From: Vulcanimicrobiota bacterium
Lineage (GTDB): Bacteria; Vulcanimicrobiota; Xenobia; Xenobiales; JADMJV01
Reading direction: 5' to 3'
DNA: 64,000 bases
NCBI GenBank assembly: GCA_050250895.1
Contig: JBFWNU010000001.1
Span: 2,406,210-2,470,209, forward strand
A program made the translations under genes and the position numbers. Of this stretch, positions 1 to 64,000 are shown one piece after another; the stretch's first letter is position 1, and every line of letters begins with the position of its first letter. Under the pieces are notes generated by a model. That model had not been told where the DNA came from, searched no databases, and was given only the letters and a program-made list of their open reading frames with translations.

Positions 1-402
1 CTGCCAGCATCGGGGTGCCGGGATTGTCTCTCCAGCTGATGGCGGGGTCCATCATCCCCGCCGCCAACATCCCGAGAATCCCGCCAGCAAATACACCGAT
101 GACAAGACCGCCCAGGGCCGGCTGAGCGCTGCGAAGAGCGATCCCCACGCCGACGGCAGCGCCGGCGCCCGCTCCGATGCCGGCACAGGTCTTCATGCAA
201 GCTTCGCTGCCGAACCACTCGTAGCGTTCCGACTTGTGCTGAGCGTAGCGATACATGTCGTAGACGGTTTCGCCTCGGGTCTTTCCAAGGGTAACCAGAT
301 CCTGGCTGATGGTGCCGGCCAGTTGCTCGTCACCCTTGCTGAGGGCGGCCTGCTGTCGTCTGCGCAGTGCGTCCATGGCCTGTTGGCGGGGCATTGATCC
401 AA
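1..402 (-). CDS. hypothetical glycine-zipper membrane protein (3' end beyond window); paralog of 465..1262
   Basis: Reverse translation from ATG at 402 (SD 'aggag' upstream) gives MKVGSMPRQQAMDALRRRQQAALSKGDEQLAGTIS..., followed by a Gly/Ala-rich TM segment. About 60% identical to the neighbouring gene's N-terminus. Confidence 0.55.
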
Positions 403-464
403 CTTTCATGATGTTTCTCCTAGGTAGTGTGTGCGTGATCCGAAGTTGGACGGGGTTTACCAGG

Positions 465-1262
465 CTATTTGGTGACGGGCAGGGATTGGTCGCCGACGCG
501 CACTTCGTCTTGCATCCAATCCAGGTCGACCTGGCTGGTGCTGGCCTGCAGATATTGTTTGAGTTCTTCGGCGCTCAAGCGCCGGCTCAGCAGGCTGTGT
601 AGCGAACCGATGGTGGCACCGTTGCGGTTCTCGACCGCCCAGGTGTGCAACTGGCTCAAGCCCATTTCTGAGTGAGCCGAGAAATATTTGGCCCCCCGAT
701 CGAGCTGGAAGGCCCTGGGCAGATCGCCCAGGTCAGAGTACCTCTGATGGTCCTGGGTGAGTTGCTCGAGAATCTCGCCCCGGGAAACCACGGGTAATGG
801 CGGGGTAGGGTTCTGACCTTCGCGGGCCAGCAAGACGCTGCTGCGCTCGAGGGCGGCGAGGATGGGGGCGCCAGGATCCGACATGTTCATGGTGAACATC
901 GCCACCATGGTAGCGGCCATCACTCCCCCAAGCCCTCCGAAGACGGCGCCGGCTACGAGGCCTCCCAGCACTGGCTGGGCGTTGGCCAGACTGACTCCGA
1001 CTCCTACGACGGTCCCCAGCACTGCCCCGGCCTTGGCCCCACGGCCCAACATCTCCGGCTCACTCCAATATCGAAAAACCTCCGACTTGCGCTGAGCGCC
1101 GTTGTACATGTCGTAGACGGTGTCGCCGCGGACGCCCTGTAGAGTGGCCAGGTCGGTGCTGATAGTGCCGGCCAGAGTTTCGTCGCCCTCGCTGAGGGCT
1201 TTTTGCTGCTGTCTGCGCAGCGCTTCCATCGCCTGGGAGCGAGGCATCGATCCAACTTTCAT
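465..1262 (-). CDS. hypothetical glycine-zipper membrane protein
   Basis: Internal Met of the 349-aa ORF (MKVGSMPRSQAMEALRR...), preceded by 'acaggagaacacag' SD. GxxxG-rich TM segment (GAVLGTVVGVGV...GGLVAGAVFGGLGG). The upstream ORF extension merely translates the tandem DNA repeat. Confidence 0.6.
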   Translation of the reverse strand: MKVGSMPRSQAMEALRRQQQKALSEGDETLAGTISTDLATLQGVRGDTVYDMYNGAQRKSEVFRYWSEPEMLGRGAKAGAVLGTVVGVGVSLANAQPVLGGLVAGAVFGGLGGVMAATMVAMFTMNMSDPGAPILAALERSSVLLAREGQNPTPPLPVVSRGEILEQLTQDHQRYSDLGDLPRAFQLDRGAKYFSAHSEMGLSQLHTWAVENRNGATIGSLHSLLSRRLSAEELKQYLQASTSQVDLDWMQDEVRVGDQSLPVTK

Positions 1263-1354
1263 CTGTGTTCTCCTGTGTGTGTCAGTAGTGAGAAAGCTGG
1301 ACCATGTCAGTGTAGCGGCTGAGGCCGGACTCCGGGTTGCCGGATTGTAAAAAA

Positions 1355-1790
1355 AAGGAGCGCTCGCTGCGCTCGAGGGAACAGGAGCGGCCTGCGGCCG
1401 GGCAAAGGAGCGAACTGAGCTGCGCTCAATTCGGGAGAAGGAGCTCATCGCTGCGCTCGAGGGAACAGGAGCGGCCTTCGGCCGGGCAAAGGAGCGAATT
1501 GAGCTGTCGCTCAATTCGGGAGAAGGAGCTCATCGCTGCGCTCGAGGGAACAGGAGCGGCCTGCGGCCGGGCAAAGGAGCGAACTGAGCTGCGCTCAGTT
1601 CCAGAGCGGCTTCGCCGCTCTTTTCAGCCGCAGGCTGCTCCCTGTCGACGCGCAGCGTCGAAGTCTCCGCGCGAAGCGCACGGCTCCTTCTCCCGACGAC
1701 GCAGTCGGCGCTCCCTGTCGGCCGCAGGCCGACGTCTCCGCGCGAAGCGCCCGGCTCCTTCTCTCGGCGGCGAAGCCGCTGCTCCCCGCT
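1355..1790. repeat. complex intergenic repeat: ~84-bp unit x3 in direct tandem (1355-1606) followed by degenerate inverted copies (1610-1790)
   Basis: Unit 'aaggagc..cgctgcgctcgagggaacaggagcggcctgcggccgggcaaaggagcgaactgagctgcgctcaattcgggag' repeated three times with a few substitutions. 1620-1790 holds reverse-complement-like copies (cgctgcgcgtcgacagggagcagcctgcgg; ctccttctcccg). Confidence 0.8.
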
Positions 1791-2136
1791 AAGCGGCGTA
1801 TTCGGTCCACATGCAGTTGGCGATCCAGTCGGCCAGCTGGGCTTTGGCTTTGGTGTCGGCCTGGTGAAAGCGCACTCCCACCACTACGGTGTCGGCGCCG
1901 GCCTCGGTCTGCCACATCTGGCGGGCGGTGACTTTGACCACTTCGCCGTTGCTCAGTTCGAGCTGCAGCTGCAGGAAGGGGCCGGCTTCGGCTTCGCGGC
2001 GAGAGACCAACAGGCGGGCACCCGAATAGCTCAGGTTGATGAGGCGGCCAGTTTGGAATTGCATGCTGGCGGCGCGGTAACGCAGGCTCAGGTTCTGTTT
2101 GATGCGGGTGGACCAGCGGCGGTTCTCGAGTTTCAT
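1789..2136 (-). CDS. PilZ-domain protein (c-di-GMP binding)
   Basis: RRWSTR (RxxxR) and NLSYSGARL (D/NxSxxG) motifs at PilZ-typical spacing; 115 aa. Confidence 0.7.
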   Translation of the reverse strand: MKLENRRWSTRIKQNLSLRYRAASMQFQTGRLINLSYSGARLLVSRREAEAGPFLQLQLELSNGEVVKVTARQMWQTEAGADTVVVGVRFHQADTKAKAQLADWIANCMWTEYAA

Positions 2137-2265
2137 TTGGGACCTCCAGGAAGATTTCTTGCTCTTAGTCTACGGATTTGCCGCCCTCGGTTCAGTGCCG
2201 ATGGTCACCGCCCAACGGTAGCGACCGACACAGGGGAGCCGCCCGCAAGCACGAAGGCCGCCTGC

Positions 2266-2958
2266 ATGGCGACAACGATGGTGCTCGATTCACGCTTCAA
2301 CGGCCCGGCCGATTCGGCCAATGGTGGCTACACTTGCGGGCGGCTGGCCGCCTATTTGTCGGGGCCGGTCGAGGTGACTCTGCGGGTGCCCCCGCCGCTG
2401 GGCGTCGAGCTGCAGGTCGAGCAAGAGGGCGACTGCGTCAGGTTGCTCGAGGGCAACACCCTGGTGGCCGAAGCCCGGCCCGCCACGCTCGAGCTGGTCT
2501 GTCCGCCTTCACCCGGGCTGGCCCGGGCCCAGGAGGCGGCCAAGAAATACGTCGGTCACGATCACCATCCGTTTCCGACTTGTTTTGTTTGTGGGCCGGG
2601 GCGGCCCGAGCACGAAGGCCTGCGCATCTTTGCCGGGCCCATCGGCGGCGGCAAGGTGGCCGCTCCCTGGACGCCTGATCCTGGTCTGGGTCGAGACGGG
2701 TTCGTACGACCCGAATTTCTCTGGTGTGCCTTGGACTGTCCTGGCGCCTTTGCGGTGGAGCAGAGTGAAGAGTCTCCCCGCGTCCTGGGCCGGCTGGTAG
2801 CCTCGCTCGAGCAGCCCTTGCCGGTAGCTCAGCCGGCCGTGGTGGTTGGTTGGTCGTTGGGGGTCGAGCGCCGCAAGGCCTTCGCCGGCACGGCCATCTA
2901 CGATCAGGCCGGCAAGCTGTGCGCCCGGGCCCGCGCCACCTGGATCGCCCTGCAATAG
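2266..2958 (+). CDS. hotdog-fold thioesterase family protein (PaaI/DUF4442-like)
   Basis: Internal Met of the 364-aa ORF (the upstream part is antisense to the PilZ gene). TCFVCGPGRPEHEGLRIF motif typical of thioesterase-superfamily proteins. Confidence 0.55.
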   Translation: MATTMVLDSRFNGPADSANGGYTCGRLAAYLSGPVEVTLRVPPPLGVELQVEQEGDCVRLLEGNTLVAEARPATLELVCPPSPGLARAQEAAKKYVGHDHHPFPTCFVCGPGRPEHEGLRIFAGPIGGGKVAAPWTPDPGLGRDGFVRPEFLWCALDCPGAFAVEQSEESPRVLGRLVASLEQPLPVAQPAVVVGWSLGVERRKAFAGTAIYDQAGKLCARARATWIALQ

Positions 2959-4071
2959 ATGGAGCGCTCTCTCGAGAGCTTTCTTGACAGCGAGCGCCAA
3001 CTCGGCCAGCTCGACTCGAGCGGTACCTTTACGCTCGACGCCCACCGCAGCCGACTCAAGCTGGCCCAGTTCCAGCTGGCCAAACGCAGCTACTGGGTGC
3101 TCAAACTGGTGCAAGCCGCGGTTGGCTCGGGGGCCGACCAGGTCGAAGTGACGCTAGGGCGCGACGTCGACTGGGTTCGCTTCGAGCCGACCCTGACCTG
3201 TGAACTCGACCAGCTCATCGCCCACCTCCAGCAACCGGAAGGTCGTTCTGGTTGGCTGGGCGACTTCGCCACCGGCGTCAACGCCATTCTCAGTCAGAGG
3301 CCGAAGACCGTGCTGGTGGGCAGTCCCGACTGGAACTTGCGTCTGGCCGACGGTCATCTTCAGGTCTTTCCGGGCACCTCACCGATGCCGGGTTGGACCG
3401 TGGCGGTGCGCTCGCGCGGAGGCGTCATGGCCTGGGTGGCCGGCGATTCTCGCCACCGGGCCGAAATGGCCGAGGCGATCACCACCCGCTGTTGTTATTG
3501 TCCGGTTCCTATCCTGCTCGACCAGCGGGTGCTGATGCGGGGGGAGCTCAATCCCGACTGGGGGACCCACCCGCGGGGCCGCCGAGGTCAGGAGTTATCT
3601 CGTTTGTTTTATCTGGCTCAGGCCCATCTCGGCCAGGCCAACCGGTTGGCTCGGCTGCGCCCCACCGCGGCCATGCCCGACGGTGGTATCGGTGTTCGTC
3701 ATTGTGACAGCCTGTATTTTCGCGAGGCTACCTCGGACCTTTGTGCCTTTCTGGCCGTACCGCTCGGCTTGCGCGGCCCGGGGCGAGTCGACTTTGTGCA
3801 GTCGGGAGTGATCGTGGACCGGCACCACCTCGATCTGGGAGTCGAGGGCGCTCAGGTGGTGGTGGACGGTCCCGGGCTCTCGGTCGACCTTTCTCACTTT
3901 CAACTGATCGAGAACCCCGCTTACCAGGCTCTGGTGGCGCGCTTGCGCGAAGAGGTCAGGTTGCTGGTCGAAGTCGCCTCGGGCCATCTCGACTTGCTGG
4001 GCCAGGATAGCGCCAACCTCGAGAAGTATGTGCGCTTTCGCCTGGCTCTGCTGAAGGAGCCCGAGTTCTAA
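2959..4071 (+). CDS. hypothetical protein
   Basis: 370-aa ORF; ATG immediately follows the upstream stop (coupled). No recognisable motif. Confidence 0.55.
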   Translation: MERSLESFLDSERQLGQLDSSGTFTLDAHRSRLKLAQFQLAKRSYWVLKLVQAAVGSGADQVEVTLGRDVDWVRFEPTLTCELDQLIAHLQQPEGRSGWLGDFATGVNAILSQRPKTVLVGSPDWNLRLADGHLQVFPGTSPMPGWTVAVRSRGGVMAWVAGDSRHRAEMAEAITTRCCYCPVPILLDQRVLMRGELNPDWGTHPRGRRGQELSRLFYLAQAHLGQANRLARLRPTAAMPDGGIGVRHCDSLYFREATSDLCAFLAVPLGLRGPGRVDFVQSGVIVDRHHLDLGVEGAQVVVDGPGLSVDLSHFQLIENPAYQALVARLREEVRLLVEVASGHLDLLGQDSANLEKYVRFRLALLKEPEF

Positions 4072-4088
4072 GCTGGGAAATTCAGAGG

Positions 4089-4694
4089 ATGAGCACTTTG
4101 GCTACCGCGACCTTCGCCCTGGGATGATTCTGGGGTCCTGACTCCCAGTTCGGGAGTGTGGCGGGAGTGGTCTCGACCCGGGTCGGATACGCCGGCGGCA
4201 CCACCATCAACCCGCACTATTACAAGATCGGCGACCACGCCGAGTGTCTCGAGGTCGACTTCGACCCTGAGAGGATCAGCTTTGCGCGTTTGTTGCACCT
4301 GTTCTGGCAGTGGCACAATCCCTTTCGCGCCGCCTGGTCAAGACAGTACATGTCGGCCATTCTCTCTCATGATGCCGGTCAGCGCGAGGTGGCTCTCGAG
4401 TCGGCGGCAGCCCTCGAAGCGGCCCGGGGTCAAAAGGTCTGCACCGAAATCTTGCCCTATGAGGGCATGACTTTGGCCGAGGACTATCATCAGAAGTATT
4501 TCCTGCGCCGCAACCATCTGGTGACTCGGGAGTTCGAGCAGCAGTTTCCGCTGTTACGTGACTTCGTCGACAGTTCGGCGGTGACGCGGGCCAATGCCGT
4601 CTTTGGCGGACATCTCAAACTCGAACCGACCGAGGTCGACCACTTCGGGCTCTCGCCGCGAGCCGCTCAGGCCCTGCTTCGCGCACGTTGGTAG
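4089..4694 (+). CDS. msrA: peptide methionine sulfoxide reductase MsrA with in-frame TGA (4125-4127) at the catalytic Cys position; putative selenoprotein
   Basis: ATG at 4089 gives MSTLATATFALG-TGA-FWGPDSQFGSVAGVVSTRVGYAGGTTINPHYYKIGDHAECLEVDFDP... This matches the MsrA signature AxFAxG-C-FWGxE....GVxSTxVGYxGG, with TGA exactly where the catalytic Cys (GCFWG) sits. A hairpin (4141-4157) lies 13 nt downstream of the TGA. Confidence 0.7.
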
Positions 4695-4758
4695 ACTAAA
4701 CCCAGATGATGCGCGAGCGAACCTTGTCTTGCCGCGGCTCGGCTACGCATCACCTGGG

Positions 4759-5733
4759 TTAAAGGTCGGTGTCGAGCAATTCCTCGATGCTCATGTCCGA
4801 GAGCCCCAGTTGGCGTCCGACCCTAAGCACGAAATCCCGCTCGGAGGGGTGCTGGTGACCATCGGCTCGAGCCAGGGCGATGAGATCGATGATGGCTGCC
4901 AGCTTTTGGCCCGGTTGCTCTTCAAAGGCGGTGAAGTCGATGGGAGGGGACTCGCCGCTCTCGAGGTACCCGCGCAGCTCACGCCGGGCGGCAGCCGGCA
5001 GTTCGGGGCTCTCGACCAGGGGTAACAAGAAGCGGCGCTCGAGGGCGTGCAGCTCTTCATCGGCCTGGGCCAGGCTGATCATCAGCTTCAGACGTTCGAA
5101 TTCAAGCGGGCTGACCGGCCCTTCGACCGACGGGTCCGGCTCGACGATGCGAACCTCTTGACTGAGCAGCAGGGTGGCGTGCTGAGCGACCTTGCGACTA
5201 AGATGGTTGGCCCAGATGCCTAAGGCCGAGCCGGCGGCTTGAGGTACGAAGCGAACCAGGACCGACCTCAGGATGCGCTCGCTGATTTGCTCGGCCACTC
5301 TCTGGTTGAGTTCGGCCGCCAGCCCCGCCGAGCCGGTTTGCACGGTCAGGCCCTCTTTGCCCACGCTCAGCACGCCTTCGGCTCGACCGTCGACACCGAG
5401 CAGCACGATGCCCATCAGCAATTCACCGGGGACTTCGGTATGGCCGTGGATGGCGGCCAGATCATAGACCAATCGCAACTGGTCACCCACCACCTCGACC
5501 ACCACCGGCACGATGGCCAGCACCGCCCCGGGCCCCCCCGTCAATTGGCTCGACAGCACTCGCTGAGCGCAGCTCTGGGCGCATTGTTCGACCAGGCGCC
5601 CGACGGCTTCGAGCGGGGGAGCGGGATGACGTTGGTAAAATTCGGACCGCTCGGCCAGCACCGAGGCCACCACGCTGGGCAGCTTCGAAGTGATGGCCGC
5701 CTGGGTCTGGGCGGCGAGGCTAGAATAGGACAT
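4759..5733 (-). CDS. hypothetical protein with TerB-like C-terminal region
   Basis: Internal Met (MSYSSLAAQTQ...) of the 389-aa ORF. C-terminus (DGHQHPSERDFVLRVGRQLGLSDMSIEELL) resembles TerB/DjlA-N-like helical domains. Its start lies divergent from the kinase gene. Confidence 0.5.
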   Translation of the reverse strand: MSYSSLAAQTQAAITSKLPSVVASVLAERSEFYQRHPAPPLEAVGRLVEQCAQSCAQRVLSSQLTGGPGAVLAIVPVVVEVVGDQLRLVYDLAAIHGHTEVPGELLMGIVLLGVDGRAEGVLSVGKEGLTVQTGSAGLAAELNQRVAEQISERILRSVLVRFVPQAAGSALGIWANHLSRKVAQHATLLLSQEVRIVEPDPSVEGPVSPLEFERLKLMISLAQADEELHALERRFLLPLVESPELPAAARRELRGYLESGESPPIDFTAFEEQPGQKLAAIIDLIALARADGHQHPSERDFVLRVGRQLGLSDMSIEELLDTDL

Positions 5734-5851
5734 GGCCAGGGCTTCTCTTTGGCCAGGCCGCGTCCTTTTGAGAGGGCCAAAGGCTCCCTTTCGCGGTGCG
5801 TCGAACTCTAGTGGAGTGGGCGGTTTCTGGGTGTCTCGAATTGGCCTCGGG

Positions 5852-7138
5852 ATGGGGCTGCTGTGGCTGCTCGCCGGTGGCGTTCGGGCTGACGACTGGC
5901 ATTCCGTCGTTTTCGAGAGCAAACCCAACGGGGCCCAGATCGTGGACCTCTACGACAACGAGATTGGCCGCACGGGTGCCCCCTGCCGCTTGAATCTCGA
6001 TAATTTCAGCGAAGTGGTGGACCTCGAACTGCGTGCGCCCGGCTATCGGACTTTCGCCTTCTCGATGCGCAAGAGCAAGTTCTCGAAGGCCGAACGCTTG
6101 CCTGAAGAGGGCGCCTATGTGCTCGAGCCGGTCAGCCCCGGGGCCATGGTCGGGCTCTTCCTGCGGCGCTGGTGGTGGGTCTTGCTGGCCGGGGTGGCGG
6201 GGGCGACCCTGGCCGCGAGACGACATCTGACGGTGCGCGCCCGGGCGCGGCGGGAGCGGGCCCTCGAAACGCTCGAGGCCAGCGCCAACGGTTCTTTGGC
6301 CATGGCTCGGGTGGGAGGCTACGTCGTGGTCGACAAGTTGGGCGTAGGCGGCATGGCCAGCGTTTACCGGGCGGTGCCCGAGAAGGACCCCGAGCGAGGC
6401 CAGCCGGTGGCGATCAAGGTGCTTCACCGAGAGCTTTCCAGTGATCCAGACTATCGCGAACGGTTTTTGAGGGAAGTCAAGATCTGCGCGGGCCTCAACC
6501 ATCCCTCCATCGTGCGGCTGTATGACTGGGGCCAGTTTCAGCATGCGGGTCAGGAGCGGGATTACCTGGTCATGGAGATGGTCGAAGGTTGCTCTTTGCG
6601 CCAGAAGATGGCCTCCGAGGGCTTGCCGGCCAGTGAGGCGATGGCTTTCCTCGAGCCCATCTGCAAAGGGGTGCACTTCGCTAATTCGCGCGGAATTGTG
6701 CATCGCGACTTAAAACCCGAGAACATCATGGTCACCACGGCCGGGCGGGTCAAAGTGATGGACTTTGGTCTGGCCCGCAACCAGAACCTCGACCGCATCA
6801 CCAAGACCGGCGTCACCCTGGGCACCCCCGCCTATATGGCGCCCGAGCAGATTCGCGGTCAGGATCCCGAGGCCACCATCGACCAGTATGCGGTGGGTGT
6901 GCTCGCCTATGAACTGTTCACCGGTCGGCTACCCTTTCAGGACCAGGACCCTATCACGCTGATCTACCGTCATCTTGAAGAGGAGCCGCCGCCGCCTCGA
7001 CAGTTCAAACCAGACCTGGCCGAGAGCCTCAATCAGATCCTCTTGCAGATGCTCGAAAAAGATCCCGAGTTGCGTTTTCGCGACCTGGAGGAAGCCTTGC
7101 GAGCACTGCAGTCGGCAGTGGGGGTCGAAGTTGGTTGA
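5852..7138 (+). CDS. receptor-like Ser/Thr protein kinase (Hanks type): N-terminal signal peptide + PEGA-like extracytoplasmic domain, single TM, C-terminal kinase
   Basis: Signal peptide MGLLWLLAGGVRA; PEGA-like segment SKPNGAQIVDLYDNEIGRTGAPCRL; TM GLFLRRWWWVLLAGVAGATLAA. Kinase motifs: GVGGMASVY, AIK, HRDLKPEN, DFG, APE. Start chosen to leave room for divergent promoters; the 5732 ATG is the alternative. Confidence 0.75.
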   Translation: MGLLWLLAGGVRADDWHSVVFESKPNGAQIVDLYDNEIGRTGAPCRLNLDNFSEVVDLELRAPGYRTFAFSMRKSKFSKAERLPEEGAYVLEPVSPGAMVGLFLRRWWWVLLAGVAGATLAARRHLTVRARARRERALETLEASANGSLAMARVGGYVVVDKLGVGGMASVYRAVPEKDPERGQPVAIKVLHRELSSDPDYRERFLREVKICAGLNHPSIVRLYDWGQFQHAGQERDYLVMEMVEGCSLRQKMASEGLPASEAMAFLEPICKGVHFANSRGIVHRDLKPENIMVTTAGRVKVMDFGLARNQNLDRITKTGVTLGTPAYMAPEQIRGQDPEATIDQYAVGVLAYELFTGRLPFQDQDPITLIYRHLEEEPPPPRQFKPDLAESLNQILLQMLEKDPELRFRDLEEALRALQSAVGVEVG

Positions 7139-7139
7139 G

Positions 7140-8726
7140 ATGGCCGTCACCGACTCGGGCGCTCGTCGTCTTTTCGACAGCGCCTTGCGCTTTCTGGTCG
7201 AGGCCCTGAGAGCCGACCGAGCCCTGGTGCTCTATGGCGAGACCAACCTCGAAGTCAAGGCCGCCCATGGCTTCAATCCCCGCACCGCGCTGGTCGGCGG
7301 CCCCCTGAGCATGGCCTTGCTCGAGCGGGTCCGCAGCAGCGCCGCCCCGCTGATGTTGGCCGACGCCCGTCGAGATAAGACAGTGGGTGACCATTTGAGC
7401 GTTGAACTGTCGGGTCTGCGCTCGGTGGTGTGCGTGCCTTTGCTGGCGCCCCGGGGCGAGGTGGCGGGCCTGCTCTATGGCGACAGCGTCGAGCACAACA
7501 GCCTGTTCGGCAATGAGCAATTGAGCAAACTGGTCGATTTCGCCAGCCGGCTCGAACGGGCTCTCTTTTCGGGGCAGGCTCTCGAGTTGCCGGCCGCCCA
7601 AGCGCCAAAGCGCCGCAAGCGAGTCGAGGTGGCTCCTGCCTCGCCCGCCCAAGAGGTGGCGCGGCCCCTGGCGATGGGTGAGCCGTCCGGACTAGGGCTG
7701 CGCGACTCGAGCAACTTCTTCCGATCGTTGGGGCTGATGGTGCAGACCGGGCTACCGATTCATCGAGGCCTGGCTTTGTTGGCCGAACATCGCGACTTGC
7801 CGGCCCTGGCCGGCGTATCGGGCTTTCTACTCAACGACCTGCTCAAAGGCAAGAGCCTGTCGTCGAGCATGGAGCGACTGCCGGCTAGCTTTGCGCCCTT
7901 TGTGGTCCAGCTGGTTCGAGCGGGTGAGAATTCCGGCTCGCTGCCTCACGTGCTGGCCGCCCTGGCCGCCCACCAGGAGCGCTCGGAGCGGCTCACCCTG
8001 AAGCTTCGCAGCGCTCTCACCTATCCGGCCGCGGTGCTGGGGGTGACGCTAGTCCTGTTGGCGGTGGGCCCGCCTTATCTACTCAAGAGCCAGATTCAGC
8101 TGATTGAGGGTTCGGGGGTGGCCCTCGGTTGGCTGACCCAGGCTCTCATCCTGGCCTCGAAGATCGTGGTCTCGCCACTTTTCTGGGGGGTCGCCGTGGC
8201 CGGGCTGGTGGGGTTGGCGGTGGCCGCCCGGACCGGCTTGCGAAACCCCGACCAGCGGCGGCGTTTGGCCGTGATGGGGCTGAAGGTTCCCTTGCTCGGT
8301 TCAGTGTTGCGGTTGGCCGCCGTCAGCCGCTTCGCCAGCGCCCTATCGCTGCAACTCAAAGCGGGTGTGCTGTTGGCCGATGCCCTCGAACAGGCGGCCC
8401 AGGCGGCTGCTCACCCGCTCTTGCTCGAGCGGATGCCTGTGGTCTTGAGTCGCCTCAAGAACGGGGCCGGTCTGGCCGAATGTCTGGCGGAAGCCCAACT
8501 CTTTCCTCGCTCCTTCCTGGGTATCATCGAAGCGGCCGAGTCCACCGCCAGTGTGCCGGGCATGCTCGATTGGGTTCATCAGCACTACGAACTCGAAATC
8601 GATTCGGGACTATCAGCCCTAACGGCCGCCCTCGAGCCTCTGGTGTTGGGCCTGGTGGGCGGAGTGGTCGGCCTGACGGTGCTGGCCAGCATGGTGCCGG
8701 TGATCAAGATGCTGGAGGTGCTCTAG
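7140..8726 (+). CDS. GAF domain fused to a GspF/PilC-type (T2SS/T4P) inner-membrane platform protein
   Basis: Internal Met (MAVTDSGARR) 2 nt after the kinase stop. N-terminal GAF-like region (LVLYGETNLEVKAAHGF...VCVPLLAPRGEVAGLLYGDS). Two T2SSF repeats (FFRSLGLMVQTGLPIHRGLALL...GENSGSLPHVL; ...IIEAAESTASVPGMLDWV...) and the typical C-terminal TM (LVLGLVGGVVGLTVLASMVPVIKM). Confidence 0.75.
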   Translation: MAVTDSGARRLFDSALRFLVEALRADRALVLYGETNLEVKAAHGFNPRTALVGGPLSMALLERVRSSAAPLMLADARRDKTVGDHLSVELSGLRSVVCVPLLAPRGEVAGLLYGDSVEHNSLFGNEQLSKLVDFASRLERALFSGQALELPAAQAPKRRKRVEVAPASPAQEVARPLAMGEPSGLGLRDSSNFFRSLGLMVQTGLPIHRGLALLAEHRDLPALAGVSGFLLNDLLKGKSLSSSMERLPASFAPFVVQLVRAGENSGSLPHVLAALAAHQERSERLTLKLRSALTYPAAVLGVTLVLLAVGPPYLLKSQIQLIEGSGVALGWLTQALILASKIVVSPLFWGVAVAGLVGLAVAARTGLRNPDQRRRLAVMGLKVPLLGSVLRLAAVSRFASALSLQLKAGVLLADALEQAAQAAAHPLLLERMPVVLSRLKNGAGLAECLAEAQLFPRSFLGIIEAAESTASVPGMLDWVHQHYELEIDSGLSALTAALEPLVLGLVGGVVGLTVLASMVPVIKMLEVL

Positions 8727-10324
8727 TGAAACAGCGCGGCCTCAGTCTGGGCACGGTCATCCTGGTGGTGAGCTTGTTGGCGACCCTGGGGCTGACCCTG
8801 GCCGCCGCCAGCGTTTCTCACCTGCATCTGATGACCCGGGCCAGCAACGCCCGCCGGGCCGAGAGCGTGGCTCGTTCGACGGTGGCTCAGGCGGTCGAAC
8901 ACATCTTGAGTTCCGTCGATCAGCGCTACGGCACCGCCGGGGAGAGCCTCGAGGTAGAGTTTGCCAGTGGGGTCGGTTATCTCAGCTTCGATCCCGACGA
9001 AGCCCGCCGCCACGGACTGCCGCGGAGTTGGAACAACATCGAGTCAAGCACCTCTTTGACCACTCCCGAGTCGGTCGTAGTGCCGGGCGAGTCGATCTAT
9101 CTGGTGGCCAGCGGCACGGTGGGCGGGGTCACCCGGCGGGTCGAAGCCATCTATCACATGGGGTCGTTTCCCTATGCCCTGGCTGCGGCCGGACCCATCG
9201 TGGCCCGGGGCGGGCTGACCGTCTCGGGGCTGGGTGAGAACGACGGTGGCGGCGGCCTGCCACCGCGAATCGAGTTGGCTCCGGCCGATCTGCACTCGAA
9301 TGCGCCCGGAGCCAAAGCCATCGAATTGGGAGCCGACACCCATATCGGGGGAGACGTGCAGGCAGTGGGAGATGTCTTTCTCGATCCGGCCGCGCCGGCG
9401 GACTCGATCGAGATTCAGGGCGAACTGCGCCATCGCGCTTCGGTGGTGGCCCTGCCCGCCTTCGAGCCCGAGCACTACGACCCGTCGGTGCTGGGGCGTA
9501 GCTTCGAGCCTTTCGACGACTCGCCCTATAGCGGCGAACTAGAAGTAGAGGGAGTGGCTCGGGCCAATCACGGCCTCGAGGTCAACGGCGGTCTGAGCCT
9601 GGACTCTGCCCTGTTGTTTGTCGAGGGCGACCTGATCGTCAACGGTCCCCTCAAAGGCAAGGGCATCCTGGTGGTGACCGGCCGGACCGTCATTCGGGGA
9701 GGGGCCGATTTCCAGACCGGCAACAAGCTGGCCCTGATGAGCCAGGGGCCGGTGGAGATTTCGGGCAGCGGTCAGGCGGGCTCGTTCTTCCAGGGGATGA
9801 TTCACACCCACTCGAGCTTTCAAGCCGACCGCATTACCGTGGTCGGCTCGTTGATCGCGGCCGGCAACCAGGCCGATGTGGTCTCGCTGCGCGAAGTCCG
9901 CATCATCCGGCCCGAGGGCTCGGGGGCCGTCGAGGTGGCCCTGGGTGGCGGTACCAATCCCGCCGGTGATGTGGAAGTCAGTGCCAGTGTGGCCATGCCC
10001 GGGGGCTTCAGCCGCTTGCTCACCCTCAGAGGCAGGGTGAGCGGACAGGCCTTTCGCGGAATCTGGCTGGTGGACGGAACACCGGTGCTCGACGAGCCTC
10101 TGCGCATCGACAAACAGTTGGCCGAGACTCTGACCTACTTCATTTCACAGATACCAGAGCTACGCGGGGCCATTCGTCCCCGGGATGCGGCCGACCAGCT
10201 GGCCAATCAACTCATCAACGGAGGCCCCCAAAACACCGGTAATCCGGCCGTCGTGATGGCCGACCCCAGCCGGCTGCTCAGCCCGCTCGAGCGCATGCGG
10301 CTGCTGGTCTGGAGAACCCAATGA
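8726..10324 (+). CDS. PilX-like pseudopilin-related protein (large minor-pilin-like)
   Basis: GTG start overlapping the upstream stop by 1 nt. N-terminus VKQRGLSLGTVILVVSLLATLGLTLAAASV resembles the PilX N-terminal domain (no Glu+5). ~530 aa, Gly-rich beta-type repeats. Confidence 0.65.
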   Translation: MKQRGLSLGTVILVVSLLATLGLTLAAASVSHLHLMTRASNARRAESVARSTVAQAVEHILSSVDQRYGTAGESLEVEFASGVGYLSFDPDEARRHGLPRSWNNIESSTSLTTPESVVVPGESIYLVASGTVGGVTRRVEAIYHMGSFPYALAAAGPIVARGGLTVSGLGENDGGGGLPPRIELAPADLHSNAPGAKAIELGADTHIGGDVQAVGDVFLDPAAPADSIEIQGELRHRASVVALPAFEPEHYDPSVLGRSFEPFDDSPYSGELEVEGVARANHGLEVNGGLSLDSALLFVEGDLIVNGPLKGKGILVVTGRTVIRGGADFQTGNKLALMSQGPVEISGSGQAGSFFQGMIHTHSSFQADRITVVGSLIAAGNQADVVSLREVRIIRPEGSGAVEVALGGGTNPAGDVEVSASVAMPGGFSRLLTLRGRVSGQAFRGIWLVDGTPVLDEPLRIDKQLAETLTYFISQIPELRGAIRPRDAADQLANQLINGGPQNTGNPAVVMADPSRLLSPLERMRLLVWRTQ

Positions 10325-10707
10325 GGCGGCGCGGGCTGAGCTTGATCGAAACGGTGGTGGCGGCCGCCCTGGTCGGACTGGTCGTGCTGCTGGTCACCAA
10401 TCTGTTTCCCCTTTCCCTGACCGGCGTGCGCCAGCAAGAGCAGTATTTGCAGGCGGATCTACTGGCCGGCTCGGTGCTGGCCGATCAGCAGATGGTGCCC
10501 TTCGTGGAGTTGACACCGGGCGACCGCCAGGTGCTCGACCCGGTCGAAGTCGATGGGGTGGCCTATACCGCCACTGTCGAAATCGATAGGGTCTCGGGCA
10601 GCGACCCGGCCTATCTTAAAGCGGTGCGCGTGACCGTGAACTGGCAGTATCAAGCCCAGGCGCGACAGACGGTGGAGGAGGTCTGGGTCGATGCGGTCGG
10701 GCGTTAG
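10321..10707 (+). CDS. prepilin-type N-terminal cleavage/methylation domain pseudopilin (GspI/PilV-like)
   Basis: MRRRG|LSLIETVVAAALVGLVVLLV is a class III signal peptide with Glu at +5. ATGA overlap with the upstream gene. Confidence 0.75.
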   Translation: MRRRGLSLIETVVAAALVGLVVLLVTNLFPLSLTGVRQQEQYLQADLLAGSVLADQQMVPFVELTPGDRQVLDPVEVDGVAYTATVEIDRVSGSDPAYLKAVRVTVNWQYQAQARQTVEEVWVDAVGR

Positions 10708-11293
10708 GGCCTATACCCTGGTCGAGGTGCTGGTGGCAGCCTTTCTCATGAGCCTGTTGCTGACCGTGCTGTTTCAGGTGCTTTTTCCGCTGGTGCGAGC
10801 CTCTCACCGCAGCTACCGGCGCATCTCGATGCAAGAGGTGGGAGGTTTGGCTCTCGACCGCCTGGCCCGCCAGTTCGAGGCCACTCCGGCCGTGGGCGTC
10901 ACCCCGCCTCAGACAACGGCCCAGCAGGTAGTGCTGGCTCTTCATCCCATCGATTCGGTCTCGAGCAGCGGTCGCCAGTTCTATGCCGACCACCTCGAGG
11001 TGTTTCACTGGCGACGCGACAGCGGCCGCCTCATCCATGAAACCTGGACCGAGGCGGGCGTAGACCTCAGTCTCGAGCCACGCCGCCTGACCGCCATCGA
11101 ACTTCAGGCCGTTGTCGACAGCGACAACGGCAGCGAGCGGGTGCTGGCTCATGGAGTGACCAGCTTTGTGGTCGCCGCGGCTGGTAGCGGACCCGGCCTG
11201 GTATTGCCGCTCACGGTGACGCTCAAGCTCGAAGACCAGAGCGACAGGCTCGAACTGAGCCGGCGTCTTTACCTGATGAACTCTAGCCTCTAA
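10691..11293 (+). CDS. prepilin-type pseudopilin (GspJ/PilW-like)
   Basis: MRSGVRA|YTLVEVLVAAFLMSLLLTVLF with Glu at +5 and a hydrophobic helix. 17-nt overlap with the upstream gene. Confidence 0.65.
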   Translation: MRSGVRAYTLVEVLVAAFLMSLLLTVLFQVLFPLVRASHRSYRRISMQEVGGLALDRLARQFEATPAVGVTPPQTTAQQVVLALHPIDSVSSSGRQFYADHLEVFHWRRDSGRLIHETWTEAGVDLSLEPRRLTAIELQAVVDSDNGSERVLAHGVTSFVVAAAGSGPGLVLPLTVTLKLEDQSDRLELSRRLYLMNSSL

Positions 11294-11329
11294 CAAGACG
11301 TTCTTGTGACGGTCTTGTGGTGAGCTGTC

Positions 11330-14300
11330 ATGACTATGAATGTGCGTCGTCAACCTTTTAGCGTCAACACTGCGCCAGGAGTCACCCTCCAAGGCGAGAT
11401 GACGCTGCCTGCAGACCTCAAGCCGGGCGAGAAGCGTCCTGCCATCGTGCTGGTGGCCGGGTCGGGACCCAACGACCGGGACGAGACGATGCCTTCTGAC
11501 ATCACCGCCTCGGGCCGGCTCGAGAAGCCCTTCAAGACCATCGCCGACACTTTGAGCGACGCCGGCCTGATCGTGGTTCGCTACGACAAGCGCGGGGTCA
11601 ATGGGCCGCAAACCGGCGATACGGCCAATCTCGACCAGGCGCTCTGGCGCAAAACCACCGGCCAGGATTTCATCCAGGACGCTCAGGCGGTGCTCCACCA
11701 GGTGGGCCAGGACCCCAACGTGGCCAGCGTATCGGTGCTCGGCCACAGTGAAGGCACGCTGATAGCCGGGGCTCTGGCGGCCGCTGGCGCGCCCCTGGCC
11801 AGCCTGATCCTGATGGGGCTGGTGGCCCAGCCGTTCGGCCAGGTGGTGGTCCACCAGGTCGAGGGGCAGGAGAAAGCCTTTTTCGACGGTCTGCCGCGCC
11901 AGGCCGACGGCAGCGTGAAGGCCGAAGGCGACCTGGTCGCTCTCGACGCCGACCATAACGGCAAGCTCAGCTGGGACGAGATGCAGGGCACTTTCGCCAA
12001 ATCCATGCAAGAAAAGCTCGAGCAAGGGCCGGCCGACGAACTGTTGGGCAACAAGCCCATCGGCTGGTATCGCTCCTGGCTCGAGGCCCCCTCGAACCTC
12101 GAGCAGATGACCAAAGCCGCTCCCCACCTGGCCCAGGTTCCCATCCTGTTGATGGCCGGCGAGAACGATGTGCAAACCCCGCTGGCCTCAGAGGCGCTGC
12201 CAATGCAGGCCAAGCTGCATTCGCTGGGACTGGTCAGCCAGCTCAAGACCTATCCGGGCCTGGGTCATGTCTTTAGCCCCGACCGCGACGGCACGGCCAC
12301 CTTTGGACCGCTCGACCAGACCTTCGTCGACGATCTCAAGAATTGGGCCGTCAAAACGCTGCTACCCGACAAGCCCCAACCCATCGTGTTCGGGCCGCGC
12401 ACCTACACCTTTACACCGCCGGCCCTGGCCGAATCCGATCTGGCCCAGGCCCGTACTCAGCTAGGAACCACCAAGACCCTGCGTCGGGCCCTGCAGATGC
12501 AGCACAAATTTCTGGCTCGCACTCCCTTTCTCGAGATGCAAGACCAGCAGTTCGAGCCCACCTTGAAATGGCTGCAAGACAATCCATTCACCAAAGAGCT
12601 GCTGGCCCCCACGGCCCAGTTCGCTTTTTCGCTTTATCAGCGGGCCGACCGACTTCCCTATGATTCCAAAGACCAGACCCAAGAGGCCCCCGAGGTGGCT
12701 CGGGCCAGGGCTGACCGGGTTGGTCAACTGGTGGCGGACTGGCATCGCCAGGGTCTGTTTCAGGCCACCCTCGACGGGCAGGCGCTGACCACCGACCAAC
12801 TGGTCGAAACCCTCAAGACCGTCAATCCTGGGCTCGGCCCCGATGGCCTCGAGTTCGTGTCGAGCAAACCCGGAGGTGAGGCCCTCAAGCGCTTCTATCA
12901 CGGTGACACCAAGGCCCGGCGTCGCGAGGTCGACCAGCTCGAGAGTCAGGCCCGCCGCGACCCCAAGACCGGCCTGCGCTTCTTTCGCGAAGCCCGGGAC
13001 TCTTATCTTGCCAACCAGGACACGTCCATCTTTCGCGAGTTCGGCATCTTGCTCGAAGAAGCGTCGTCGCGTCCCGCGCTCTACGCCCAGTTCTCCCAGG
13101 CGGCTCCCGAGATTCTTGAGCTCTACACCGAGTGCGAGCGCTTCGGCCTGGCCGCCCCCGAGATGGCGGTCTCGATGCACGAGGTCAACCGAATTCTCTT
13201 CCCCGTGCCCCTGATGGCCCCAGAGGCTGTCACCGCCGACATGCTCTTGCCTTATTTCATCGGCCCCGACCGTTCCGACCGGGAACGAGCCGCCGATCTG
13301 ATCGAAGCCGTGTGGATGAAGCAGCCCGAGTCGGTAACTGCCAGCATGGACCAGATTATCGAGCATTCGCCGGCTACGCGTTGGGTCGACCATTCGCTGC
13401 TCGGGTCGCATCCCGAGGATGCCCTGCCCTGGGAGCTCGCCCGGGTGGCGGCCCAGCGCCACGGCTGGAAACCCCGCCCCGAACAGCAGGACTGGACGCA
13501 GGCCGTCCAGGCCCTCAAAGTCGAGCGCGATCCCAACCCCGAGCCGCTGGCCAGGGTGCAAGAGGCGATCGCCGCCCGCACCTCCCTTTCGCAGGGCCAG
13601 CTGCTCGAGCTGCATTCCACCCTCGAGCAACTGCGAGCCAACGACAAAGAGGCTGCCTGGCGGGGACACCTTTCGCGCCAGCTCGGCCAGGCCTGCCCCC
13701 TCGAGGATTCAGAAGTGAAGGCGGTCATGGATGGTCTGGCCTGGAGCAAGCTCAGCGACCCGGCCGCCCCGGTCGAACTCAAGGCTCAGTTCACTCTGGT
13801 CGACTCTCAGACCCGAGGCCGTCCGGCCTTGCGCCGTGAGTTTCTTGAGCACCTGGGCGATGGCAAGGTGGTGCTCGACGTCACTCAGCACGACTGGCGC
13901 TCGATGCGCGGCCTGACCGACGAGTGGTTCGAGCACAAGCTCGAGCCGGCCCTGAGGGCCGACAATCCGACCGAACTGGTGCGCCAGGCCGCCCAGTCGA
14001 TGGTGACCCTCAAAGAAGCTCATTCCCACCAGTTCACCATGGTCTACACTCAGATTCAGCGTTACTGGGACGGCAAGCTGGCCGAGCTCGGCATCGACCG
14101 GGGCCTGCTGCGCGCCCACGCCGTCAATGTCAAAGAAGAGATCGCGGTGCTGGCCACCGTGGTAGCCGGTGCTCCCCAGACGGTGACCACGCGTCTGGAG
14201 CAGTACAACCACATGCGCGAGAGTTTGCCCGATCTAAAAACCGAAGAGGCCGACCGGGTCTTCGCCGAGTTGCAGGCTCATCCCGACGGTTTCGACCAGG

Positions 14301-14707
14301 GCCTCAAAGCCACCATCACCGAGGCCGACGTGCGCAAGACGCGGATGATCAAGCTGAAGGCTCGCATCCCCGGCCTGAGCGAGCCGCAGGCCGAGAAGTT
14401 GCTGGAGCAAGCCGTCCATCACCCCGACGGCTGGGACAAAGGCCTCGACGCAGCCGCGGCCGCCGCCGACCAGCGTCGCCAGCACATGTCGCAGTTGCTC
14501 GACCTGATGCCGACCCTTAACCGGCAAAAGGCCGAAGAGATGCTAGACCAGGCCGAGAACCATCCTGACGGCTGGGAGGCCGGCCTGGCTCAGGTTCTGC
14601 GCGGTGAGGTCGTCGGCGCTCCGGCCCAGCCGCCGACCCCGGCCGAGCTGTTGCTGGGCGAAGACTTTCTCAAGATTGGCGACATCGAAATCGGCATCCA
14701 GGACTAG
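11330..14707 (+). CDS. 1125-aa alpha/beta-hydrolase-fold protein with canonical EF-hand loop and long helical C-terminal region carrying three HPDG(F/W)DxGL repeats
   Basis: GHSEG (GxSxG nucleophile elbow); later Asp (GENDVQTP) and His (GLGHVF) candidates. EF-hand loop DADHNGKLSWDE (11944-11979). Repeats AHPDGFDQGL / HHPDGWDKGL / NHPDGWEAGL spaced ~46 aa apart (14270-14600). No N-terminal signal peptide. Confidence 0.7.
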   Translation: MTMNVRRQPFSVNTAPGVTLQGEMTLPADLKPGEKRPAIVLVAGSGPNDRDETMPSDITASGRLEKPFKTIADTLSDAGLIVVRYDKRGVNGPQTGDTANLDQALWRKTTGQDFIQDAQAVLHQVGQDPNVASVSVLGHSEGTLIAGALAAAGAPLASLILMGLVAQPFGQVVVHQVEGQEKAFFDGLPRQADGSVKAEGDLVALDADHNGKLSWDEMQGTFAKSMQEKLEQGPADELLGNKPIGWYRSWLEAPSNLEQMTKAAPHLAQVPILLMAGENDVQTPLASEALPMQAKLHSLGLVSQLKTYPGLGHVFSPDRDGTATFGPLDQTFVDDLKNWAVKTLLPDKPQPIVFGPRTYTFTPPALAESDLAQARTQLGTTKTLRRALQMQHKFLARTPFLEMQDQQFEPTLKWLQDNPFTKELLAPTAQFAFSLYQRADRLPYDSKDQTQEAPEVARARADRVGQLVADWHRQGLFQATLDGQALTTDQLVETLKTVNPGLGPDGLEFVSSKPGGEALKRFYHGDTKARRREVDQLESQARRDPKTGLRFFREARDSYLANQDTSIFREFGILLEEASSRPALYAQFSQAAPEILELYTECERFGLAAPEMAVSMHEVNRILFPVPLMAPEAVTADMLLPYFIGPDRSDRERAADLIEAVWMKQPESVTASMDQIIEHSPATRWVDHSLLGSHPEDALPWELARVAAQRHGWKPRPEQQDWTQAVQALKVERDPNPEPLARVQEAIAARTSLSQGQLLELHSTLEQLRANDKEAAWRGHLSRQLGQACPLEDSEVKAVMDGLAWSKLSDPAAPVELKAQFTLVDSQTRGRPALRREFLEHLGDGKVVLDVTQHDWRSMRGLTDEWFEHKLEPALRADNPTELVRQAAQSMVTLKEAHSHQFTMVYTQIQRYWDGKLAELGIDRGLLRAHAVNVKEEIAVLATVVAGAPQTVTTRLEQYNHMRESLPDLKTEEADRVFAELQAHPDGFDQGLKATITEADVRKTRMIKLKARIPGLSEPQAEKLLEQAVHHPDGWDKGLDAAAAAADQRRQHMSQLLDLMPTLNRQKAEEMLDQAENHPDGWEAGLAQVLRGEVVGAPAQPPTPAELLLGEDFLKIGDIEIGIQD

Positions 14708-14906
14708 CGGTTTTTAGTCTAGTTTCAGGGTCGGTTGGTAGCTTCGCAAACAGAGACCGCTGCCGGTTGAACCACGCCTCTTTTGGTTGCGGTGCAGGGT
14801 GATAGTCCCCTGTGGAAGGCGTGACGATGAAGGTTCAACCGCTGACGAAACAGCAGGCCATCGGTCGCTTGCAGGCCGAAGAAGCCGCTTTTTGCAAGCC
14901 AATCAA

Positions 14907-15797
14907 ATGCCCGAGGCCACCGCCATCATCGAGGCCCGCGAGACGCTCGAGCGCGGCCGCGGCGACAATCTTTGGGAGATCTATAGCCAGGCCCGTCAGG
15001 ACGAGGCTCGGTGGCAGCGAGTCAAGGCCGTGGTCTTGCCGCGCGAGCAGACGGGCCGCGAACAGGCCAGGACCTTTCTCGCTCTAACCGGCGCCGGACT
15101 GGCTCTGGGGGGCATCGGCAACTTTGTGGCCATCGGCGATCCCCGTCATGCCCTGGTGTCCACGGCGCTCTGTGGAGTGATGGTGCTGGCTGACGGCATG
15201 GTCATGGCCCTCTCCGACGATTTCAAGACCGATTTCAGCCGCACCCTGGGAGCCTTCAACGCTACCACCGCCTGCGTCGGTCTAGCCACGAACCATTGGG
15301 TCTCGGGAATCGCCGCCGGGGGCGCGACCCTGGCGGTGGCGATCGCCGTTGCGAGCCTGGGCCACTTTCAGGCTGGTAAACATCGCCAGATTCAGGCTGT
15401 GGTCACCGACCATCGGCAGCTCTTCGCGGCGCCCCCCAGCGCCTCGGCCCAACTCGCTTCGGCCATCACCAAGAACGACATCCTCGAGACCGTCACCAAG
15501 CGCAGCCAGCGAGCGATCGAGGAGGGCGACTACGCCAGCGCCATGGACGCTCGCGAGGACCTCCAGCGATTGACCGACCTCAAGGGAGACACCTTTCACG
15601 AGATGTTCCTGGCCAGTCGCGGCCTCGAGCGGGACCGAGAGCTGCTGACCCGATATGCCGAGGCGATCCTCGAGGATGCGCGCAGTCGCGACGACATCAA
15701 GGCTATCGTTGCCGGCGAGCCGTCGGTGGCCCAGCTTTTGATTGGCGACGACGCTGTCGACGTCGGCGACCAGCACTTGCCGGTCGTGTCCAGTTAG
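14907..15797 (+). CDS. hypothetical membrane protein
   Basis: Internal Met (MPEATAIIE) of the 336-aa ORF. Two or three predicted TM segments (LALTGAGLALGGIGNFVAI; GGATLAVAIAVASLG). Start uncertain. Confidence 0.4.
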   Translation: MPEATAIIEARETLERGRGDNLWEIYSQARQDEARWQRVKAVVLPREQTGREQARTFLALTGAGLALGGIGNFVAIGDPRHALVSTALCGVMVLADGMVMALSDDFKTDFSRTLGAFNATTACVGLATNHWVSGIAAGGATLAVAIAVASLGHFQAGKHRQIQAVVTDHRQLFAAPPSASAQLASAITKNDILETVTKRSQRAIEEGDYASAMDAREDLQRLTDLKGDTFHEMFLASRGLERDRELLTRYAEAILEDARSRDDIKAIVAGEPSVAQLLIGDDAVDVGDQHLPVVSS

Positions 15798-15831
15798 ACC
15801 GTGGTTGGGCAGTTCGCCTGGCGACCGACCT

Positions 15832-16377
15832 TTAGTAAACCGGGTGGTAGAGCATGGCCACCGCTCCCGAGTCGAACTCGACCTGGTCGACCAGTTGCAG
15901 GTCGACCAGTTTCGAGAGCCCGGCCAAGAGGTAGGGACCGTGGCCGGCCAGTCTAGGTTGCACCACGAATTCGTACTCGTCGATCAAACCGAGTTCGGCC
16001 AGGGCCAGGGGAAGCTGGACACCTCCGGTCAAGAGTCCTCGACCGGGTTGTTGCTTGAGTCGGGTAACCGCCTTCGCCAGGTCGCCCTGGAGCAGTTCGG
16101 CGTTCCAGTCGACCTCGGTCAAAGTGCTAGAAACGACATATTTCTTGGCCGCCTCGATGGTGTGGGCGAAAGGCTCGGTCCAGGCGGGCATCGCTTGGGA
16201 CCGGGGCGAGCGAAAGGCCGTCTCCATCATTTCGTAGGTCACTCGGCCGTAGAGCAGGGCCTCGGCGCGTTCAATATTGGCGGTGTGGAAGCGATGCAAT
16301 TGCTCGTCGGGCACGCCGACCCGGTGATCGCAGCAGCCGTCTAAAGTGACATTGATGCAGTAGCGAAGAGGTTGCAT
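15832..16377 (-). CDS. dihydrofolate reductase-like protein (RibD C-terminal domain family)
   Basis: Internal Met (MQPLRYCINVTLDGCCDHRVG...) of the 202-aa ORF. Pattern ...LYGRVTYEMM...KKYVVSSTL...GGVQLPLALAELGLIDEYEFVVQPRLAG is typical of the RibD_C/DHFR-like family. Confidence 0.65.
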   Translation of the reverse strand: MQPLRYCINVTLDGCCDHRVGVPDEQLHRFHTANIERAEALLYGRVTYEMMETAFRSPRSQAMPAWTEPFAHTIEAAKKYVVSSTLTEVDWNAELLQGDLAKAVTRLKQQPGRGLLTGGVQLPLALAELGLIDEYEFVVQPRLAGHGPYLLAGLSKLVDLQLVDQVEFDSGAVAMLYHPVY

Positions 16378-16418
16378 GGCGCCGCGACTTCGCGACCTGC
16401 TATGGACGACCCCTGCCC

Positions 16419-16434
16419 GGTGATCGGTGTCACG
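16419..16434. promoter_or_regulatory. CRP/FNR-like palindromic site GGTGA-N6-TCACG, conserved upstream of cassette copies A and C
   Basis: ggtgatcggtgtcacg matches the TGTGA-N6-TCACA architecture at 4/5 + 4/5. An identical 16-mer occurs at 24228-24243. Confidence 0.4.
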
Positions 16435-16603
16435 CGGCAAAAGGAGTAGAGATAGCTACATGTCGCAGTCTAGATGTACCATTGGTTCGCAGAACGTGTA
16501 TTTTGTTGGTTGTATGGGTGTCCAAAGTTTGAAAAATAGTAAACAGAGGTTTTGTGTGGGGGGTAAAGAAGCACTGGGTTCGAGCATCCTTGGGGAGGTG
16601 GTC

Positions 16604-19600
16604 TTGGTTCGAGCGTCTCGTTTCTTTCTTCTTTTGCTGGGCTTGCTTTTGGTTGGCTGTGAATCCGGCCAACTGGTGGATGAGATCGAAAGAGGGCAAT
16701 CTCGGCCAATCTCCCATCGAAATCGTGTGTTGGCCGAATTGACTCTGCAAACCGAGAATGGCCCCTACAAGCTTGTGAAGGGGAGGGGGCTCATTCCGGC
16801 CGAAAATAGCCCGGTGCCCCAACCGCGTACGGGGGATGGCGTTCGCGCCAGAACCGGCGAGAGCATTCTGGCCGCGACTGAGCTGCCCCCGGAGTATTTT
16901 TTCGGAGCCCACTATCAGTTCGATGTGGACAAACGCAACTTCTTCATCGGCGAGGAGCCGGTAGGGACGGCCTGTGTTCGCTACAATAGCGAAGAATTCA
17001 ATAATCTTCCCCACAGCAGCGAAGCCTATCGCTTTGGCAACCTGGAGTTCGCTAGCCTGGGGGTGGCTGTCGGGCCTAACCAGTTTCCAGGCACCGCCTC
17101 GACCACCATGGTGGTGAGCACGCCCGCCGGGATTGAAGAGATCGAGATCCCTAAGATGGACGGCGACACAATCACCGTTTCACCACCAATCACCGTTCGG
17201 ATGGACTATGCCTACACCCCCATCCCCAATTCTAGCCTCTACTATGGGCGAACCGAGACGTTCGTCAACGGAAACTCGGTAGCGATCAGTTCTTCAAACT
17301 TCACCATTGGCGTGAGCGTCGAGCTGCCCTCGGTGCATGGGATCTATACTACCGAAAATCACGCCGAGCGACAGACCTATGCCAACGCGCCTTTCCAGCT
17401 TCAGGACAGCTTTGACGTGGGCAGTCAGGTCTTTGCTCGCAAGTTGGAGTTTGCAGATGACTTCACTCCGATGGAGTTCACGCCGGGCCAACCAGTGACG
17501 ATCACCAACAGCTTCCGCTGGGACTCCGGCCCAACTGATGTCGTCGATGCCCGGTGGGAGGTCATCGTCGAAGACACCCTGGAGAATCAGTTTACGAGAT
17601 TTCAAGAAGGCACCGGGACCGACATTTCGGCCACCTTCGACCTGTCTGATGTTTTGGCTCGCGGCCAGGTGCCCCGGCGTTACGTTCTCATCCCTGCCGG
17701 CAGCCCACTCGAGGCCAGTATCAAGCAGGAGCAGGCACGGTTGCGAGCTCGAGGCGAGGACATTCGCGCCCAGACGGACGTGATACCCCTGACCTATCGG
17801 GTCATCGCGAGCGCCGAGGCCTATCCTCGTAGCCGCGTCTTTCCGCTGGTCGGCTCGCAGTTTTATCAGGCACGCTACTACGCGGTGAATAGCCAGATCT
17901 CACCGGCCTTGCGCATCCGCGACATCAACATTGATCCCAACCCGTTCGAGCCCAGCCCCCCGGAGGTGGCCCCCGAAGACCGTCAGGTGGCCGTCATCTC
18001 GGCCTACGTCGACGCCAATGGCTTCGACGGTGGCTATGTGTTGGTCGAGCCTCGAATCTATGACCAGGCCGGCAACCTGGTGAAGACGTTCGAGGACCAG
18101 TATCCCATCGACTACGTCGAGTTGGAATGGGACGGCTATGACGATGAGGGAAACCCACTTGACCCGCAGGAGTTTCTGGTGGAGCTGCAAGCCCACGTCT
18201 GCGATTTCAGCGGACCGGCTCGCGAGATCTTGGCCGAGATTGCGCCCCAGACTCTGCAATTGGGTAGTTGTTCTCTGACGGGGGATGTCGCCCAGGCGCC
18301 CTTAGTGACCGGAGGGGCCCAGGGCGGTGAACTCAAGGTCTATGCAATCAACAAATTGATCGCCTGGGGTAAGAATCCGACCAGTGCTATCGTGACTAGA
18401 GCTCAGGAGGGCTTTCTGCGGGATGTCTATGCCGCTGGTCCTACGGCCCCGGGTGATCCCCAGCCCGCAAAGCTGAAATTGGAAGCCAGCAACCTCGGGC
18501 CGGTTGGAGGTGACGTTACTGTCGTCGCACGCGGGAATGTGAGCCAGGTGGACTCAGTAGCCGTCACACTAACAGACGACGACCACGACGGAACTTACAC
18601 GGGTGAGTTGTTGTTGACACCAGATTTCATTAAGGTCGGCGGGCCACTCACGGATGTGCAGGGTGAAGCGGGACGGATGACCTTCAGTGTCGGCGAGCGG
18701 CTCAACAATGAGGGTGGAGTTACCGCCGCGATCTTTGCCAACCTTCTCTCCGCCCTCGGTCCCGAATTCTACCCTTACCCCAAGCCCGCGATTTCTCTAG
18801 GCAAATTCGAAGAAGATTTGCTCGGGAGCCAGCTCACTCTCGCCAATGACGATGAGGCCACCGCCACGGCAAACAACCTGGCCAGTACTGGCTTTGAGGC
18901 GCTAACCCTAACGCTCAGGGTAGGAAGCGATGTGGTGGTTACAACCAAGGCCAAGGTTCGCCATCCCGCTGATGTTCTATTCTGGAATTTCCATGGTCTA
19001 CGCCACGGCTCACTCAGCCCCGAAAGCGAGATTGCCAAGAGAGAGAACCGGCTTCCTACGATACTCCTCACGCCCGAAGACTTTGTAGTGAAGCCGGTCG
19101 CAAGAACCGTAATGTTTGCCGCTTGCGATGTGCTGTGCCTGAACGACTACAACGGTGCGTGGCCCAACGAGTCGAACTTTGGCGGACGCCGCTGGTATGC
19201 CGCGATGGACACCCCGGGACACAACACAGTCTTGCTAGGATTCACGGCCCAGACAGGTGCAACTCTTACAACCTCTGAGGTCATCGAACTCTACGGAAAA
19301 AGGATTGATGACTATATCGCGGCGGGCGAAACGGACAGGAGAAAGATTCAGGCGCTGGCCTGGGTTAGGGCGAATCTCGAGGTTGGTCTCAACCTTCAAG
19401 CCGACGGCTCAACGGGTCCTGTGGATGCACTAAGAAGCCTGCAACTTCGTGCTTGCGCCTATGCAGCCGATAGCACGGGAGAGTACTTTTACTACATCCC
19501 TGTGCAGCATCGGCCCACTCAGGACCTTGCTCTGGTCTTGCAGAACGTCGAGACCACACCCGTGGTCAAAACTGCCGAGGGCATCTACAGAGTGCGCCGC

Positions 19601-19705
19601 GAGCATTGGGGTGAACCGGTCCTTTTCGACGTTAGGAGGCCAAAAGATGCACAACTTGTACTCGAAGTGGTGCGACACAACGATGGGACGGTGGAATTGC
19701 GATGA
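16604..19705 (+). CDS. large secreted lipoprotein (cassette A gene 1) with FlgD-Ig-like domain
   Basis: TTG start 5 nt after GGAGG. Lipoprotein signal MVRASRFFLLLLGLLLVGC (lipobox LVGC). FlgD-Ig-like block IRDINIDPNPFEPSP...YVLVEPRIYDQAGNLVKTFEDQYP...ELEWDGYDDEGNPLDPQEF. About 1033 aa; the start is inferred from conservation with copy C. Confidence 0.65.
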   Translation: MVRASRFFLLLLGLLLVGCESGQLVDEIERGQSRPISHRNRVLAELTLQTENGPYKLVKGRGLIPAENSPVPQPRTGDGVRARTGESILAATELPPEYFFGAHYQFDVDKRNFFIGEEPVGTACVRYNSEEFNNLPHSSEAYRFGNLEFASLGVAVGPNQFPGTASTTMVVSTPAGIEEIEIPKMDGDTITVSPPITVRMDYAYTPIPNSSLYYGRTETFVNGNSVAISSSNFTIGVSVELPSVHGIYTTENHAERQTYANAPFQLQDSFDVGSQVFARKLEFADDFTPMEFTPGQPVTITNSFRWDSGPTDVVDARWEVIVEDTLENQFTRFQEGTGTDISATFDLSDVLARGQVPRRYVLIPAGSPLEASIKQEQARLRARGEDIRAQTDVIPLTYRVIASAEAYPRSRVFPLVGSQFYQARYYAVNSQISPALRIRDINIDPNPFEPSPPEVAPEDRQVAVISAYVDANGFDGGYVLVEPRIYDQAGNLVKTFEDQYPIDYVELEWDGYDDEGNPLDPQEFLVELQAHVCDFSGPAREILAEIAPQTLQLGSCSLTGDVAQAPLVTGGAQGGELKVYAINKLIAWGKNPTSAIVTRAQEGFLRDVYAAGPTAPGDPQPAKLKLEASNLGPVGGDVTVVARGNVSQVDSVAVTLTDDDHDGTYTGELLLTPDFIKVGGPLTDVQGEAGRMTFSVGERLNNEGGVTAAIFANLLSALGPEFYPYPKPAISLGKFEEDLLGSQLTLANDDEATATANNLASTGFEALTLTLRVGSDVVVTTKAKVRHPADVLFWNFHGLRHGSLSPESEIAKRENRLPTILLTPEDFVVKPVARTVMFAACDVLCLNDYNGAWPNESNFGGRRWYAAMDTPGHNTVLLGFTAQTGATLTTSEVIELYGKRIDDYIAAGETDRRKIQALAWVRANLEVGLNLQADGSTGPVDALRSLQLRACAYAADSTGEYFYYIPVQHRPTQDLALVLQNVETTPVVKTAEGIYRVRREHWGEPVLFDVRRPKDAQLVLEVVRHNDGTVELR

Positions 19706-21555
19706 AAACGAAGATCGGGATGGTGACATTGACGCTTTGCCTTCTAAGCGGGGTCTGGGCTCAGGAGCCAGAGTTCCCGGCAGCGGACCCCGTGCGCCGC
19801 GCGATTCAGAGTTATGAACTACATGATTTGGATCGTGCCCTGGCCGAGTTCCTGGCCCTTGCAGAGAGTCATCGGGGAACTCCGGTGGGCTCAAATTGTC
19901 TCTTCTGGGCGTCAGATACTGCTCTACTCGCGGGGGACCAGGAGCAGGCACTGGCCATCCTTAACCGCATCACGCAAGAATACGCTGGCACTCACATGGA
20001 GCTTTCGGCAAGGCTGCGGCTCATTGAGCTTGTGCCTCCGAGCACTGGAGACGGAGCGACAGAAGCTTACGACGAACTCGCACAGCAGAATGGGGCACCT
20101 CCCCTTGCGGTGTTGATTGACCCGGCCCGGAAACTAGAGAACACGATCGCAATCCGGGCGTTGCCAGAAGAGTCGAGGAAGGGTCTCAGGTTGCTATACG
20201 TGACAGTCCTTGGCGAATTGAGTTTTCATCCCCCGCAGGAGGCCGCTGTCCTCGGGCAGGTTTTGCGGGGAGCGTTGGACCGTGATGGCGGCGCCGAGTT
20301 CTACGGCTCGTTGTATAACACCGCGAGGCGTTCACACGAGCGACGCCATCTCTGGTCGCCCACTCAGGAAGACTTTCAGAATCCCGTCGTGTCGCCTCTG
20401 AACCCTAGCGATGGTAGCACTGTCGCCCCAGGCGGAATGCTAGAGGCCCAGCTTTACATGGAAGACTTCTATGCTATGGGATTGGATCTGGCTACGCTGC
20501 GTGTTTCTCTGGACGGTCAGGATGTTACCGATTCTTCCACTTTCGAGTGTTCGGCCGGCCCGGAGTTCGTAGACGGGCAACCCTGGGAGGTGATTACCGT
20601 CCGCTCGCCCATGGCGAACCTATCGAACGGAACACACACGGCCACCGTTACCTGTCAGGTATACCTCTATCCGGGCCAGGGCCCGGGGCTGACGACGAAG
20701 ACCTGGTCGTTCACTATCGCCAATCAGGCCTCTGAGGCAGCGCTCTATCCATCGAAGGACTCGACCCTCCGACTCCGCGACCCCCATCTCAACGAGGGAG
20801 CCAACCCTAGACTCATCCTGGAGAAGATCCAGGGTAAGACCACTCACGCCCTGGTGGGCTTTGACCTGTCCCAACAGAACCTGACCGGCCTGACTTCGGC
20901 CAGCCTGGTCTTCACCATCGACCCCAGCGACTCTCCCACCGGCTGGGGCAATGGGCGCAACGTCCTCGCAGCCCCGATCTCGACCGGCTGGCTGGAGGGG
21001 AACGGCGTCGACTTCGGCGTGCCCAACGCGCAGAAGACCAGCGGGTCCGGCCCGGGCGTGACCTGGTTCAGTCCTGTCGATGAAGACATCAGCAACAACT
21101 ATGCCAACTCGGCCGTGAATTGGAACGGGGCCGGTGCGGCCAGCGGCCCTCCGACAGCCTTGGCGGTGCAAATCCATAACCATCAAACCGGAGAGGTCTC
21201 CTTCGATGTCACCCAGGATGTCCTCAACGGATCCTCGAGCTGGTTGGTGAGAAGAGAGGACGAGAACGTCGGCTCGCAAGTCCACTTCTACTCCAGGGAA
21301 GGTGGCGGAGCCTCAGCCGGCCCGCGCCTGGTCCTTCACTACGGTGCCTCGGCCAACAAACCCGCAGGAGACGCTCTGTTGGCCAGGGCCTGGGACACCC
21401 CGGTCGCGGTCCTTCGCAATCTCGCCGGGCTCGGGCTGTCGGGTGGCCCGATGACAAACTTGCTGATCCTGCAAGCCCGTTCGTCGGGCCTCGACATCCT
21501 GAGTGCGGGATTGCGCAGTCTGGTCGCCCGGCGCGAGATGGCCCTGCTCCTTTAG
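19702..21555 (+). CDS. secreted protein with TPR-like N-terminal region and DNRLRE-like C-terminal domain (cassette A gene 2)
   Basis: Signal peptide MKTKIGMVTLTLCLLSGVWAQ; ATGA overlap with gene 1. C-terminal pattern SKDSTLRLRDPHLNEGANPRLIL...ALVGFDLS...SASLVFTID...GWGNGRNV fits the DNRLRE/CBM96-like signature (D-x-T-L...N-x-G...L-x-L...F-D-L-S...A-S-L). Confidence 0.7.
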   Translation: MKTKIGMVTLTLCLLSGVWAQEPEFPAADPVRRAIQSYELHDLDRALAEFLALAESHRGTPVGSNCLFWASDTALLAGDQEQALAILNRITQEYAGTHMELSARLRLIELVPPSTGDGATEAYDELAQQNGAPPLAVLIDPARKLENTIAIRALPEESRKGLRLLYVTVLGELSFHPPQEAAVLGQVLRGALDRDGGAEFYGSLYNTARRSHERRHLWSPTQEDFQNPVVSPLNPSDGSTVAPGGMLEAQLYMEDFYAMGLDLATLRVSLDGQDVTDSSTFECSAGPEFVDGQPWEVITVRSPMANLSNGTHTATVTCQVYLYPGQGPGLTTKTWSFTIANQASEAALYPSKDSTLRLRDPHLNEGANPRLILEKIQGKTTHALVGFDLSQQNLTGLTSASLVFTIDPSDSPTGWGNGRNVLAAPISTGWLEGNGVDFGVPNAQKTSGSGPGVTWFSPVDEDISNNYANSAVNWNGAGAASGPPTALAVQIHNHQTGEVSFDVTQDVLNGSSSWLVRREDENVGSQVHFYSREGGGASAGPRLVLHYGASANKPAGDALLARAWDTPVAVLRNLAGLGLSGGPMTNLLILQARSSGLDILSAGLRSLVARREMALLL

Positions 21556-21597
21556 AAGCCCGAGCAACCCTGACAGGGCTCGAACAAGCCCTCGCAG

Positions 21598-21739
21598 AAC
21601 CGGTTCAAATGGCACTCAAAGCCGTTCCGCCTCGCATGGATGCCCAGGGGCGCCCTTACCTGGTCTGAGGACCTCTCCGACGAGATGTTCCGCTCCATCC
21701 TGCGCGGCGACTGCGGCCCCGAGCTTCAGGCCCTCTACA
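21598..21739 (+). pseudogene. remnant of the small AbiEii-partner gene (homolog of 29266..29574), frameshifted and truncated by the duplication junction
   Basis: atggcactcaaagccgttccgcctcgcatggatgcccaggggcgcccttac... is identical to 29266 onward except for a 5-nt deletion (ccttacctggtctga vs ccttacttcctctggtctga). Homology ends at ...ctctaca (21739). Confidence 0.5.
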
Positions 21740-22330
21740 GTTTGCCGCTTGCGATGTGCTGTGCCTGAACGACTACAACGGTGCGTGGCCCAACGAGTCG
21801 AACTTTGGCGGACGCCGCTGGTATGCCGCGATGGACACCCCGGGACACAACACAGTCTTGCTAGGATTCACGGCCCAGACAGGTGCAACTCTTACAACTT
21901 CTGAGGTCATCGAACGCTACGGGAAATGGATTGACGACTATATTGCGGCGGGCGAAACGGCAGGAGAAAGATTCAGGCGCTGGCCTGGGTTAGGGCGAAC
22001 CTCGAGGTTGGTCTCAACCTTCAACCCGACGGCTCAACGGGCCCTGTGGATGCACTAAGAAGCCTGCAACTTCGCGCTTGCGCTTATGCAGCCGACAGCA
22101 CGGGAGAGTATTTCTACTACATCCCTGTGAAACACGAGCCTACCAAAGACCTGGACCTGATTCTCCAGAATGTGGAGACTACTCCGAGAGTCAAGACCGC
22201 CGAGGGCATCTATAGAGTGAGCCGCGAACATTGGGGTGACCCGGTCCTTTTCGACCTTAGGAGGCCCAAAGATGCGCAACTTGTACTCGAGGTGGTGCGA
22301 TACGACGATGGGACGGTGGAATTGCGATGA
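21740..22330 (+). pseudogene. 3' fragment of a cassette gene-1 copy (duplicate of 19114-19705), frameshifted
   Basis: First ~180 nt identical to 19114 onward, then ~90% identity. A 1-nt deletion (aacggcaggag vs aacggacaggag) splits it into two ORFs (21756..22058, 22046..22330). No 5' part or signal peptide. Confidence 0.7.
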
Positions 22331-24078
22331 AAACAAAGATCGGGATGGTGACATTGACGCTTTGCCTTCTAAGCGTGGCCTGGGCCCAGGAGCCAGAGTT
22401 TCCAGAAACAGACCCTGTGCGCCACGCTATTCAGAGTTACGAGTTGCATCAGTGGGATCGTGCCCTGGCCGAGTTCCTGGCCCTCGCAGAGAGTCATCGG
22501 GGAACGCCGGAGGGCTCAAACTGTCTCTTTTGGGCGTCAGATGTCGCTTTGCTCGCGGGGGACGAGGCGCAATCGTTGGCTATCCTCAACCGCATCGCGC
22601 AAGAATACGCCAGCACCAACATGGGACTCTTGGCGAGGCTCCGTCTCATTGAGCGGACATCCCCGAACTCCAGAGAAGAAAGGGTCGCTGCCTACGACCA
22701 ACTCGCCCAAGCGAAAGGCGCGCCTTCTCTCGCCATCTTGATCGACCCGGCCCGGAAAGTGGAAAACATGATGAAAATCCGGTCATTGCCAAGGGAATCC
22801 AGAAACGGTCTCAGGATGCTCTACGCGAGAGTCGTTGACGAATTGGGTTTTCACCCCCCGCAGGAGGCCGCTGTCCTCGGGCAGGTCTTGCGGGGAGCGT
22901 TGGACCGTGATGGCGGCGCCGAGTTCTATGTCTCGTTGTATGACGCGGCGAGGAACTCACACGAGTTGAGGGGTCTCTGGTCGCCCACTCAGGAAGACTT
23001 TCAGAATCCCGTCGTGGCGCCACTAAACCCTAGCGATGGTAGCACTGTCGCCCCAGGCGGAATGCTAGAGGCACAGCTTTACATGGAAGACTTCTATGCT
23101 ATGGGATTGGATCTGGCTACGCTGCGTGTTTCTCTGGACGGTCAGGATGTCACCAATTCTTCGACTTTCGAGTGTTCGGCCGGCCCGGAGTTCGTAGACG
23201 GGCAACCCTGGGAGGTGGTTACCGTTCGCTCGCCCATGGCGAACCTGTCGAACGGAACACACACGGCCACCGTTACCTGTCAGGTATACCTCTATCCAGG
23301 CCAGGGCCCCGGCATCACAACGAAGACATGGTCGTTCACTATCGCCAATCAGGCCTCTGAGGCAGCGCTCTATCCATCGAAGGACTCGACCCTCCGCCTA
23401 CGCGACCCCCATCTCAACGAAGGCGCGAACCCTCGGCTCATCCTGGAGAAGATCCAGGGCAAGACCACTCGTGCTCTGGTGGGCTTTGACATGTCCCAAC
23501 AGAATTTGACCGGCCTGACTTCGGCCAGCCTGGTCCTCACCGTCGACCCCAGCGACTCTCCCACCGGCTGGGGCAACGGGCGTAACGTCCTCGCGGCTCC
23601 GATTTCCACCGGCTGGCTGGAGGGGAACGGCGTCGACTTCGGCGTGCCCAACGCGCAGAAGACCAGCGGGTCCGGCCCGGGCGTGACCTGGTTCAGTCCT
23701 GTCGATGAAGACATCAGCAACAACTATGCCAACTCGGCCGTGAATTGGAACGGGGCCGGTGCGGCCAGCGGCCCTCCGACAGCCTTGGCGGTGCAAATCC
23801 ATAACCATCAAACCGGAGAGGTCTCCTTCGATGTCACCCAGGATGTCCTCAACGGATCCTCGAGCTGGTTGGTGAGAAGAGAGGACGAGAACGTCGGCTC
23901 GCAAGTCCACTTCTACTCCAGGGAAGGTGGCGGAGCCTCAGCCGGCCCGCGCCTGGTCCTTCACTACGGCGCCTCGGCCAACAAACCCGCAAAAGACGCT
24001 CTGTTGGCCAGGGCCTGGGACACCCCGGCCGCGGTCCTTCGCAATCTTGCCGGGCTCGGGGGACTGGTGGCCCGATGA
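22327..24078 (+). CDS. cassette B gene 2: secreted TPR-like/DNRLRE-like protein, C-terminally truncated by a frameshift
   Basis: N-terminus ~85% identical to 19702..21555; C-terminal domain nearly identical. A 1-nt deletion near 24058 (ctcgggggactgg vs ctcgggctgtcgggtgg) gives an early stop; the homologous stop is at 24176-24178. Confidence 0.65.
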   Translation: MKTKIGMVTLTLCLLSVAWAQEPEFPETDPVRHAIQSYELHQWDRALAEFLALAESHRGTPEGSNCLFWASDVALLAGDEAQSLAILNRIAQEYASTNMGLLARLRLIERTSPNSREERVAAYDQLAQAKGAPSLAILIDPARKVENMMKIRSLPRESRNGLRMLYARVVDELGFHPPQEAAVLGQVLRGALDRDGGAEFYVSLYDAARNSHELRGLWSPTQEDFQNPVVAPLNPSDGSTVAPGGMLEAQLYMEDFYAMGLDLATLRVSLDGQDVTNSSTFECSAGPEFVDGQPWEVVTVRSPMANLSNGTHTATVTCQVYLYPGQGPGITTKTWSFTIANQASEAALYPSKDSTLRLRDPHLNEGANPRLILEKIQGKTTRALVGFDMSQQNLTGLTSASLVLTVDPSDSPTGWGNGRNVLAAPISTGWLEGNGVDFGVPNAQKTSGSGPGVTWFSPVDEDISNNYANSAVNWNGAGAASGPPTALAVQIHNHQTGEVSFDVTQDVLNGSSSWLVRREDENVGSQVHFYSREGGGASAGPRLVLHYGASANKPAKDALLARAWDTPAAVLRNLAGLGGLVAR

Positions 24079-24227
24079 CAACCTTGCTGATCCTGCAAGC
24101 CCGTTCTTCGGGCCTCGACATCCTGAGTGCGGGATTGCGCAGTCTGGTCGCCCGGCGCGAGATGGCCCTGCTCCTTTAGGATTCTCGGATTTGACAATCC
24201 GGCCGAACGCCGGGCTGCACGATGCCC

Positions 24228-24243
24228 GGTGATCGGTGTCACG
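24228..24243. promoter_or_regulatory. second copy of CRP/FNR-like site ggtgatcggtgtcacg
   Basis: Identical 16-mer to 16419-16434, within a ~30-nt conserved block (cccggtgatcggtgtcacgcggcaaaa). Confidence 0.4.
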
Positions 24244-24412
24244 CGGCAAAATGAGTAGCGCCAGCTACATGTCGTAGCCTGATTGTTCTTTCGGTTTGCA
24301 AGTCGCATCTTCTGGTAGTTTGAGGGGTGGCAAAAGTTTGAAAAATAGTAAATAGAGGTTTGGTGGGGGGGGTAAAGAAGCACTGGGTTCGAGCAATCCT
24401 TGGGGAGGTGGT

Positions 24413-27341
24413 CTTGGTTCGAGCGTCTTGGAGTCGATCCGCCGTGTTAGGTTTCTTGGCTGGCTGGTTTGCCATAGGCCTTGTCGCTTGCGAGAGTTCG
24501 AGGGTGCTCGACCAAGTGGAAACACCCGCACCAGGTCGAACACCTCGAACAGGGGCCGAGTCCTGGCCGAGTTGGCCCTCAGGACCGACGAGGGAGAGTT
24601 CAAAGTCGTGAAAGGCGCCGGCAAGGTTGCCCTGGAGAAGCAGCCGCGCGAGGAGAAAGTCGCGACCAGGGGCGTGTTGGACAACCCGGGCTATTCTTTC
24701 TTCGGGCACCGGCAATACGGCGACTTCGAGTTTTTTCGCCTCGACGAGGACAACCCGGTAGGCTATCTTCCTTACTCCAGCAGCGATGCGGTTTCGAGCC
24801 GGCTGCCAGGGATTTCCGGCGGCGGCTACCGATATCGCATGATGGGATTCGTTAGCCTGGGCGTGAGCGGCGATCCTCATGTACCCGGCCAATCTTCGGT
24901 CGAACTGGTCGTCTCGACACCCGACGGCATCGATGAGGTCGAGGTGCCGACCCTCGATGGCGACACGGTCACGGTGGCTCCGCCCATTACCCTGCGCCGG
25001 GTTCAAACCGTGACCAGCACCGGTGGAGTGGTGTCTCAGCGGGTCGAGACCTTCGTCAACGGAGTCTCGCTCGGGGTCGACTCGTCGAGTTATCTGGAAA
25101 TTGGGTTGAAAATTCCGTCGGTGTCCGGCGACTACCAGGTGAGCACTCACGGCCAGCGCTCGATCAACTATGACGAGCCGGTCAACGATAGCTACGATCT
25201 GGCCTGGACCATCCCGGTTCGCAAACTGCAGTTGGCCGAGAGCCTGGGGCCGGTCGAGGCGACCCCGGGACAGCCCATCATCATCAGCAATCGCATCACC
25301 TGGGACAGTCCGGGCGAGGTTGTGGATGCCAAATGGACTGTGACCCTCAGTGATGTCTTCGACGAGAACTATGAATTCTACGAGGGCACAGGAGAGATGT
25401 CTCGGCCACCTTTGACACCTCGAGTTTTCAGGCCAGAGGGACGACGCCGCGACGTTACCTGCTGATTCCCGCCGGTAGCTCGCTGGTGGACATGCTCAAG
25501 GCCAAGCAGGCCGAACTTCTTGCTCGGGGCGAAGACATCCGGGCCCAGACCGACCTGGTTCCTTTGGTCTACGAAATCTTCGCCAGCGCCGAAGCCTTCC
25601 CGCAGCAGGAAGTCTTCCCGAACTCTGGGGTGCAATTCTATCAGGCTCGCTACTTTCTGCTCAGCGAGTCGCAGGCCGAGCCGGCCATCCGCATTCGCGA
25701 TCTGAGCGTCGACCCCAATCCCTTCGAGCCCAGCCCGGTGGCCCCCGAGGACCGTCAGGTGGCGACGATCTCGGCCTATGTCGACGCGGTGGGCTTCGAC
25801 GGCGGCTATGTGGTGGTCGAGCCTCGCATTTACGACCAATCGGGAAACCTGGTGCGAAGGTTCGAAGACCAGTATCCCATCGACTACTTTGAGCTGGAGT
25901 GGGACGGTTATGACGATGAGGGCAATCGGGTCGAGCCTCAGGAGATCACGATTCAACTGAGTGCCCACGTCTGTGACTTCGCGGGCCTGGCTCGTGAGAT
26001 CGCGGCAAAGTTATCGCCTGAGATCTTAGCACAGGGTTGTTCCCTCCCGTCAGACGCCTTTCTGGTGGCTCAAGTTGGAACGCCACTAAATGGTGTGATT
26101 CAGGTACGTTCTGGAACTAACCTGGTTGCTCAAAGCTTTCATGGTACTCCGAGTTCGGCCGATCTGGCCAGGTTGAGAACAGTCTTTCCCGACGGGCGCA
26201 ACGGCGTCAACAACACGTTAGAGATATCCGCTTCCGGGTTCACCGGGAATCCGCCATCGAGCATTGAGATTGTTCTCGAAGGGTCTGCGAGCAGCACTTC
26301 ATCGGCCCCTATGATTCTAAATCAGGCCAACAACTATACCACAAGTTTTACGCTGACACCTGGCCTGATCAGAACCGGCCAGCTTGGCCCTAGCATCACG
26401 TTTTCGGACTCGGTGTTGAGCGTGACGGGCGGAGCGCAGCTGTTGTTCGAAGGGTCGCTCATGGGAAGCGGCGTTCCGTATCCGGGCCCAGACCCGACCT
26501 CTTTGGGAACCTACAAGGATGGGTCCTCGGCCTCAGAGGCAGAAAATACCGCGAGCAACGTTTCCAGCCTGGGGTATGAAACCGTAGAGATTAGAGGGAC
26601 GGCGGTTCATTTTCAAGCATTGCAAGGCTTAAGGTGAGACACCCGTCCGAGGTCTTTTACTTCGTGCAACATGGATCCGGAACCGGAGAGATCGATTTGG
26701 GGGGTAACCAATCCTTGAACCCGGGTCAGAATATTACCCGTTCGGATTGCACCTCTTTGAAAACTCTGATATTCACAGCCTGTCGGGGCTTGGTGCTCAA
26801 TGATTATAACAATCTATATGAAAACCATCGCCCATTCGCGGATATGGCGACCCGAAGGCAATTGGACTTCGGGGGTCCCAAATGGTACAACATCACAGGT
26901 GCATCCGACGCGTTTGCCCCGTTTTCCCCAACCGAACGGAGGACAGTGCTTCTGGGATTCAACCACGTTGCACCCGCTAAGCTGGCCGCGGATATTCTCG
27001 ATGTCTATCGACTTGCCTTGGGAGATTTGCGAGGAAAGATTAACCAGGGCGACCTAACTGTCAAGAATCTTGAACCGCTGGCCTGGATGAAGGCCAACCT
27101 AGCGGTTCTCCAGGGCGCGAGTGGCTCAGAACTGGCGAGAGGCTTGTGCCTGAACGCGTGCGCTTACGATACTGAGTATTACTATTATATACCGTTTGAT
27201 CGATTCGACCCGACCGAAGACCCGTTTCGTTCAACGCGCGAGGTTCATCGTGTTCCGCGTGGAGACTGGAACACAGATCTCACTCGAGTTGAGTGGATTA
27301 CGACGCCGAAGCGGGTCGGCAGGATGGTTACCATACCGTAG
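24413..27341 (+). pseudogene. cassette C gene 1: large lipoprotein homolog of 16604..19705, disrupted by at least three frameshifts
   Basis: Signal peptide/lipobox frame (VLGFLAGWFAIGLVAC) differs from the body frame (24428..25465). A 1-nt deletion near 25395 (gagatgtctcggccacc vs gaccgacatttcggccacc). A -1 shift at 26634/26637. The three ORFs together are ~55-70% identical to copy A. Confidence 0.6.
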
Positions 27342-27349
27342 GAGGATAC

Positions 27350-29212
27350 GTGCAAGGATTGAGATTGATTTTGATAATTCTCTTACTCTCCATCTCAGCT
27401 ATTGCTCAGCATGTAGGTGACTACCAGGAATTTGTGGCCACGCCGGAGTTTCTGGAGGCTGACCGCCTGGCGGGATTAGGTCAATTGGATGAAGCGCTCA
27501 CGATTTTTGAGAATATCGCGACACAGAACCCCCGTACGACTTTAGGCGCTCGAAGTCTTCTCGCGGCGATAGCTTTGAGAACGAGCCGCGCCAATAATGA
27601 CCGTTTGATCAACCGACTAATTACGGAGTTCAGTGGCTCCCGCTACGAGATCATCGGCAAACTCGTCCAGACGGCCGCTGGATTTACCGATGATGATGAA
27701 GCGCGCATAGCCGCACAAGATGCATTGGCTCAGAGTTTTGGAGGGCCCGGACTCTCCTCGATTCTCAACTCCGAAGACCGGAACACTCTTGTAGCAGAAT
27801 TGCGCGCGCTACCGTTTGAGACTCGCATGGGGTTAGCGCCTGTCTATTACTCTAACTTTGGAGGTCTTCGCGGCCTCGGTAGAGTCGATGACGCCATCAG
27901 TCTCGCGAGGTTCAATCAGGATGCTTATGCTGATGTAGAGGAAACCCTCGAGCACTCATTTAGAGGAGATCTACGTTATGCTCTCATGGTCAAGCAATAT
28001 GGGGGAGGCGTCTCAATAGAAGCACAACCGTCGTCAGACCCGGTGGTCGTGCCGACTTCGCCCAGCCCAAACCAAGTGCTGACAAGCCTTTCGACGCTTG
28101 ATTTCTCGATAAACGGGGGGGATTTTCGTCAACCGGGTGTGGACTTAAACAGCCTCGTCGTGACTCTGGATGGTGAGCCGCTTACAAGTTTGTCATTCCG
28201 CTTTGAGAGTGGGATTCTCGCTGAGAATGAAGTTTACGAGCGCCTTCTCGTCTCGCTGACTGTCCCGGACCTGTCACCTGGCCAGCATCAGGTGACGGTC
28301 AAAGCCAGCGTCAGGGGATACCCTGGGACAGGAGCCGGAACCACCACAGCCTCTTGGAGCTTCGAAATAGCCAGCGCCCAATCCACCCAGACTCTACCAG
28401 TCACGAAAGACTCCACCCTCCGCCTACGCGACCAACATCTCAACGAGGGAGCCAACCCGCGGCTCATCCTGGAGAAGATCCAGGGCAAGACCACTCACGC
28501 CCTGGTGGGCTTTGACCTGTCCCAACAGAATTTGACCGGCCTGACTTCGGCCAGCCTGGTCCTCACCGTCGACCCCAGCGACTCTCCCACCGGCTGGGGC
28601 AACGGGCGTAACGTCCTCGCGGCTCCGATTTCCACCGGCTGGCTGGAGGGGAACGGCGTCGACTTCGGCGTGCCCAACGCGCAGAAGACCAGCGGGTCCG
28701 GCCCGGGCGTGACCTGGTTCAGTCCTGTCGATGAAGACATCAGCAACAACTATGCCAACTCGGCCGTGAATTGGAACGGGGCCGGTGCGGCCAGTGGGCC
28801 ACAGACCGCCTTGCCGGTGCAGCTCCACAACCATCAGGCCGGAGAGGTCTCGTTTGATGTCACCCAGGATATCCTCAGCGGGTCCTCCAGCTGGTTGGTG
28901 AGACGAGAGGACGAGAATGTCGGCTCGCAGGTCCACTTCTACTCCAAGGAAGGCGGCGGAGCCTCAGCCGGCCCGCGCCTGGTCCTTCACTACGGCGCCT
29001 CGGCCAACAAACCCGCAAAAGACGCTCTGTTGGCCAGGGCCTGGGACACCCCGGTCGCGGTCCTTCGCAATCTCGCCGGGCTCGGGCTGTCGGGTGGCCC
29101 GATGACAAATTTGCTGATGAGCACCCTGCAAGCCCGATCGTCGGGCCTCGACGTCCTGAGTGCGGGGTTGCGCAGTCTGGTCGCCCGCCGCGAGATGGCC
29201 CTGCTCCTCTAG
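27350..29212 (+). CDS. cassette C gene 2: secreted protein with distinct helical N-terminal region and DNRLRE-like C-terminal domain
   Basis: GTG start after AGGAGG. Signal peptide VQGLRLILIILLLSISAIAQ. C-terminal ~280 aa nearly identical at nucleotide level to copies A and B (STLRLRDQHLNEGANPRLIL...LVGFDLS...). Confidence 0.65.
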   Translation: MQGLRLILIILLLSISAIAQHVGDYQEFVATPEFLEADRLAGLGQLDEALTIFENIATQNPRTTLGARSLLAAIALRTSRANNDRLINRLITEFSGSRYEIIGKLVQTAAGFTDDDEARIAAQDALAQSFGGPGLSSILNSEDRNTLVAELRALPFETRMGLAPVYYSNFGGLRGLGRVDDAISLARFNQDAYADVEETLEHSFRGDLRYALMVKQYGGGVSIEAQPSSDPVVVPTSPSPNQVLTSLSTLDFSINGGDFRQPGVDLNSLVVTLDGEPLTSLSFRFESGILAENEVYERLLVSLTVPDLSPGQHQVTVKASVRGYPGTGAGTTTASWSFEIASAQSTQTLPVTKDSTLRLRDQHLNEGANPRLILEKIQGKTTHALVGFDLSQQNLTGLTSASLVLTVDPSDSPTGWGNGRNVLAAPISTGWLEGNGVDFGVPNAQKTSGSGPGVTWFSPVDEDISNNYANSAVNWNGAGAASGPQTALPVQLHNHQAGEVSFDVTQDILSGSSSWLVRREDENVGSQVHFYSKEGGGASAGPRLVLHYGASANKPAKDALLARAWDTPVAVLRNLAGLGLSGGPMTNLLMSTLQARSSGLDVLSAGLRSLVARREMALLL

Positions 29213-29265
29213 AAGCCCGAGCAACCCTGACAGGGCTCGAACAAGCCCTCGCAGAACCGTTTCAA

Positions 29266-29574
29266 ATGGCACTCAAAGCCGTTCCGCCTCGCATGGATGC
29301 CCAGGGGCGCCCTTACTTCCTCTGGTCTGAGGACCTCTCCGACGAGATGTTCCGCTCCATCCTGCGCGGCGACCGCGGCCCCGAGCTTCAGGCCCTCTAC
29401 ACTGGAAGGCTGCTGCGGGAAGCCAGAATGGCCGAAGTCTGGTGGTACCTCAAACCTCAGGATATAGCCGACCGCTGGCCTGAGGTGGCGCGTCATCTCG
29501 GCCGGGCTCGCCAGTTCTGGCATGAGCTACTGGAGGCCTGGCGTGAAGCCGGACGCGTTTCCTGGCAACCTTAG
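29266..29574 (+). CDS. small protein, putative partner/antitoxin of the downstream AbiEii-family nucleotidyltransferase
   Basis: 102-aa ORF overlapping the downstream NTase gene by ~50 nt. A disrupted copy sits behind cassette A. Function inferred only from gene context. Confidence 0.45.
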   Translation: MALKAVPPRMDAQGRPYFLWSEDLSDEMFRSILRGDRGPELQALYTGRLLREARMAEVWWYLKPQDIADRWPEVARHLGRARQFWHELLEAWREAGRVSWQP

Positions 29575-30187
29575 CCCGCTCCAGGCCGAACTTCTGAAGG
29601 CCTTTCAGGGTGAGGGGTTCTTTCTGACGGGGGGAAGCGCCCTGGTTGGGTTCTACGGACATGACCGGGTGACCCGAGACCTGGACCTCTTCACTCGCAG
29701 CCACGAGGCCTTCGAAGAAGGTCCGGGTTGGCTGGGCGCAGCTGTCGAGGCCCTCGGAGCCAGCCTGGATCCGATCAGGACCTATCCGGCCTTCCGCCGC
29801 TATCAGGTATGCCGCGGCGAGGAGCAGACTCTGGTGGACCTGGTCTTCGAGCCGGTTCCGCCTGTCTATCCGCCGCGACCCATTCCAGGCTCCCGCCTGG
29901 CCCTTGACCTGCCCGACGAGATTGCGGTCAACAAACTGTGCGCTCTGGTTGGTCGGGGAGAACCTCGCGATCTGGCCGACCTGCTATTCTTGGATCGGTT
30001 CGGCGTGGATCTCGGGCGGGCTCTAGAGTTGGCCTCACACAAGGACGCAGGAGTCGGCCCTGATACCCTGTTGCTGGTGCTGCCCGCCGTTCCGCTTTCG
30101 GGCGACCCGGAGAAATTGGCGGCCCTGCGTGATTTTCGAGACGACTGGATCGGTCGCCTCAGGCTAGAAGTTCTACCGCCGCAGTGA
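29522..30187 (+). CDS. nucleotidyltransferase, AbiEii/AbiGii (DUF1814) toxin family
   Basis: FFLTGGSALVGFYGHDRVTRDLDLF matches the AbiEii N-terminal motif (GG[ST]AL...YG..R.[ST].DLD[FL]); 221 aa. Confidence 0.65.
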   Translation: MSYWRPGVKPDAFPGNLSPLQAELLKAFQGEGFFLTGGSALVGFYGHDRVTRDLDLFTRSHEAFEEGPGWLGAAVEALGASLDPIRTYPAFRRYQVCRGEEQTLVDLVFEPVPPVYPPRPIPGSRLALDLPDEIAVNKLCALVGRGEPRDLADLLFLDRFGVDLGRALELASHKDAGVGPDTLLLVLPAVPLSGDPEKLAALRDFRDDWIGRLRLEVLPPQ

Positions 30188-30298
30188 GGCATTCGAGCGA
30201 GTCTGTAACAACATGTTCATAACTCGGCGCCGTTGAGGAAAGGGGCTGAAACCGGCAAGCCCTACTCTGAGAGAAGCTCTATCAGAGAGAGGCGTCCT

Positions 30299-31732
30299 AT
30301 GGCAGTCACCCCCGTCGCAGTCGAGATACCCCAACAGCTGGTCTTGAACCGCCCACCCGAAGCGGTGGCCGCTCAGCCAGTGGGGCCGAATACGGCTCAG
30401 GCGCTCAACCAGCAAAACGCGTTGGCGAACCAGGGCCGCAACACCCTGCAGGGTAACCAGCAGTTGGGCCAGGAGTGGCAGCAACTGGCCGGCAACCAGC
30501 CCGGGCGCCAGGACGGCATTCCCGGGGGAACGCTGATCAGCGCTCTCAAGCCCGAAGAGCTCGAGAGCGTCTTTGGTGGGGCTTCGCAGACCATCACGGG
30601 TCTGGCCGAGAAGCGACCCGAGATGACCCTCAACCAGGCCCTGCCGCTGGCCAGCAACCCCGAAGCCCTCGACACGGTGTCTCAACTACTCGACTCTCGC
30701 CCCGACCTGCAGCTCAGCGACGTGATCAGCCAGGGCCAGGGCGGGCGGCCTCAGCTGAGCCCGATGCTCAAGGATCCTCAGGCCATGGAGCTGCTCAAGA
30801 ACCGCAGCGACATTCAACCCGGAGCCCTCGACGCGCTGGCCAAAGGCCTCAACAAGATGATGGGCAACCCGGCCATGGGCAAGGCCGCCTTCGCCCAGGC
30901 CATGGAGATGATGGCCAACGACGGCAACGCCACTCCCGAAAGCATCGGCGAGCTAATGGGCGAGATCGTCAAAGGCGTGGGTGGCAAAGGCGACGCCGCC
31001 AACGCCCTGGGCATCTTCAAGCAGGCCGGCGAGTTGATGAAGGGCGGCCAACTCAAGTCAGAAGACATGCTGGGCCTGGTGAAGGCCGCCAGCAATATCG
31101 GCGGCGGCAAAGGTGGCGGCAGCATGATGGCCGAGGCCTTCGACGCCGCCGCCAACCTCAAGCTGAGCCGGCCCGATATGAACACCAACGAGATCGTGGG
31201 CTTGTCGAGCGTGATGGCCGAGCGCTTTCCTGGCCAGAACAACGCCGACCGCATGAGCGCCTTCCGCGAGGGGGCCAACCTGATGAACACGCGTCCCAAC
31301 CTGGGAGCCCAGGGCGTCGACACGATGCTGAGCCAGGCCACCCGCCAGGGCATCAAGGGCGACAAGTTGCTCAACGCTTTCCAGACCCAGGTGGGCGCGC
31401 TCAACGAAGGCAGCGCCAGCCTGCAGACCTTGACCGACCCGCTGTCCAAGCCTGACGCCAAAGGCGGCGTGCAGTTCAACCGGTTCGGCCAGCGACAGGC
31501 CGGTACTCGGCCTGAAGAGGTGGCCCAGCGCGAGCAGCAGCAGGCCAACCGCAACGGCCAGCCGGGTCAGCAGCAGCCCGGCCAGACCCGGCCCGGACAG
31601 CCTCAAGCGGGTCAGGCGGCCCAGGGCGAGCAAGAGACCGAGCCGCCGGCCGCCGGCCGTTCGCGGGGGCGGGCCAGTCTGGCCAGCGTGGGCGTGACGG
31701 CTGCTCCGGCGGCCGCTCCAGGCGTTGCCTGA
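30299..31732 (+). CDS. hypothetical Gln/Gly/Asn-rich low-complexity protein
   Basis: 499-aa ORF; internal Met MAVTPVAV chosen. Low-complexity N- and C-termini (QQNALANQGRNTLQGNQQLGQ; PGQQQPGQTRPGQPQAGQ). Confidence 0.45.
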   Translation: MAVTPVAVEIPQQLVLNRPPEAVAAQPVGPNTAQALNQQNALANQGRNTLQGNQQLGQEWQQLAGNQPGRQDGIPGGTLISALKPEELESVFGGASQTITGLAEKRPEMTLNQALPLASNPEALDTVSQLLDSRPDLQLSDVISQGQGGRPQLSPMLKDPQAMELLKNRSDIQPGALDALAKGLNKMMGNPAMGKAAFAQAMEMMANDGNATPESIGELMGEIVKGVGGKGDAANALGIFKQAGELMKGGQLKSEDMLGLVKAASNIGGGKGGGSMMAEAFDAAANLKLSRPDMNTNEIVGLSSVMAERFPGQNNADRMSAFREGANLMNTRPNLGAQGVDTMLSQATRQGIKGDKLLNAFQTQVGALNEGSASLQTLTDPLSKPDAKGGVQFNRFGQRQAGTRPEEVAQREQQQANRNGQPGQQQPGQTRPGQPQAGQAAQGEQETEPPAAGRSRGRASLASVGVTAAPAAAPGVA

Positions 31733-31762
31733 GGGCGATAAAAGAGTTACAATAGGGGCCTC

Positions 31763-32707
31763 ATGATCGGTCCGTCACTGCCGCCGTCTCGGCCTCATCA
31801 GGCCTCCAGGGCCCAAGCCGCTCCGCCCGACGTGATGGTCTATTCTGACATCGACGACAGCCTGGTGGCGGGCAACGACGACGGTCTGGCCGCCAGTCGC
31901 GACGTGTTGGTGACCCAGTCGGGGCGCACGGTGCCGGGCTACTCCACCGGCCGCGGAATCACCCTGGCCATGGCGCTCTCCACCCAACTGGCCGGCTTTC
32001 CGATGGCCTTCTTCGCTGTCAACAACGGCCTGAATCTATTTGTCAACGACCAGAACTTGCCCGCCGACGAGTTCATCAAGAGCCTTCCCGGCCGCAGCGA
32101 AGACCCGGCCTGGGCGGCCGAGGTCTCTGAGCGTTCGGGCGGCTTCACCATCGACCGCGTGCGCGACGGGCTCAAGTCGCAACTCGACCGTGACGGCTTT
32201 GTCGAAAGCCCCACGGCGCGGCCCGGCTTTGCTACCTATCGACGCGGCGACATCCAGGTGACCGTTCCGCCCGACCAGCCGGCTTTCTTCGTCGAATCGG
32301 GAACGGGCAAGTTGGGCGAGAGTCAGAAGCAGTTCGCTCACGAGCTGAGCCAGCGTCTGTTGGACGGGCTCGGTCACGAAGGGGTCTCGGCCACTCCCGG
32401 GCATTTCTACAAGGGCGAGAAGGCCGTTCACTATCTGCAGCCGGCCGGCATCACCAAGGCCAGTTTGCTCGAGCATCTGCTGGGGCGCTTTCCCAGTGTG
32501 CATCACACCATCACGGTGGGCGATAACGTCAACGACGACATGCTGATTCCCGAGCAGTTTTCGGGGGTGACCAACTATCCGGTGTTGGCCGGCCATCACC
32601 ATCCCGACGAAGAGAAGCTTCGCCAGCATCCTCGCCTGGAATGGGTAGAATCCGGCGCCGCCGCCCCGGGCCTGCTAGCCCAGTTCGATCACATCGATCA
32701 CGCCTAG
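31763..32707 (+). CDS. HAD-superfamily hydrolase (subfamily IIB-like, sugar-phosphate phosphatase type)
   Basis: Motif I VYSDIDDSLV (DxD) and motif IV TVGDNVNDDML (GDxxNDxxM). Confidence 0.6.
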   Translation: MIGPSLPPSRPHQASRAQAAPPDVMVYSDIDDSLVAGNDDGLAASRDVLVTQSGRTVPGYSTGRGITLAMALSTQLAGFPMAFFAVNNGLNLFVNDQNLPADEFIKSLPGRSEDPAWAAEVSERSGGFTIDRVRDGLKSQLDRDGFVESPTARPGFATYRRGDIQVTVPPDQPAFFVESGTGKLGESQKQFAHELSQRLLDGLGHEGVSATPGHFYKGEKAVHYLQPAGITKASLLEHLLGRFPSVHHTITVGDNVNDDMLIPEQFSGVTNYPVLAGHHHPDEEKLRQHPRLEWVESGAAAPGLLAQFDHIDHA

Positions 32708-33318
32708 AAGATTTTCTCGCCGGCCCAGACCAGGCCGACGCCGACGGCGACGCCGACGGCGCCGCCGAGGGCAGCTCCGGGCAGGCCGCGCAGGGCTCCG
32801 CCAATGAGGGCTCCGGCCGCGGCTCCCAACACTTTCTTGGTGTTGATGTTGACCAGGGCCCGGTCGGTCATGAGTTTGCCGTCGAGGTGGTCGATTTCGT
32901 GCTGGAAGGCGCAAGCTTTGAAGCCTTTGCATTCGACCGTGGTGGGCCGGCCGTGGTCGTCGATGGCGTCGACTTTGACGCGGCTCGAGCGCATGACCAC
33001 GCTCATGGTGCCGCCCAGGCTCAGGCAGCCTTCCAGGCTGAGCTGGTGGCCGCTCCGCTCGGTGATGGTGGGGTTGGCCAGTTTGTGGGGGCCGTCGCCG
33101 GTGTTGATCACCATCAACCGATAGGGAATTCCGATCTGGGGAGCGGCCAGGCCCACGCCTCCTTCGCGCCGCATGCAGTCGTTCATCTGGTCGAGCACCT
33201 GGCTCAACGACGGGTCGAGACTGTCCACTGGCTGAGCCGGCTGGTGCAGCACCGGCTCTTTGCGCCCGACGAGCTTGAACTCGCCCTGTGAATACTGTCG
33301 AAGATTAGAAACTTGCAC
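32704..33318 (-). CDS. def: peptide deformylase with C-terminal Gly-rich hydrophobic extension
   Basis: The three PDF motifs: GVGLAAPQIG, EGCLS, HEIDHLDG. C-terminal GAAAGALIGGALRGLPGAALGGAVGVAVGVGLVWAG. Confidence 0.85.
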   Translation of the reverse strand: MQVSNLRQYSQGEFKLVGRKEPVLHQPAQPVDSLDPSLSQVLDQMNDCMRREGGVGLAAPQIGIPYRLMVINTGDGPHKLANPTITERSGHQLSLEGCLSLGGTMSVVMRSSRVKVDAIDDHGRPTTVECKGFKACAFQHEIDHLDGKLMTDRALVNINTKKVLGAAAGALIGGALRGLPGAALGGAVGVAVGVGLVWAGEKIF

Positions 33319-33427
33319 CTCGATAGCCTATGCCACGGGCCTAAAAGGTTGCTGAAATCTGTCATTTCCTTTGGGCATAGAGCGCGGTTGCGACTCGCGA
33401 CGAAGTTTCCTTTATGTTAACAGGATT

Positions 33428-33447
33428 GTTCGAACGTCTGTTCGAAC
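33428..33447. promoter_or_regulatory. two tandem 8-bp palindromes GTTCGAAC-gtct-GTTCGAAC in the def / histone-like divergent intergenic region
   Basis: gttcgaacgtctgttcgaac lies 42 nt upstream of the 33489 ATG. Each 8-mer is self-complementary. Confidence 0.4.
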
Positions 33448-33488
33448 ATGACTTGAGTGTGCATCATGCTTGAAAAGAGGACGTGTTA

Positions 33489-33812
33489 ATGAGCGCTACC
33501 AAAGGCAAGAAGGCGACAAACTCCAAGGCGAGCAAACCTGCCGCCAAGGGTAAGGCCAAAAGCACAAAGGCTGTCGCCAAAGGCGCCGGCAAGGCGAAAA
33601 AGGCGGCCAAACCCGCTGCCAAAAAGCCTGCGGCCAAGGGCGCGGCAAAAGCCAAGAAAACCTCGGCCGCCAAGGCACCTGCGAAGAAGGTAGCCGCCAA
33701 GAAACCCGCTGCGAAGAGCACTGCCAAGAAGGCTCCGGCTAAAAAGGCCGCTCCCGCCAAGAAGACGGCGGCCGCCAAGAAGCCGGCCAAGAAACCCGCT
33801 AAGAAGAAGTAG
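33489..33812 (+). CDS. histone H1-like Lys/Ala-rich DNA-binding protein (Hc1/AlgP-like)
   Basis: ATG with SD 'aagagga' 8 nt upstream. Product is almost entirely K/A/P repeats (KPAAKKPAAKGAAKAKK...). Confidence 0.65.
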   Translation: MSATKGKKATNSKASKPAAKGKAKSTKAVAKGAGKAKKAAKPAAKKPAAKGAAKAKKTSAAKAPAKKVAAKKPAAKSTAKKAPAKKAAPAKKTAAAKKPAKKPAKKK

Positions 33813-33902
33813 GGTCGGCTTGAGAAACGCCCGGTGCCCAACCGGGCGTTCTCGTTTCTCTGTCTGAAAGGCGAGGGGCGGTCTGGTATTGAATTCTATT
33901 CA

Positions 33903-35003
33903 ATGCCCAGCCCCGGCCCTCTGGAACTGCAAGCCGACGAGGCTCTCTGTCGAGCGGCTTGCAAAGTGCGGATTCTGGACGCTCTGCGGCCTGTGAACGA
34001 GGCCGAAGAGAAAGAGCGGTTTCTGGCGGGCAAGTCCCGTCTGCCTCGTTTCGTGTATCGCAGGGGCGAGGTGGCCCCGACCACCGGGGTCGAGCGACTG
34101 GCCATTCCGGATTCATCTTTGGGTCGGTTGCTCGAGCAGCGGCGGCGGCTGATTCTGGCTGCCCACCAAGCCTTAGTGAGTGGCGAGCCGGCTGACCTGT
34201 TGCGGGTTACAGCCCGCATCTATGGCAAGCCTGAACGGGGCCTGGTGGCGGTGGCTCGACGGTTGCTGCGCGACCTGCCGGCCGAGCCTCATCCCGGCTA
34301 CGAGAGTACCGAGGAAGTGGCGGCCACGCTGCGTCGCGAGTTGGCTCACTACGGCTTTGACGACTGGGAGTTGTCGCTGTCGGATGGTGACTACACCGTG
34401 GTTCGACCCCTGGAACGGCGCGTGTTGCTGACTCCGGTCGGACCGGTGGTGGCAGGCACCGGGCGGCGTCTGGCCGTGCACGAGATCGGCGTGCACGTGT
34501 TGCGTTCGGTCAATGGCCGGCGCCAGCCTCTGCGCCTGTTCGCCTACGGCCTGCCGGGCTATGAGGCCACCGAAGAAGGTTTGGCCGGTTATGGCGAGTT
34601 GGTGACCAATACCGCTCGGGCGCGAACCTTGCGCAAATACGCCGCCCGCGTATTGGCCGTCGATAGTCTTTTCGGGCAGGCTGATTTCGCCGAAACCTAC
34701 GAGCTTCTGCTGAGCCTTGGTCAGGTGCCCGAGCAGGCCTGGGAGTCGGCTTTGCGAGCCCATCGCGGCGGTGGCTGCTGCAAAGACCACATCTACTTAG
34801 AGGGTCTTTTCGAGGTACTGGGTCACGTCGACGCCGGCGGTACCCTCGAGTCGCTTTTCGTGGGCAAGGTCGGCCTGCGGCATCTCCCGTTGATCGAGCG
34901 ACTATTGGCCGAGGGCAGCCTCGAGCCGGCCGGCCTGCTTCCGCCGTTTCTAAGCGCTCCGGCCGACAACCCGCTGTTGCAACGATTGGGCCAACTCGTC
35001 TAA
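33903..35003 (+). CDS. DUF1704 'flavohemoglobin expression-modulating QEGLA-motif' family protein (putative metallopeptidase-like)
   Basis: AVHEIGVH (HExxH-like) and TEEGLAGYGE (QEGLA-motif equivalent) at family-typical spacing. Confidence 0.6.
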   Translation: MPSPGPLELQADEALCRAACKVRILDALRPVNEAEEKERFLAGKSRLPRFVYRRGEVAPTTGVERLAIPDSSLGRLLEQRRRLILAAHQALVSGEPADLLRVTARIYGKPERGLVAVARRLLRDLPAEPHPGYESTEEVAATLRRELAHYGFDDWELSLSDGDYTVVRPLERRVLLTPVGPVVAGTGRRLAVHEIGVHVLRSVNGRRQPLRLFAYGLPGYEATEEGLAGYGELVTNTARARTLRKYAARVLAVDSLFGQADFAETYELLLSLGQVPEQAWESALRAHRGGGCCKDHIYLEGLFEVLGHVDAGGTLESLFVGKVGLRHLPLIERLLAEGSLEPAGLLPPFLSAPADNPLLQRLGQLV

Positions 35004-35093
35004 CCTCGCCGGGCTTGCAGCCGATAACCAGAGCGTGGACAACATCCAAGCCCTTCTCGGTGGCCGAACTGGTCAAGACGGTCGGCGATTTGC

Positions 35094-35582
35094 TCAGCGC
35101 TTGAGCGTCTCCTTGAGAAAGGTGCGCAAATCCCAGGCGGCCATGCCAGCCTCGGCCGGATAGGCGAAGTTGGCAATTCTCCAGGCTCCCTCCGACTGAC
35201 GCAGCACCACCCGCAGGCGCAACCGGGCCGGTCCCGGGTCGCGGGGGAACTTGATCGAGACGGGCACATAGGCCAGTCCGTCTTTGACGATCGTCTCGCC
35301 CAGGCTGTAGGATTCGACCCCCATCTGCGAGTTGCTGAAAGGGTCGAAGTCAAGCCAGGGACCGCCCGAGTTGGGGTCGCCGTTGGCGAGCTCGACCAGC
35401 ATCTCGCTCAGGTCGCTTTCGATGTGGGCCGCTTCTTTGGCCATGGTGGTCTGCACCCACGACCTGGGGGTCGATTCGACCGACTGGGTATAGGTGCGAT
35501 AGAACGAGTCGACAACCTGGCCCGGAGTAGCATCAGCCCAGGCCAGACCGCTCAGGAGCAAAACGAGTAGAATCTTTTTCAT
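35094..35582 (-). CDS. secreted hypothetical protein
   Basis: Signal peptide MKKILLVLLLSGLAWA; 162 aa. Confidence 0.5.
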   Translation of the reverse strand: MKKILLVLLLSGLAWADATPGQVVDSFYRTYTQSVESTPRSWVQTTMAKEAAHIESDLSEMLVELANGDPNSGGPWLDFDPFSNSQMGVESYSLGETIVKDGLAYVPVSIKFPRDPGPARLRLRVVLRQSEGAWRIANFAYPAEAGMAAWDLRTFLKETLKR

Positions 35583-35600
35583 GGCCAGCCAGGTTCGGGA

Positions 35601-36848
35601 CTACTTCGCAATCCCCTCGGTCAGATTCTCGGGTTCTGCGGCCGTGATGAGCAGGTTATCTTCAATACGAACCCCGCCGACCTCGAGCCAGCGATCCACC
35701 TCTTCCCAGTTCATCTCTTGAGCGAAGGTCTGCCGATGGTCGCTGCTTTGCAGGAGCGGTTTGATAAAGTAGAGGCCGGGCTCGATGGTGACCACGTAGC
35801 CGACCTCGAGAGGCAGGTTCAGGCGCAGCTGCGTGCCCCCGGGAGTAGCAAAGGCCTTTCGGCCGGGCAACCAGCCGCCAGCGTCGCGCACCCCCATTCC
35901 CACCATGTGCCCCAACCCGTGAGGAAAGAACAGGTCGATCCCTCCCATTTCGACCATCTGCTGAGCCGAGCCTCGCCACAGGTCTAGCTCGACCAGACCG
36001 GCGGCTAGACGGTGGGCCGTCTGCAAGTGCAGGTCCGAGAACTCGCGTCCGGGGCGGCACTCGGCCAGGGCTGCTTTCTGGGCCTCGAGCACCAGTTGAT
36101 AGAGGGCCTGGCGCCGGCCTTCAGACGGGCCGAGCAGGTGGGTGCGGGTGACATCGCTGGCGTAGCCCTCGACTTCGGCCCCGGCGTCGACCAGCACGAA
36201 CTCTCCGGGTTTCACCGGGGTGGCGCCGGGATGGCCGTGCAAGATGGCCGAGCGGGCTCCGGCCAGCACGATGGTGTGATAGGCCACGTCGTCGCCACCG
36301 GCCCGAAAGAACTCGGCCTCCAACTCGATCTGCAGGGCTCGCTCGCTGACGCCCGGGGCCAGACATTCGACCAGGCGAGCGTGGCCGGCGGCGGTGGCCC
36401 GGGCGGCCCGCCGCATCCGCTCCAACTGGGTTGGGTCTTTGGGGCGCCGGGCGTGCAAAAGAGCCAGTTCGAGGCGTTGACTGAGCTCGCGGTCGCACTC
36501 GCCCGAGGCCACTCCCAGGCGGGCCAGCGGACGGTGGCTGCGCTGCTTTAACCACTGGGCCAGGTCGTCGAGGTCAGGATAGGAGTGGGGCACCTGGCCC
36601 GTCCAGTATTGCTCGGCCACGGTCACCCGCGGCAGAAAGTGCTTCCAACCCTCGTTGGGGTCAAAGGCCAGCACGCCGCCCGGCCGGCGGTCCTCGGTGA
36701 GAAAGTAGTAGTCGGGGTGGGGCCGATAGCGGTAGACCTGATCCATCCCTCCGGGGATGCCGATGGGTCTGCCGGCTTCGACCAGCACGAGCTCGTCGTC
36801 TAGAGCCCAGGCCCGGGCCACACGCTCTCGGCGTCGACGGATTTCCAT
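35601..36848 (-). CDS. Xaa-Pro aminopeptidase / M24B family peptidase
   Basis: M24 motifs HGLGHMVGMGVRD, VVTIEPGLYF, GGVRIEDNLLIT. Start taken at MEIRRRRERV; upstream in-frame Met codons exist. Confidence 0.75.
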   Translation of the reverse strand: MEIRRRRERVARAWALDDELVLVEAGRPIGIPGGMDQVYRYRPHPDYYFLTEDRRPGGVLAFDPNEGWKHFLPRVTVAEQYWTGQVPHSYPDLDDLAQWLKQRSHRPLARLGVASGECDRELSQRLELALLHARRPKDPTQLERMRRAARATAAGHARLVECLAPGVSERALQIELEAEFFRAGGDDVAYHTIVLAGARSAILHGHPGATPVKPGEFVLVDAGAEVEGYASDVTRTHLLGPSEGRRQALYQLVLEAQKAALAECRPGREFSDLHLQTAHRLAAGLVELDLWRGSAQQMVEMGGIDLFFPHGLGHMVGMGVRDAGGWLPGRKAFATPGGTQLRLNLPLEVGYVVTIEPGLYFIKPLLQSSDHRQTFAQEMNWEEVDRWLEVGGVRIEDNLLITAAEPENLTEGIAK

Positions 36849-37231
36849 AGCCGGAGCTTCGACCCCGTACAAAAAAATACTGGGGCCCGCGAAAGCGGAC
36901 CCCAGGTGGTCACCGTTGGAGCTGACCCAAATCCACGCCAGCAGGTCTGGGTCAGACAGAACCGCCATATCTGGTTTGCAGGAGGCAGATGTTTGGCGGT
37001 CCCTGAAGCCATGCATAGAATAACCCTCGGCGATTACCTGAAGCGGTCGTCGCCGAGGGCCGTTTATTACCGATATGTTGCGCCGGTGTGAATGATTTGT
37101 GGCCCGGCGGAGCCGGTCCGGGTTGGGTCGGACCGTGCCTTTATTTTTGATGAGCAACCTCAGTATAGACGCCAAACTCTGGCCCACGGTTGGCCGGCCG
37201 GCTCAACTATGAACTTTTGGTTGCAGCCAGG

Positions 37232-37606
37232 TTAAGGATAGACGGCCATGACCACGGCGGTGGTCACCAACAGCTCGGCCAGCAACGCGCCAAAGGCCAC
37301 CCCCGCCGCCTTCCACAGCGATTCGAGTTCGCCATCGGCGGCTTTGTGTTGCTCGAGGGTCTGGCCCTGGGCTTTGCGGGCGAAGGCCCGGGCCACCAAT
37401 ACGGTGACCAGCAGAAAGGCGTAACCCGAGGCCTGGGGAGGCAACTGAGTCGACAGCGCGATGATGGCGATGGTGCCCACCAGCCCCACCATCAGGCATT
37501 GCTTGGCCTGGGCCGGCCGACCCAGACGGCGGGCGTTGGTGGCCAACAGCAGACCGGTCGCCAACAGGCTGCCGATGATGCTGACCGCACCGGCTTGATG
37601 CACTGA
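37232..37606 (-). CDS. small hypothetical membrane protein
   Basis: GTG start. Three predicted TM helices (AGAVSIIGSLLATGLLLA; MVGLVGTIAIIALS; AFGALLAELLVTTAVVMAV). Confidence 0.3.
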   Translation of the reverse strand, partial: SVHQAGAVSIIGSLLATGLLLATNARRLGRPAQAKQCLMVGLVGTIAIIALSTQLPPQASGYAFLLVTVLVARAFARKAQGQTLEQHKAADGELESLWKAAGVAFGALLAELLVTTAVVMAVYP

Positions 37607-37655
37607 ATAGAGCTTATAAGTGGGCTTGTCCACGCCGGGCCTTTCTGCAAGCAGT

Positions 37656-38330
37656 CTAGTCGAGCCTGCGAGCGGGAATACCAACCCAGGTCTCGCCAGG
37701 GCCGATGCGGGTGCCTTTGAGCACCACGGCGCTGGCGCCAACGACCGCCCCGTCGCCGATTTCGACGTCGGGCATGATAATGGCCCGCTGGCCGATGAGG
37801 CACTTCTTGCCAATCTTGATGGGGGCCAGCAGCACCTGGCCTTTCTCGGCCACGTGGCAAGAGATGGCCGCCTCGCCCCCAATGACGGCGCCGTCGCCGA
37901 CCTCGAGCAGCGACAGGTCGTGAATGTACTTGGAGTTGATCATCACTCCCTCGCCCAGCTTGCCGCCCAGCAGGCGGAAATAGGTGATCAGGGCGGGACT
38001 CAACATGAGGAAGTCCATGAAGGTCACCTTGACCAGCAAATGCAGCGACGAGGCCAGCACCCAGCGCAGGCACTCGCGCGAGAAGAAATCGTGGCGCCCG
38101 GGTACCAGATCGAGCCCCAGCCCTCGGTGCAGTGCGGCCGTCACCACCAGCAGGCTGAATCCGTAGAGAAAGTAGCCGACTCCCAGGGCCAGGGCGGCGG
38201 CTAGCAGCGAGTGTCGATAGGCTAGCTGGGCCAACCACAAGCCCGGAGCCAGGCACACCCCGACGATGGCCCCGCCCAGGAGATAGAGCACCACTGCGAA
38301 GGTTAGTTGGATAAGTTGATCGCGTCGCAT
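37656..38330 (-). CDS. membrane-anchored hexapeptide-repeat (LbH) acyl/acetyltransferase
   Basis: N-terminal TM helices. C-terminal hexapeptide repeats (VGDGAVIGGEAAISCHV...IGQRAIIMPDVEIGDGAVVGASAVV). Confidence 0.65.
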   Translation of the reverse strand: MRRDQLIQLTFAVVLYLLGGAIVGVCLAPGLWLAQLAYRHSLLAAALALGVGYFLYGFSLLVVTAALHRGLGLDLVPGRHDFFSRECLRWVLASSLHLLVKVTFMDFLMLSPALITYFRLLGGKLGEGVMINSKYIHDLSLLEVGDGAVIGGEAAISCHVAEKGQVLLAPIKIGKKCLIGQRAIIMPDVEIGDGAVVGASAVVLKGTRIGPGETWVGIPARRLD

Positions 38331-38477
38331 CCGCGCTGATTATGCGAGGGCCGGCCAACCCCTGCGAAAAAAAATAGCCACCCCGAACTCCACGCCAATG
38401 GCTCGGGCTGGCTGTGAGTGCCTAACAAAGGCTGCAGGAGGAGGCACTCGACTCTTCTGTGATCCGATGAGTTCAGT

Positions 38478-38822
38478 CTATCTCAGCCAACCAACCTGAC
38501 TCTGACTTGGAGCGCTCAGATGTAAACAGGTTGTGACCGAAACCTTAAAATTCCAGGGCCGCGCACACCTCGAGCCAACGCTCGCCGAGCCCGCCAGGAT
38601 GAACTTCTCCATTTCGTCTTCTGGCAGAACGGTAAGAACATCCAGGTCGCGGGTCGACCGGCTTCGGCCCGCCAGGGCGACGGCCACTCCGCCGCAAATC
38701 GCGTAGCTCACGCCCGCGCGGTCAAGGGCTGCAGTGGCCTTCTCGGCCAACTCGCCTAGCAGGTCACCGAGCACGGGCGTAAATGGTGGCGGCCCGACGG
38801 TGAGCCTCCAAGCGCTCGGCAT
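38478..38822 (-). CDS. truncated AbiEii-like nucleotidyltransferase fragment (possible remnant)
   Basis: YAICGGVAVALAGRSRSTRDLDVL matches the NTase N-terminal motif, but the ORF is only 114 aa. The overlapping 68-aa ORF 38764..38970 could be a partner. Confidence 0.3.
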   Translation of the reverse strand: MPSAWRLTVGPPPFTPVLGDLLGELAEKATAALDRAGVSYAICGGVAVALAGRSRSTRDLDVLTVLPEDEMEKFILAGSASVGSRCARPWNFKVSVTTCLHLSAPSQSQVGWLR

Positions 38823-39048
38823 CTTCGCGCTTCCAGATTTCGCCCAGGCGAGCGAGTGCCTCTTCTCGAGAGACCCCGAGCGACTCCTGGACCTCGAGAT
38901 AGCCGTTAAATAGTGCGTTGTTCCAGGCTATCCAGGCCTCCCAGCGCGCTTGTATCGTGGCCTCGTCCATAGTGGAGACTTCGACCCGGTCGAGGGTTGA
39001 GCCTTCGACAAAGGATTCACCCCGACCGGAACGAAATTTCGGCCCACG

Positions 39049-39957
39049 ATGGGCGGAATTTTGGGCTGGGCCCTGCCTCTGGCGTGCACGGTGTTGTCCT
39101 ACGGCCTGGCGGGGGGGTTCTGGAAGTTAGCGGACCTTTCCACCGGGCAGTTTTGTCTGCTCTTCGTGCTGGCCAAAGTCGTCCTCAACACCGGCTACTG
39201 GATCGGCCTGGGTCGCCCCAGAGTCGAGTGGAACGCCTTTCTGCGCTACACCTTGTTGGGCCAGGTCATCAACGGCTTCGCCTGGGCCGGCTACTTCAGC
39301 GCCCTGGCCACCGGTCCGGCTGCCATCGTGCAGACCGTGACCGCTGCCTATACGGCGCTGGCGGCCGTGTTGGCCGTCATCTTTCTCAAGGAGCGACTGG
39401 TGGCCATTCAGGTGGTAGGAGTGGCCATGGTGGTGGGCGCCGGGATGTTGCTGGGCTATGGCGGGGGGAGCGATGGGGCGGCCGGACAGGCCGGTTGGTT
39501 CGCCTATTCGCTGGTCACCCTGCTGTGCTGGGGCATGGCGGTGGTGGTGTTCAAGCACGCCTACAATCAAGAGGGGGCCAACGACGCCGTCTTTTCCCTG
39601 GGCAACCTGATGGGAATGGCCGTAACCCTCTTGCCCTTCGGCTTTTTCACCACCTCGGGCACAGAGCGCTGGGCGGCCGGCCTGGTGCCCCTGGCCTGGC
39701 TGGTGGTGATCCTTTACGCGGTGGGCGACCTGACCCTATTCGCGGCCATCAACCGGGGGCCGGCCACCATCGTCAGTCCGCTGTCGGGGCTCTATCCCAT
39801 TCCCACCATCGCCTATTCGGCCCTGGTGCTGCACGAAGCCGTGCTCGGTTCGCAATGGGTGGCCATCGCCATGGTGCTGGTGGCCATCGTGCTGGTGGTT
39901 CCGGCCGAAGATAATCCCGTTATGAAGCTGGTGCGACCAGCCAGATCACAAGAGTAG
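39049..39957 (+). CDS. EamA/DMT-family transporter
   Basis: About ten TM helices in two EamA-like halves; 302 aa. Confidence 0.7.
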   Translation: MGGILGWALPLACTVLSYGLAGGFWKLADLSTGQFCLLFVLAKVVLNTGYWIGLGRPRVEWNAFLRYTLLGQVINGFAWAGYFSALATGPAAIVQTVTAAYTALAAVLAVIFLKERLVAIQVVGVAMVVGAGMLLGYGGGSDGAAGQAGWFAYSLVTLLCWGMAVVVFKHAYNQEGANDAVFSLGNLMGMAVTLLPFGFFTTSGTERWAAGLVPLAWLVVILYAVGDLTLFAAINRGPATIVSPLSGLYPIPTIAYSALVLHEAVLGSQWVAIAMVLVAIVLVVPAEDNPVMKLVRPARSQE

Positions 39958-39971
39958 GAAGGCAAGCAAAG

Positions 39972-41114
39972 TTGAAGATCTTAGTGTTGGGTGGCTGCGG
40001 CGCCATGGGCACCGAGGCCACGCGGGACCTGGCCAGAACCAGTGATTTCGAAGAGGTGGCCGTGGCCGATGTCGACCTGGCCAAGGCCGGCAATTTATGC
40101 GAGGAACTCGGCGGCCGGACCCGGCCGCTCAAAGTCGACGTGACCGACAAGGCCGCCCTGGTCGAACTGTTCGGTGGCTATCAGGTGGTGCTCAACTGCA
40201 CCAGTTATGCCTTCGGCCTGACCATCACCGAGGCGGCCATCGAAGCCCGTCGTTCGCTGCTCGACCTGGGCGGGCTCTACAACACTCCGAAGCAACTGGC
40301 CATGACCGACCAGGCCAAAGAGGCCGGGGTGACCGTCGTGCTCGGCATGGGCGCAACGCCCGGAGTCACCAACCTGATGGCGAAAGCGGGCTCGACCCAC
40401 ATGGACCAGGTTGACGAGGTGCATGTGCATTTTGCCACCTATCGCCCCATCGCGCCCTCGCCGGGTCTATTGATGACCGTGCTCGACGAGTTCAGCCCCG
40501 AAACCACGCGCTTTTACTACGAGCAGGGCGAGTTCGTCAAAGTCCCGCCCTTCGCCGGCGAGAAAGAGGTTCAGTTCGAAGAGCCGGTGGGCCGGGTCAA
40601 GACCTGGTTCGTGCCGCATTCAGAGACCCATACCATGCCGCGCTTTTTCCCCGGTCTGCGCCGGGTCGACGTGCGCGGTACCTGGTGTCCCGAGATTATG
40701 CACGCTCTGCGCCACTATGGCGAGGTGGGATTGCTCTCGACCACGCCCGGCCCCTCGGGCATCTCGCCGCGCGAGAGTCTGCGTGATGTGTTCTTGAACC
40801 GTGGCGACTGGCCCGAGCTACCCGAATGGGCCTTTCTGGTCAATGTCGAGGTGGAAGGTCGGCGCGGAGAGTACCGGGTCAAGGCTACTTATAACCTGTC
40901 GCACGCGCCGGTGGCCGACTGGGGCTATTCGGCGACCGGCCGGGTGACCGGCATTCCCGCCTCGATCGGCGCCCAGCGGCTAGCTCGCGGTGAGGTCTCG
41001 GGTCACGGCGTGCTCGGCCCCGAGGCGGCCTTCGAGCCCTGGCCGTTCTTCGCCGATCTGGCCGAGCGCCAGATGTGGGTCAAGGAAGAAGTGCACCTCA
41101 CCCGCCGCGTCTAG
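39972..41114 (+). CDS. saccharopine dehydrogenase NADP-binding domain family oxidoreductase
   Basis: N-terminal Rossmann MKILVLGGCGAMG; 380 aa. Overall layout typical of Sacchrp_dh_NADP proteins. Confidence 0.7.
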   Translation: MKILVLGGCGAMGTEATRDLARTSDFEEVAVADVDLAKAGNLCEELGGRTRPLKVDVTDKAALVELFGGYQVVLNCTSYAFGLTITEAAIEARRSLLDLGGLYNTPKQLAMTDQAKEAGVTVVLGMGATPGVTNLMAKAGSTHMDQVDEVHVHFATYRPIAPSPGLLMTVLDEFSPETTRFYYEQGEFVKVPPFAGEKEVQFEEPVGRVKTWFVPHSETHTMPRFFPGLRRVDVRGTWCPEIMHALRHYGEVGLLSTTPGPSGISPRESLRDVFLNRGDWPELPEWAFLVNVEVEGRRGEYRVKATYNLSHAPVADWGYSATGRVTGIPASIGAQRLARGEVSGHGVLGPEAAFEPWPFFADLAERQMWVKEEVHLTRRV

Positions 41115-41126
41115 GCCAGAAATGGC

Positions 41127-41155
41127 GAAAGCCCTTCTTTTGGAAGGGCTTTCTT

Positions 41156-41157
<2 letters not shown>
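41127..41157. terminator. bidirectional rho-independent terminator hairpin between the saccharopine-DH gene (+) and tRNA-fMet (-)
   Basis: gaaagcccttc-tttt-ggaagggctttc is a perfect 11-bp stem, T-rich on both flanks. Confidence 0.6.
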
Positions 41158-41232
<75 letters not shown>

Positions 41233-41246
41233 TCGATTCGGCCTTC

Positions 41247-41275
41247 ATAATAGCAAGCACCTGTTAGGCTGTCAA
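41247..41275 (-). promoter_or_regulatory. sigma70-type promoter for tRNA-fMet: -35 TTGACA, 17-bp spacer, -10 TATTAT, A/T tract upstream
   Basis: Minus strand reads atttttt-ggggg-TTGACA-gcctaacaggtgcttgc-TATTAT-gaaggccgaatcgacg-[tRNA 5' end]. Confidence 0.6.
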
Positions 41276-41599
41276 CCCCCCAAAAAATGGCGGGCTGCGG
41301 CCGGGCCCCTCCCGGCCCACTTCCGCACGGAAAACCGGCGGGTCGCTTGCTCGCTTTCCCCGGCGGCTGTGCGCCGCACAGCGCGGTTTTCCTGGTGTGC
41401 GGCGCACAACACGCCGCCCTCGCGCGCCAGGCAGGCCGCCGCGAGCGAGTGGTGCGCCCACCAGTCGGAGTCCAGGGGGTGGGTCGTTCGGTTGGTGTTG
41501 CTGAAACGATTGACCCTTGTGGTTCGGCTCCGACTGGCGGCCACCGCCCCAGCATAGGCCGAAAGTGTATCGTTTCTTAGGGCAAAATGTGTAGGAAAT

Positions 41600-42442
41600 T
41601 TATCCAGAGTCGCGCTTGTCGCCGCGAAGGTTGGCGCTGTGGGCGTCGAGGGTGGCCTTCTCCTCCGGCGAGAGGGCGGCCAGACCCTGTTTTGCGATCT
41701 TGTCGAGGATGGCGTCGATGCGACTCTCGCTGGTGCTGGTCTCGGCCGAGCGGGCGGCGAAGGTCGGGGGATCTTTCTTGCCCCCTTCGATGGCTCGCAG
41801 ACGGCGCTTGCGACGGGCCCGGTCGAGCCGTTGGAGAGTGCCCGGGCCCTGGCTGCGGCCGCGGCCCTGAGGCTGGGTGACGTAGTACCAACCGGCCAGC
41901 GGACAGATGATGGCGAACAGGCCCAGCGCCGGACCGTAATAGGCCCAGGTGCCGATCAAGCCCAGATAGCCGAGAAAACGGGCTTCCAGGGGAATCACGA
42001 AGAACAGCAGCACGGTTGCCCTGGGGTTCATCATGGCCCACATGGTGAACATGCCGGTGAGAACGAGGGGGATGCCCACCAGCGCAGCCCCGGTGTGCTC
42101 GAGCAGATACGAGCCGAGCGTAAGGCAGAGCCCCTGGCCCACCGTCATGCTGAGCAGAGCCGCGCCGAGCTTGCCGCTGCCCCAGGTTCTTTCCAGCGAA
42201 CTCAGCACCCAGCCCAGTACGAAACAGGTCAGCAAGAGACCAACGATCGGGCCCCCGTTGACCAGCGGATAGGTGAAGAGCGCCCATGGCTCTTTCAGGG
42301 CGTCGCTGGTGATCATCCATCCCACCAACTGTGGCTGGCCAAAGAAGAGAGCCAGGAATGTGACGATCTGAGCCACGATCAGCCCGGTCGTGACCGGAGC
42401 CTGAGCCGCGAATCGACGGATTTGGACGCCGAGATCATCCAT
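41600..42442 (-). CDS. polytopic membrane protein, rhomboid-like fold without an evident catalytic GxSG
   Basis: Six predicted TM helices. EPWALFTYPL...LERTWGSGKL resembles rhomboid L1/TM2 signatures, but the Ser motif region reads GIPLVLTG. Confidence 0.4.
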   Translation of the reverse strand: MDDLGVQIRRFAAQAPVTTGLIVAQIVTFLALFFGQPQLVGWMITSDALKEPWALFTYPLVNGGPIVGLLLTCFVLGWVLSSLERTWGSGKLGAALLSMTVGQGLCLTLGSYLLEHTGAALVGIPLVLTGMFTMWAMMNPRATVLLFFVIPLEARFLGYLGLIGTWAYYGPALGLFAIICPLAGWYYVTQPQGRGRSQGPGTLQRLDRARRKRRLRAIEGGKKDPPTFAARSAETSTSESRIDAILDKIAKQGLAALSPEEKATLDAHSANLRGDKRDSG

Positions 42443-42669
42443 ATATGCTTTGTTCTCACTTGAGCCGCCGGTCTCCTAGCTGAGATCTTTGACCGGATCA
42501 GGTTTGGCCGCTCAGGGCGCTGGGTAGTATCTGTGGCGAACGCGCTGGAAACGGGTCGCTCCCGCTCTTGCTGTCGGCTCCTCCAACGGGACCGACCGTC
42601 GAGCGAAAGCCCCTAGCTACGAGGGAACCAAGACACTCGTCGGCGGACCCCAGCGCGTTCTCGATTTTT

Positions 42670-43116
42670 ATGCGAGTTCTCTGGTTGTGCTTGTGTCTGA
42701 CCGCCCTGGGCTGGCCCGCTCCGATGGAGGGGCAGGCTTTGCGGTTGTCGCCCGGTCAGGATCTCAAGGCCGAGCTGGTAGGCTACATCCAGCAGCATCA
42801 CCTCCAGGCCGGCGCCATCGTGACCTGCGTGGGTTCGCTCGAGCGGGTGGTGTTGAGGCTGGCGGACCAGGCCGAAGGCACTACTTTCGAGGGCAAGTTC
42901 GAAATCGTCTCGCTGGTGGGCACCCTTTCCCCCGATGGGGTCCACCTCCACCTGGCCGTCAGCGATTCGCAAGGACACACCATCGGGGGTCACTTGATGG
43001 AAGGCTGCCACGTCTACACTACCGCCGAGATCGTGCTGGTCGAACTCAAAGACACCCAGTTTCGTCGAACTCTCGACCCCAGCACCGGTTATCCTGAGCT
43101 CGAGGTGGGCCCTTAG
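42670..43116 (+). CDS. secreted PPC-domain (DUF296) protein
   Basis: Signal peptide MRVLWLCLCLTALGWPAP. PPC/DUF296 pattern LRLSPGQDL...AGAIVTCVGSL...G.FEIVSLVGTL......HLHLAVSD.QG...GGHL..GC.V.TTAEIVLVEL. Confidence 0.55.
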   Translation: MRVLWLCLCLTALGWPAPMEGQALRLSPGQDLKAELVGYIQQHHLQAGAIVTCVGSLERVVLRLADQAEGTTFEGKFEIVSLVGTLSPDGVHLHLAVSDSQGHTIGGHLMEGCHVYTTAEIVLVELKDTQFRRTLDPSTGYPELEVGP

Positions 43117-43763
43117 TCCTCTGGCCTGGTTCCCGGCGGGTAGATGTGGATGGCCATGACCTCGTCGAGGGCCGTGTCTACCAGAAAACTGATCCCGCGC
43201 TGGCTGTAGTCTAGAAAGAAGCGTTCGGGCGGAACATGCGGCTCGTAAGCTTTGTCGACCTCGCGCACATCCTCCCGCTCGTTCCAGGGGACCGCTCGGC
43301 GAACCGAGCCTTCGCCCCAGGCCTGGATGACGCCCGAGGCCTTCGAGCCCACCTTGAAACCCTCGGGGGTGACCAGGCTATCGTCTTCCACCCCGACCCG
43401 CACGATGCGACCGCTCTCGACCAGCATCCAGAGACGGTGCTCGGGATACTCCCACCAGCGAAAGTCGGCTCCCTGGCGGGCCGGGCGCTGGCGGGCCGCA
43501 CCCCAGAAAGAGGTCACGGTCGAGGCTGGCGCTCCCAGGGCGGCCGGACCCATGCGGGCGCCGGGCAACAGCAGGGGGTCATCGGCTCCCTCGACGGTTT
43601 GTTTCACGGGCGGCCGTGGCGAGGGGGTGATTGGCGCAGCCGGGGTCTCGACCACCACCGGCGATTGCAGTGGTAGGGGCACGGGTTCGATTTCGACCAC
43701 CGGACCGTCGGGCTGGGTGCAGCCCAGCATCGCCAGCAACAAAAGGGGAGCTAACTTTGACAT
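43113..43763 (-). CDS. hypothetical lipoprotein
   Basis: Internal Met MSKLAPLLLLAMLGCTQP (lipobox LAMLGC); Pro-rich linker then a globular domain. The long upstream extension of the ORF is GC artefact. Confidence 0.5.
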   Translation of the reverse strand: MSKLAPLLLLAMLGCTQPDGPVVEIEPVPLPLQSPVVVETPAAPITPSPRPPVKQTVEGADDPLLLPGARMGPAALGAPASTVTSFWGAARQRPARQGADFRWWEYPEHRLWMLVESGRIVRVGVEDDSLVTPEGFKVGSKASGVIQAWGEGSVRRAVPWNEREDVREVDKAYEPHVPPERFFLDYSQRGISFLVDTALDEVMAIHIYPPGTRPED

Positions 43764-44626
43764 TGGGGGCACCAGGTGGTGGTGCGCTGAGCCACTACCG
43801 CCCGCTGCAGCGGTTGGCCGCAGCCGGGGCAGGCCTGGCCGTAGCGGCCGTAGACCAGCAGGCTTTCCTGGTTGTAGCCGGCTTCGCCCGACCCGTCCAC
43901 GAAGTCGCGCAGGGTGGTGCCACCGTTTTCGATCCCCGCCTCGAGCACGGCCCGCACCGCCTCGTGCAGACTGTCGGCGGCCCGGCCCGACAACCGGTAG
44001 GCGCCGCGACGGGGCCGAATGCCGGCCCGAAAGAGCGCTTCGTCGGCGTAGATGTTGCCCACTCCGGCCACCAGGCCCTGATCGAGCAACGCGGCTTTGA
44101 TGGGGCGCCGGGTGGCCTTGAGGCGAGCCCGGAAATAGTCGGGAGTAAAGGCCTCGGTCAACGGGTCCGGACCCAACCGCTTCACCTCGGGGCTCTTGCC
44201 CACCAGATGACGCGGGTAGAGGCGCCATTTGCCGAATTTGCGGATGTCACGGTAGTGCAGGGCCGTGCCGTCGCCAAACTCGATGCTGACATGGGTGTGT
44301 TTGTCGACCGGGTGCTGCAGGGCGCGCTGCAAGCCCGTGTGGTTCTGGCGCACGAACGGCGTGTCTCGACGCTCGGGATCGCGAAAGGTCAACTGTCCGG
44401 TCATGCCCAGGTGGACCAGCAAAGTGTCGCGCTCGAGATGCAGAATCAACAGTTTGCCGATGCGCTCGAGGCGAGTAAACTGCTGGCCCTTGAGGCGCGA
44501 ATAGCCAGCGGGCTCGGGATACTTGATGACCAGAGAGTCGCGGATCACGACCTCTTCGATAGGTCGACCGGGAAGATGGGGCTCGAGGCTGCGTCGAACC
44601 GTCTCGACTTCAGGCAATTCAGGCAT
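43751..44626 (-). CDS. mutM: formamidopyrimidine-DNA glycosylase (Fpg/MutM)
   Basis: N-terminal MPELPEVE (catalytic Pro2, Glu3). H2TH region. C-terminal zinc finger CPGCGQPLQRAVVAQRTTTWCPQCQ. Confidence 0.85.
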   Translation of the reverse strand: MPELPEVETVRRSLEPHLPGRPIEEVVIRDSLVIKYPEPAGYSRLKGQQFTRLERIGKLLILHLERDTLLVHLGMTGQLTFRDPERRDTPFVRQNHTGLQRALQHPVDKHTHVSIEFGDGTALHYRDIRKFGKWRLYPRHLVGKSPEVKRLGPDPLTEAFTPDYFRARLKATRRPIKAALLDQGLVAGVGNIYADEALFRAGIRPRRGAYRLSGRAADSLHEAVRAVLEAGIENGGTTLRDFVDGSGEAGYNQESLLVYGRYGQACPGCGQPLQRAVVAQRTTTWCPQCQS

Positions 44627-44666
44627 GCCGGCTCTTTCCCGTCAGGGCTGCCAGCAACCTTTAGAG

Positions 44667-45986
44667 CTACAGTCCGACGGCTGGATGCTGGCGGCGCATG
44701 GCGCCGTCGCGGGCCAGCGTCAGGATCTCGCTAAAGGTCGAGGTCTCGAAGAGCGTCTGATCATACGAACTCTCGAGCGTGACCACGCCGGTGCTCTCGT
44801 CGTAAGAAAGATTCTGGCGCAGGCCGTCGGTCTTGAGTTCGAAGCTGCCGTCTTTGAGTTGATGCCACTGGTCACCCAGGGTCCCTGCCTCGAGCCCCTG
44901 GCTGGCCAGGGTTTGAATACGGGCGTCCTTGAGCGAGACGATGGCCTGCTCGCCGAACGCGTCTTTGAGGCGGGTGGCGTAGTTGTCTCCCACGGCCGGA
45001 TCGGTGGTGGGCTCGCCCATCAGCCAGGGCTCGAAGCCGATGCCGAGGTCATCCTTCTTGACCTCGAGTCCGGGCACCAGCGAGACCTTGCCACCCTGGC
45101 GGGTTTCGGTGCTGCCGTCGCTGCGGATGGTAATGTCGGTCACCCGCGAGCCTTGAAAATCGGAGGTCTCGTTGTGGTAGGTGAAGACGGGATTGGGATA
45201 GATGCCCAGCGAGATCTCGGGCTTTTCGAACTCTTCCTGGATGAGGATGTCGCCAGCAAAGCCGTGCTCGACCCGGGTGCGAGTCAGGCGGGTGGGGTTC
45301 TCTCCGCTAGCCTGCAATTGGCCGTTCCACTGCTCGACCACGAAGTCACCCGAGCGATGCAAAAGGCTATCTTTGGTGTAGAGGGTGCTGACGCTCTGAG
45401 GGGTGGTGACGGTGACGCTCGTGTCGGTTTCGACCAGGGTCTTCTGGTGCCCCTGGGCATCGCGAACGAGGATGCGCGTGGTCTGGCCCTGGTGACTGAC
45501 TTCGACGAACGAGCCGTCGGGATGAAGATCGAAGCTCGATTTGGGGGTCTCGAGGGCTTCGAGCTCGGCTCTGGTCGCTTCGAACTGGGTGGCTGCCTGC
45601 CTGGTTTGCTCGACCAGTTTGCCATAGTCCGAGCGCACCTGCCTGGCCTGAGCGTTCTCGTGCTCGGCCGGTTTGGCTTGCTGCTCCATCTGGTCGAAGC
45701 GTAAGGTCACGTCCTGGGCCACGGTGGGTTGCTCGAGGCAAACCGACGCCATGATCTGGCCGGCCATGGGAACGGCCACGGCGGCCACTCCCAATCCGAT
45801 CAAAAGAGCGGTGGCGATGCCCCTTTTACTTTCGGGGGCCTGGGCCGAAGGGGTCGGAACCGGCGCTGCGCTCGGCGCAAAGGTATCGGTGGGCATGGCC
45901 GCGGGCTTAGCCGACGGCGGGGCCGCTCCCCGGAGCGAGTTGGCTTGAGCGAGGTTGGCGCGGTTATAAGGATTGATGGTCAACAT
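44667..45986 (-). CDS. hypothetical membrane-anchored protein
   Basis: 439 aa; one N-terminal TM (IATALLIGLGVAAVAVPMAG) then a hydrophilic domain. Confidence 0.5.
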   Translation of the reverse strand: MLTINPYNRANLAQANSLRGAAPPSAKPAAMPTDTFAPSAAPVPTPSAQAPESKRGIATALLIGLGVAAVAVPMAGQIMASVCLEQPTVAQDVTLRFDQMEQQAKPAEHENAQARQVRSDYGKLVEQTRQAATQFEATRAELEALETPKSSFDLHPDGSFVEVSHQGQTTRILVRDAQGHQKTLVETDTSVTVTTPQSVSTLYTKDSLLHRSGDFVVEQWNGQLQASGENPTRLTRTRVEHGFAGDILIQEEFEKPEISLGIYPNPVFTYHNETSDFQGSRVTDITIRSDGSTETRQGGKVSLVPGLEVKKDDLGIGFEPWLMGEPTTDPAVGDNYATRLKDAFGEQAIVSLKDARIQTLASQGLEAGTLGDQWHQLKDGSFELKTDGLRQNLSYDESTGVVTLESSYDQTLFETSTFSEILTLARDGAMRRQHPAVGL

Positions 45987-46105
45987 AGATGACTCCCCTC
46001 TGCAGGGCTCAGGTTAGCCTCCTCAGGTGAACATCATTTGACCAAAAAGTGAACGGCTCGCCGTTAATGCGCGAGGGCGGCCCGAAGGCCGCCCTCGCGA
46101 CTAGA

Positions 46106-46363
46106 CTAGAAGCCGCTATCCAGGTCGAAATCGGGGATGAGAAAGTGCCGGCTTCTCCTCTTCCTCTCGACCTTTTTGGTCTCTTGAGCCTCTTTAGCTT
46201 CTTGCTGCTCAGGCCGTTGGAGTTGTTCTTGGGGAACCTCTACGTCCGCCGTTTCGACCGTTTGGCGGGGTGGTTCCTGGGGCGTCTGCTGTTGGGGTTC
46301 GGCCCAGGCGGGGGTCGAGGCCAGCACGGCCAGAGCGAGCAGGGAGATCAGTTGTTTTTTCAT
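46106..46363 (-). CDS. small secreted Gln/Glu-rich protein
   Basis: Signal peptide MKKQLISLLALAVLASTPAWA; 85 aa. Its promoter region carries one arm of the inverted-repeat pair that flanks tetR. Confidence 0.4.
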   Translation of the reverse strand: MKKQLISLLALAVLASTPAWAEPQQQTPQEPPRQTVETADVEVPQEQLQRPEQQEAKEAQETKKVERKRRSRHFLIPDFDLDSGF

Positions 46364-46381
46364 GATAGTATCCTTTCTTTC

Positions 46382-46400
46382 TAGACCAGTCTGTATAATT
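46382..46400. promoter_or_regulatory. 19-bp element tagaccagtctgtataatt (candidate TetR operator 1, contains TGTATAAT)
   Basis: Inverted-repeat partner of 46987-47005 (18/19 match). Lies between the tetR stop and the small secreted gene's start. Confidence 0.45.
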
Positions 46401-46414
46401 TCGAGGCAAAAAAA

Positions 46415-46981
46415 TTACTCGCCTTTCAATAGCAAGGGTAGAGTGGAGCGCAGGCGCTGCAGGGGCTGGGTGTCGCGGTGGGCACGGCTCAGCAACATGG
46501 CGCCCTCGAAGGCCGTGAACATCAGGTTGGCCAGATTGGCGGCCTCGTCTTCACTGTAGCCTGCCTTGACCAGGTTGCTCGACAAGATCTTCTGAGCCCC
46601 TTCGAAGGCGCGACTACAGGCCGTTTGGACCGCCTCGGAAGTGGCCGCCACCTCGAGGGCCACCGTGGCCACGGGGCAACCACACTGGAAGTCCGAGGCT
46701 TCGAGCTCTTGAGCGGCCACCTCGAGGATCTTGTCGAGGGCCTGGCGGGGGCTCGAGGTCAGGTCGAAGGCCGACTGCAACCGCTTGCCGATGCCTTGCG
46801 AGGCCAGGGTGATAGCCTCGGCGGCCAGTTGTTCTTTGCCACCGGGGAAGTGGTAGTAGAGCGATCCCTTGGGAGCGTTGCTCTCGGCAATGATCTGATT
46901 GAGACCGGTGCCGTTGAACCCCTGCCTGCGGAGCAGGCGGGTGGTGGTCTCGAGCATTCTATCGCGGCTGTCGGTGGCCAT
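46415..46981 (-). CDS. TetR/AcrR-family transcriptional regulator
   Basis: N-terminal HTH RMLETTTRLLRRQGFNGTGLNQIIAESNAPKGSLYYHFPGGKEQL matches the TetR_N signature. Confidence 0.8.
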   Translation of the reverse strand: MATDSRDRMLETTTRLLRRQGFNGTGLNQIIAESNAPKGSLYYHFPGGKEQLAAEAITLASQGIGKRLQSAFDLTSSPRQALDKILEVAAQELEASDFQCGCPVATVALEVAATSEAVQTACSRAFEGAQKILSSNLVKAGYSEDEAANLANLMFTAFEGAMLLSRAHRDTQPLQRLRSTLPLLLKGE

Positions 46982-46986
46982 GACTG

Positions 46987-47005
46987 AATTATATAGACTG
47001 GTCTA
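46987..47005. promoter_or_regulatory. 19-bp element aattatatagactggtcta (candidate TetR operator 2), overlapping a -10-like TATATAAT 8 nt from the tetR ATG
   Basis: Reverse complement tagaccagtctatataatt matches 46382-46400. The -10-like hexamer ends 8 nt before the start codon, which suggests a leaderless transcript. Confidence 0.45.
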
Positions 47006-47019
47006 TTTTTTGTCAACCG

Positions 47020-47862
47020 TCATTTCGGGAACAATTGCTCGAGGTCGCCCTGCGGGTCGGGCCGCCACAGCCCGATGACCTGGCGGAGCAATTCGGGGTC
47101 CACCTGGGGCCGCATCGGCTTCCAGTCAGGATGGAGCACCAGCGTCTCGAGGGCGTGAAAGGCCAGACGCAGGCCGGGATGGTTGTCGGGATGGGCGGCG
47201 TTCTTCTTGCTGAAGGCCTTCAGGTCGCCGGTGTCGAGTTGGCTCAAGCCGGCCTCGAGCAAGGCGATCAGTCGAGGCATCTGGTCGGCGGGACAGTGCT
47301 GGCCCATCCCTGGGGGAAGCCCCCACAAGCAACCTGCGGCGGGGGGAAGTTGATGCAGACTGAGCGCCTCCCAACAAGCCCTGGCCAGCCCAACCTTGTC
47401 GAGTAGCAGGGGCAGAAAGACCCGCGCCCAGGCCATCACCAGGTTGTGCGAGCAGTCGTAGCGGTCGACCACTGGATCCTGGTCAAGCCAGCCTCGCACC
47501 AGTTCTTCGAGCAGGTCACCCTGAAGGGCGAACCAGCGTCGCACCGTGGCGTGACGGGACTCGGCCAGACAGTTCTCGAGCCCGTCGAGGAAGCGGATGT
47601 TGCGCGCGCATGGAGCTACTGAGGTGAACAGCCGGCGCATCCCGGATAGGCCACGCTCCGGGACGTTCAGGGTGAGGCAAAACCAGGAGGCGACCCAACC
47701 GAAGTGGGCTTCGGGGGCACGCTCGGCGAAATAGTCGAGAATGGCGCCCCAGAGTGCCTCGTCCGCGAGATGGCTATCCCGCCCCAGGCGAATCGCCGCC
47801 AGGCACTCTTCGGGGGAACCTTTTTCTAAAGCCAGGAGGGCCGATTCGGTGTCCACGGCAAA
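47020..47862 (-). CDS. hypothetical protein
   Basis: The 306-aa ORF is trimmed to an in-frame GTG downstream of the 47905-47930 terminator hairpin. Start uncertain. Confidence 0.45.
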   Translation of the reverse strand, partial: FAVDTESALLALEKGSPEECLAAIRLGRDSHLADEALWGAILDYFAERAPEAHFGWVASWFCLTLNVPERGLSGMRRLFTSVAPCARNIRFLDGLENCLAESRHATVRRWFALQGDLLEELVRGWLDQDPVVDRYDCSHNLVMAWARVFLPLLLDKVGLARACWEALSLHQLPPAAGCLWGLPPGMGQHCPADQMPRLIALLEAGLSQLDTGDLKAFSKKNAAHPDNHPGLRLAFHALETLVLHPDWKPMRPQVDPELLRQVIGLWRPDPQGDLEQLFPK

Positions 47863-47904
47863 GCGCTTCGACCCGCTCTTCCCGGGCGCTTGCCGGCAAA
47901 TAAA

Positions 47905-47936
47905 AAAAGCCCCCGGACTGGCCGGGGGCTCTTTTG
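47905..47936 (-). terminator. rho-independent terminator of the POT transporter gene
   Basis: Minus strand gcccccggccagtccgggggc followed by ttttttt. Confidence 0.65.
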
Positions 47937-47946
47937 GCAAGGTCGT

Positions 47947-49467
47947 CTACTCTTCGTCGGTGTTGAGGGTCAGGATCCACTTGCCGTAGAGGAAGATTCC
48001 CACGGCCGAGAGGATGCCGATGACACCCATGATATACCAGACCACGCCCACATTGTGGGTGTTGTAGAGCAGTTCGGTGAGCGCCTGGGGCGTCATGCCG
48101 GTGAACTCCACCAGTTTCTGGAAAGCCTCGCCCTGGGGGATGTTGGCGATGGCATCGAGGCTCATTCCCTTGTCGGCCAGCATCTCGCGAGCGAATTGCT
48201 CTTTCGAGGCGTATTGCTGATAGAGCCAGGGGCCGATCTTGCCTTCGAGCGTCCAGCCGATGGCCAGGGGAATCTGCGAGAAGCCGAGATACATCGCCTT
48301 TTTGTCATCGGGAGCGAAGTTGCCGATGAACTCGCTGAACTTGGGCGACGAGAGCATCTCGCCCACCGAGAAGATGGCGATGGCCATCAGGCTGAGCCAG
48401 CCCATCGCCGTGCAACCGGTGACGAACATCGCCAGCGAAGCCATCAGAGTGCCGATCACCATGCTGGTGGTAGCGCGCATCTTCGAGCTGAAGTAGGCGA
48501 ACAGGAAGCAGGTGATCATGATCAGGCCGGCATTCAGGTTGAGCATTCCCTCGGGGAGAATCTCGGTGCCGTCCTTGTTCATCACGATGAAGAACTGGGT
48601 GATGGGGTTCGAGGTGCCGCCGTGGCCGAAGAGCGTATTGACGATGTCGCGGGTGTTCACCCAGTCGTCGATATGCACAGGCAAGACGTCGAACAGAGCG
48701 TTGAACATGAACCAAAATCCCGAGAAGATGGCCAGATAGGTCCACACGTGGGGTTTCTTGAGTTCGGTCAACGACTCGGCAATCAGACTGCGCTCCTGGG
48801 GCTCGCCGGCTTTTTTCTCGGCGCCCGAAGCGGGCTCGGTATAAGTCAGCAGCAGCAGGAAGTTCAGGCAGATGATCACCGCGCAGGCATAGAAGACGTT
48901 GGCCCAGGCCAGTTTGCGCATCAGACCGGCGGTCAGGGGGCCGAGGAATCCGCCGATATTGACGGTCTGGTAGAAGATGCCCCAGGCCATCGAGCTATTC
49001 TGGCGGTTAGTGGCTTTGACCAGGGTGCCCTGGATGCCGGGCTTGAAGATGGCGGTGCCGGTGGCCAGCAGGATGGCGCCGGCGAAGAAGCCCCAGTAGG
49101 TGGGGAACCAGGCCATGGTCAAGTAGCCCATGATTTTGACGCAGGTGGAAGCGAAGATGGTTCGCTTGTAACCGTAGCGGTCAGCCAAGCCGCCGGTAGC
49201 CACCGGCACGATCGACTGGGTCAGGGCCCAAACCATCAAGATGGTTCCGAAGTCAGACATGGTGATGCCCAATCCGCCGGCCGAGGCCGGGGCTTTGGCA
49301 TAGAGAGCGGCGACAGCTTTGACGCCATAATAGGCCAGACGTTCCACCATTTCCATGGCGCCGCAGACCCAGAATACATAGCCAAGGCTCGCAATCGAGG
49401 CGAACAGGCCTAATTGCTCAACGTCAGCGAGGCTGTTGCTCCGCTGTTTCTCTTTGACTTGTGACAC
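47947..49467 (-). CDS. POT/PTR2-family proton-dependent oligopeptide transporter (MFS)
   Basis: MEMVERLAYYG matches the PTR2 signature ExxERFxYYG. 12 or more TM helices; 506 aa. Confidence 0.8.
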   Translation of the reverse strand: MSQVKEKQRSNSLADVEQLGLFASIASLGYVFWVCGAMEMVERLAYYGVKAVAALYAKAPASAGGLGITMSDFGTILMVWALTQSIVPVATGGLADRYGYKRTIFASTCVKIMGYLTMAWFPTYWGFFAGAILLATGTAIFKPGIQGTLVKATNRQNSSMAWGIFYQTVNIGGFLGPLTAGLMRKLAWANVFYACAVIICLNFLLLLTYTEPASGAEKKAGEPQERSLIAESLTELKKPHVWTYLAIFSGFWFMFNALFDVLPVHIDDWVNTRDIVNTLFGHGGTSNPITQFFIVMNKDGTEILPEGMLNLNAGLIMITCFLFAYFSSKMRATTSMVIGTLMASLAMFVTGCTAMGWLSLMAIAIFSVGEMLSSPKFSEFIGNFAPDDKKAMYLGFSQIPLAIGWTLEGKIGPWLYQQYASKEQFAREMLADKGMSLDAIANIPQGEAFQKLVEFTGMTPQALTELLYNTHNVGVVWYIMGVIGILSAVGIFLYGKWILTLNTDEE

Positions 49468-49806
49468 TCGTCAACTCCCATTCTTGCCCGCAGGGGCTGA
49501 TGTTGGCGTAGTTATAAAAAGGTGCAGTCGACCCCGCCTGGAGTTGGAAGCAAACGGCGGGGTCGACCAGGATCGGGAAACGCCGTGCACGTCTGCACGA
49601 CGATTCCGTCACCAGGGCGCGCCGAACCAGAGGCAAGAGTCAAAGGAGTTTGGAAGCAAGCAAGCCTCCCGCCCCCGCGGCGCTGTAGCAGCAGAATTAG
49701 TAACCGTTGCGGCTGCATCGTATCCTTTCAAATGGTCATGGATGTTGCCGGCTTGTTACATGGATTGCACGCAGGGCCTGCCCGTGCCCGCGCGAAGGAA
49801 ATCGGC

Positions 49807-50199
49807 GTGGCTACTCTATTTACACGGATTATCAACGGCGAGATACCGGGCCGTTTTGTGCATCGCGACGAGCATTGCGTCGCTTTTCTCTCGATTCATC
49901 CCCTGAGCCCCGGGCATACCCTGGTGGTGCCCATCGAAGAGGTCGACCACTGGCTCGACCTGTCGGCCGAGCTGACTGCTCACTTGATGGAGGTGGCCCG
50001 CCGCATCGGCCGGGCCCAGCAGAAGGCCTTCAACCCTGTGAAGGTGGGCCTGATGGTGGCCGGGCTCGAGGTTCCCCACGTTCACATTCATGTGGTGCCC
50101 ATTCGCAGCGAGGGCGATCTCGATTTCAAGAATGCCGACACGGGGGCCAGCGGCCACGACCTCGAGGTCGCCGCCGGCAAACTGAGAGACGCGCTTTAG
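49807..50199 (+). CDS. HIT-family (histidine triad) protein
   Basis: GTG start 7 nt after AAGGA. HVHIHVVP (HxHxHxx) triad; LFTRIINGEIP N-terminal motif. Confidence 0.7.
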   Translation: MATLFTRIINGEIPGRFVHRDEHCVAFLSIHPLSPGHTLVVPIEEVDHWLDLSAELTAHLMEVARRIGRAQQKAFNPVKVGLMVAGLEVPHVHIHVVPIRSEGDLDFKNADTGASGHDLEVAAGKLRDAL

Positions 50200-50939
50200 T
50201 AAGAATCGCGGGCTGGAGCGAACGGGGCCGTAAAGAAGTTGAGAAAGTCCGGGATGCGGCGCGACCAGGTGCTCTCGTGGTGCGAGCCCTTGTGCAGGCG
50301 CAGGCGCATTTCGGTTCCTCGGGCCTTGAGTTGGCGGGCGAATTCGGCCGTTTGGGGGCGAAACTCGCGATCCAGGCCCTGGTCGCCGCAGGAAAGATAG
50401 TGGCGGAAGGGCGGCTTTTCGGGAAATCGCTCCAGCAACTCGTCATAATAGTGGCGACCGGCCGAGAAGCTGCCGATCGTGGAGAATACTTTGGGACGGG
50501 ACCAACCGGTATAGAGCGCGGCCACGCCTCCGGCGCTGGCCCCGGCCAGCGCGCGGCGCTTGCCGGTGCGATAGACATCCTGAATGTAAGGAACGACCGT
50601 GTCGACCAGATAGTCGGCGTGGCGTTCGGCCACCGGATCGGTGTGGCCGTCTTCCTGGCTCCAGCCAATGTATTCGGGATAACGGCGCGAGCTATTCGAG
50701 ACCCCCACCAGCAGACACTTGACCGGGCAACGATCGGCCGCCCGCTCGGCTCGCCAACCCCGCTCGCCAAAAGCGTTCTGGCCATCGAGAAACAACACCA
50801 CCGGGCCGCCCCGGCGAAAACCGGCCGGGCGATAGACCCAGAGGCGGCGGCGTAAGACTCCGGTGGGACCATCTTCGAACCCGAAATGGGTCTCGAGCGT
50901 GCCTTCTCCCGGGCAGTCGAGGGTCTTTACTGAGAGCAT
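50196..50939 (-). CDS. esterase / alpha/beta-hydrolase (putative esterase family PF00756-like)
   Basis: Internal Met MLSVKTLD. GASAGG nucleophile elbow. The stop codon overlaps the HIT stop on the opposite strand (tttag). Confidence 0.65.
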   Translation of the reverse strand: MLSVKTLDCPGEGTLETHFGFEDGPTGVLRRRLWVYRPAGFRRGGPVVLFLDGQNAFGERGWRAERAADRCPVKCLLVGVSNSSRRYPEYIGWSQEDGHTDPVAERHADYLVDTVVPYIQDVYRTGKRRALAGASAGGVAALYTGWSRPKVFSTIGSFSAGRHYYDELLERFPEKPPFRHYLSCGDQGLDREFRPQTAEFARQLKARGTEMRLRLHKGSHHESTWSRRIPDFLNFFTAPFAPARDSY

Positions 50940-50969
50940 CTTTTTCCTTGTTCGCGCCCTTCCAGGGGA

Positions 50970-51875
50970 ATGCCCGCCCGGGGTGAAGTGCCCCGGGTGG
51001 TCGGCGAATTGCGAAAGTTTCTCGAGACGCGCCTGGAAAAACCTTTTCACTTGCGTTATTTGGACCGGGGAGTGTATAACCTGGCCTTTCGCCTGGCCGG
51101 TCGTGGAATCATTCGCTGGCGCCAGTCGGCCCCAGCTGGCCAAACTTGTCTAGAGGTCTATGGCCGCGAGGTCGAACTCCATCGTTTTCTGGCCGGTACC
51201 GGCATCACGGCTGAACTGCTCGATTGCTGGCCGGAAGGGCCGGCCTTGTTGCTCGAGCCATTGCGCGGGCGTACCCTCAGCTATACGCCAGCCCGCCTGG
51301 GCGCGGCCGCCCGCCTCTACCGACGACTGCACGACCTCGAGGGGCCTTTCCCGGCGAGCCTTCCCCGGCAACCCAACCCGGTCCAGGCTTTTCTAGCCGA
51401 AAGCCGCGGCTATCTCTCGCACTATCGTGCTTGGGCCGGAGCCAACCCGCGGGTGGTCGACCTCTTGCAGGCCAGCACCCGGCGACTCGAGAGCCACGGG
51501 TTCACAGTGGCCCGACCGTGCCTGACCCACGGTGACGCCAGTCCCCGCAACTGGCGTTTTCAGCAGGGTCGGGCCTGCTTGCTCGACTGGGATTGGTGTC
51601 TGGTGACCACGGCCGCCGCCGACATGGCTCACCTCTTCTGTCCCCTAACCGTGCGCCGGCAGCGCTCCCAGCCGCTCAAGGCCGAGCAAGAGGCGGTCTT
51701 TTGGCAGACCTATCAGCCCGAGGCCCGGCTGCTCGAGGAATACCGCCGCTTTCTGCCGGTCACGACCCTGCGAACGGCCTGCTGGGTGGCGGCCCGGGTG
51801 GCCGAACTCGACGGGGGCGGCTCGGCCTGTCTGCACGCCCAGCTCGAGCCTGACTTTCTCGAGGCCGTGCTGTGA
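50970..51875 (+). CDS. phosphotransferase-enzyme-family kinase (APH/choline-kinase-like)
   Basis: LTHGDASPRNW (Brenner HGDxxxxN) and LLDWDW (xIDWE-like). Confidence 0.6.
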   Translation: MPARGEVPRVVGELRKFLETRLEKPFHLRYLDRGVYNLAFRLAGRGIIRWRQSAPAGQTCLEVYGREVELHRFLAGTGITAELLDCWPEGPALLLEPLRGRTLSYTPARLGAAARLYRRLHDLEGPFPASLPRQPNPVQAFLAESRGYLSHYRAWAGANPRVVDLLQASTRRLESHGFTVARPCLTHGDASPRNWRFQQGRACLLDWDWCLVTTAAADMAHLFCPLTVRRQRSQPLKAEQEAVFWQTYQPEARLLEEYRRFLPVTTLRTACWVAARVAELDGGGSACLHAQLEPDFLEAVL

Positions 51876-52738
51876 AGCTGCCCTATCCCCCTCGGCGCCA
51901 GGATCCGATTTATCCTTACTTTCCCCCTCGCCCGTCGTCGGGACGGTTCGCCGGCATGGCTCCCGATGGGCGTCTGCCCGAGCTTCATCTTTACGACGGC
52001 TCGCGCTGCAACCGCAGCTGCGGCTTCTGCGTGGTGGCCGGCAGCCCCCGAGGCTGGCATCGGCCCTACTGCCGCGAGACCCTCGATTTCGCCCTGGAGC
52101 TGGTCACCCCCGGCGGCTTGCTCAAGTTCTACGGAGGCGAGCCCACCCTGCACCCCGACAATCTGCTCGAGGCCGTCGTCTATCTGCGTCAGGGAGGATT
52201 CGAGGGCTCTTTTCGCATCTATACCAATGGGGTGCGCGCCCGCCACTTGATCGCGATTTTGGAGGCCGTGCCCGAGATGGATGCCGTGCTCAACTACTCC
52301 ATCCTGCATGGTCGAGGCGTGCCTCCTATACCCGAGCCGGCCATGCAGCGGCTCTATGAGTATCCGGCCGGACGCATCTTCTCGGGCCATGCCGATCTGG
52401 TCGAGGTGGGCAACCCCGAGGCGCTACCGGGCGGGGTGGGCGACTTTGGCGGCGGGTGCGCCCAGTGCCATCCGGTCCTGCGGACTGACCAGCGCTTGCA
52501 CGGCTGCCCTTTTGCCGTCGAGATCGAGGCTCCGGTCTTCGAACTAGGCCGTCCGGGGGATGCCACTACCATGGTGATCGAGCGCTATCGGCGGCTGCTG
52601 CGCTGGCAGGTCGAAGTGCTCGAGCCTGAGGCAAAGCGGCGGGGCTTGCATCCTTGCCAGGTCTGCGATCGCCATCTCGACCAACTGCCTGGGAGGCAGG
52701 GGGGGCCACCGGCGACCACAAAAGGCCTCCCTCGATGA
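51872..52738 (+). CDS. radical SAM domain protein with additional C-terminal Cys cluster
   Basis: CNRSCGFC (CxxxCxxC), KFYGGEPTLHP (GGEP SAM motif). C-terminal GGGCAQCHP...HGCPF. GTGA overlap upstream and ATGA overlap downstream. Confidence 0.6.
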   Translation: MKLPYPPRRQDPIYPYFPPRPSSGRFAGMAPDGRLPELHLYDGSRCNRSCGFCVVAGSPRGWHRPYCRETLDFALELVTPGGLLKFYGGEPTLHPDNLLEAVVYLRQGGFEGSFRIYTNGVRARHLIAILEAVPEMDAVLNYSILHGRGVPPIPEPAMQRLYEYPAGRIFSGHADLVEVGNPEALPGGVGDFGGGCAQCHPVLRTDQRLHGCPFAVEIEAPVFELGRPGDATTMVIERYRRLLRWQVEVLEPEAKRRGLHPCQVCDRHLDQLPGRQGGPPATTKGLPR

Positions 52739-54111
52739 CCACCTCCCCGCGCACCCTCATCGACGAGGCAGAACGCCGTGAAGGGCTGGTCGAGGAGCTG
52801 CTCGAGTTGGCCGAAGAGCAGCAACTCGAGCAGGTGGTTACCCGTTTGCGCACGCTGCACCCGGCCGATCAGGCCGAGATCCTCGAAGAGTTCTCGAGCG
52901 AGGTCAGCTACCGGCTGCTCAAAGACTATCCCGACGAAGAGATCGCCGAGATCCTCGAGTTTCTTTCTGAGAACGCTCGGACCGGCTTTGTCAGCCACCT
53001 CGACCCGGCCGTGACGGCCCGCATCCTGGTTTTTGTCGACGACGATCTGGCCGCCGACCTGGTCGAAGAGTTGCCCGACGAGCAGGTCGAGGCCCTCCTG
53101 AACATGCTCGATGACCCCACCGGCATCAAAGAACTGCTGGAACTGCCCGAAGAATCGGCCGGTCGCTGGATGTCGCCGGATGTCATCGCTCTGCAAGAAG
53201 ACTGGACGGTGCAGCAGGCCTTCGAGCATCTGCGCAAGGAGTCGCCCGACGCCGACCAGCCCTTCTATCTCTACACCGTCGACCGCGAGGGTCGCCTGAT
53301 GGGGGTGGTCGACCTGCGCCGGTTGATCACCGCTCCGCCCGATGCTCCTTTGATGAGCATCACCATCAAGGAGGTGCTCAGCGTGCCCGTCGAGATGGAC
53401 CAGGAAGCTGCGGCTGAACGGCTTCGCTATTATGACTTGCTGGCCTTGCCGGTGGTCAATAACGAAGGCCACCTGATGGGTGTGTTGACGGCCGACGACG
53501 TGCTCGACGTGCAGGTCGAAGAGGCCACCGAGGATATCTATCTGCAGGTGGGTCTCGACGCCGAATCCTCGGCTTTGAGCACGGTGGGCCGAACCCTACG
53601 AAGGCGGGCCCCCTGGCTTTTGATCAACCTGCTGATCGGCTTCTTCTCGGCCCTCATCGTCAGTTCGTTCGAAGGCACCATCTCGAAAGTGGCCGCCCTG
53701 GCGGCCTTCATGCCGATTATCGCCGGCCACGGGGGCAATACCGGCTGCCAGACCACCACCCTGGTGGTGCGCGGTCTGGCCCTGGGCGAAATCTACAAGC
53801 GTGACGTGAGTCGCCTGGTGGCCAAAGAGCTGGGCTTTGGCATCATTTATGGCCTGCTGGCCGGGGTGCTGACGGGCGGGCTGGCCTTTATCCTCACGCA
53901 CAATCATTGGCTGGCGGGAGTGGTATTTTTTGCCATGGTGGGCAATATCGTGGTGGCGGGATTGGCGGGCTCGCTCATTCCGCTGGGCCTGCGCGCCCTC
54001 AAGATCGACCCGGCCCTGGCCTCGACGGTCTGGCTGACGACCTTTACCGACTGGGTGGGATTCTTTCTGTTGCTGGGCCTGGGCACGTATTTGATAGGCC
54101 ATTTGACCTGA
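52735..54111 (+). CDS. mgtE: magnesium transporter MgtE
   Basis: MgtE_N acidic helical domain, CBS pair, and C-terminal TM domain with GHGGNTGCQTTTLVVRG. Confidence 0.85.
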   Translation: MTTSPRTLIDEAERREGLVEELLELAEEQQLEQVVTRLRTLHPADQAEILEEFSSEVSYRLLKDYPDEEIAEILEFLSENARTGFVSHLDPAVTARILVFVDDDLAADLVEELPDEQVEALLNMLDDPTGIKELLELPEESAGRWMSPDVIALQEDWTVQQAFEHLRKESPDADQPFYLYTVDREGRLMGVVDLRRLITAPPDAPLMSITIKEVLSVPVEMDQEAAAERLRYYDLLALPVVNNEGHLMGVLTADDVLDVQVEEATEDIYLQVGLDAESSALSTVGRTLRRRAPWLLINLLIGFFSALIVSSFEGTISKVAALAAFMPIIAGHGGNTGCQTTTLVVRGLALGEIYKRDVSRLVAKELGFGIIYGLLAGVLTGGLAFILTHNHWLAGVVFFAMVGNIVVAGLAGSLIPLGLRALKIDPALASTVWLTTFTDWVGFFLLLGLGTYLIGHLT

Positions 54112-54282
54112 TGGAGCCATCTGTCGCACAATTTTAACATCATGGTTTCTTCCCCCCGGTTAGCAGGGAAGAACGTTCAATGAGGTCGTTGGTTGGTGGG
54201 TTGTTTGCAAACCCAAACAACCGAAAAGAAGGGAAGTCGCAAGACAACTCTAACATGACGACGCTTCTAAGGAGGATTGGGA

Positions 54283-54462
54283 GTGGGTTTTGAACTTGTG
54301 ATTGGGTTGGCCGCGAAGCTGATGTGCCTGGCGCTGGTTTTCGGTTGCCTGTCGCTTTGCACCGAGCGTCTCTTTGGCGCCGTGGCCACTCGCTCCAGCG
54401 ATCGTGAACCTGAGCGCGCCGAGCAGCCGGTTCGGCGGCAGCCCCAGCGGCGGTCTGCGTAG
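54283..54462 (+). CDS. small hydrophobic Cys-containing peptide (59 aa), hypothetical
   Basis: GTG 7 nt after AAGGAGG. Product VGFELVIGLAAKLMCLALVFGCLSLCTERLFG..., then a charged tail. Confidence 0.3.
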   Translation: MGFELVIGLAAKLMCLALVFGCLSLCTERLFGAVATRSSDREPERAEQPVRRQPQRRSA

Positions 54463-54492
54463 AGAAGCCTGAAATTCATCCGGGGGTCCGCC

Positions 54493-54849
54493 ATGGCGAC
54501 GTCTAAACAAACCAACAAGAGCACGGCCAAGACTGCTCGTAAGAACGCTAAGCCGTCGTCCAAGACCAAGACGACCAAAAAAGCGCCCGCGGCCGACAAC
54601 GAACTCGAACGCGTCCGAGCCGAGGCCCATCAGCTAGAGTCGTTGCTCGAAGAAGAGATTCTGCGGGACGCCGTGATGACCGCCCGGGTCGCCCTCGAAC
54701 AACTCAAGGCCGACACTCATGGGCCGCCGTTCGAGCGTCGCCGCGGCATTCGACTGCGCGATAAGGCCCTCAAAGTCGAACGGGCTTTCAACCGGTTGCG
54801 TGCTCTGCGCCGGGGCGAAATGCTGCCGGAGCGGCATCCCGAAGACTAG
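54493..54849 (+). CDS. small basic protein, hypothetical
   Basis: 118 aa; Lys/Thr-rich N-terminus (KSTAKTARKNAKPSSKTKTTKKAP) then a helical region. Confidence 0.45.
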   Translation: MATSKQTNKSTAKTARKNAKPSSKTKTTKKAPAADNELERVRAEAHQLESLLEEEILRDAVMTARVALEQLKADTHGPPFERRRGIRLRDKALKVERAFNRLRALRRGEMLPERHPED

Positions 54850-54851
54850 GC

Positions 54852-55697
54852 GTGGACGAACCGCGCATCGAGCGACCGCCCGGTCCTGGCTATCTCGAGC
54901 AGAATCGCCGTCTGGTCGAGCAGCGGCGCCTGCTAGACGAGGTCTGGGAAGAAGAGACCGAAGAGTTCCTCGAACGCCTCGAGATCTCCCCTGGTGAGCG
55001 TGTGCTCGAATTGCGCTGTGGGCCGGGGTTGAGCCTTGGGCGGCTGGCCCGGCGAGTGGGCGCCCGGGGCGAGGTGGTGGGCTTTGAGCCCGACGCTTTG
55101 CTGGCTGCCGAGGGTGGACGCCGAGTGCAGGAAGAGGGCCACAAGACGGTTCGACTGGTGAGCGGCGACTTTCTCAGCCTGGCTTTGATTCCGGGCTCTT
55201 TCGACGTCGTCTATTGCTGCTGGGGCCTGGCCAGTTGGGGCGAGCGCGTGCAGGTGCTCAAGCAGGTGCGCCGCCTGCTCTCCCCGAGCGGCCGCCTGGG
55301 CATCTTCGACTTTCATCGCGAAGGCACCAGGATGTTTCCCTACACCCCGGCCATCGAGGCCGTGCTGCAGGCTAGCGTAGCCTATCATCAGCAGCAGGGG
55401 ACCGAGGTGGTGCTGACCGGCCTTTTGCCCGAGTTGTTCCTGTCGTCCGGCTTTTTGCTCGACGGCGCCTGGCCGCGCCAGAAGGCCGAACCTCCGGGGG
55501 CGCTGTCCTATCGCTGGGTCGAGTCGATGCTGCTCGAGCTGGGCCCCCGTCTGCTAGAATCGCGCCTGCTGGACCCCGATCAGTGGGGAGCCTTCTTGCT
55601 CGAGTGGGAGGCCCGTCGCGTCGATCCCAAGACCTTGTTGTTCTCGCCCCCGGCGGTCGGGGTGTTGGCCCGCCCGCTAAGCAACGTTTCACTCTAA
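54852..55697 (+). CDS. class I SAM-dependent methyltransferase
   Basis: Motif I VLELRCGPGLSLGRLA; post-I acidic residue at VGFEPD. Confidence 0.7.
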   Translation: MDEPRIERPPGPGYLEQNRRLVEQRRLLDEVWEEETEEFLERLEISPGERVLELRCGPGLSLGRLARRVGARGEVVGFEPDALLAAEGGRRVQEEGHKTVRLVSGDFLSLALIPGSFDVVYCCWGLASWGERVQVLKQVRRLLSPSGRLGIFDFHREGTRMFPYTPAIEAVLQASVAYHQQQGTEVVLTGLLPELFLSSGFLLDGAWPRQKAEPPGALSYRWVESMLLELGPRLLESRLLDPDQWGAFLLEWEARRVDPKTLLFSPPAVGVLARPLSNVSL

Positions 55698-55752
55698 TTT
55701 CAGGCTGCCGTCTTAGATTAGGACCGTGGTCATCAAGGCGGGTTATACACCC

Positions 55753-57672
55753 ATGCGGTTCGCCCCCGCTCACGCCGCTCCGTCCACCACGGTGCAACAG
55801 TTGAGCCATGGCCAGAGCGTGCCCGAACACCCGCGGCTGCTGCAGGGGCTCAAGCGGATGGCCAGCGTGCTGGGCGACGCCAACCAGGCGTGTGGCTACC
55901 TCGACCAGATTCTAGAAAGTTCGACCCAGCCCGAGCAAACGGTGGACCGCTACGTCGACCTGCTCAAGGTCAGCGACGCCCGCGACCCCAGGACCCTGGC
56001 CACCGTGTTGTTGGCCCTCGAGCATCGGGCTAATCCAGATGGGGTCAAAGCCTTTCGAACCTTGCTCAAGGGCAGCGAACTGCCCGTGGCCGACGCCTAC
56101 ACCCACCACTGCTGGCTGGAAGAGACCTATGACCAGCAGGCCCGCGACCGGGCCCTGAAGCTGAGCGTCAAAGTGGCCGACATGGCCCCCACCAGCAGTC
56201 TCAAGCCGGCCGTCGAATGGCTGATGGCCCAGCCAGAGCCCGAGCGGGCTATCGCCGAGTTGGTGCGGCTGGGCAAGCTGGGCCTGACCTTCGACCAGGC
56301 CCTGGGCGACCTGCAAGCCGTGGGTGAGCCGACCAGGAAGGATTATGCGGTGCTCGAGCAGATTCGCCGGGAAGTGCCCACGGAGGACAGCTCGGTTCGC
56401 CAGGCCGTGAGCCTGCTGCGAGACAACCAGGCTTTGACCCCCACCTACTTGCGGCTGCTCGACTATCAAGATTCGGCCCTCGAGGCCAATACCGTACTGA
56501 CCACGCTATGCCACTATCCCGAGGCCGACCCCGGCCCGCTGCTCGAACTGCTGGCCGACGCCAGTCCCCGCCAGCGGCGCGAAGTCTATGAAGCGTTCGT
56601 CTCGGTGGCCCAGTTGCCGCAGCCCGCCTCGAAGGGGTGGTTGCTCGACAAGTTGGGCTTCGGCATCAGCAATGAAGAGGCTTTTCGCGACCTGACCCGG
56701 ATGCACCAGTCGCCCCAGATGGCTCTCGAGGACCTCAAGGTGCTGACCTCGGATCCGGCTCAAAGCTTGGGCGACGGACTGGGGCTTCTCAAAGACCTCT
56801 ACATGGTCGACCAGCCCGACTCGGCCTCTTGCGCTCGCGAGGCCTTTGCCTATCTGCGCCAGGCTGACAACCGTAAGCATCTGGGTCTGGTCAAGAAGAT
56901 GGCTAGCGACCTGAGCAGCCTCAGACTGGCGGCCCGGGCGGTAGAGGGGCTCACCGCCGACAAGCCCGCCCGCTCGGCCCTACGCGACCGCCTCGATGCC
57001 TTTTATGCTCGCCTGCAGAGCAGTTCTTCGCCGGGCGCAGCCGTCAACTGGACCCTGGCCGAGGGGCGCTGCCTGGCGGCCGGGTTCACCTCCGAACAGT
57101 TCGAGCGACTGGCCCGCAAGGGCAGCGGCGACTTCCTCATGGTGCTGGCCGAGGGGGCGGCCAACCTGGGCAAACTGCTGGGCGACCAGCGCGAAGGCCT
57201 GGCCGAAGTGCTGGGTCTGTGCACCAACCCATCCCAATTGAACTCGGTCACCAGCTATCTCGAGGCCGGGGCCGGGCCGTTGCGGCTCAAGATCGTCGAC
57301 CGCCTCAGCCGAGCCTTCGGCAGCCTGGACAAGGCCCTCGAAGATTGTAGCAGTCTGGCCACGCGGTTTGACGGTAAGAATGAAGTGGCCGATGCCTATT
57401 CCCAGCTGGCCACCGTCCTGCCGGCGGGGTCGCGCGATAAGCTGCGCGAGCATCTGGAGTGGGCCGTCTCGCAAAACGAGAAACCTCGTTACAAGCGCAT
57501 CCCTCCCGAACGATTCCTGATGGAGCTTGGGAAGGCACTGTTGCTCGACCCCGATACCGAAAAGGCCCGCCAGATCGTGATGAGCGCACTCGAGCCTGAA
57601 CTTGGCCTGATCGACGAAGAAGACTATCTGGTGGTGGGAGATTTCATGGTGGAGAAACACAATGAGCGTTAG
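55753..57672 (+). CDS. large hypothetical helical protein
   Basis: About 640 aa, Leu/Ala/Glu-rich, no recognisable motif. Coupled to the three downstream small membrane paralogs. Confidence 0.5.
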   Translation: MRFAPAHAAPSTTVQQLSHGQSVPEHPRLLQGLKRMASVLGDANQACGYLDQILESSTQPEQTVDRYVDLLKVSDARDPRTLATVLLALEHRANPDGVKAFRTLLKGSELPVADAYTHHCWLEETYDQQARDRALKLSVKVADMAPTSSLKPAVEWLMAQPEPERAIAELVRLGKLGLTFDQALGDLQAVGEPTRKDYAVLEQIRREVPTEDSSVRQAVSLLRDNQALTPTYLRLLDYQDSALEANTVLTTLCHYPEADPGPLLELLADASPRQRREVYEAFVSVAQLPQPASKGWLLDKLGFGISNEEAFRDLTRMHQSPQMALEDLKVLTSDPAQSLGDGLGLLKDLYMVDQPDSASCAREAFAYLRQADNRKHLGLVKKMASDLSSLRLAARAVEGLTADKPARSALRDRLDAFYARLQSSSSPGAAVNWTLAEGRCLAAGFTSEQFERLARKGSGDFLMVLAEGAANLGKLLGDQREGLAEVLGLCTNPSQLNSVTSYLEAGAGPLRLKIVDRLSRAFGSLDKALEDCSSLATRFDGKNEVADAYSQLATVLPAGSRDKLREHLEWAVSQNEKPRYKRIPPERFLMELGKALLLDPDTEKARQIVMSALEPELGLIDEEDYLVVGDFMVEKHNER

Positions 57673-58078
57673 AACGGACCACCTGCTGCCGTTTCAGAAG
57701 CAGGCTCTGACCCGCCGCCTGGGAGCGGGGTCCGAACTGGGGTTGGCTTCGGTGACCACCTATGCCGCCCACGGGCCGGCCATCGGCTCGGCTCTGGGTC
57801 TGGACACCTTCAGCCCCACTCCGTTTCAGGTGGGCTCGGGCCTGATGGCCTGCGTCTATGGAGTGCGAGGGGTGGCCTCGCTGGTCAATGCACCTCGCTA
57901 CGAGACCAAATCGCAAACCAACTTTCGTCGTCTGCTGGCTGGAGCCGACCTGGTCACCTGCTTCGGTCTAGCCGCCCAAGCTTTCGGAGGAGGAACCTGG
58001 GCTACGGCCGTGTCGGCCGGCGGCCTGGTGACCACCTCTGCCCTGCATCTCTGGCATACCTATCGGGAGGAACTATGA
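57662..58078 (+). CDS. small membrane protein, paralog 1 of 3
   Basis: 138 aa; shares GVRG...GLAAQAFGGGTWATAVSAGGLVTTSALHLW architecture with the next two ORFs. Confidence 0.45.
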   Translation: MSVRTDHLLPFQKQALTRRLGAGSELGLASVTTYAAHGPAIGSALGLDTFSPTPFQVGSGLMACVYGVRGVASLVNAPRYETKSQTNFRRLLAGADLVTCFGLAAQAFGGGTWATAVSAGGLVTTSALHLWHTYREEL

Positions 58079-58458
58079 ATATCAACGGATCTTACAGTCA
58101 GCGGAGGCGAGAGGGCGTCGTGCGCTCTTTGCCCACCGTGGCCATGGCGGCCGCCGACAGCTATGTCGGTGCGGCCATGGCCTTCGATTCGTTTGGCTAT
58201 GGCGCGTCCGGCGCCCCGGGCGTGATGCAGTTCGCCAGCGGCGGACTGGCCGCCGTGCACGGAGTGCGAGCCGCTCGCAAGCTCTATGTTGCCTACAACG
58301 AGAGCGACAAACTCGAGCAACGCCGGGCCCAGACCCAGGCCATCGGGCATCTGGCCATCACCGCCGGCTTCATCTGCCTGGCCTCGGGAATGGGGGCCAC
58401 CGCCCTCCCGCTGCTGGCTCTGGGTGAAGCCACCAACCTCTACGCCACCTTTTCTTAG
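58075..58458 (+). CDS. small membrane protein, paralog 2 of 3
   Basis: ATGA overlap; AAVHGVRAARKLYVAY...HLAITAGFICLASGMGATALPLLALGEATNLY. Confidence 0.45.
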   Translation: MNINGSYSQRRREGVVRSLPTVAMAAADSYVGAAMAFDSFGYGASGAPGVMQFASGGLAAVHGVRAARKLYVAYNESDKLEQRRAQTQAIGHLAITAGFICLASGMGATALPLLALGEATNLYATFS

Positions 58459-58470
58459 GAGTTCGCGACC

Positions 58471-58884
58471 ATGAAGATCAGTAATCCTTTCAAAAGCCAC
58501 GCCCGCCCCGGTTCTTTCTCGGAAGCGGTCAAATCCCAGCAGATGAAGGTGGCCGGAAATCTGGCCGTGGCCGGGGCCGATGCCTACGTCGGGGCCCTGG
58601 GCATTCTCAAGCCCGAGGCGGGTTATGCTCCCGTCATGGCCGGCTGGATGGCGGCCGGACACGCCGCCTACGGCATCTATCGAGCCTGGCCTTTCGGCAC
58701 CGACCGCTCGGGCGACCCGATTCTGGTCGACAAAGCCCCCAAAGATTTGGCCGTCGGGGTGGGTCACCTCATCACCGCGGCGGGCCTGGCCGGTATGGCC
58801 GCGGGGGCCGGTCCGGTTGCCGTTCCGGTCATTGCCCTGGGCCAGTTGACGGCCCTGGGCGGAGAATACCTCACCAAAGATTGA
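58471..58884 (+). CDS. small membrane protein, paralog 3 of 3
   Basis: AAGHAAYGIYRAW...HLITAAGLAGMAAGAGPVAVPVIALGQLTALGGEYL. Confidence 0.45.
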   Translation: MKISNPFKSHARPGSFSEAVKSQQMKVAGNLAVAGADAYVGALGILKPEAGYAPVMAGWMAAGHAAYGIYRAWPFGTDRSGDPILVDKAPKDLAVGVGHLITAAGLAGMAAGAGPVAVPVIALGQLTALGGEYLTKD

Positions 58885-59795
58885 ATTTCGTCCCCGGTGG
58901 GAATCAGGGTCAGGTGAGACATCTGGCCCTTTTTCTTCTCCTGTGCAGCGGTCTGGCCTGGGCCGAGCCCGGCAACCGCACTCTGCTCACCACGGCGTGG
59001 GGAGAGGTCTTCTGCGACGGTAGCCTCGAGGTGACCTCGAAGACGCCCGGCCGCTTCACGGTGGTGACCCCTTCGGGACCGATCAACGTGGTGGCCGATG
59101 GCTCGGAAGTGCTCATCCAGTATCCCGACCAGGCTTTGCGGGTTCGTCAGAGCGAGACCAACGAAGGTCACCAGGTGCTGGTGCAGTTTCAGAACAAGAA
59201 TTATCGCATCATCCACCAGAACCGCCAGGTCAAATGGGCCTTCCCGGATGATGAAGCGTTCTTTCGCCTGCGGGCCGGCAAGGTCTATGACGTTTTGGGC
59301 AGTCAGGGCTTTCTGCGCATTCGCCGTCAGGGCGCTCCGGGCAACTACCGGGTCAGCAGCGACATCGGCGAGTCTCACTTCGAGGTGGCCCCAACCGGGG
59401 TCACCACCCACGAAGGCGAGCCGCCCGAGGCTCATCCCTATCTCACCCGCGGAGTCATCTTCAAGGAGGGTCCGGTGGGGCTGGCCGTCTATCTACCCCA
59501 GGGCAACCTGACCGGCGCCCTCAGTTGGACCGGGGCCCGTCGCTACGAGGTTCCCTTGCCCGAGCCCAAACAGCCTGCGGCCAAGCCCGAAGAGCCGGTG
59601 GACCCGCTCAAGGCCAACGACCCCGAGTGGGACAGTCCGGTGCTCAAGTCCACCCCGGTCAATGCCAGCGAAGATCCGATGAAGCTCAAGACCCAGCCCG
59701 TGCCCTATCCCACCCGCGAGGACCTACTCAAGGCCAAGACCAGCACCGAGCCCGACCTGCTCGAGGTCAAGGTCACCACCGACGAAGACGAATAG
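58881..59795 (+). CDS. secreted hypothetical protein
   Basis: Signal peptide ...VRHLALFLLLCSGLAWA|EP. TTG at 58881 or GTG at 58914 as start. Pro/Glu-rich C-terminus. Confidence 0.5.
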   Translation: MNFVPGGNQGQVRHLALFLLLCSGLAWAEPGNRTLLTTAWGEVFCDGSLEVTSKTPGRFTVVTPSGPINVVADGSEVLIQYPDQALRVRQSETNEGHQVLVQFQNKNYRIIHQNRQVKWAFPDDEAFFRLRAGKVYDVLGSQGFLRIRRQGAPGNYRVSSDIGESHFEVAPTGVTTHEGEPPEAHPYLTRGVIFKEGPVGLAVYLPQGNLTGALSWTGARRYEVPLPEPKQPAAKPEEPVDPLKANDPEWDSPVLKSTPVNASEDPMKLKTQPVPYPTREDLLKAKTSTEPDLLEVKVTTDEDE

Positions 59796-59816
59796 GGGAG
59801 GGTTTGGCGGCCGCCT

Positions 59817-62204
59817 TTGGAAGTGTTGGCGATGCCCAGCAGCCGTCGGTCCGGTGACTTTCGTTTCGGCACCAAGGCCGCGACCCTCGAGCGCCTGCGT
59901 CCTCTGGTCGACTTCATGCGGATTGCCCCGCTGGTGGCCTTCAGCCTGCAAGAGTGGAGGTCGGATTCGCAAGCCTGTCTGGGGCGGGTCGCCGGGTTGG
60001 GACCGGTCTCGCTGGTGGTGCGCAGTTCGGCCATCGGCGAAGATAGCCACGAGCAATCCATGGCGGGTGCCTATCTGTCGCTGCTCGATATCGACGGCGC
60101 CAGTCCGGATCGGGTAAGGGAGGCCATCGAGCAAGTCTTTGCGTCCTACCGAGGCAACCCCCTCGACCAGGTGCTGGTGCAGCCGATGGTCAGCCCGGTC
60201 TTGGTCAGCGGCGTGATCACCACCTTTTCGGTCGACGACGGAGCCCCCTATCTGGTCATCAACTACGATGACGATAGCGGGCGCACCGACCGCATCACCG
60301 GAGGCAAAGGGGCCCACAAGAGCGTGTGGGTCTATCGCAAAGCGGGTCGTAAAGCCTTCGAGTCCGAGCGGGTCGCTCGCTGGGTGCGCCTGTCGCTTCG
60401 CCTCGAGCGCCTCTGCGGCGACAAGCCGCTAGACATCGAGTTTGGCGAGACCCCCGACGGAGAATTCCATCTGTTTCAAGTGCGGCCGCTGGCCACCGCG
60501 GGCCGCTGGTCCAGCCCGGTGACCCTGGCCGCTTCTCGCTGCCAGCCCGAACTGGTGCAAGCGGTGCGGCGCCTCTCGCAGCGGCTGCCGGGCGTGCTGG
60601 GTCGGACCACCATCTGGGGCGCCATGGCCGACTGGAACCCGGCCGAGATGATCGGACCCTTGCCCCGGCCACTGGCCGCCTCGCTTTATCGCCACCTGAT
60701 TACCGACTCGACCTGGAGACTGGCCCGCGCCCGCATGGGGTATCGCCACCCCGGCGGTCAGCCGCTGATGGTGTTGCTGGCCGGTCGGCCCTTCATCGAC
60801 ATCCGAGCCAGCTTCAATTCGTTTCTGCCCGCAACGCTCGGGGCCGGACCGGGTTTTCGCCTGGTCGAGGCCTGGCTGGACAGGCTGGCCCATCATCCCG
60901 AGTTCCACGACAAAGTCGAGTTTGAAGTGGCCCTCACGTGCCGCGATTTCAAGTTCGCCCAGACCGTCGAAGAGCGCTATCCCGGGGTTTTGTCGCCCCA
61001 AGAACTGGGGCTTTGGGAACACGGCTTGACCGACCTCACTCGCCAGGCACTGGCGGCCGGGGGCACCCTGGAGCAAGCCCTGCGGCTGGTGCGGGCTCGG
61101 CGGCCGGCACTTCGACCGTCGTTAGGTCCCCTCCAGGCCGCCTGGTGTCTGTTCGAGCGCTGTCGGCGTAGCGGCACGTTGCCCTTCGCCATCGTGGCCC
61201 GCCACGCATTCATCGCCGAGGCCCTGTTGCGCTCGGCCGTGCAACGGGGCGCTCTCGAGCCCGAGCGCCTGTCGTTGTTCCGCCAGTCGGTCCCCACCGT
61301 GGCTCGCCAGTTCACCACTCAGCTGCGCGAGGTCAGCCTGGGCCAGAGGCCGGCGGAGGCTTTCTTCGCCGAATTTGGCCATCTGCGCCCCGGCACCTAC
61401 GAGATCATGTCGCGCCGCTACGACCAGAGCGAAGACCTTTTCCAGGGAGGCCTGGACACTCTGGCCCCGGCCCCTCATCAGGTTTTCGAGCTGCAACCCA
61501 CCGAAGAGAAGAGCCTGGCCCTCTTGCTGGCCGAGGCCAGGCTCGACACCACTCCGGCCCGACTGCTGGACTACGCGGCCCAGGCCATCGCCGGTCGCGA
61601 AGAAGCCAAGTTTCTTTTCACCCGCGACCTGTCCGATGGGCTCGAGCAACTGGCCCGCTGGGGTCAAACCCGCCAGCTTACGCGCGAGCAGGTTTCTTAT
61701 CTCGAGGTGGCGGATATCCTGGATGAGCGCTTTGCTCCCCACCTGCAAGACCCGTCTGGCTATTGGAGCGAGCGCAGCCAGCTCGGCCTGGAGAAGATGC
61801 GGCTGCACCGCTGTGTGCACCTGTCTTATCTCCTGCGCAGCTGGCGCGATGTGCTGGTGGCTCCGGCCCATCGGGCCGTGCCCAACTTCATCACCGACCA
61901 GCGGGTCGAAGCCGAGGGGGTGGCGCTGGATGCGGCTACCTCGGGTACGGCCATCCCCGACCTGTTCGGACGACTGGCCCTGATCGAACAGGCCGATCCC
62001 GGCTTTGACTGGGTCTTCACTCGCGGCATCGCCGGGCTCGTCACCCAGTATGGCGGACCCAACTCGCACATGGCCGTTCGCTGCGCCGAGTTGAGCCTGC
62101 CGGCCGCCATCGGCTGTGGCGAGAATCTCTTCGGCCGCCTGCGCCGGGCCCGCAGGATCGAGTTGAATTGCCTCGAGCGGGTGGTTCGACCCGTGCTCGA
62201 ATAG
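59817..62204 (+). CDS. PEP-utilising-enzyme family protein with rifampin-phosphotransferase-like architecture (N-terminal ATP-grasp/PPDK_N, C-terminal His swivel domain)
   Basis: N-terminus GTKAATLERL...VVRSSAIGED (PPDK_N/ATP-grasp). C-terminal mobile-domain motif VTQYGGPNSHMAVRCAELSLPAAIGC (phospho-His). No PEP/pyruvate TIM-barrel domain between them. Confidence 0.7.
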   Translation: MEVLAMPSSRRSGDFRFGTKAATLERLRPLVDFMRIAPLVAFSLQEWRSDSQACLGRVAGLGPVSLVVRSSAIGEDSHEQSMAGAYLSLLDIDGASPDRVREAIEQVFASYRGNPLDQVLVQPMVSPVLVSGVITTFSVDDGAPYLVINYDDDSGRTDRITGGKGAHKSVWVYRKAGRKAFESERVARWVRLSLRLERLCGDKPLDIEFGETPDGEFHLFQVRPLATAGRWSSPVTLAASRCQPELVQAVRRLSQRLPGVLGRTTIWGAMADWNPAEMIGPLPRPLAASLYRHLITDSTWRLARARMGYRHPGGQPLMVLLAGRPFIDIRASFNSFLPATLGAGPGFRLVEAWLDRLAHHPEFHDKVEFEVALTCRDFKFAQTVEERYPGVLSPQELGLWEHGLTDLTRQALAAGGTLEQALRLVRARRPALRPSLGPLQAAWCLFERCRRSGTLPFAIVARHAFIAEALLRSAVQRGALEPERLSLFRQSVPTVARQFTTQLREVSLGQRPAEAFFAEFGHLRPGTYEIMSRRYDQSEDLFQGGLDTLAPAPHQVFELQPTEEKSLALLLAEARLDTTPARLLDYAAQAIAGREEAKFLFTRDLSDGLEQLARWGQTRQLTREQVSYLEVADILDERFAPHLQDPSGYWSERSQLGLEKMRLHRCVHLSYLLRSWRDVLVAPAHRAVPNFITDQRVEAEGVALDAATSGTAIPDLFGRLALIEQADPGFDWVFTRGIAGLVTQYGGPNSHMAVRCAELSLPAAIGCGENLFGRLRRARRIELNCLERVVRPVLE

Positions 62205-62250
62205 CCAGGCCAGGAGAGATCGCCCTGACCTCGAACCCCACGAACTGCAC

Positions 62251-62943
62251 ATGGTCGACGTCTCCGTCTGCATGGCGGCATACAACGAAGAGGACAACAT
62301 CCTGGAGGCCGTCGAGGAGATGGTGGCTACCATGGACTCGTTCTCGGGCAGCTACGAGATCGTCATCATCGACGACGGTAGCACCGACAACACTCCCGCC
62401 CTGGCCGACCAGCTGGCCCACCGTTTCGCCCACGTGCGCGTCATCCACCACCCCACCAACCTGGGTCTGGGCGGCTATTACCGCACCGCTTTTGCCGAGT
62501 CGCGAGGGTGGGCCACGACCTTCTTTCCCACCGACGGGCAATTCCCCACCGACATCGTGCCCACGTTCTTCCAGCGGCTCCACGAGCTGGACTTGCTCTG
62601 CAGCTATATCACCAAGGTCAACGAAGGCCCGATGCGCCAACTGGTGACCGTCTGTGAGCGGCTCATCTATCGATTGTTGTTTGGACCCCTGCCCCGCATG
62701 CAGGGCATCATGATGGTGCGCACCGAGGCCCTGCGGCAATTGACCTTTCGCTCCCAGGGGCGGGATTGGACCATTCTCTTCGAGTTGCTGGTGCTGGGCA
62801 CGCGAGCCGGCTGGAGGATCGACTCGGTCCCCATCGACTATTATCCGCGCCGTTCGGGCCACTCCAAGGTGATGAACTTTCGCACCGCCCTGCTGAATTT
62901 GCTGGGCATCCTGCGACTCTGGTGGATCCTCTTGCGACCATGA
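62251..62943 (+). CDS. family 2 glycosyltransferase (DPM1-like)
   Basis: VSVCMAAYNEEDNI, IVIIDDGSTDNT (DxD); 230 aa. Confidence 0.8.
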   Translation: MVDVSVCMAAYNEEDNILEAVEEMVATMDSFSGSYEIVIIDDGSTDNTPALADQLAHRFAHVRVIHHPTNLGLGGYYRTAFAESRGWATTFFPTDGQFPTDIVPTFFQRLHELDLLCSYITKVNEGPMRQLVTVCERLIYRLLFGPLPRMQGIMMVRTEALRQLTFRSQGRDWTILFELLVLGTRAGWRIDSVPIDYYPRRSGHSKVMNFRTALLNLLGILRLWWILLRP

Positions 62944-62958
62944 CGAGGATCCGCTGAC

Positions 62959-63468
62959 ATGGTCTTCTGGATCACCGGCCTGTCGGGCGCCGGCAAATCG
63001 ACCCTGGCCCGAGCCTGGTGCGCCTTCCTGCGAGAGCATCACGACTGTCTGCCGGTCTTGCTCGACGGTGACGAGATCCGGGCGGTGGTGGCCGACCCGG
63101 CCGCCGGCCACGACCGCCCTGGCCGGCTGCGCAACGCTTTTCGCCTGGCCCGCCTGGCCCATCTGTTAGAGAGCCAGGGCCACACGGTGGTGGTGGCCAC
63201 CATGTCGCTTTTTCACGAGATCCACGACTGGAATCGCCGCGAACTCAAGGGCTATCTCGAAGTGCTCCTCCAGGTAAGCCCCGAAGTGCTGGCCCGCCGC
63301 CACCAGCAAAACCTCTATGACGGCAGCCACTCGAACGTGGTCGGGGTGGACCTTCCCGCCGAAGAGCCCAAAGAGCCGCACCTGGTTCTCGACAATAACC
63401 CCGAGCGCGAAGACCTGGCCCCTTTGCTCGCTCAAATTCAAGCGGCCTGGCAGGTGATGACCCCATGA
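62959..63468 (+). CDS. cysC: adenylyl-sulfate (APS) kinase
   Basis: P-loop VFWITGLSGAGKSTLA and LDGDEIR motifs characteristic of CysC. Confidence 0.8.
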   Translation: MVFWITGLSGAGKSTLARAWCAFLREHHDCLPVLLDGDEIRAVVADPAAGHDRPGRLRNAFRLARLAHLLESQGHTVVVATMSLFHEIHDWNRRELKGYLEVLLQVSPEVLARRHQQNLYDGSHSNVVGVDLPAEEPKEPHLVLDNNPEREDLAPLLAQIQAAWQVMTP

Positions 63469-64000
63469 AGCCCATCTTTCTCAACGCCATGTCGCGCAAC
63501 GGGCACTCGCTGCTCTACCAGTTGCTGGCCGACCACCCCCAGCTGTCCTTTCTGCCCGGGCGCATCCACTTTGCCTGCCGAGAGCCCCGGGGCTTTCCAC
63601 TGACTGGGCCGGTGACCGATCTGGTCGAGCAGCTGCTGGCCCGTCACACGGTCGACATCGGCGAGCAGTACCAAGACTACCAGTCGATTCCTATTACCGA
63701 CTTCGCTCGCTTTCCCCAGGCTGAATTCCGCCGACGGGCTCGAGCCTCGGGCGACCTCAAAGAGCAGTTCCACGCCTATCTGCGGGCTCTCTTCGAGGTC
63801 TTTGAGCAGACCCCGCGAGAGTATACCCTGATCCAGGATGACCACATGTACGCCCTGGGCCTCGAGATGGTGTTGCCTGTTTTTCCTGAAGCGCGCTTTC
63901 TGCAGCCCATTCGCTCGGGCTTTGACGTGGTGGCCTCGAAAAAGAACCTGATGCTGTTTCATCTGGGCCACCGGGGCGACTCCCGGTCGATGGAACTCAC
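63465..64000 (+). CDS. putative PAPS-dependent sulfotransferase (3' end beyond window)
   Basis: ATGA overlap with cysC. N-terminal FLNAMSRNGHSLL occupies the position of the 5'-PSB loop of sulfotransferases. Call rests mainly on gene context. Confidence 0.45.
   Translation, partial: MKPIFLNAMSRNGHSLLYQLLADHPQLSFLPGRIHFACREPRGFPLTGPVTDLVEQLLARHTVDIGEQYQDYQSIPITDFARFPQAEFRRRARASGDLKEQFHAYLRALFEVFEQTPREYTLIQDDHMYALGLEMVLPVFPEARFLQPIRSGFDVVASKKNLMLFHLGHRGDSRSMEL

What the first reader, a model, noticed from the sequence alone, without database searches (positions are those of the whole stretch)
59817..64000. Tailoring-enzyme cluster: rifampin-phosphotransferase-like PEP-utilising enzyme + GT2 + APS kinase + sulfotransferase
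The 795-aa protein has an N-terminal ATP-grasp/PPDK_N region and a C-terminal swivelling phospho-His domain (GGPNSHMAVRCAELSLPAAIG) but no PEP/pyruvate-binding domain. That is the architecture of small-molecule dikinases such as rifampin phosphotransferase. It is followed on the same strand by a DPM1-like glycosyltransferase, CysC (PAPS supply) and a probable sulfotransferase that overlaps cysC by 4 nt. Together they suggest phosphorylation, glycosylation and sulfation of a glycolipid, polysaccharide or secondary metabolite, with a dedicated PAPS source.
Basis: partly seen in the sequence, partly recalled or inferred. Interest (0 to 1): 0.55.

Follow-up and report, generated by a model that had tools for sequence, protein, structure and literature searches.

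The report
Phosphoramidate-type sugar-decoration cassette, not sulfation
The four genes are real, but the two "kinases" belong to the pathway Campylobacter uses to build a rare phosphorus-nitrogen (phosphoramidate) decoration on surface sugars, so this is probably a new variant of that pathway, in a little-studied phylum, rather than a sulfation cluster.

Summary
The interpretation needs correcting.

- **Large protein.** It matches NCBIfam NF004508/PRK05849 end to end (808 bits). This is the Cj1418-type L-glutamine kinase family. Its fold does resemble rifampin phosphotransferase.
- **"CysC".** It falls in the PRK05541 subfamily and fails the apsK equivalog cutoff. It lacks both adenine-stacking Phe residues of APS kinases. 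Its relatives sit beside glutamine kinase or are fused to it (16 fusions in 80 metagenome loci). It therefore looks like Cj1415, the cytidine diphosphoramidate 3'-kinase.
- **"Sulfotransferase".** It belongs to a tiny subfamily. All three relatives whose context I could read lie within or next to glutamine-kinase module genes.
- **Beyond the window.** The cassette ends with a WbmS-type deacetylase, then a convergent acs gene. There is no cysDN.
- **Selection.** A sister lineage keeps the same five genes, with dN/dS of 0.06–0.17.
- **Main gap.** The Cj1417 and Cj1416 homologues that flank the kinase in about 70 of 80 loci are absent from the 64 kb and the 2.4 kb beyond.

Best reading (about 0.5): a variant phosphoramidate glycan-decoration cassette in which a sulfotransferase-fold enzyme uses the PAPS-like donor.

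The parts
59832..62204 (+). Cj1418-type L-glutamine kinase homologue, 790 aa (an alternative TTG start at 59817 gives 795 aa). It has an N-terminal ATP-grasp/PPDK_N domain, a helical central domain and a C-terminal phospho-His swivel domain (GGPNSHMA).
   Evidence: NCBIfam NF004508/PRK05849: 808.5 bits, profile positions 5-787 of 789, cutoff 501. Pfam: PPDK_N and PEP-utilizers, no PEP-utilizers_C. Five of the 120 listed homologues are named 'glutamine kinase' by JGI. It keeps 63/63 invariant and 148/149 >=90%-conserved family columns. The AF2 model has pLDDT 87.7, and its best PDB fold match is rifampin phosphotransferase, E=1e-21.
62251..62943 (+). GT2 polyprenyl-phosphate glycosyltransferase of the DPMS/ArnC/PpgS type, 230 aa, with no transmembrane segment.
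   Evidence: Pfam Glycos_transf_2, 1e-22. Best PDB sequence match is P. furiosus dolichol-phosphate mannose synthase 5MLZ over residues 3-214, followed by ArnC structures. NCBIfam partial hits include PpgS and ArnC. The DXD position reads P-T-D instead of D-A-D, while the Asp and Gln that align with the second Asp and the Gln of DADLQ in DPMS are kept (alignment). dN/dS 0.088 against the sister lineage.
62959..63468 (+). APS-kinase-fold P-loop kinase of the Cj1415 (cytidine diphosphoramidate 3'-kinase) type, 169 aa.
   Evidence: NCBIfam PRK05541: 148.7 bits (cutoff 127). TIGR00455 apsK: 79.2 bits (cutoff 138.7). It is 43-51% identical to kinases that sit in complete glutamine-kinase modules, and 31% identical to E. 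coli CysC. The two Phe that are conserved in APS kinases (GF.. and NFTGI) are His and Val here. Among 80 metagenome loci found with this subgroup, 16 encode kinase::glutamine-kinase fusions, and 18 of 26 long loci carry glutamine kinase.
63465..64000 (+). N-terminal 178 aa of a 366-aa sulfotransferase-fold transferase. The gene continues to window-equivalent position 64565. A WbmS-like deacetylase follows at window-equivalent 64562-65254, outside the window.
   Evidence: Pfam Sulfotransfer_3: 40.3 bits over profile positions 1-216 of 216 for the full protein. Only 21 relatives at E<=1e-10 in 1.84 billion representatives. Subfamily invariants include MSR.G (5'-PSB position) and R150...S158 (3'-phosphate-binding motif). 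For the three closest relatives: two lie beside glutamine kinase itself (L171, L173), and the third lies beside a c6-type methyltransferase on a truncated contig (L172). The downstream gene is PF22537 WbmS-like at 171 bits, and matches PDB 3HFT at 1e-38.

Best explanation
This is a five-gene, co-directional cassette in a Vulcanimicrobiota genome. Four genes are in the window; the fifth lies just beyond it. It most likely decorates a surface glycoconjugate with a phosphoramidate-type group, using chemistry known from the O-methyl-phosphoramidate (MeOPN) pathway of Campylobacter jejuni.

Inferred steps, in order:
1. [quoted passage not shown]
2. A cytidylyltransferase and a gamma-glutamyl hydrolase (Cj1416 and Cj1417 functions) convert this to cytidine diphosphoramidate. 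These two genes are not in the cassette. They must be supplied from elsewhere in the genome or by non-homologous enzymes.
3. The APS-kinase-fold enzyme phosphorylates the 3'-OH of that nucleotide, giving 3'-phospho-cytidine 5'-diphosphoramidate, a structural analogue of PAPS.
4. The sulfotransferase-fold protein keeps the 3'-phosphate-binding Arg/Ser motif. It uses this PAPS-like donor to transfer the phosphoramidate group to a sugar.
5. The acceptor is prepared by the DPMS/ArnC-type GT2, which makes a polyprenyl-phosphate sugar, and by the WbmS-type deacetylase, which removes an N-acyl group.

Shown here: the family assignments, gene order, co-occurrence statistics, fusions and purifying selection. 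Inferred: every substrate, the order of steps and the nature of the acceptor.
For: 1. The large protein is an end-to-end, above-cutoff member of NF004508/PRK05849. Homologues are named glutamine kinase by JGI. It retains essentially all family-conserved residues.
2. In 80 genome loci found with this protein, the neighbours form a fixed module: kinase, Peptidase_C26/GATase, NTP-transferase, APS-kinase-like. The GATase's best NCBIfam hit is NF045546, gamma-glutamyl-CDP-amidate hydrolase, which is Cj1417. Profile HMM counts are 70/80, 71/80 and 60/80 for the three neighbours. Cj1415-Cj1418 together make CDP-phosphoramidate 3'-phosphate (PMC11800397).
3. The window's APS-kinase-like protein is closest (43-51% identity) to kinases in complete modules. 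Its subgroup is fused to glutamine kinase in 16 of 80 metagenome loci. Locus L051 carries a canonical cysDNC set and, separately, a module-linked kinase.
4. The window's sulfotransferase subfamily is tiny. L171 reads kinase-GATase-NTP-transferase-ST-methyltransferase-APS-kinase-like. L173 reads WbmS-like-ST ... APS-kinase-like-methyltransferase-glutamine kinase. L172 reads methyltransferase-ST.
5. Broader ST-like proteins recur next to these modules: 12 of 77 long loci. They never co-occur with the TagF-like Glyphos_transf protein found in 17 of 77.
6. All five genes are kept in order in a sister lineage, with dN/dS 0.06-0.17 at dS 0.4-0.54.
7. There is no cysD or cysN in the window.
Against: - No homologue of the cytidylyltransferase (Cj1416) or the hydrolase (Cj1417) was found in the 64-kb window or in L001, which adds 2.4 kb downstream (HMM search at E<1e-3). 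Yet about 88% of related loci have both adjacent. Without them the known route to the donor is broken.
- No methyltransferase of the module-linked types (c6, c11) is present.
- No enzyme here has been assayed. The C. jejuni sequences themselves could not be fetched, so the link to Cj1415 and Cj1418 rests on NCBIfam, JGI names and module structure.
- Six of 26 long loci with this kinase subgroup lack glutamine kinase within 10 kb, and three of those have an ST-like gene. A sulfation role for some members is therefore not excluded.
- The transferases known genetically in C. jejuni (Cj1421, Cj1422) were not compared.
Confidence: 0.5

Rival explanations
1. This is the first reader's model: genuine sulfation. 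The 169-aa kinase makes PAPS from APS. The sulfotransferase sulfates a GT2-made, deacetylated glycolipid or polysaccharide, for example N-sulfation after deacetylation as in heparan NDST. The large dikinase phosphorylates the same or another small molecule.
For: The Sulfotransfer_3 and APS_kinase Pfam hits are genuine. The Cj1416/Cj1417 genes needed for the phosphoramidate donor are absent from the window. A deacetylase next to a sulfotransferase is a coherent N-sulfation pair. A few loci have this kinase subgroup plus an ST-like gene without glutamine kinase nearby: L148, L168, L126.
Against: The kinase fails the apsK equivalog cutoff and lacks both Phe residues conserved in APS kinases. There is no ATP sulfurylase (cysDN) in the window. 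Its subgroup is fused to glutamine kinase in 16 loci. Of the sulfotransferase's three nearest relatives, two lie beside glutamine kinase and one beside a module-type methyltransferase on a truncated contig. The model leaves a fully conserved glutamine-kinase homologue without a role.
Confidence: 0.2
2. This is a different, so far undescribed N-P or P-O chemistry that bypasses Cj1416 and Cj1417. For example, the WbmS-type amidohydrolase could release phosphoramidate from glutamine phosphate, or expose a sugar amine that is then phosphorylated. The GT-A-fold protein, or an unlinked enzyme, would attach the nucleotide. The cassette would then be self-sufficient.
For: The five genes are kept as a unit under purifying selection without the two missing genes. 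Two other loci (L047, L050) also have the two kinases without the Cj1416/17 homologues within 10 kb. A WbmS-like hydrolase is again adjacent to the ST in L173. The GT2 has an atypical DXD position, P-T-D.
Against: There is no precedent. The GT2 aligns over 212 residues with DPMS and looks like an ordinary polyprenyl-phosphate glycosyltransferase. WbmS-like homologues normally sit in O-antigen loci without glutamine kinase. The L173 contig ends inside glutamine kinase, so it may well carry the missing genes.
Confidence: 0.2
3. This is a decaying remnant of a MeOPN-like module. It lost two genes and no longer functions as a pathway. The neighbouring GT2, sulfotransferase and deacetylase would be unrelated polysaccharide genes.
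For: The two central genes of the canonical module are missing. The cassette is not embedded in a larger polysaccharide locus: upstream are unannotated proteins, downstream is acs.
Against: All five genes are intact and have identical lengths in two lineages. dN/dS is 0.06-0.17 at dS about 0.5. The genes are translationally coupled by 4-nt overlaps. The glutamine kinase keeps 148/149 conserved positions.
Confidence: 0.05

Closest known systems
Campylobacter jejuni MeOPN donor pathway (Cj1418 L-glutamine kinase, Cj1417 hydrolase, Cj1416 cytidylyltransferase, Cj1415 cytidine diphosphoramidate kinase)
   Same: The first and last enzymes have homologues here, at 59832-62204 and 62959-63468, in the same relative order. 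Related loci from many phyla carry all four families in the C. jejuni order.
   Different: The two middle enzymes are missing from the window. A GT2 sits between the two kinases instead. No module-type methyltransferase is present. The presumed transferase has a sulfotransferase fold. The host is Vulcanimicrobiota, not Campylobacter.
Rifampin phosphotransferase (RPH-Lm, PDB 5HV1/5FBS)
   Same: Same three-domain order and overall fold. RPH-Lm is the best Foldseek match, E=1e-21, aligned over roughly 800-900 columns. The same kind of ATP to His to substrate relay is expected.
   Different: Only 14-15% identity. The NCBIfam RPH model gives 30.6 bits against a cutoff of 999. The central substrate domain belongs to a different sequence family.
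PAPS-dependent sulfation systems (CysC/NodQ APS kinase plus Sulfotransfer-family enzymes such as NodH, Stf0, TPST)
   Same: Same two folds, adjacent and translationally coupled. The 3'-phosphate-binding Arg...Ser motif and the 5'-PSB Arg are conserved.
   Different: The kinase is below the apsK cutoff and has no adenine-stacking Phe pair. No ATP sulfurylase is nearby. The 5'-PSB loop reads MSRNGxS rather than PRSGTT. The family is tied to glutamine kinase.
ArnC/ArnD, PpgS and FlmF/NaxD-type pairs (polyprenyl-phosphate HexNAc or Ara4FN synthase plus deacylase) and Bordetella WbmS (PDB 3HFT)
   Same: A DPMS/ArnC-like GT2 and a polysaccharide-deacetylase-type enzyme sit in one operon. The WbmS match is strong, E=1e-38.
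   Different: The deacetylase is WbmS-type, not ArnD/NaxD-type. No GT-C transferase or flippase was recognised nearby. The comparison with these pairs rests on general knowledge and was not tested here.

Membership tests
L-glutamine kinase (Cj1418 type; NCBIfam NF004508/PRK05849; EC 2.7.3.13) | End-to-end match to the family profile above its curated cutoff | tested here: met
   808.5 bits against a cutoff of 501, profile positions 5-787 of 789.
L-glutamine kinase (Cj1418 type; NCBIfam NF004508/PRK05849; EC 2.7.3.13) | ATP-grasp N-domain, central domain, C-terminal phospho-His swivel domain with the catalytic His, and no PEP/pyruvate barrel | tested here: met
   Pfam PPDK_N and PEP-utilizers only. 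The His in GGPNSHMA is invariant in 28 sequences. AF2 model and Foldseek match to RPH.
L-glutamine kinase (Cj1418 type; NCBIfam NF004508/PRK05849; EC 2.7.3.13) | [quoted passage not shown] | not testable with these tools
   Indirect only: 63/63 invariant and 148/149 >=90%-conserved family columns are retained.
Complete MeOPN-type donor module (Cj1415-Cj1418) | Adjacent Cj1417-like GATase/Peptidase_C26 hydrolase and Cj1416-like NTP-transferase | tested here: not met
   Profile HMMs built from 55 and 68 neighbours find them in 70/80 and 71/80 related loci. They find nothing in the window or L001 at E<1e-3. The rest of the genome could not be searched.
Cytidine diphosphoramidate kinase (Cj1415 type; PRK05541 subfamily) | Match to the PRK05541 subfamily above cutoff, and linkage to glutamine kinase | tested here: met
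   148.7 bits against 127. One gene (the GT2) separates it from glutamine kinase in the window. Subgroup relatives are fused to glutamine kinase in 16 of 80 loci and co-located in 18 of 26 long loci. That PRK05541 contains Cj1415 itself is my recollection and was not verified.
APS kinase (CysC; TIGR00455 apsK) | Equivalog-level match to apsK | tested here: not met
   79.2 bits against a cutoff of 138.7. PRK00889 and PRK03846 are also below cutoff. 31% identity to E. coli CysC.
APS kinase (CysC; TIGR00455 apsK) | The two conserved Phe in the GF(S/T)..R and NFTGI motifs. That they sandwich the APS adenine is from memory of APS kinase structures. | tested here: not met
   The window has GHDRPGR and NVVGVD. 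E. coli CysC, A. pernix 2YVU and the L051 CysC have Phe at both positions.
APS kinase (CysC; TIGR00455 apsK) | Neighbouring ATP sulfurylase (cysDN or sat) | tested here: not met
   tblastn with E. coli CysD and CysN finds nothing in the window at 1e-3. A sat-type query was not available.
PAPS-dependent sulfotransferase (Pfam Sulfotransfer_3) | Profile match, plus the 3'-phosphate-binding Arg...Ser and the 5'-PSB basic residue | tested here: met
   40.3 bits against 27, covering the full profile. R11, R150 and S158 are invariant in the subfamily. R15, R161 and S169 (L083 numbering) are invariant across the ST-like proteins of the modules.
PAPS-dependent sulfotransferase (Pfam Sulfotransfer_3) | Uses PAPS and transfers sulfate | not testable with these tools
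   The context argues for a PAPS analogue instead. The AF2 single-sequence model failed with pLDDT 36.
Polyprenyl-phosphate glycosyltransferase (GT2; DPMS/ArnC/GtrB/PpgS) | GT2 catalytic domain aligned with DPMS/ArnC, including the metal-binding D..Q and the R..G.SK region | tested here: met
   Pfam 81.3 bits. 5MLZ aligns to residues 3-214, including D-G-Q and RRSGHSK.
Polyprenyl-phosphate glycosyltransferase (GT2; DPMS/ArnC/GtrB/PpgS) | Canonical DXD (D-A-D) motif | tested here: inconclusive
   The motif reads P-T-D: the first Asp is replaced and the second is kept.
Rifampin phosphotransferase (NF041857) | Equivalog-level sequence match | tested here: not met
   30.6 bits against a cutoff of 999. 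The fold resemblance is real, but the protein is not a member.
WbmS-like polysaccharide deacetylase (PF22537) | Profile match and similarity to Bordetella WbmS | tested here: met
   171.2 bits against 27. PDB 3HFT, E=1.1e-38. The gene lies just outside the window, at L001 14731-15423.

The most novel reading that the evidence does not exclude
Sulfotransferase-fold proteins are the transferases that deliver the phosphoramidate group from 3'-phospho-cytidine 5'-diphosphoramidate in many bacteria and archaea. That would explain why the pathway adds a PAPS-like 3'-phosphate at all. In this reading, the cassette is a compact variant that puts a P-N decoration on a deacetylated, polyprenyl-linked sugar in Vulcanimicrobiota, a phylum where I know of no report of such a modification. 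It may do so by a route that does not use the Cj1416/Cj1417 enzymes.
Probability: 0.35. Interest if true: 0.8.

Novelty: new variant of a known kind. Interest (0 to 1): 0.6.

Why it matters
Phosphoramidate (P-N) decorations of surface glycans are best known from Campylobacter. There they affect serum resistance, epithelial-cell invasion and phage sensitivity. The step that transfers the group to sugar has not been reconstituted in vitro, according to the papers I could read (PMC12409886).

This analysis shows three things:
- The donor module is spread over many bacterial and archaeal lineages.
- The APS-kinase-like enzyme is often physically fused to the glutamine kinase.
- A family of sulfotransferase-fold proteins travels with the module.

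That gives concrete candidate enzymes for the missing transfer step, and a chemical rationale for it: the donor mimics PAPS. It also warns that automatic labels such as "adenylyl-sulfate kinase", "sulfotransferase" and "PEP-utilizing enzyme" can hide P-N chemistry that would otherwise be read as sulfation. For this particular locus, the absence of two canonical genes makes it either a split pathway or a new route. Both are testable.

Tried and rejected
- **C. jejuni sequences and source papers.** I could not fetch Cj1415-Cj1422 directly. The four primary Raushel papers are not held. The link to Cj1415 and Cj1418 is therefore indirect.
- **Exact-sequence look-up.** Looking up the 169-aa kinase found nothing.
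- **Direct search for cassette neighbours.** tblastn of the window's GT2, ST, WbmS-like and upstream proteins against the 80 genome loci gave no specific hits. Only iterated profiles linked the ST to module-associated ST-like proteins.
- **Word-indexed homologue search with the ST.** It returned only a 95%-identical sister. The exhaustive search was needed to find relatives.
- **Reverse-association scan with ST alignments.** I used the kinase subgroup instead.
- **AF2 of the ST without an alignment.** The model was useless, pLDDT 36, so it was not fold-searched.
- **Pfam on neighbours in L047 and L050.** These two other loci lack Cj1416/17 homologues, but the scan gave nothing informative.
- **Literature search for 'WbmS'.** It returned only unrelated acronyms.
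- **Promoter and terminator scan.** Hits were no more frequent than in shuffled sequence.
- **Rfam.** Only one tRNA was found in the window.
- **Rejected readings.** PEP synthase or PPDK (no C-terminal barrel; PPDK is only a weak partial fold match). Rifampin resistance enzyme (score far below cutoff). Ordinary sulfate assimilation (no cysDNH).

Full report
**1. Observation**

- The large ORF runs 59817..62204 from a TTG. An ATG at 59832, preceded by GGAAG, gives a 790-aa product identical to database protein P0001. P0001 is annotated from a Vulcanimicrobiota MAG.
- GT2: 62251..62943. APS-kinase-like: 62959..63468.
- A sulfotransferase-like ORF starts at 63465, overlaps the previous gene by 4 nt and runs off the window.

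Pfam confirms PPDK_N plus PEP-utilizers without PEP-utilizers_C, and also Glycos_transf_2, APS_kinase and Sulfotransfer_3.

**2. Beyond the window**

An identical 18-kb Logan contig (L001; window coordinate = L001 coordinate + 49831) shows what lies downstream.
- The sulfotransferase-like gene is 366 aa.
- It is followed, with another 4-nt overlap, by a 230-aa WbmS-like polysaccharide deacetylase (PF22537, 171 bits).
- A convergent acetyl-CoA synthetase gene then ends the cassette.

There is no cysDNH downstream, and tblastn with E. coli CysD and CysN finds nothing in the window. Upstream on the same strand lie unannotated proteins with no Pfam match, and an unrelated UbiE-type methyltransferase.

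**3. The large protein**

- NCBIfam places it end to end in NF004508/PRK05849: 808.5 bits, cutoff 501.
- PEP synthase, PPDK and rifampin phosphotransferase models match only the two shared end domains, far below their cutoffs.
- Among its 120 listed homologues (44-52% identical, apart from the identical P0001), five carry the JGI name 'glutamine kinase'.
- An AF2 model built on 28 sequences (pLDDT 87.7) has rifampin phosphotransferase as its best PDB fold match over the whole chain (E=1e-21). PPDK is only a weak partial match.

The protein should work like RPH, relaying phosphate from ATP to His to substrate. But it belongs to the Cj1418 L-glutamine kinase family. It keeps 63/63 invariant and 148/149 >=90%-conserved columns of that family, so I see no sign of a changed substrate.

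**4. The conserved module**

Eighty loci from GTDB species genomes, spanning many bacterial phyla and DPANN archaea, were fetched with this protein. Clustering their ORFs gives a fixed core:
- glutamine kinase;
- a roughly 215-aa Peptidase_C26/GATase;
- a roughly 255-aa NTP-transferase;
- a roughly 178-aa APS-kinase-like protein, often with a methyltransferase.

Profile HMMs find the last three in 70, 71 and 60 of the 80 loci. The GATase's best NCBIfam hit is NF045546, gamma-glutamyl-CDP-amidate hydrolase, which is Cj1417. These are the same four families as Cj1418-Cj1417-Cj1416-Cj1415 of C. jejuni, and by gene number they lie in the same order. Together those four enzymes make CDP-phosphoramidate 3'-phosphate from glutamine, ATP and CTP (PMC11800397; PMC6429109).

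**5. The 'CysC'**

- It passes the PRK05541 subfamily cutoff (148.7 against 127) and fails TIGR00455 apsK (79.2 against 138.7).
- It is 43-51% identical to kinases sitting in complete modules, and 31% identical to E. coli CysC.
- In E. coli CysC, A. pernix 2YVU and a canonical CysC in locus L051, the motifs GF(S/T)..R and NFTGI each carry a Phe. As I recall from APS kinase structures, these two Phe sandwich the adenine of APS. In the window protein and the module-linked kinases they are His/Tyr and Val.
- L051 has a canonical cysD-cysN-cysC set and, separately, a module-linked kinase. The two kinds are therefore not redundant.

As a reverse test, I fetched 80 metagenome loci with the window's kinase subgroup.
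- Of 26 loci >=10 kb, 18 carry glutamine kinase.
- Sixteen of the 80 loci encode a single ORF with the kinase domain fused N-terminally to a full glutamine kinase.

This is strong evidence that the subgroup works in the glutamine-kinase pathway, that is, as a Cj1415-type nucleoside diphosphoramidate 3'-kinase.

**6. The 'sulfotransferase'**

The Pfam hit covers the whole profile. The protein is nonetheless nearly an orphan. The word-indexed search found only a 95%-identical sister. An exhaustive HMMER scan of 1.84 billion representatives found 21 relatives at E<=1e-10, all about 360-390 aa.

The subfamily's invariant residues include MSR.G at the 5'-PSB position, a DD(H) motif, and R150...S158 at the 3'-phosphate-binding motif. 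A 3'-phosphonucleotide donor is therefore expected.

I could read the context of the three closest relatives:
- L171: epimerase, glutamine kinase, GATase, NTP-transferase, ST, methyltransferase, APS-kinase-like.
- L172: the contig starts in the module-type methyltransferase, immediately followed by the ST.
- L173: fliD, a GT, an AsnB-like gene, a formyltransferase, WbmS-like, ST, further genes, APS-kinase-like, methyltransferase, glutamine kinase. The contig ends there.

More distant ST-like proteins, related through an iterated profile in which the window's ST scores 211 bits, recur beside the module. In 77 long loci, 12 have an ST-like protein and 17 have a TagF-like Glyphos_transf protein, and none has both. 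The hypergeometric probability of zero overlap is about 0.04, uncorrected for phylogeny. This fits two alternative transferases filling one role.

**7. GT2 and deacetylase**

The GT2 aligns over residues 3-214 with P. furiosus dolichol-phosphate mannose synthase, and then with ArnC. Its DXD position reads P-T-D.

The deacetylase matches Bordetella WbmS (PDB 3HFT, E=1e-38). Homologues of the deacetylase normally sit in O-antigen-type loci with Wzm/Wzt, DegT, AsnB-like and formyltransferase genes, and without glutamine kinase. Both genes are therefore ordinary glycan-building or glycan-editing enzymes. I infer that they prepare the acceptor. The analogy is with ArnC/ArnD- or PpgS-type pairs (general knowledge, not tested here).

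**8. Is the cassette functional?**

A sister lineage from an independent sample (L089) has the same order: glutamine kinase, GT2, kinase, ST, WbmS-like. Gene lengths are identical. dN/dS values are 0.089, 0.088, 0.100, 0.063 and 0.172, at dS 0.40-0.54. A decaying remnant is unlikely.

**9. What does not fit**

The Cj1417- and Cj1416-type genes are absent from the 64-kb window and from L001, which adds 2.4 kb downstream. A GT2 occupies their usual place between the two kinases. Only two other long loci (L047, L050) show the two kinases without them. I could not search the rest of the genome. This is the main weakness of the phosphoramidate reading. It leaves room for a split pathway, a new route, or true sulfation.

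**10. Verdict**

The best explanation (about 0.5) is a variant phosphoramidate-type glycan-decoration cassette in which a sulfotransferase-fold enzyme uses the PAPS-like donor. The rivals are:
- true sulfation (about 0.2);
- an undescribed route that bypasses Cj1416 and Cj1417 (about 0.2);
- a remnant (about 0.05).

I file it as a new variant of a known kind. The library I could search holds no paper linking sulfotransferase-fold proteins to phosphoramidate transfer. This is absence of evidence in a partial library, not proof of novelty.

Noticed in passing
window 16000-29500: This is a lower-GC stretch (0.53-0.60). A roughly 2.6-kb segment is duplicated in tandem (19114-21739 versus 21740-24179, 87-98% identity), and a third partial copy lies at 28404-29401. 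At least the two tandem copies encode paralogous secreted proteins of about 580-620 aa with the same N-terminus (19702-21555 and 22327-24078); the 639-aa ORF at 27293-29212 overlaps the third copy.
   Followed up: partly
window 55726-59795: Five same-strand ORFs lie immediately upstream of the cassette and have no Pfam match. They are a 648-aa protein, three paralogous proteins of about 130 aa (57662-58078, 58075-58458, 58471-58884), and a 304-aa protein with a signal-peptide-like N-terminus ending 36 nt before the kinase ATG. They may be co-transcribed with the cassette.
   Followed up: partly
L099, L101, L104, L109, L110, L113, L120, L144, L151, L170 and six shorter loci: These carry single ORFs of about 925-1090 aa that fuse the APS-kinase-like domain to a full glutamine kinase. 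There are 16 such ORFs among the 80 metagenome loci.
   Followed up: yes
L173 214-13162: A low-GC contig places a WbmS-like gene, the ST subfamily, an APS-kinase-like gene, a methyltransferase and the start of glutamine kinase directly downstream of the flagellar cap gene fliD. This hints at a flagellin-glycan target in that organism.
   Followed up: partly
L002-L081 and L091-L170: In loci that carry glutamine kinase, ST-like proteins (12 loci) and TagF-like Glyphos_transf proteins (17 loci) never occur together among 77 long loci. Other recurrent accessories are a formyltransferase-like protein with a 190-aa unknown, a 405-aa unknown, a sulfatase-like protein and B12-radical-SAM proteins.
   Followed up: partly
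L051 4192-9879 and 14708-15268: One locus holds a canonical cysD-cysN-cysC set and, a few kb away next to glutamine kinase, a second, divergent APS-kinase-fold gene. L099 has a CysN-like gene (48% identical to E. coli CysN) at its contig end, next to a fusion-type module.
   Followed up: partly
L047 and L050: These are two further loci with glutamine kinase and the APS-kinase-like gene but no Cj1416/Cj1417 homologues within 10 kb. Pfam on their neighbours was uninformative.
   Followed up: partly
window 62251-62943: The GT2's DXD position reads P-T-D rather than the D-A-D of DPMS, ArnC and GtrB, while the following Asp and Gln are kept.
   Followed up: no
window 41156-41232 (-): A tRNA-Met (CAT) gene is the only Rfam or ARAGORN hit in the window.
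   Followed up: no
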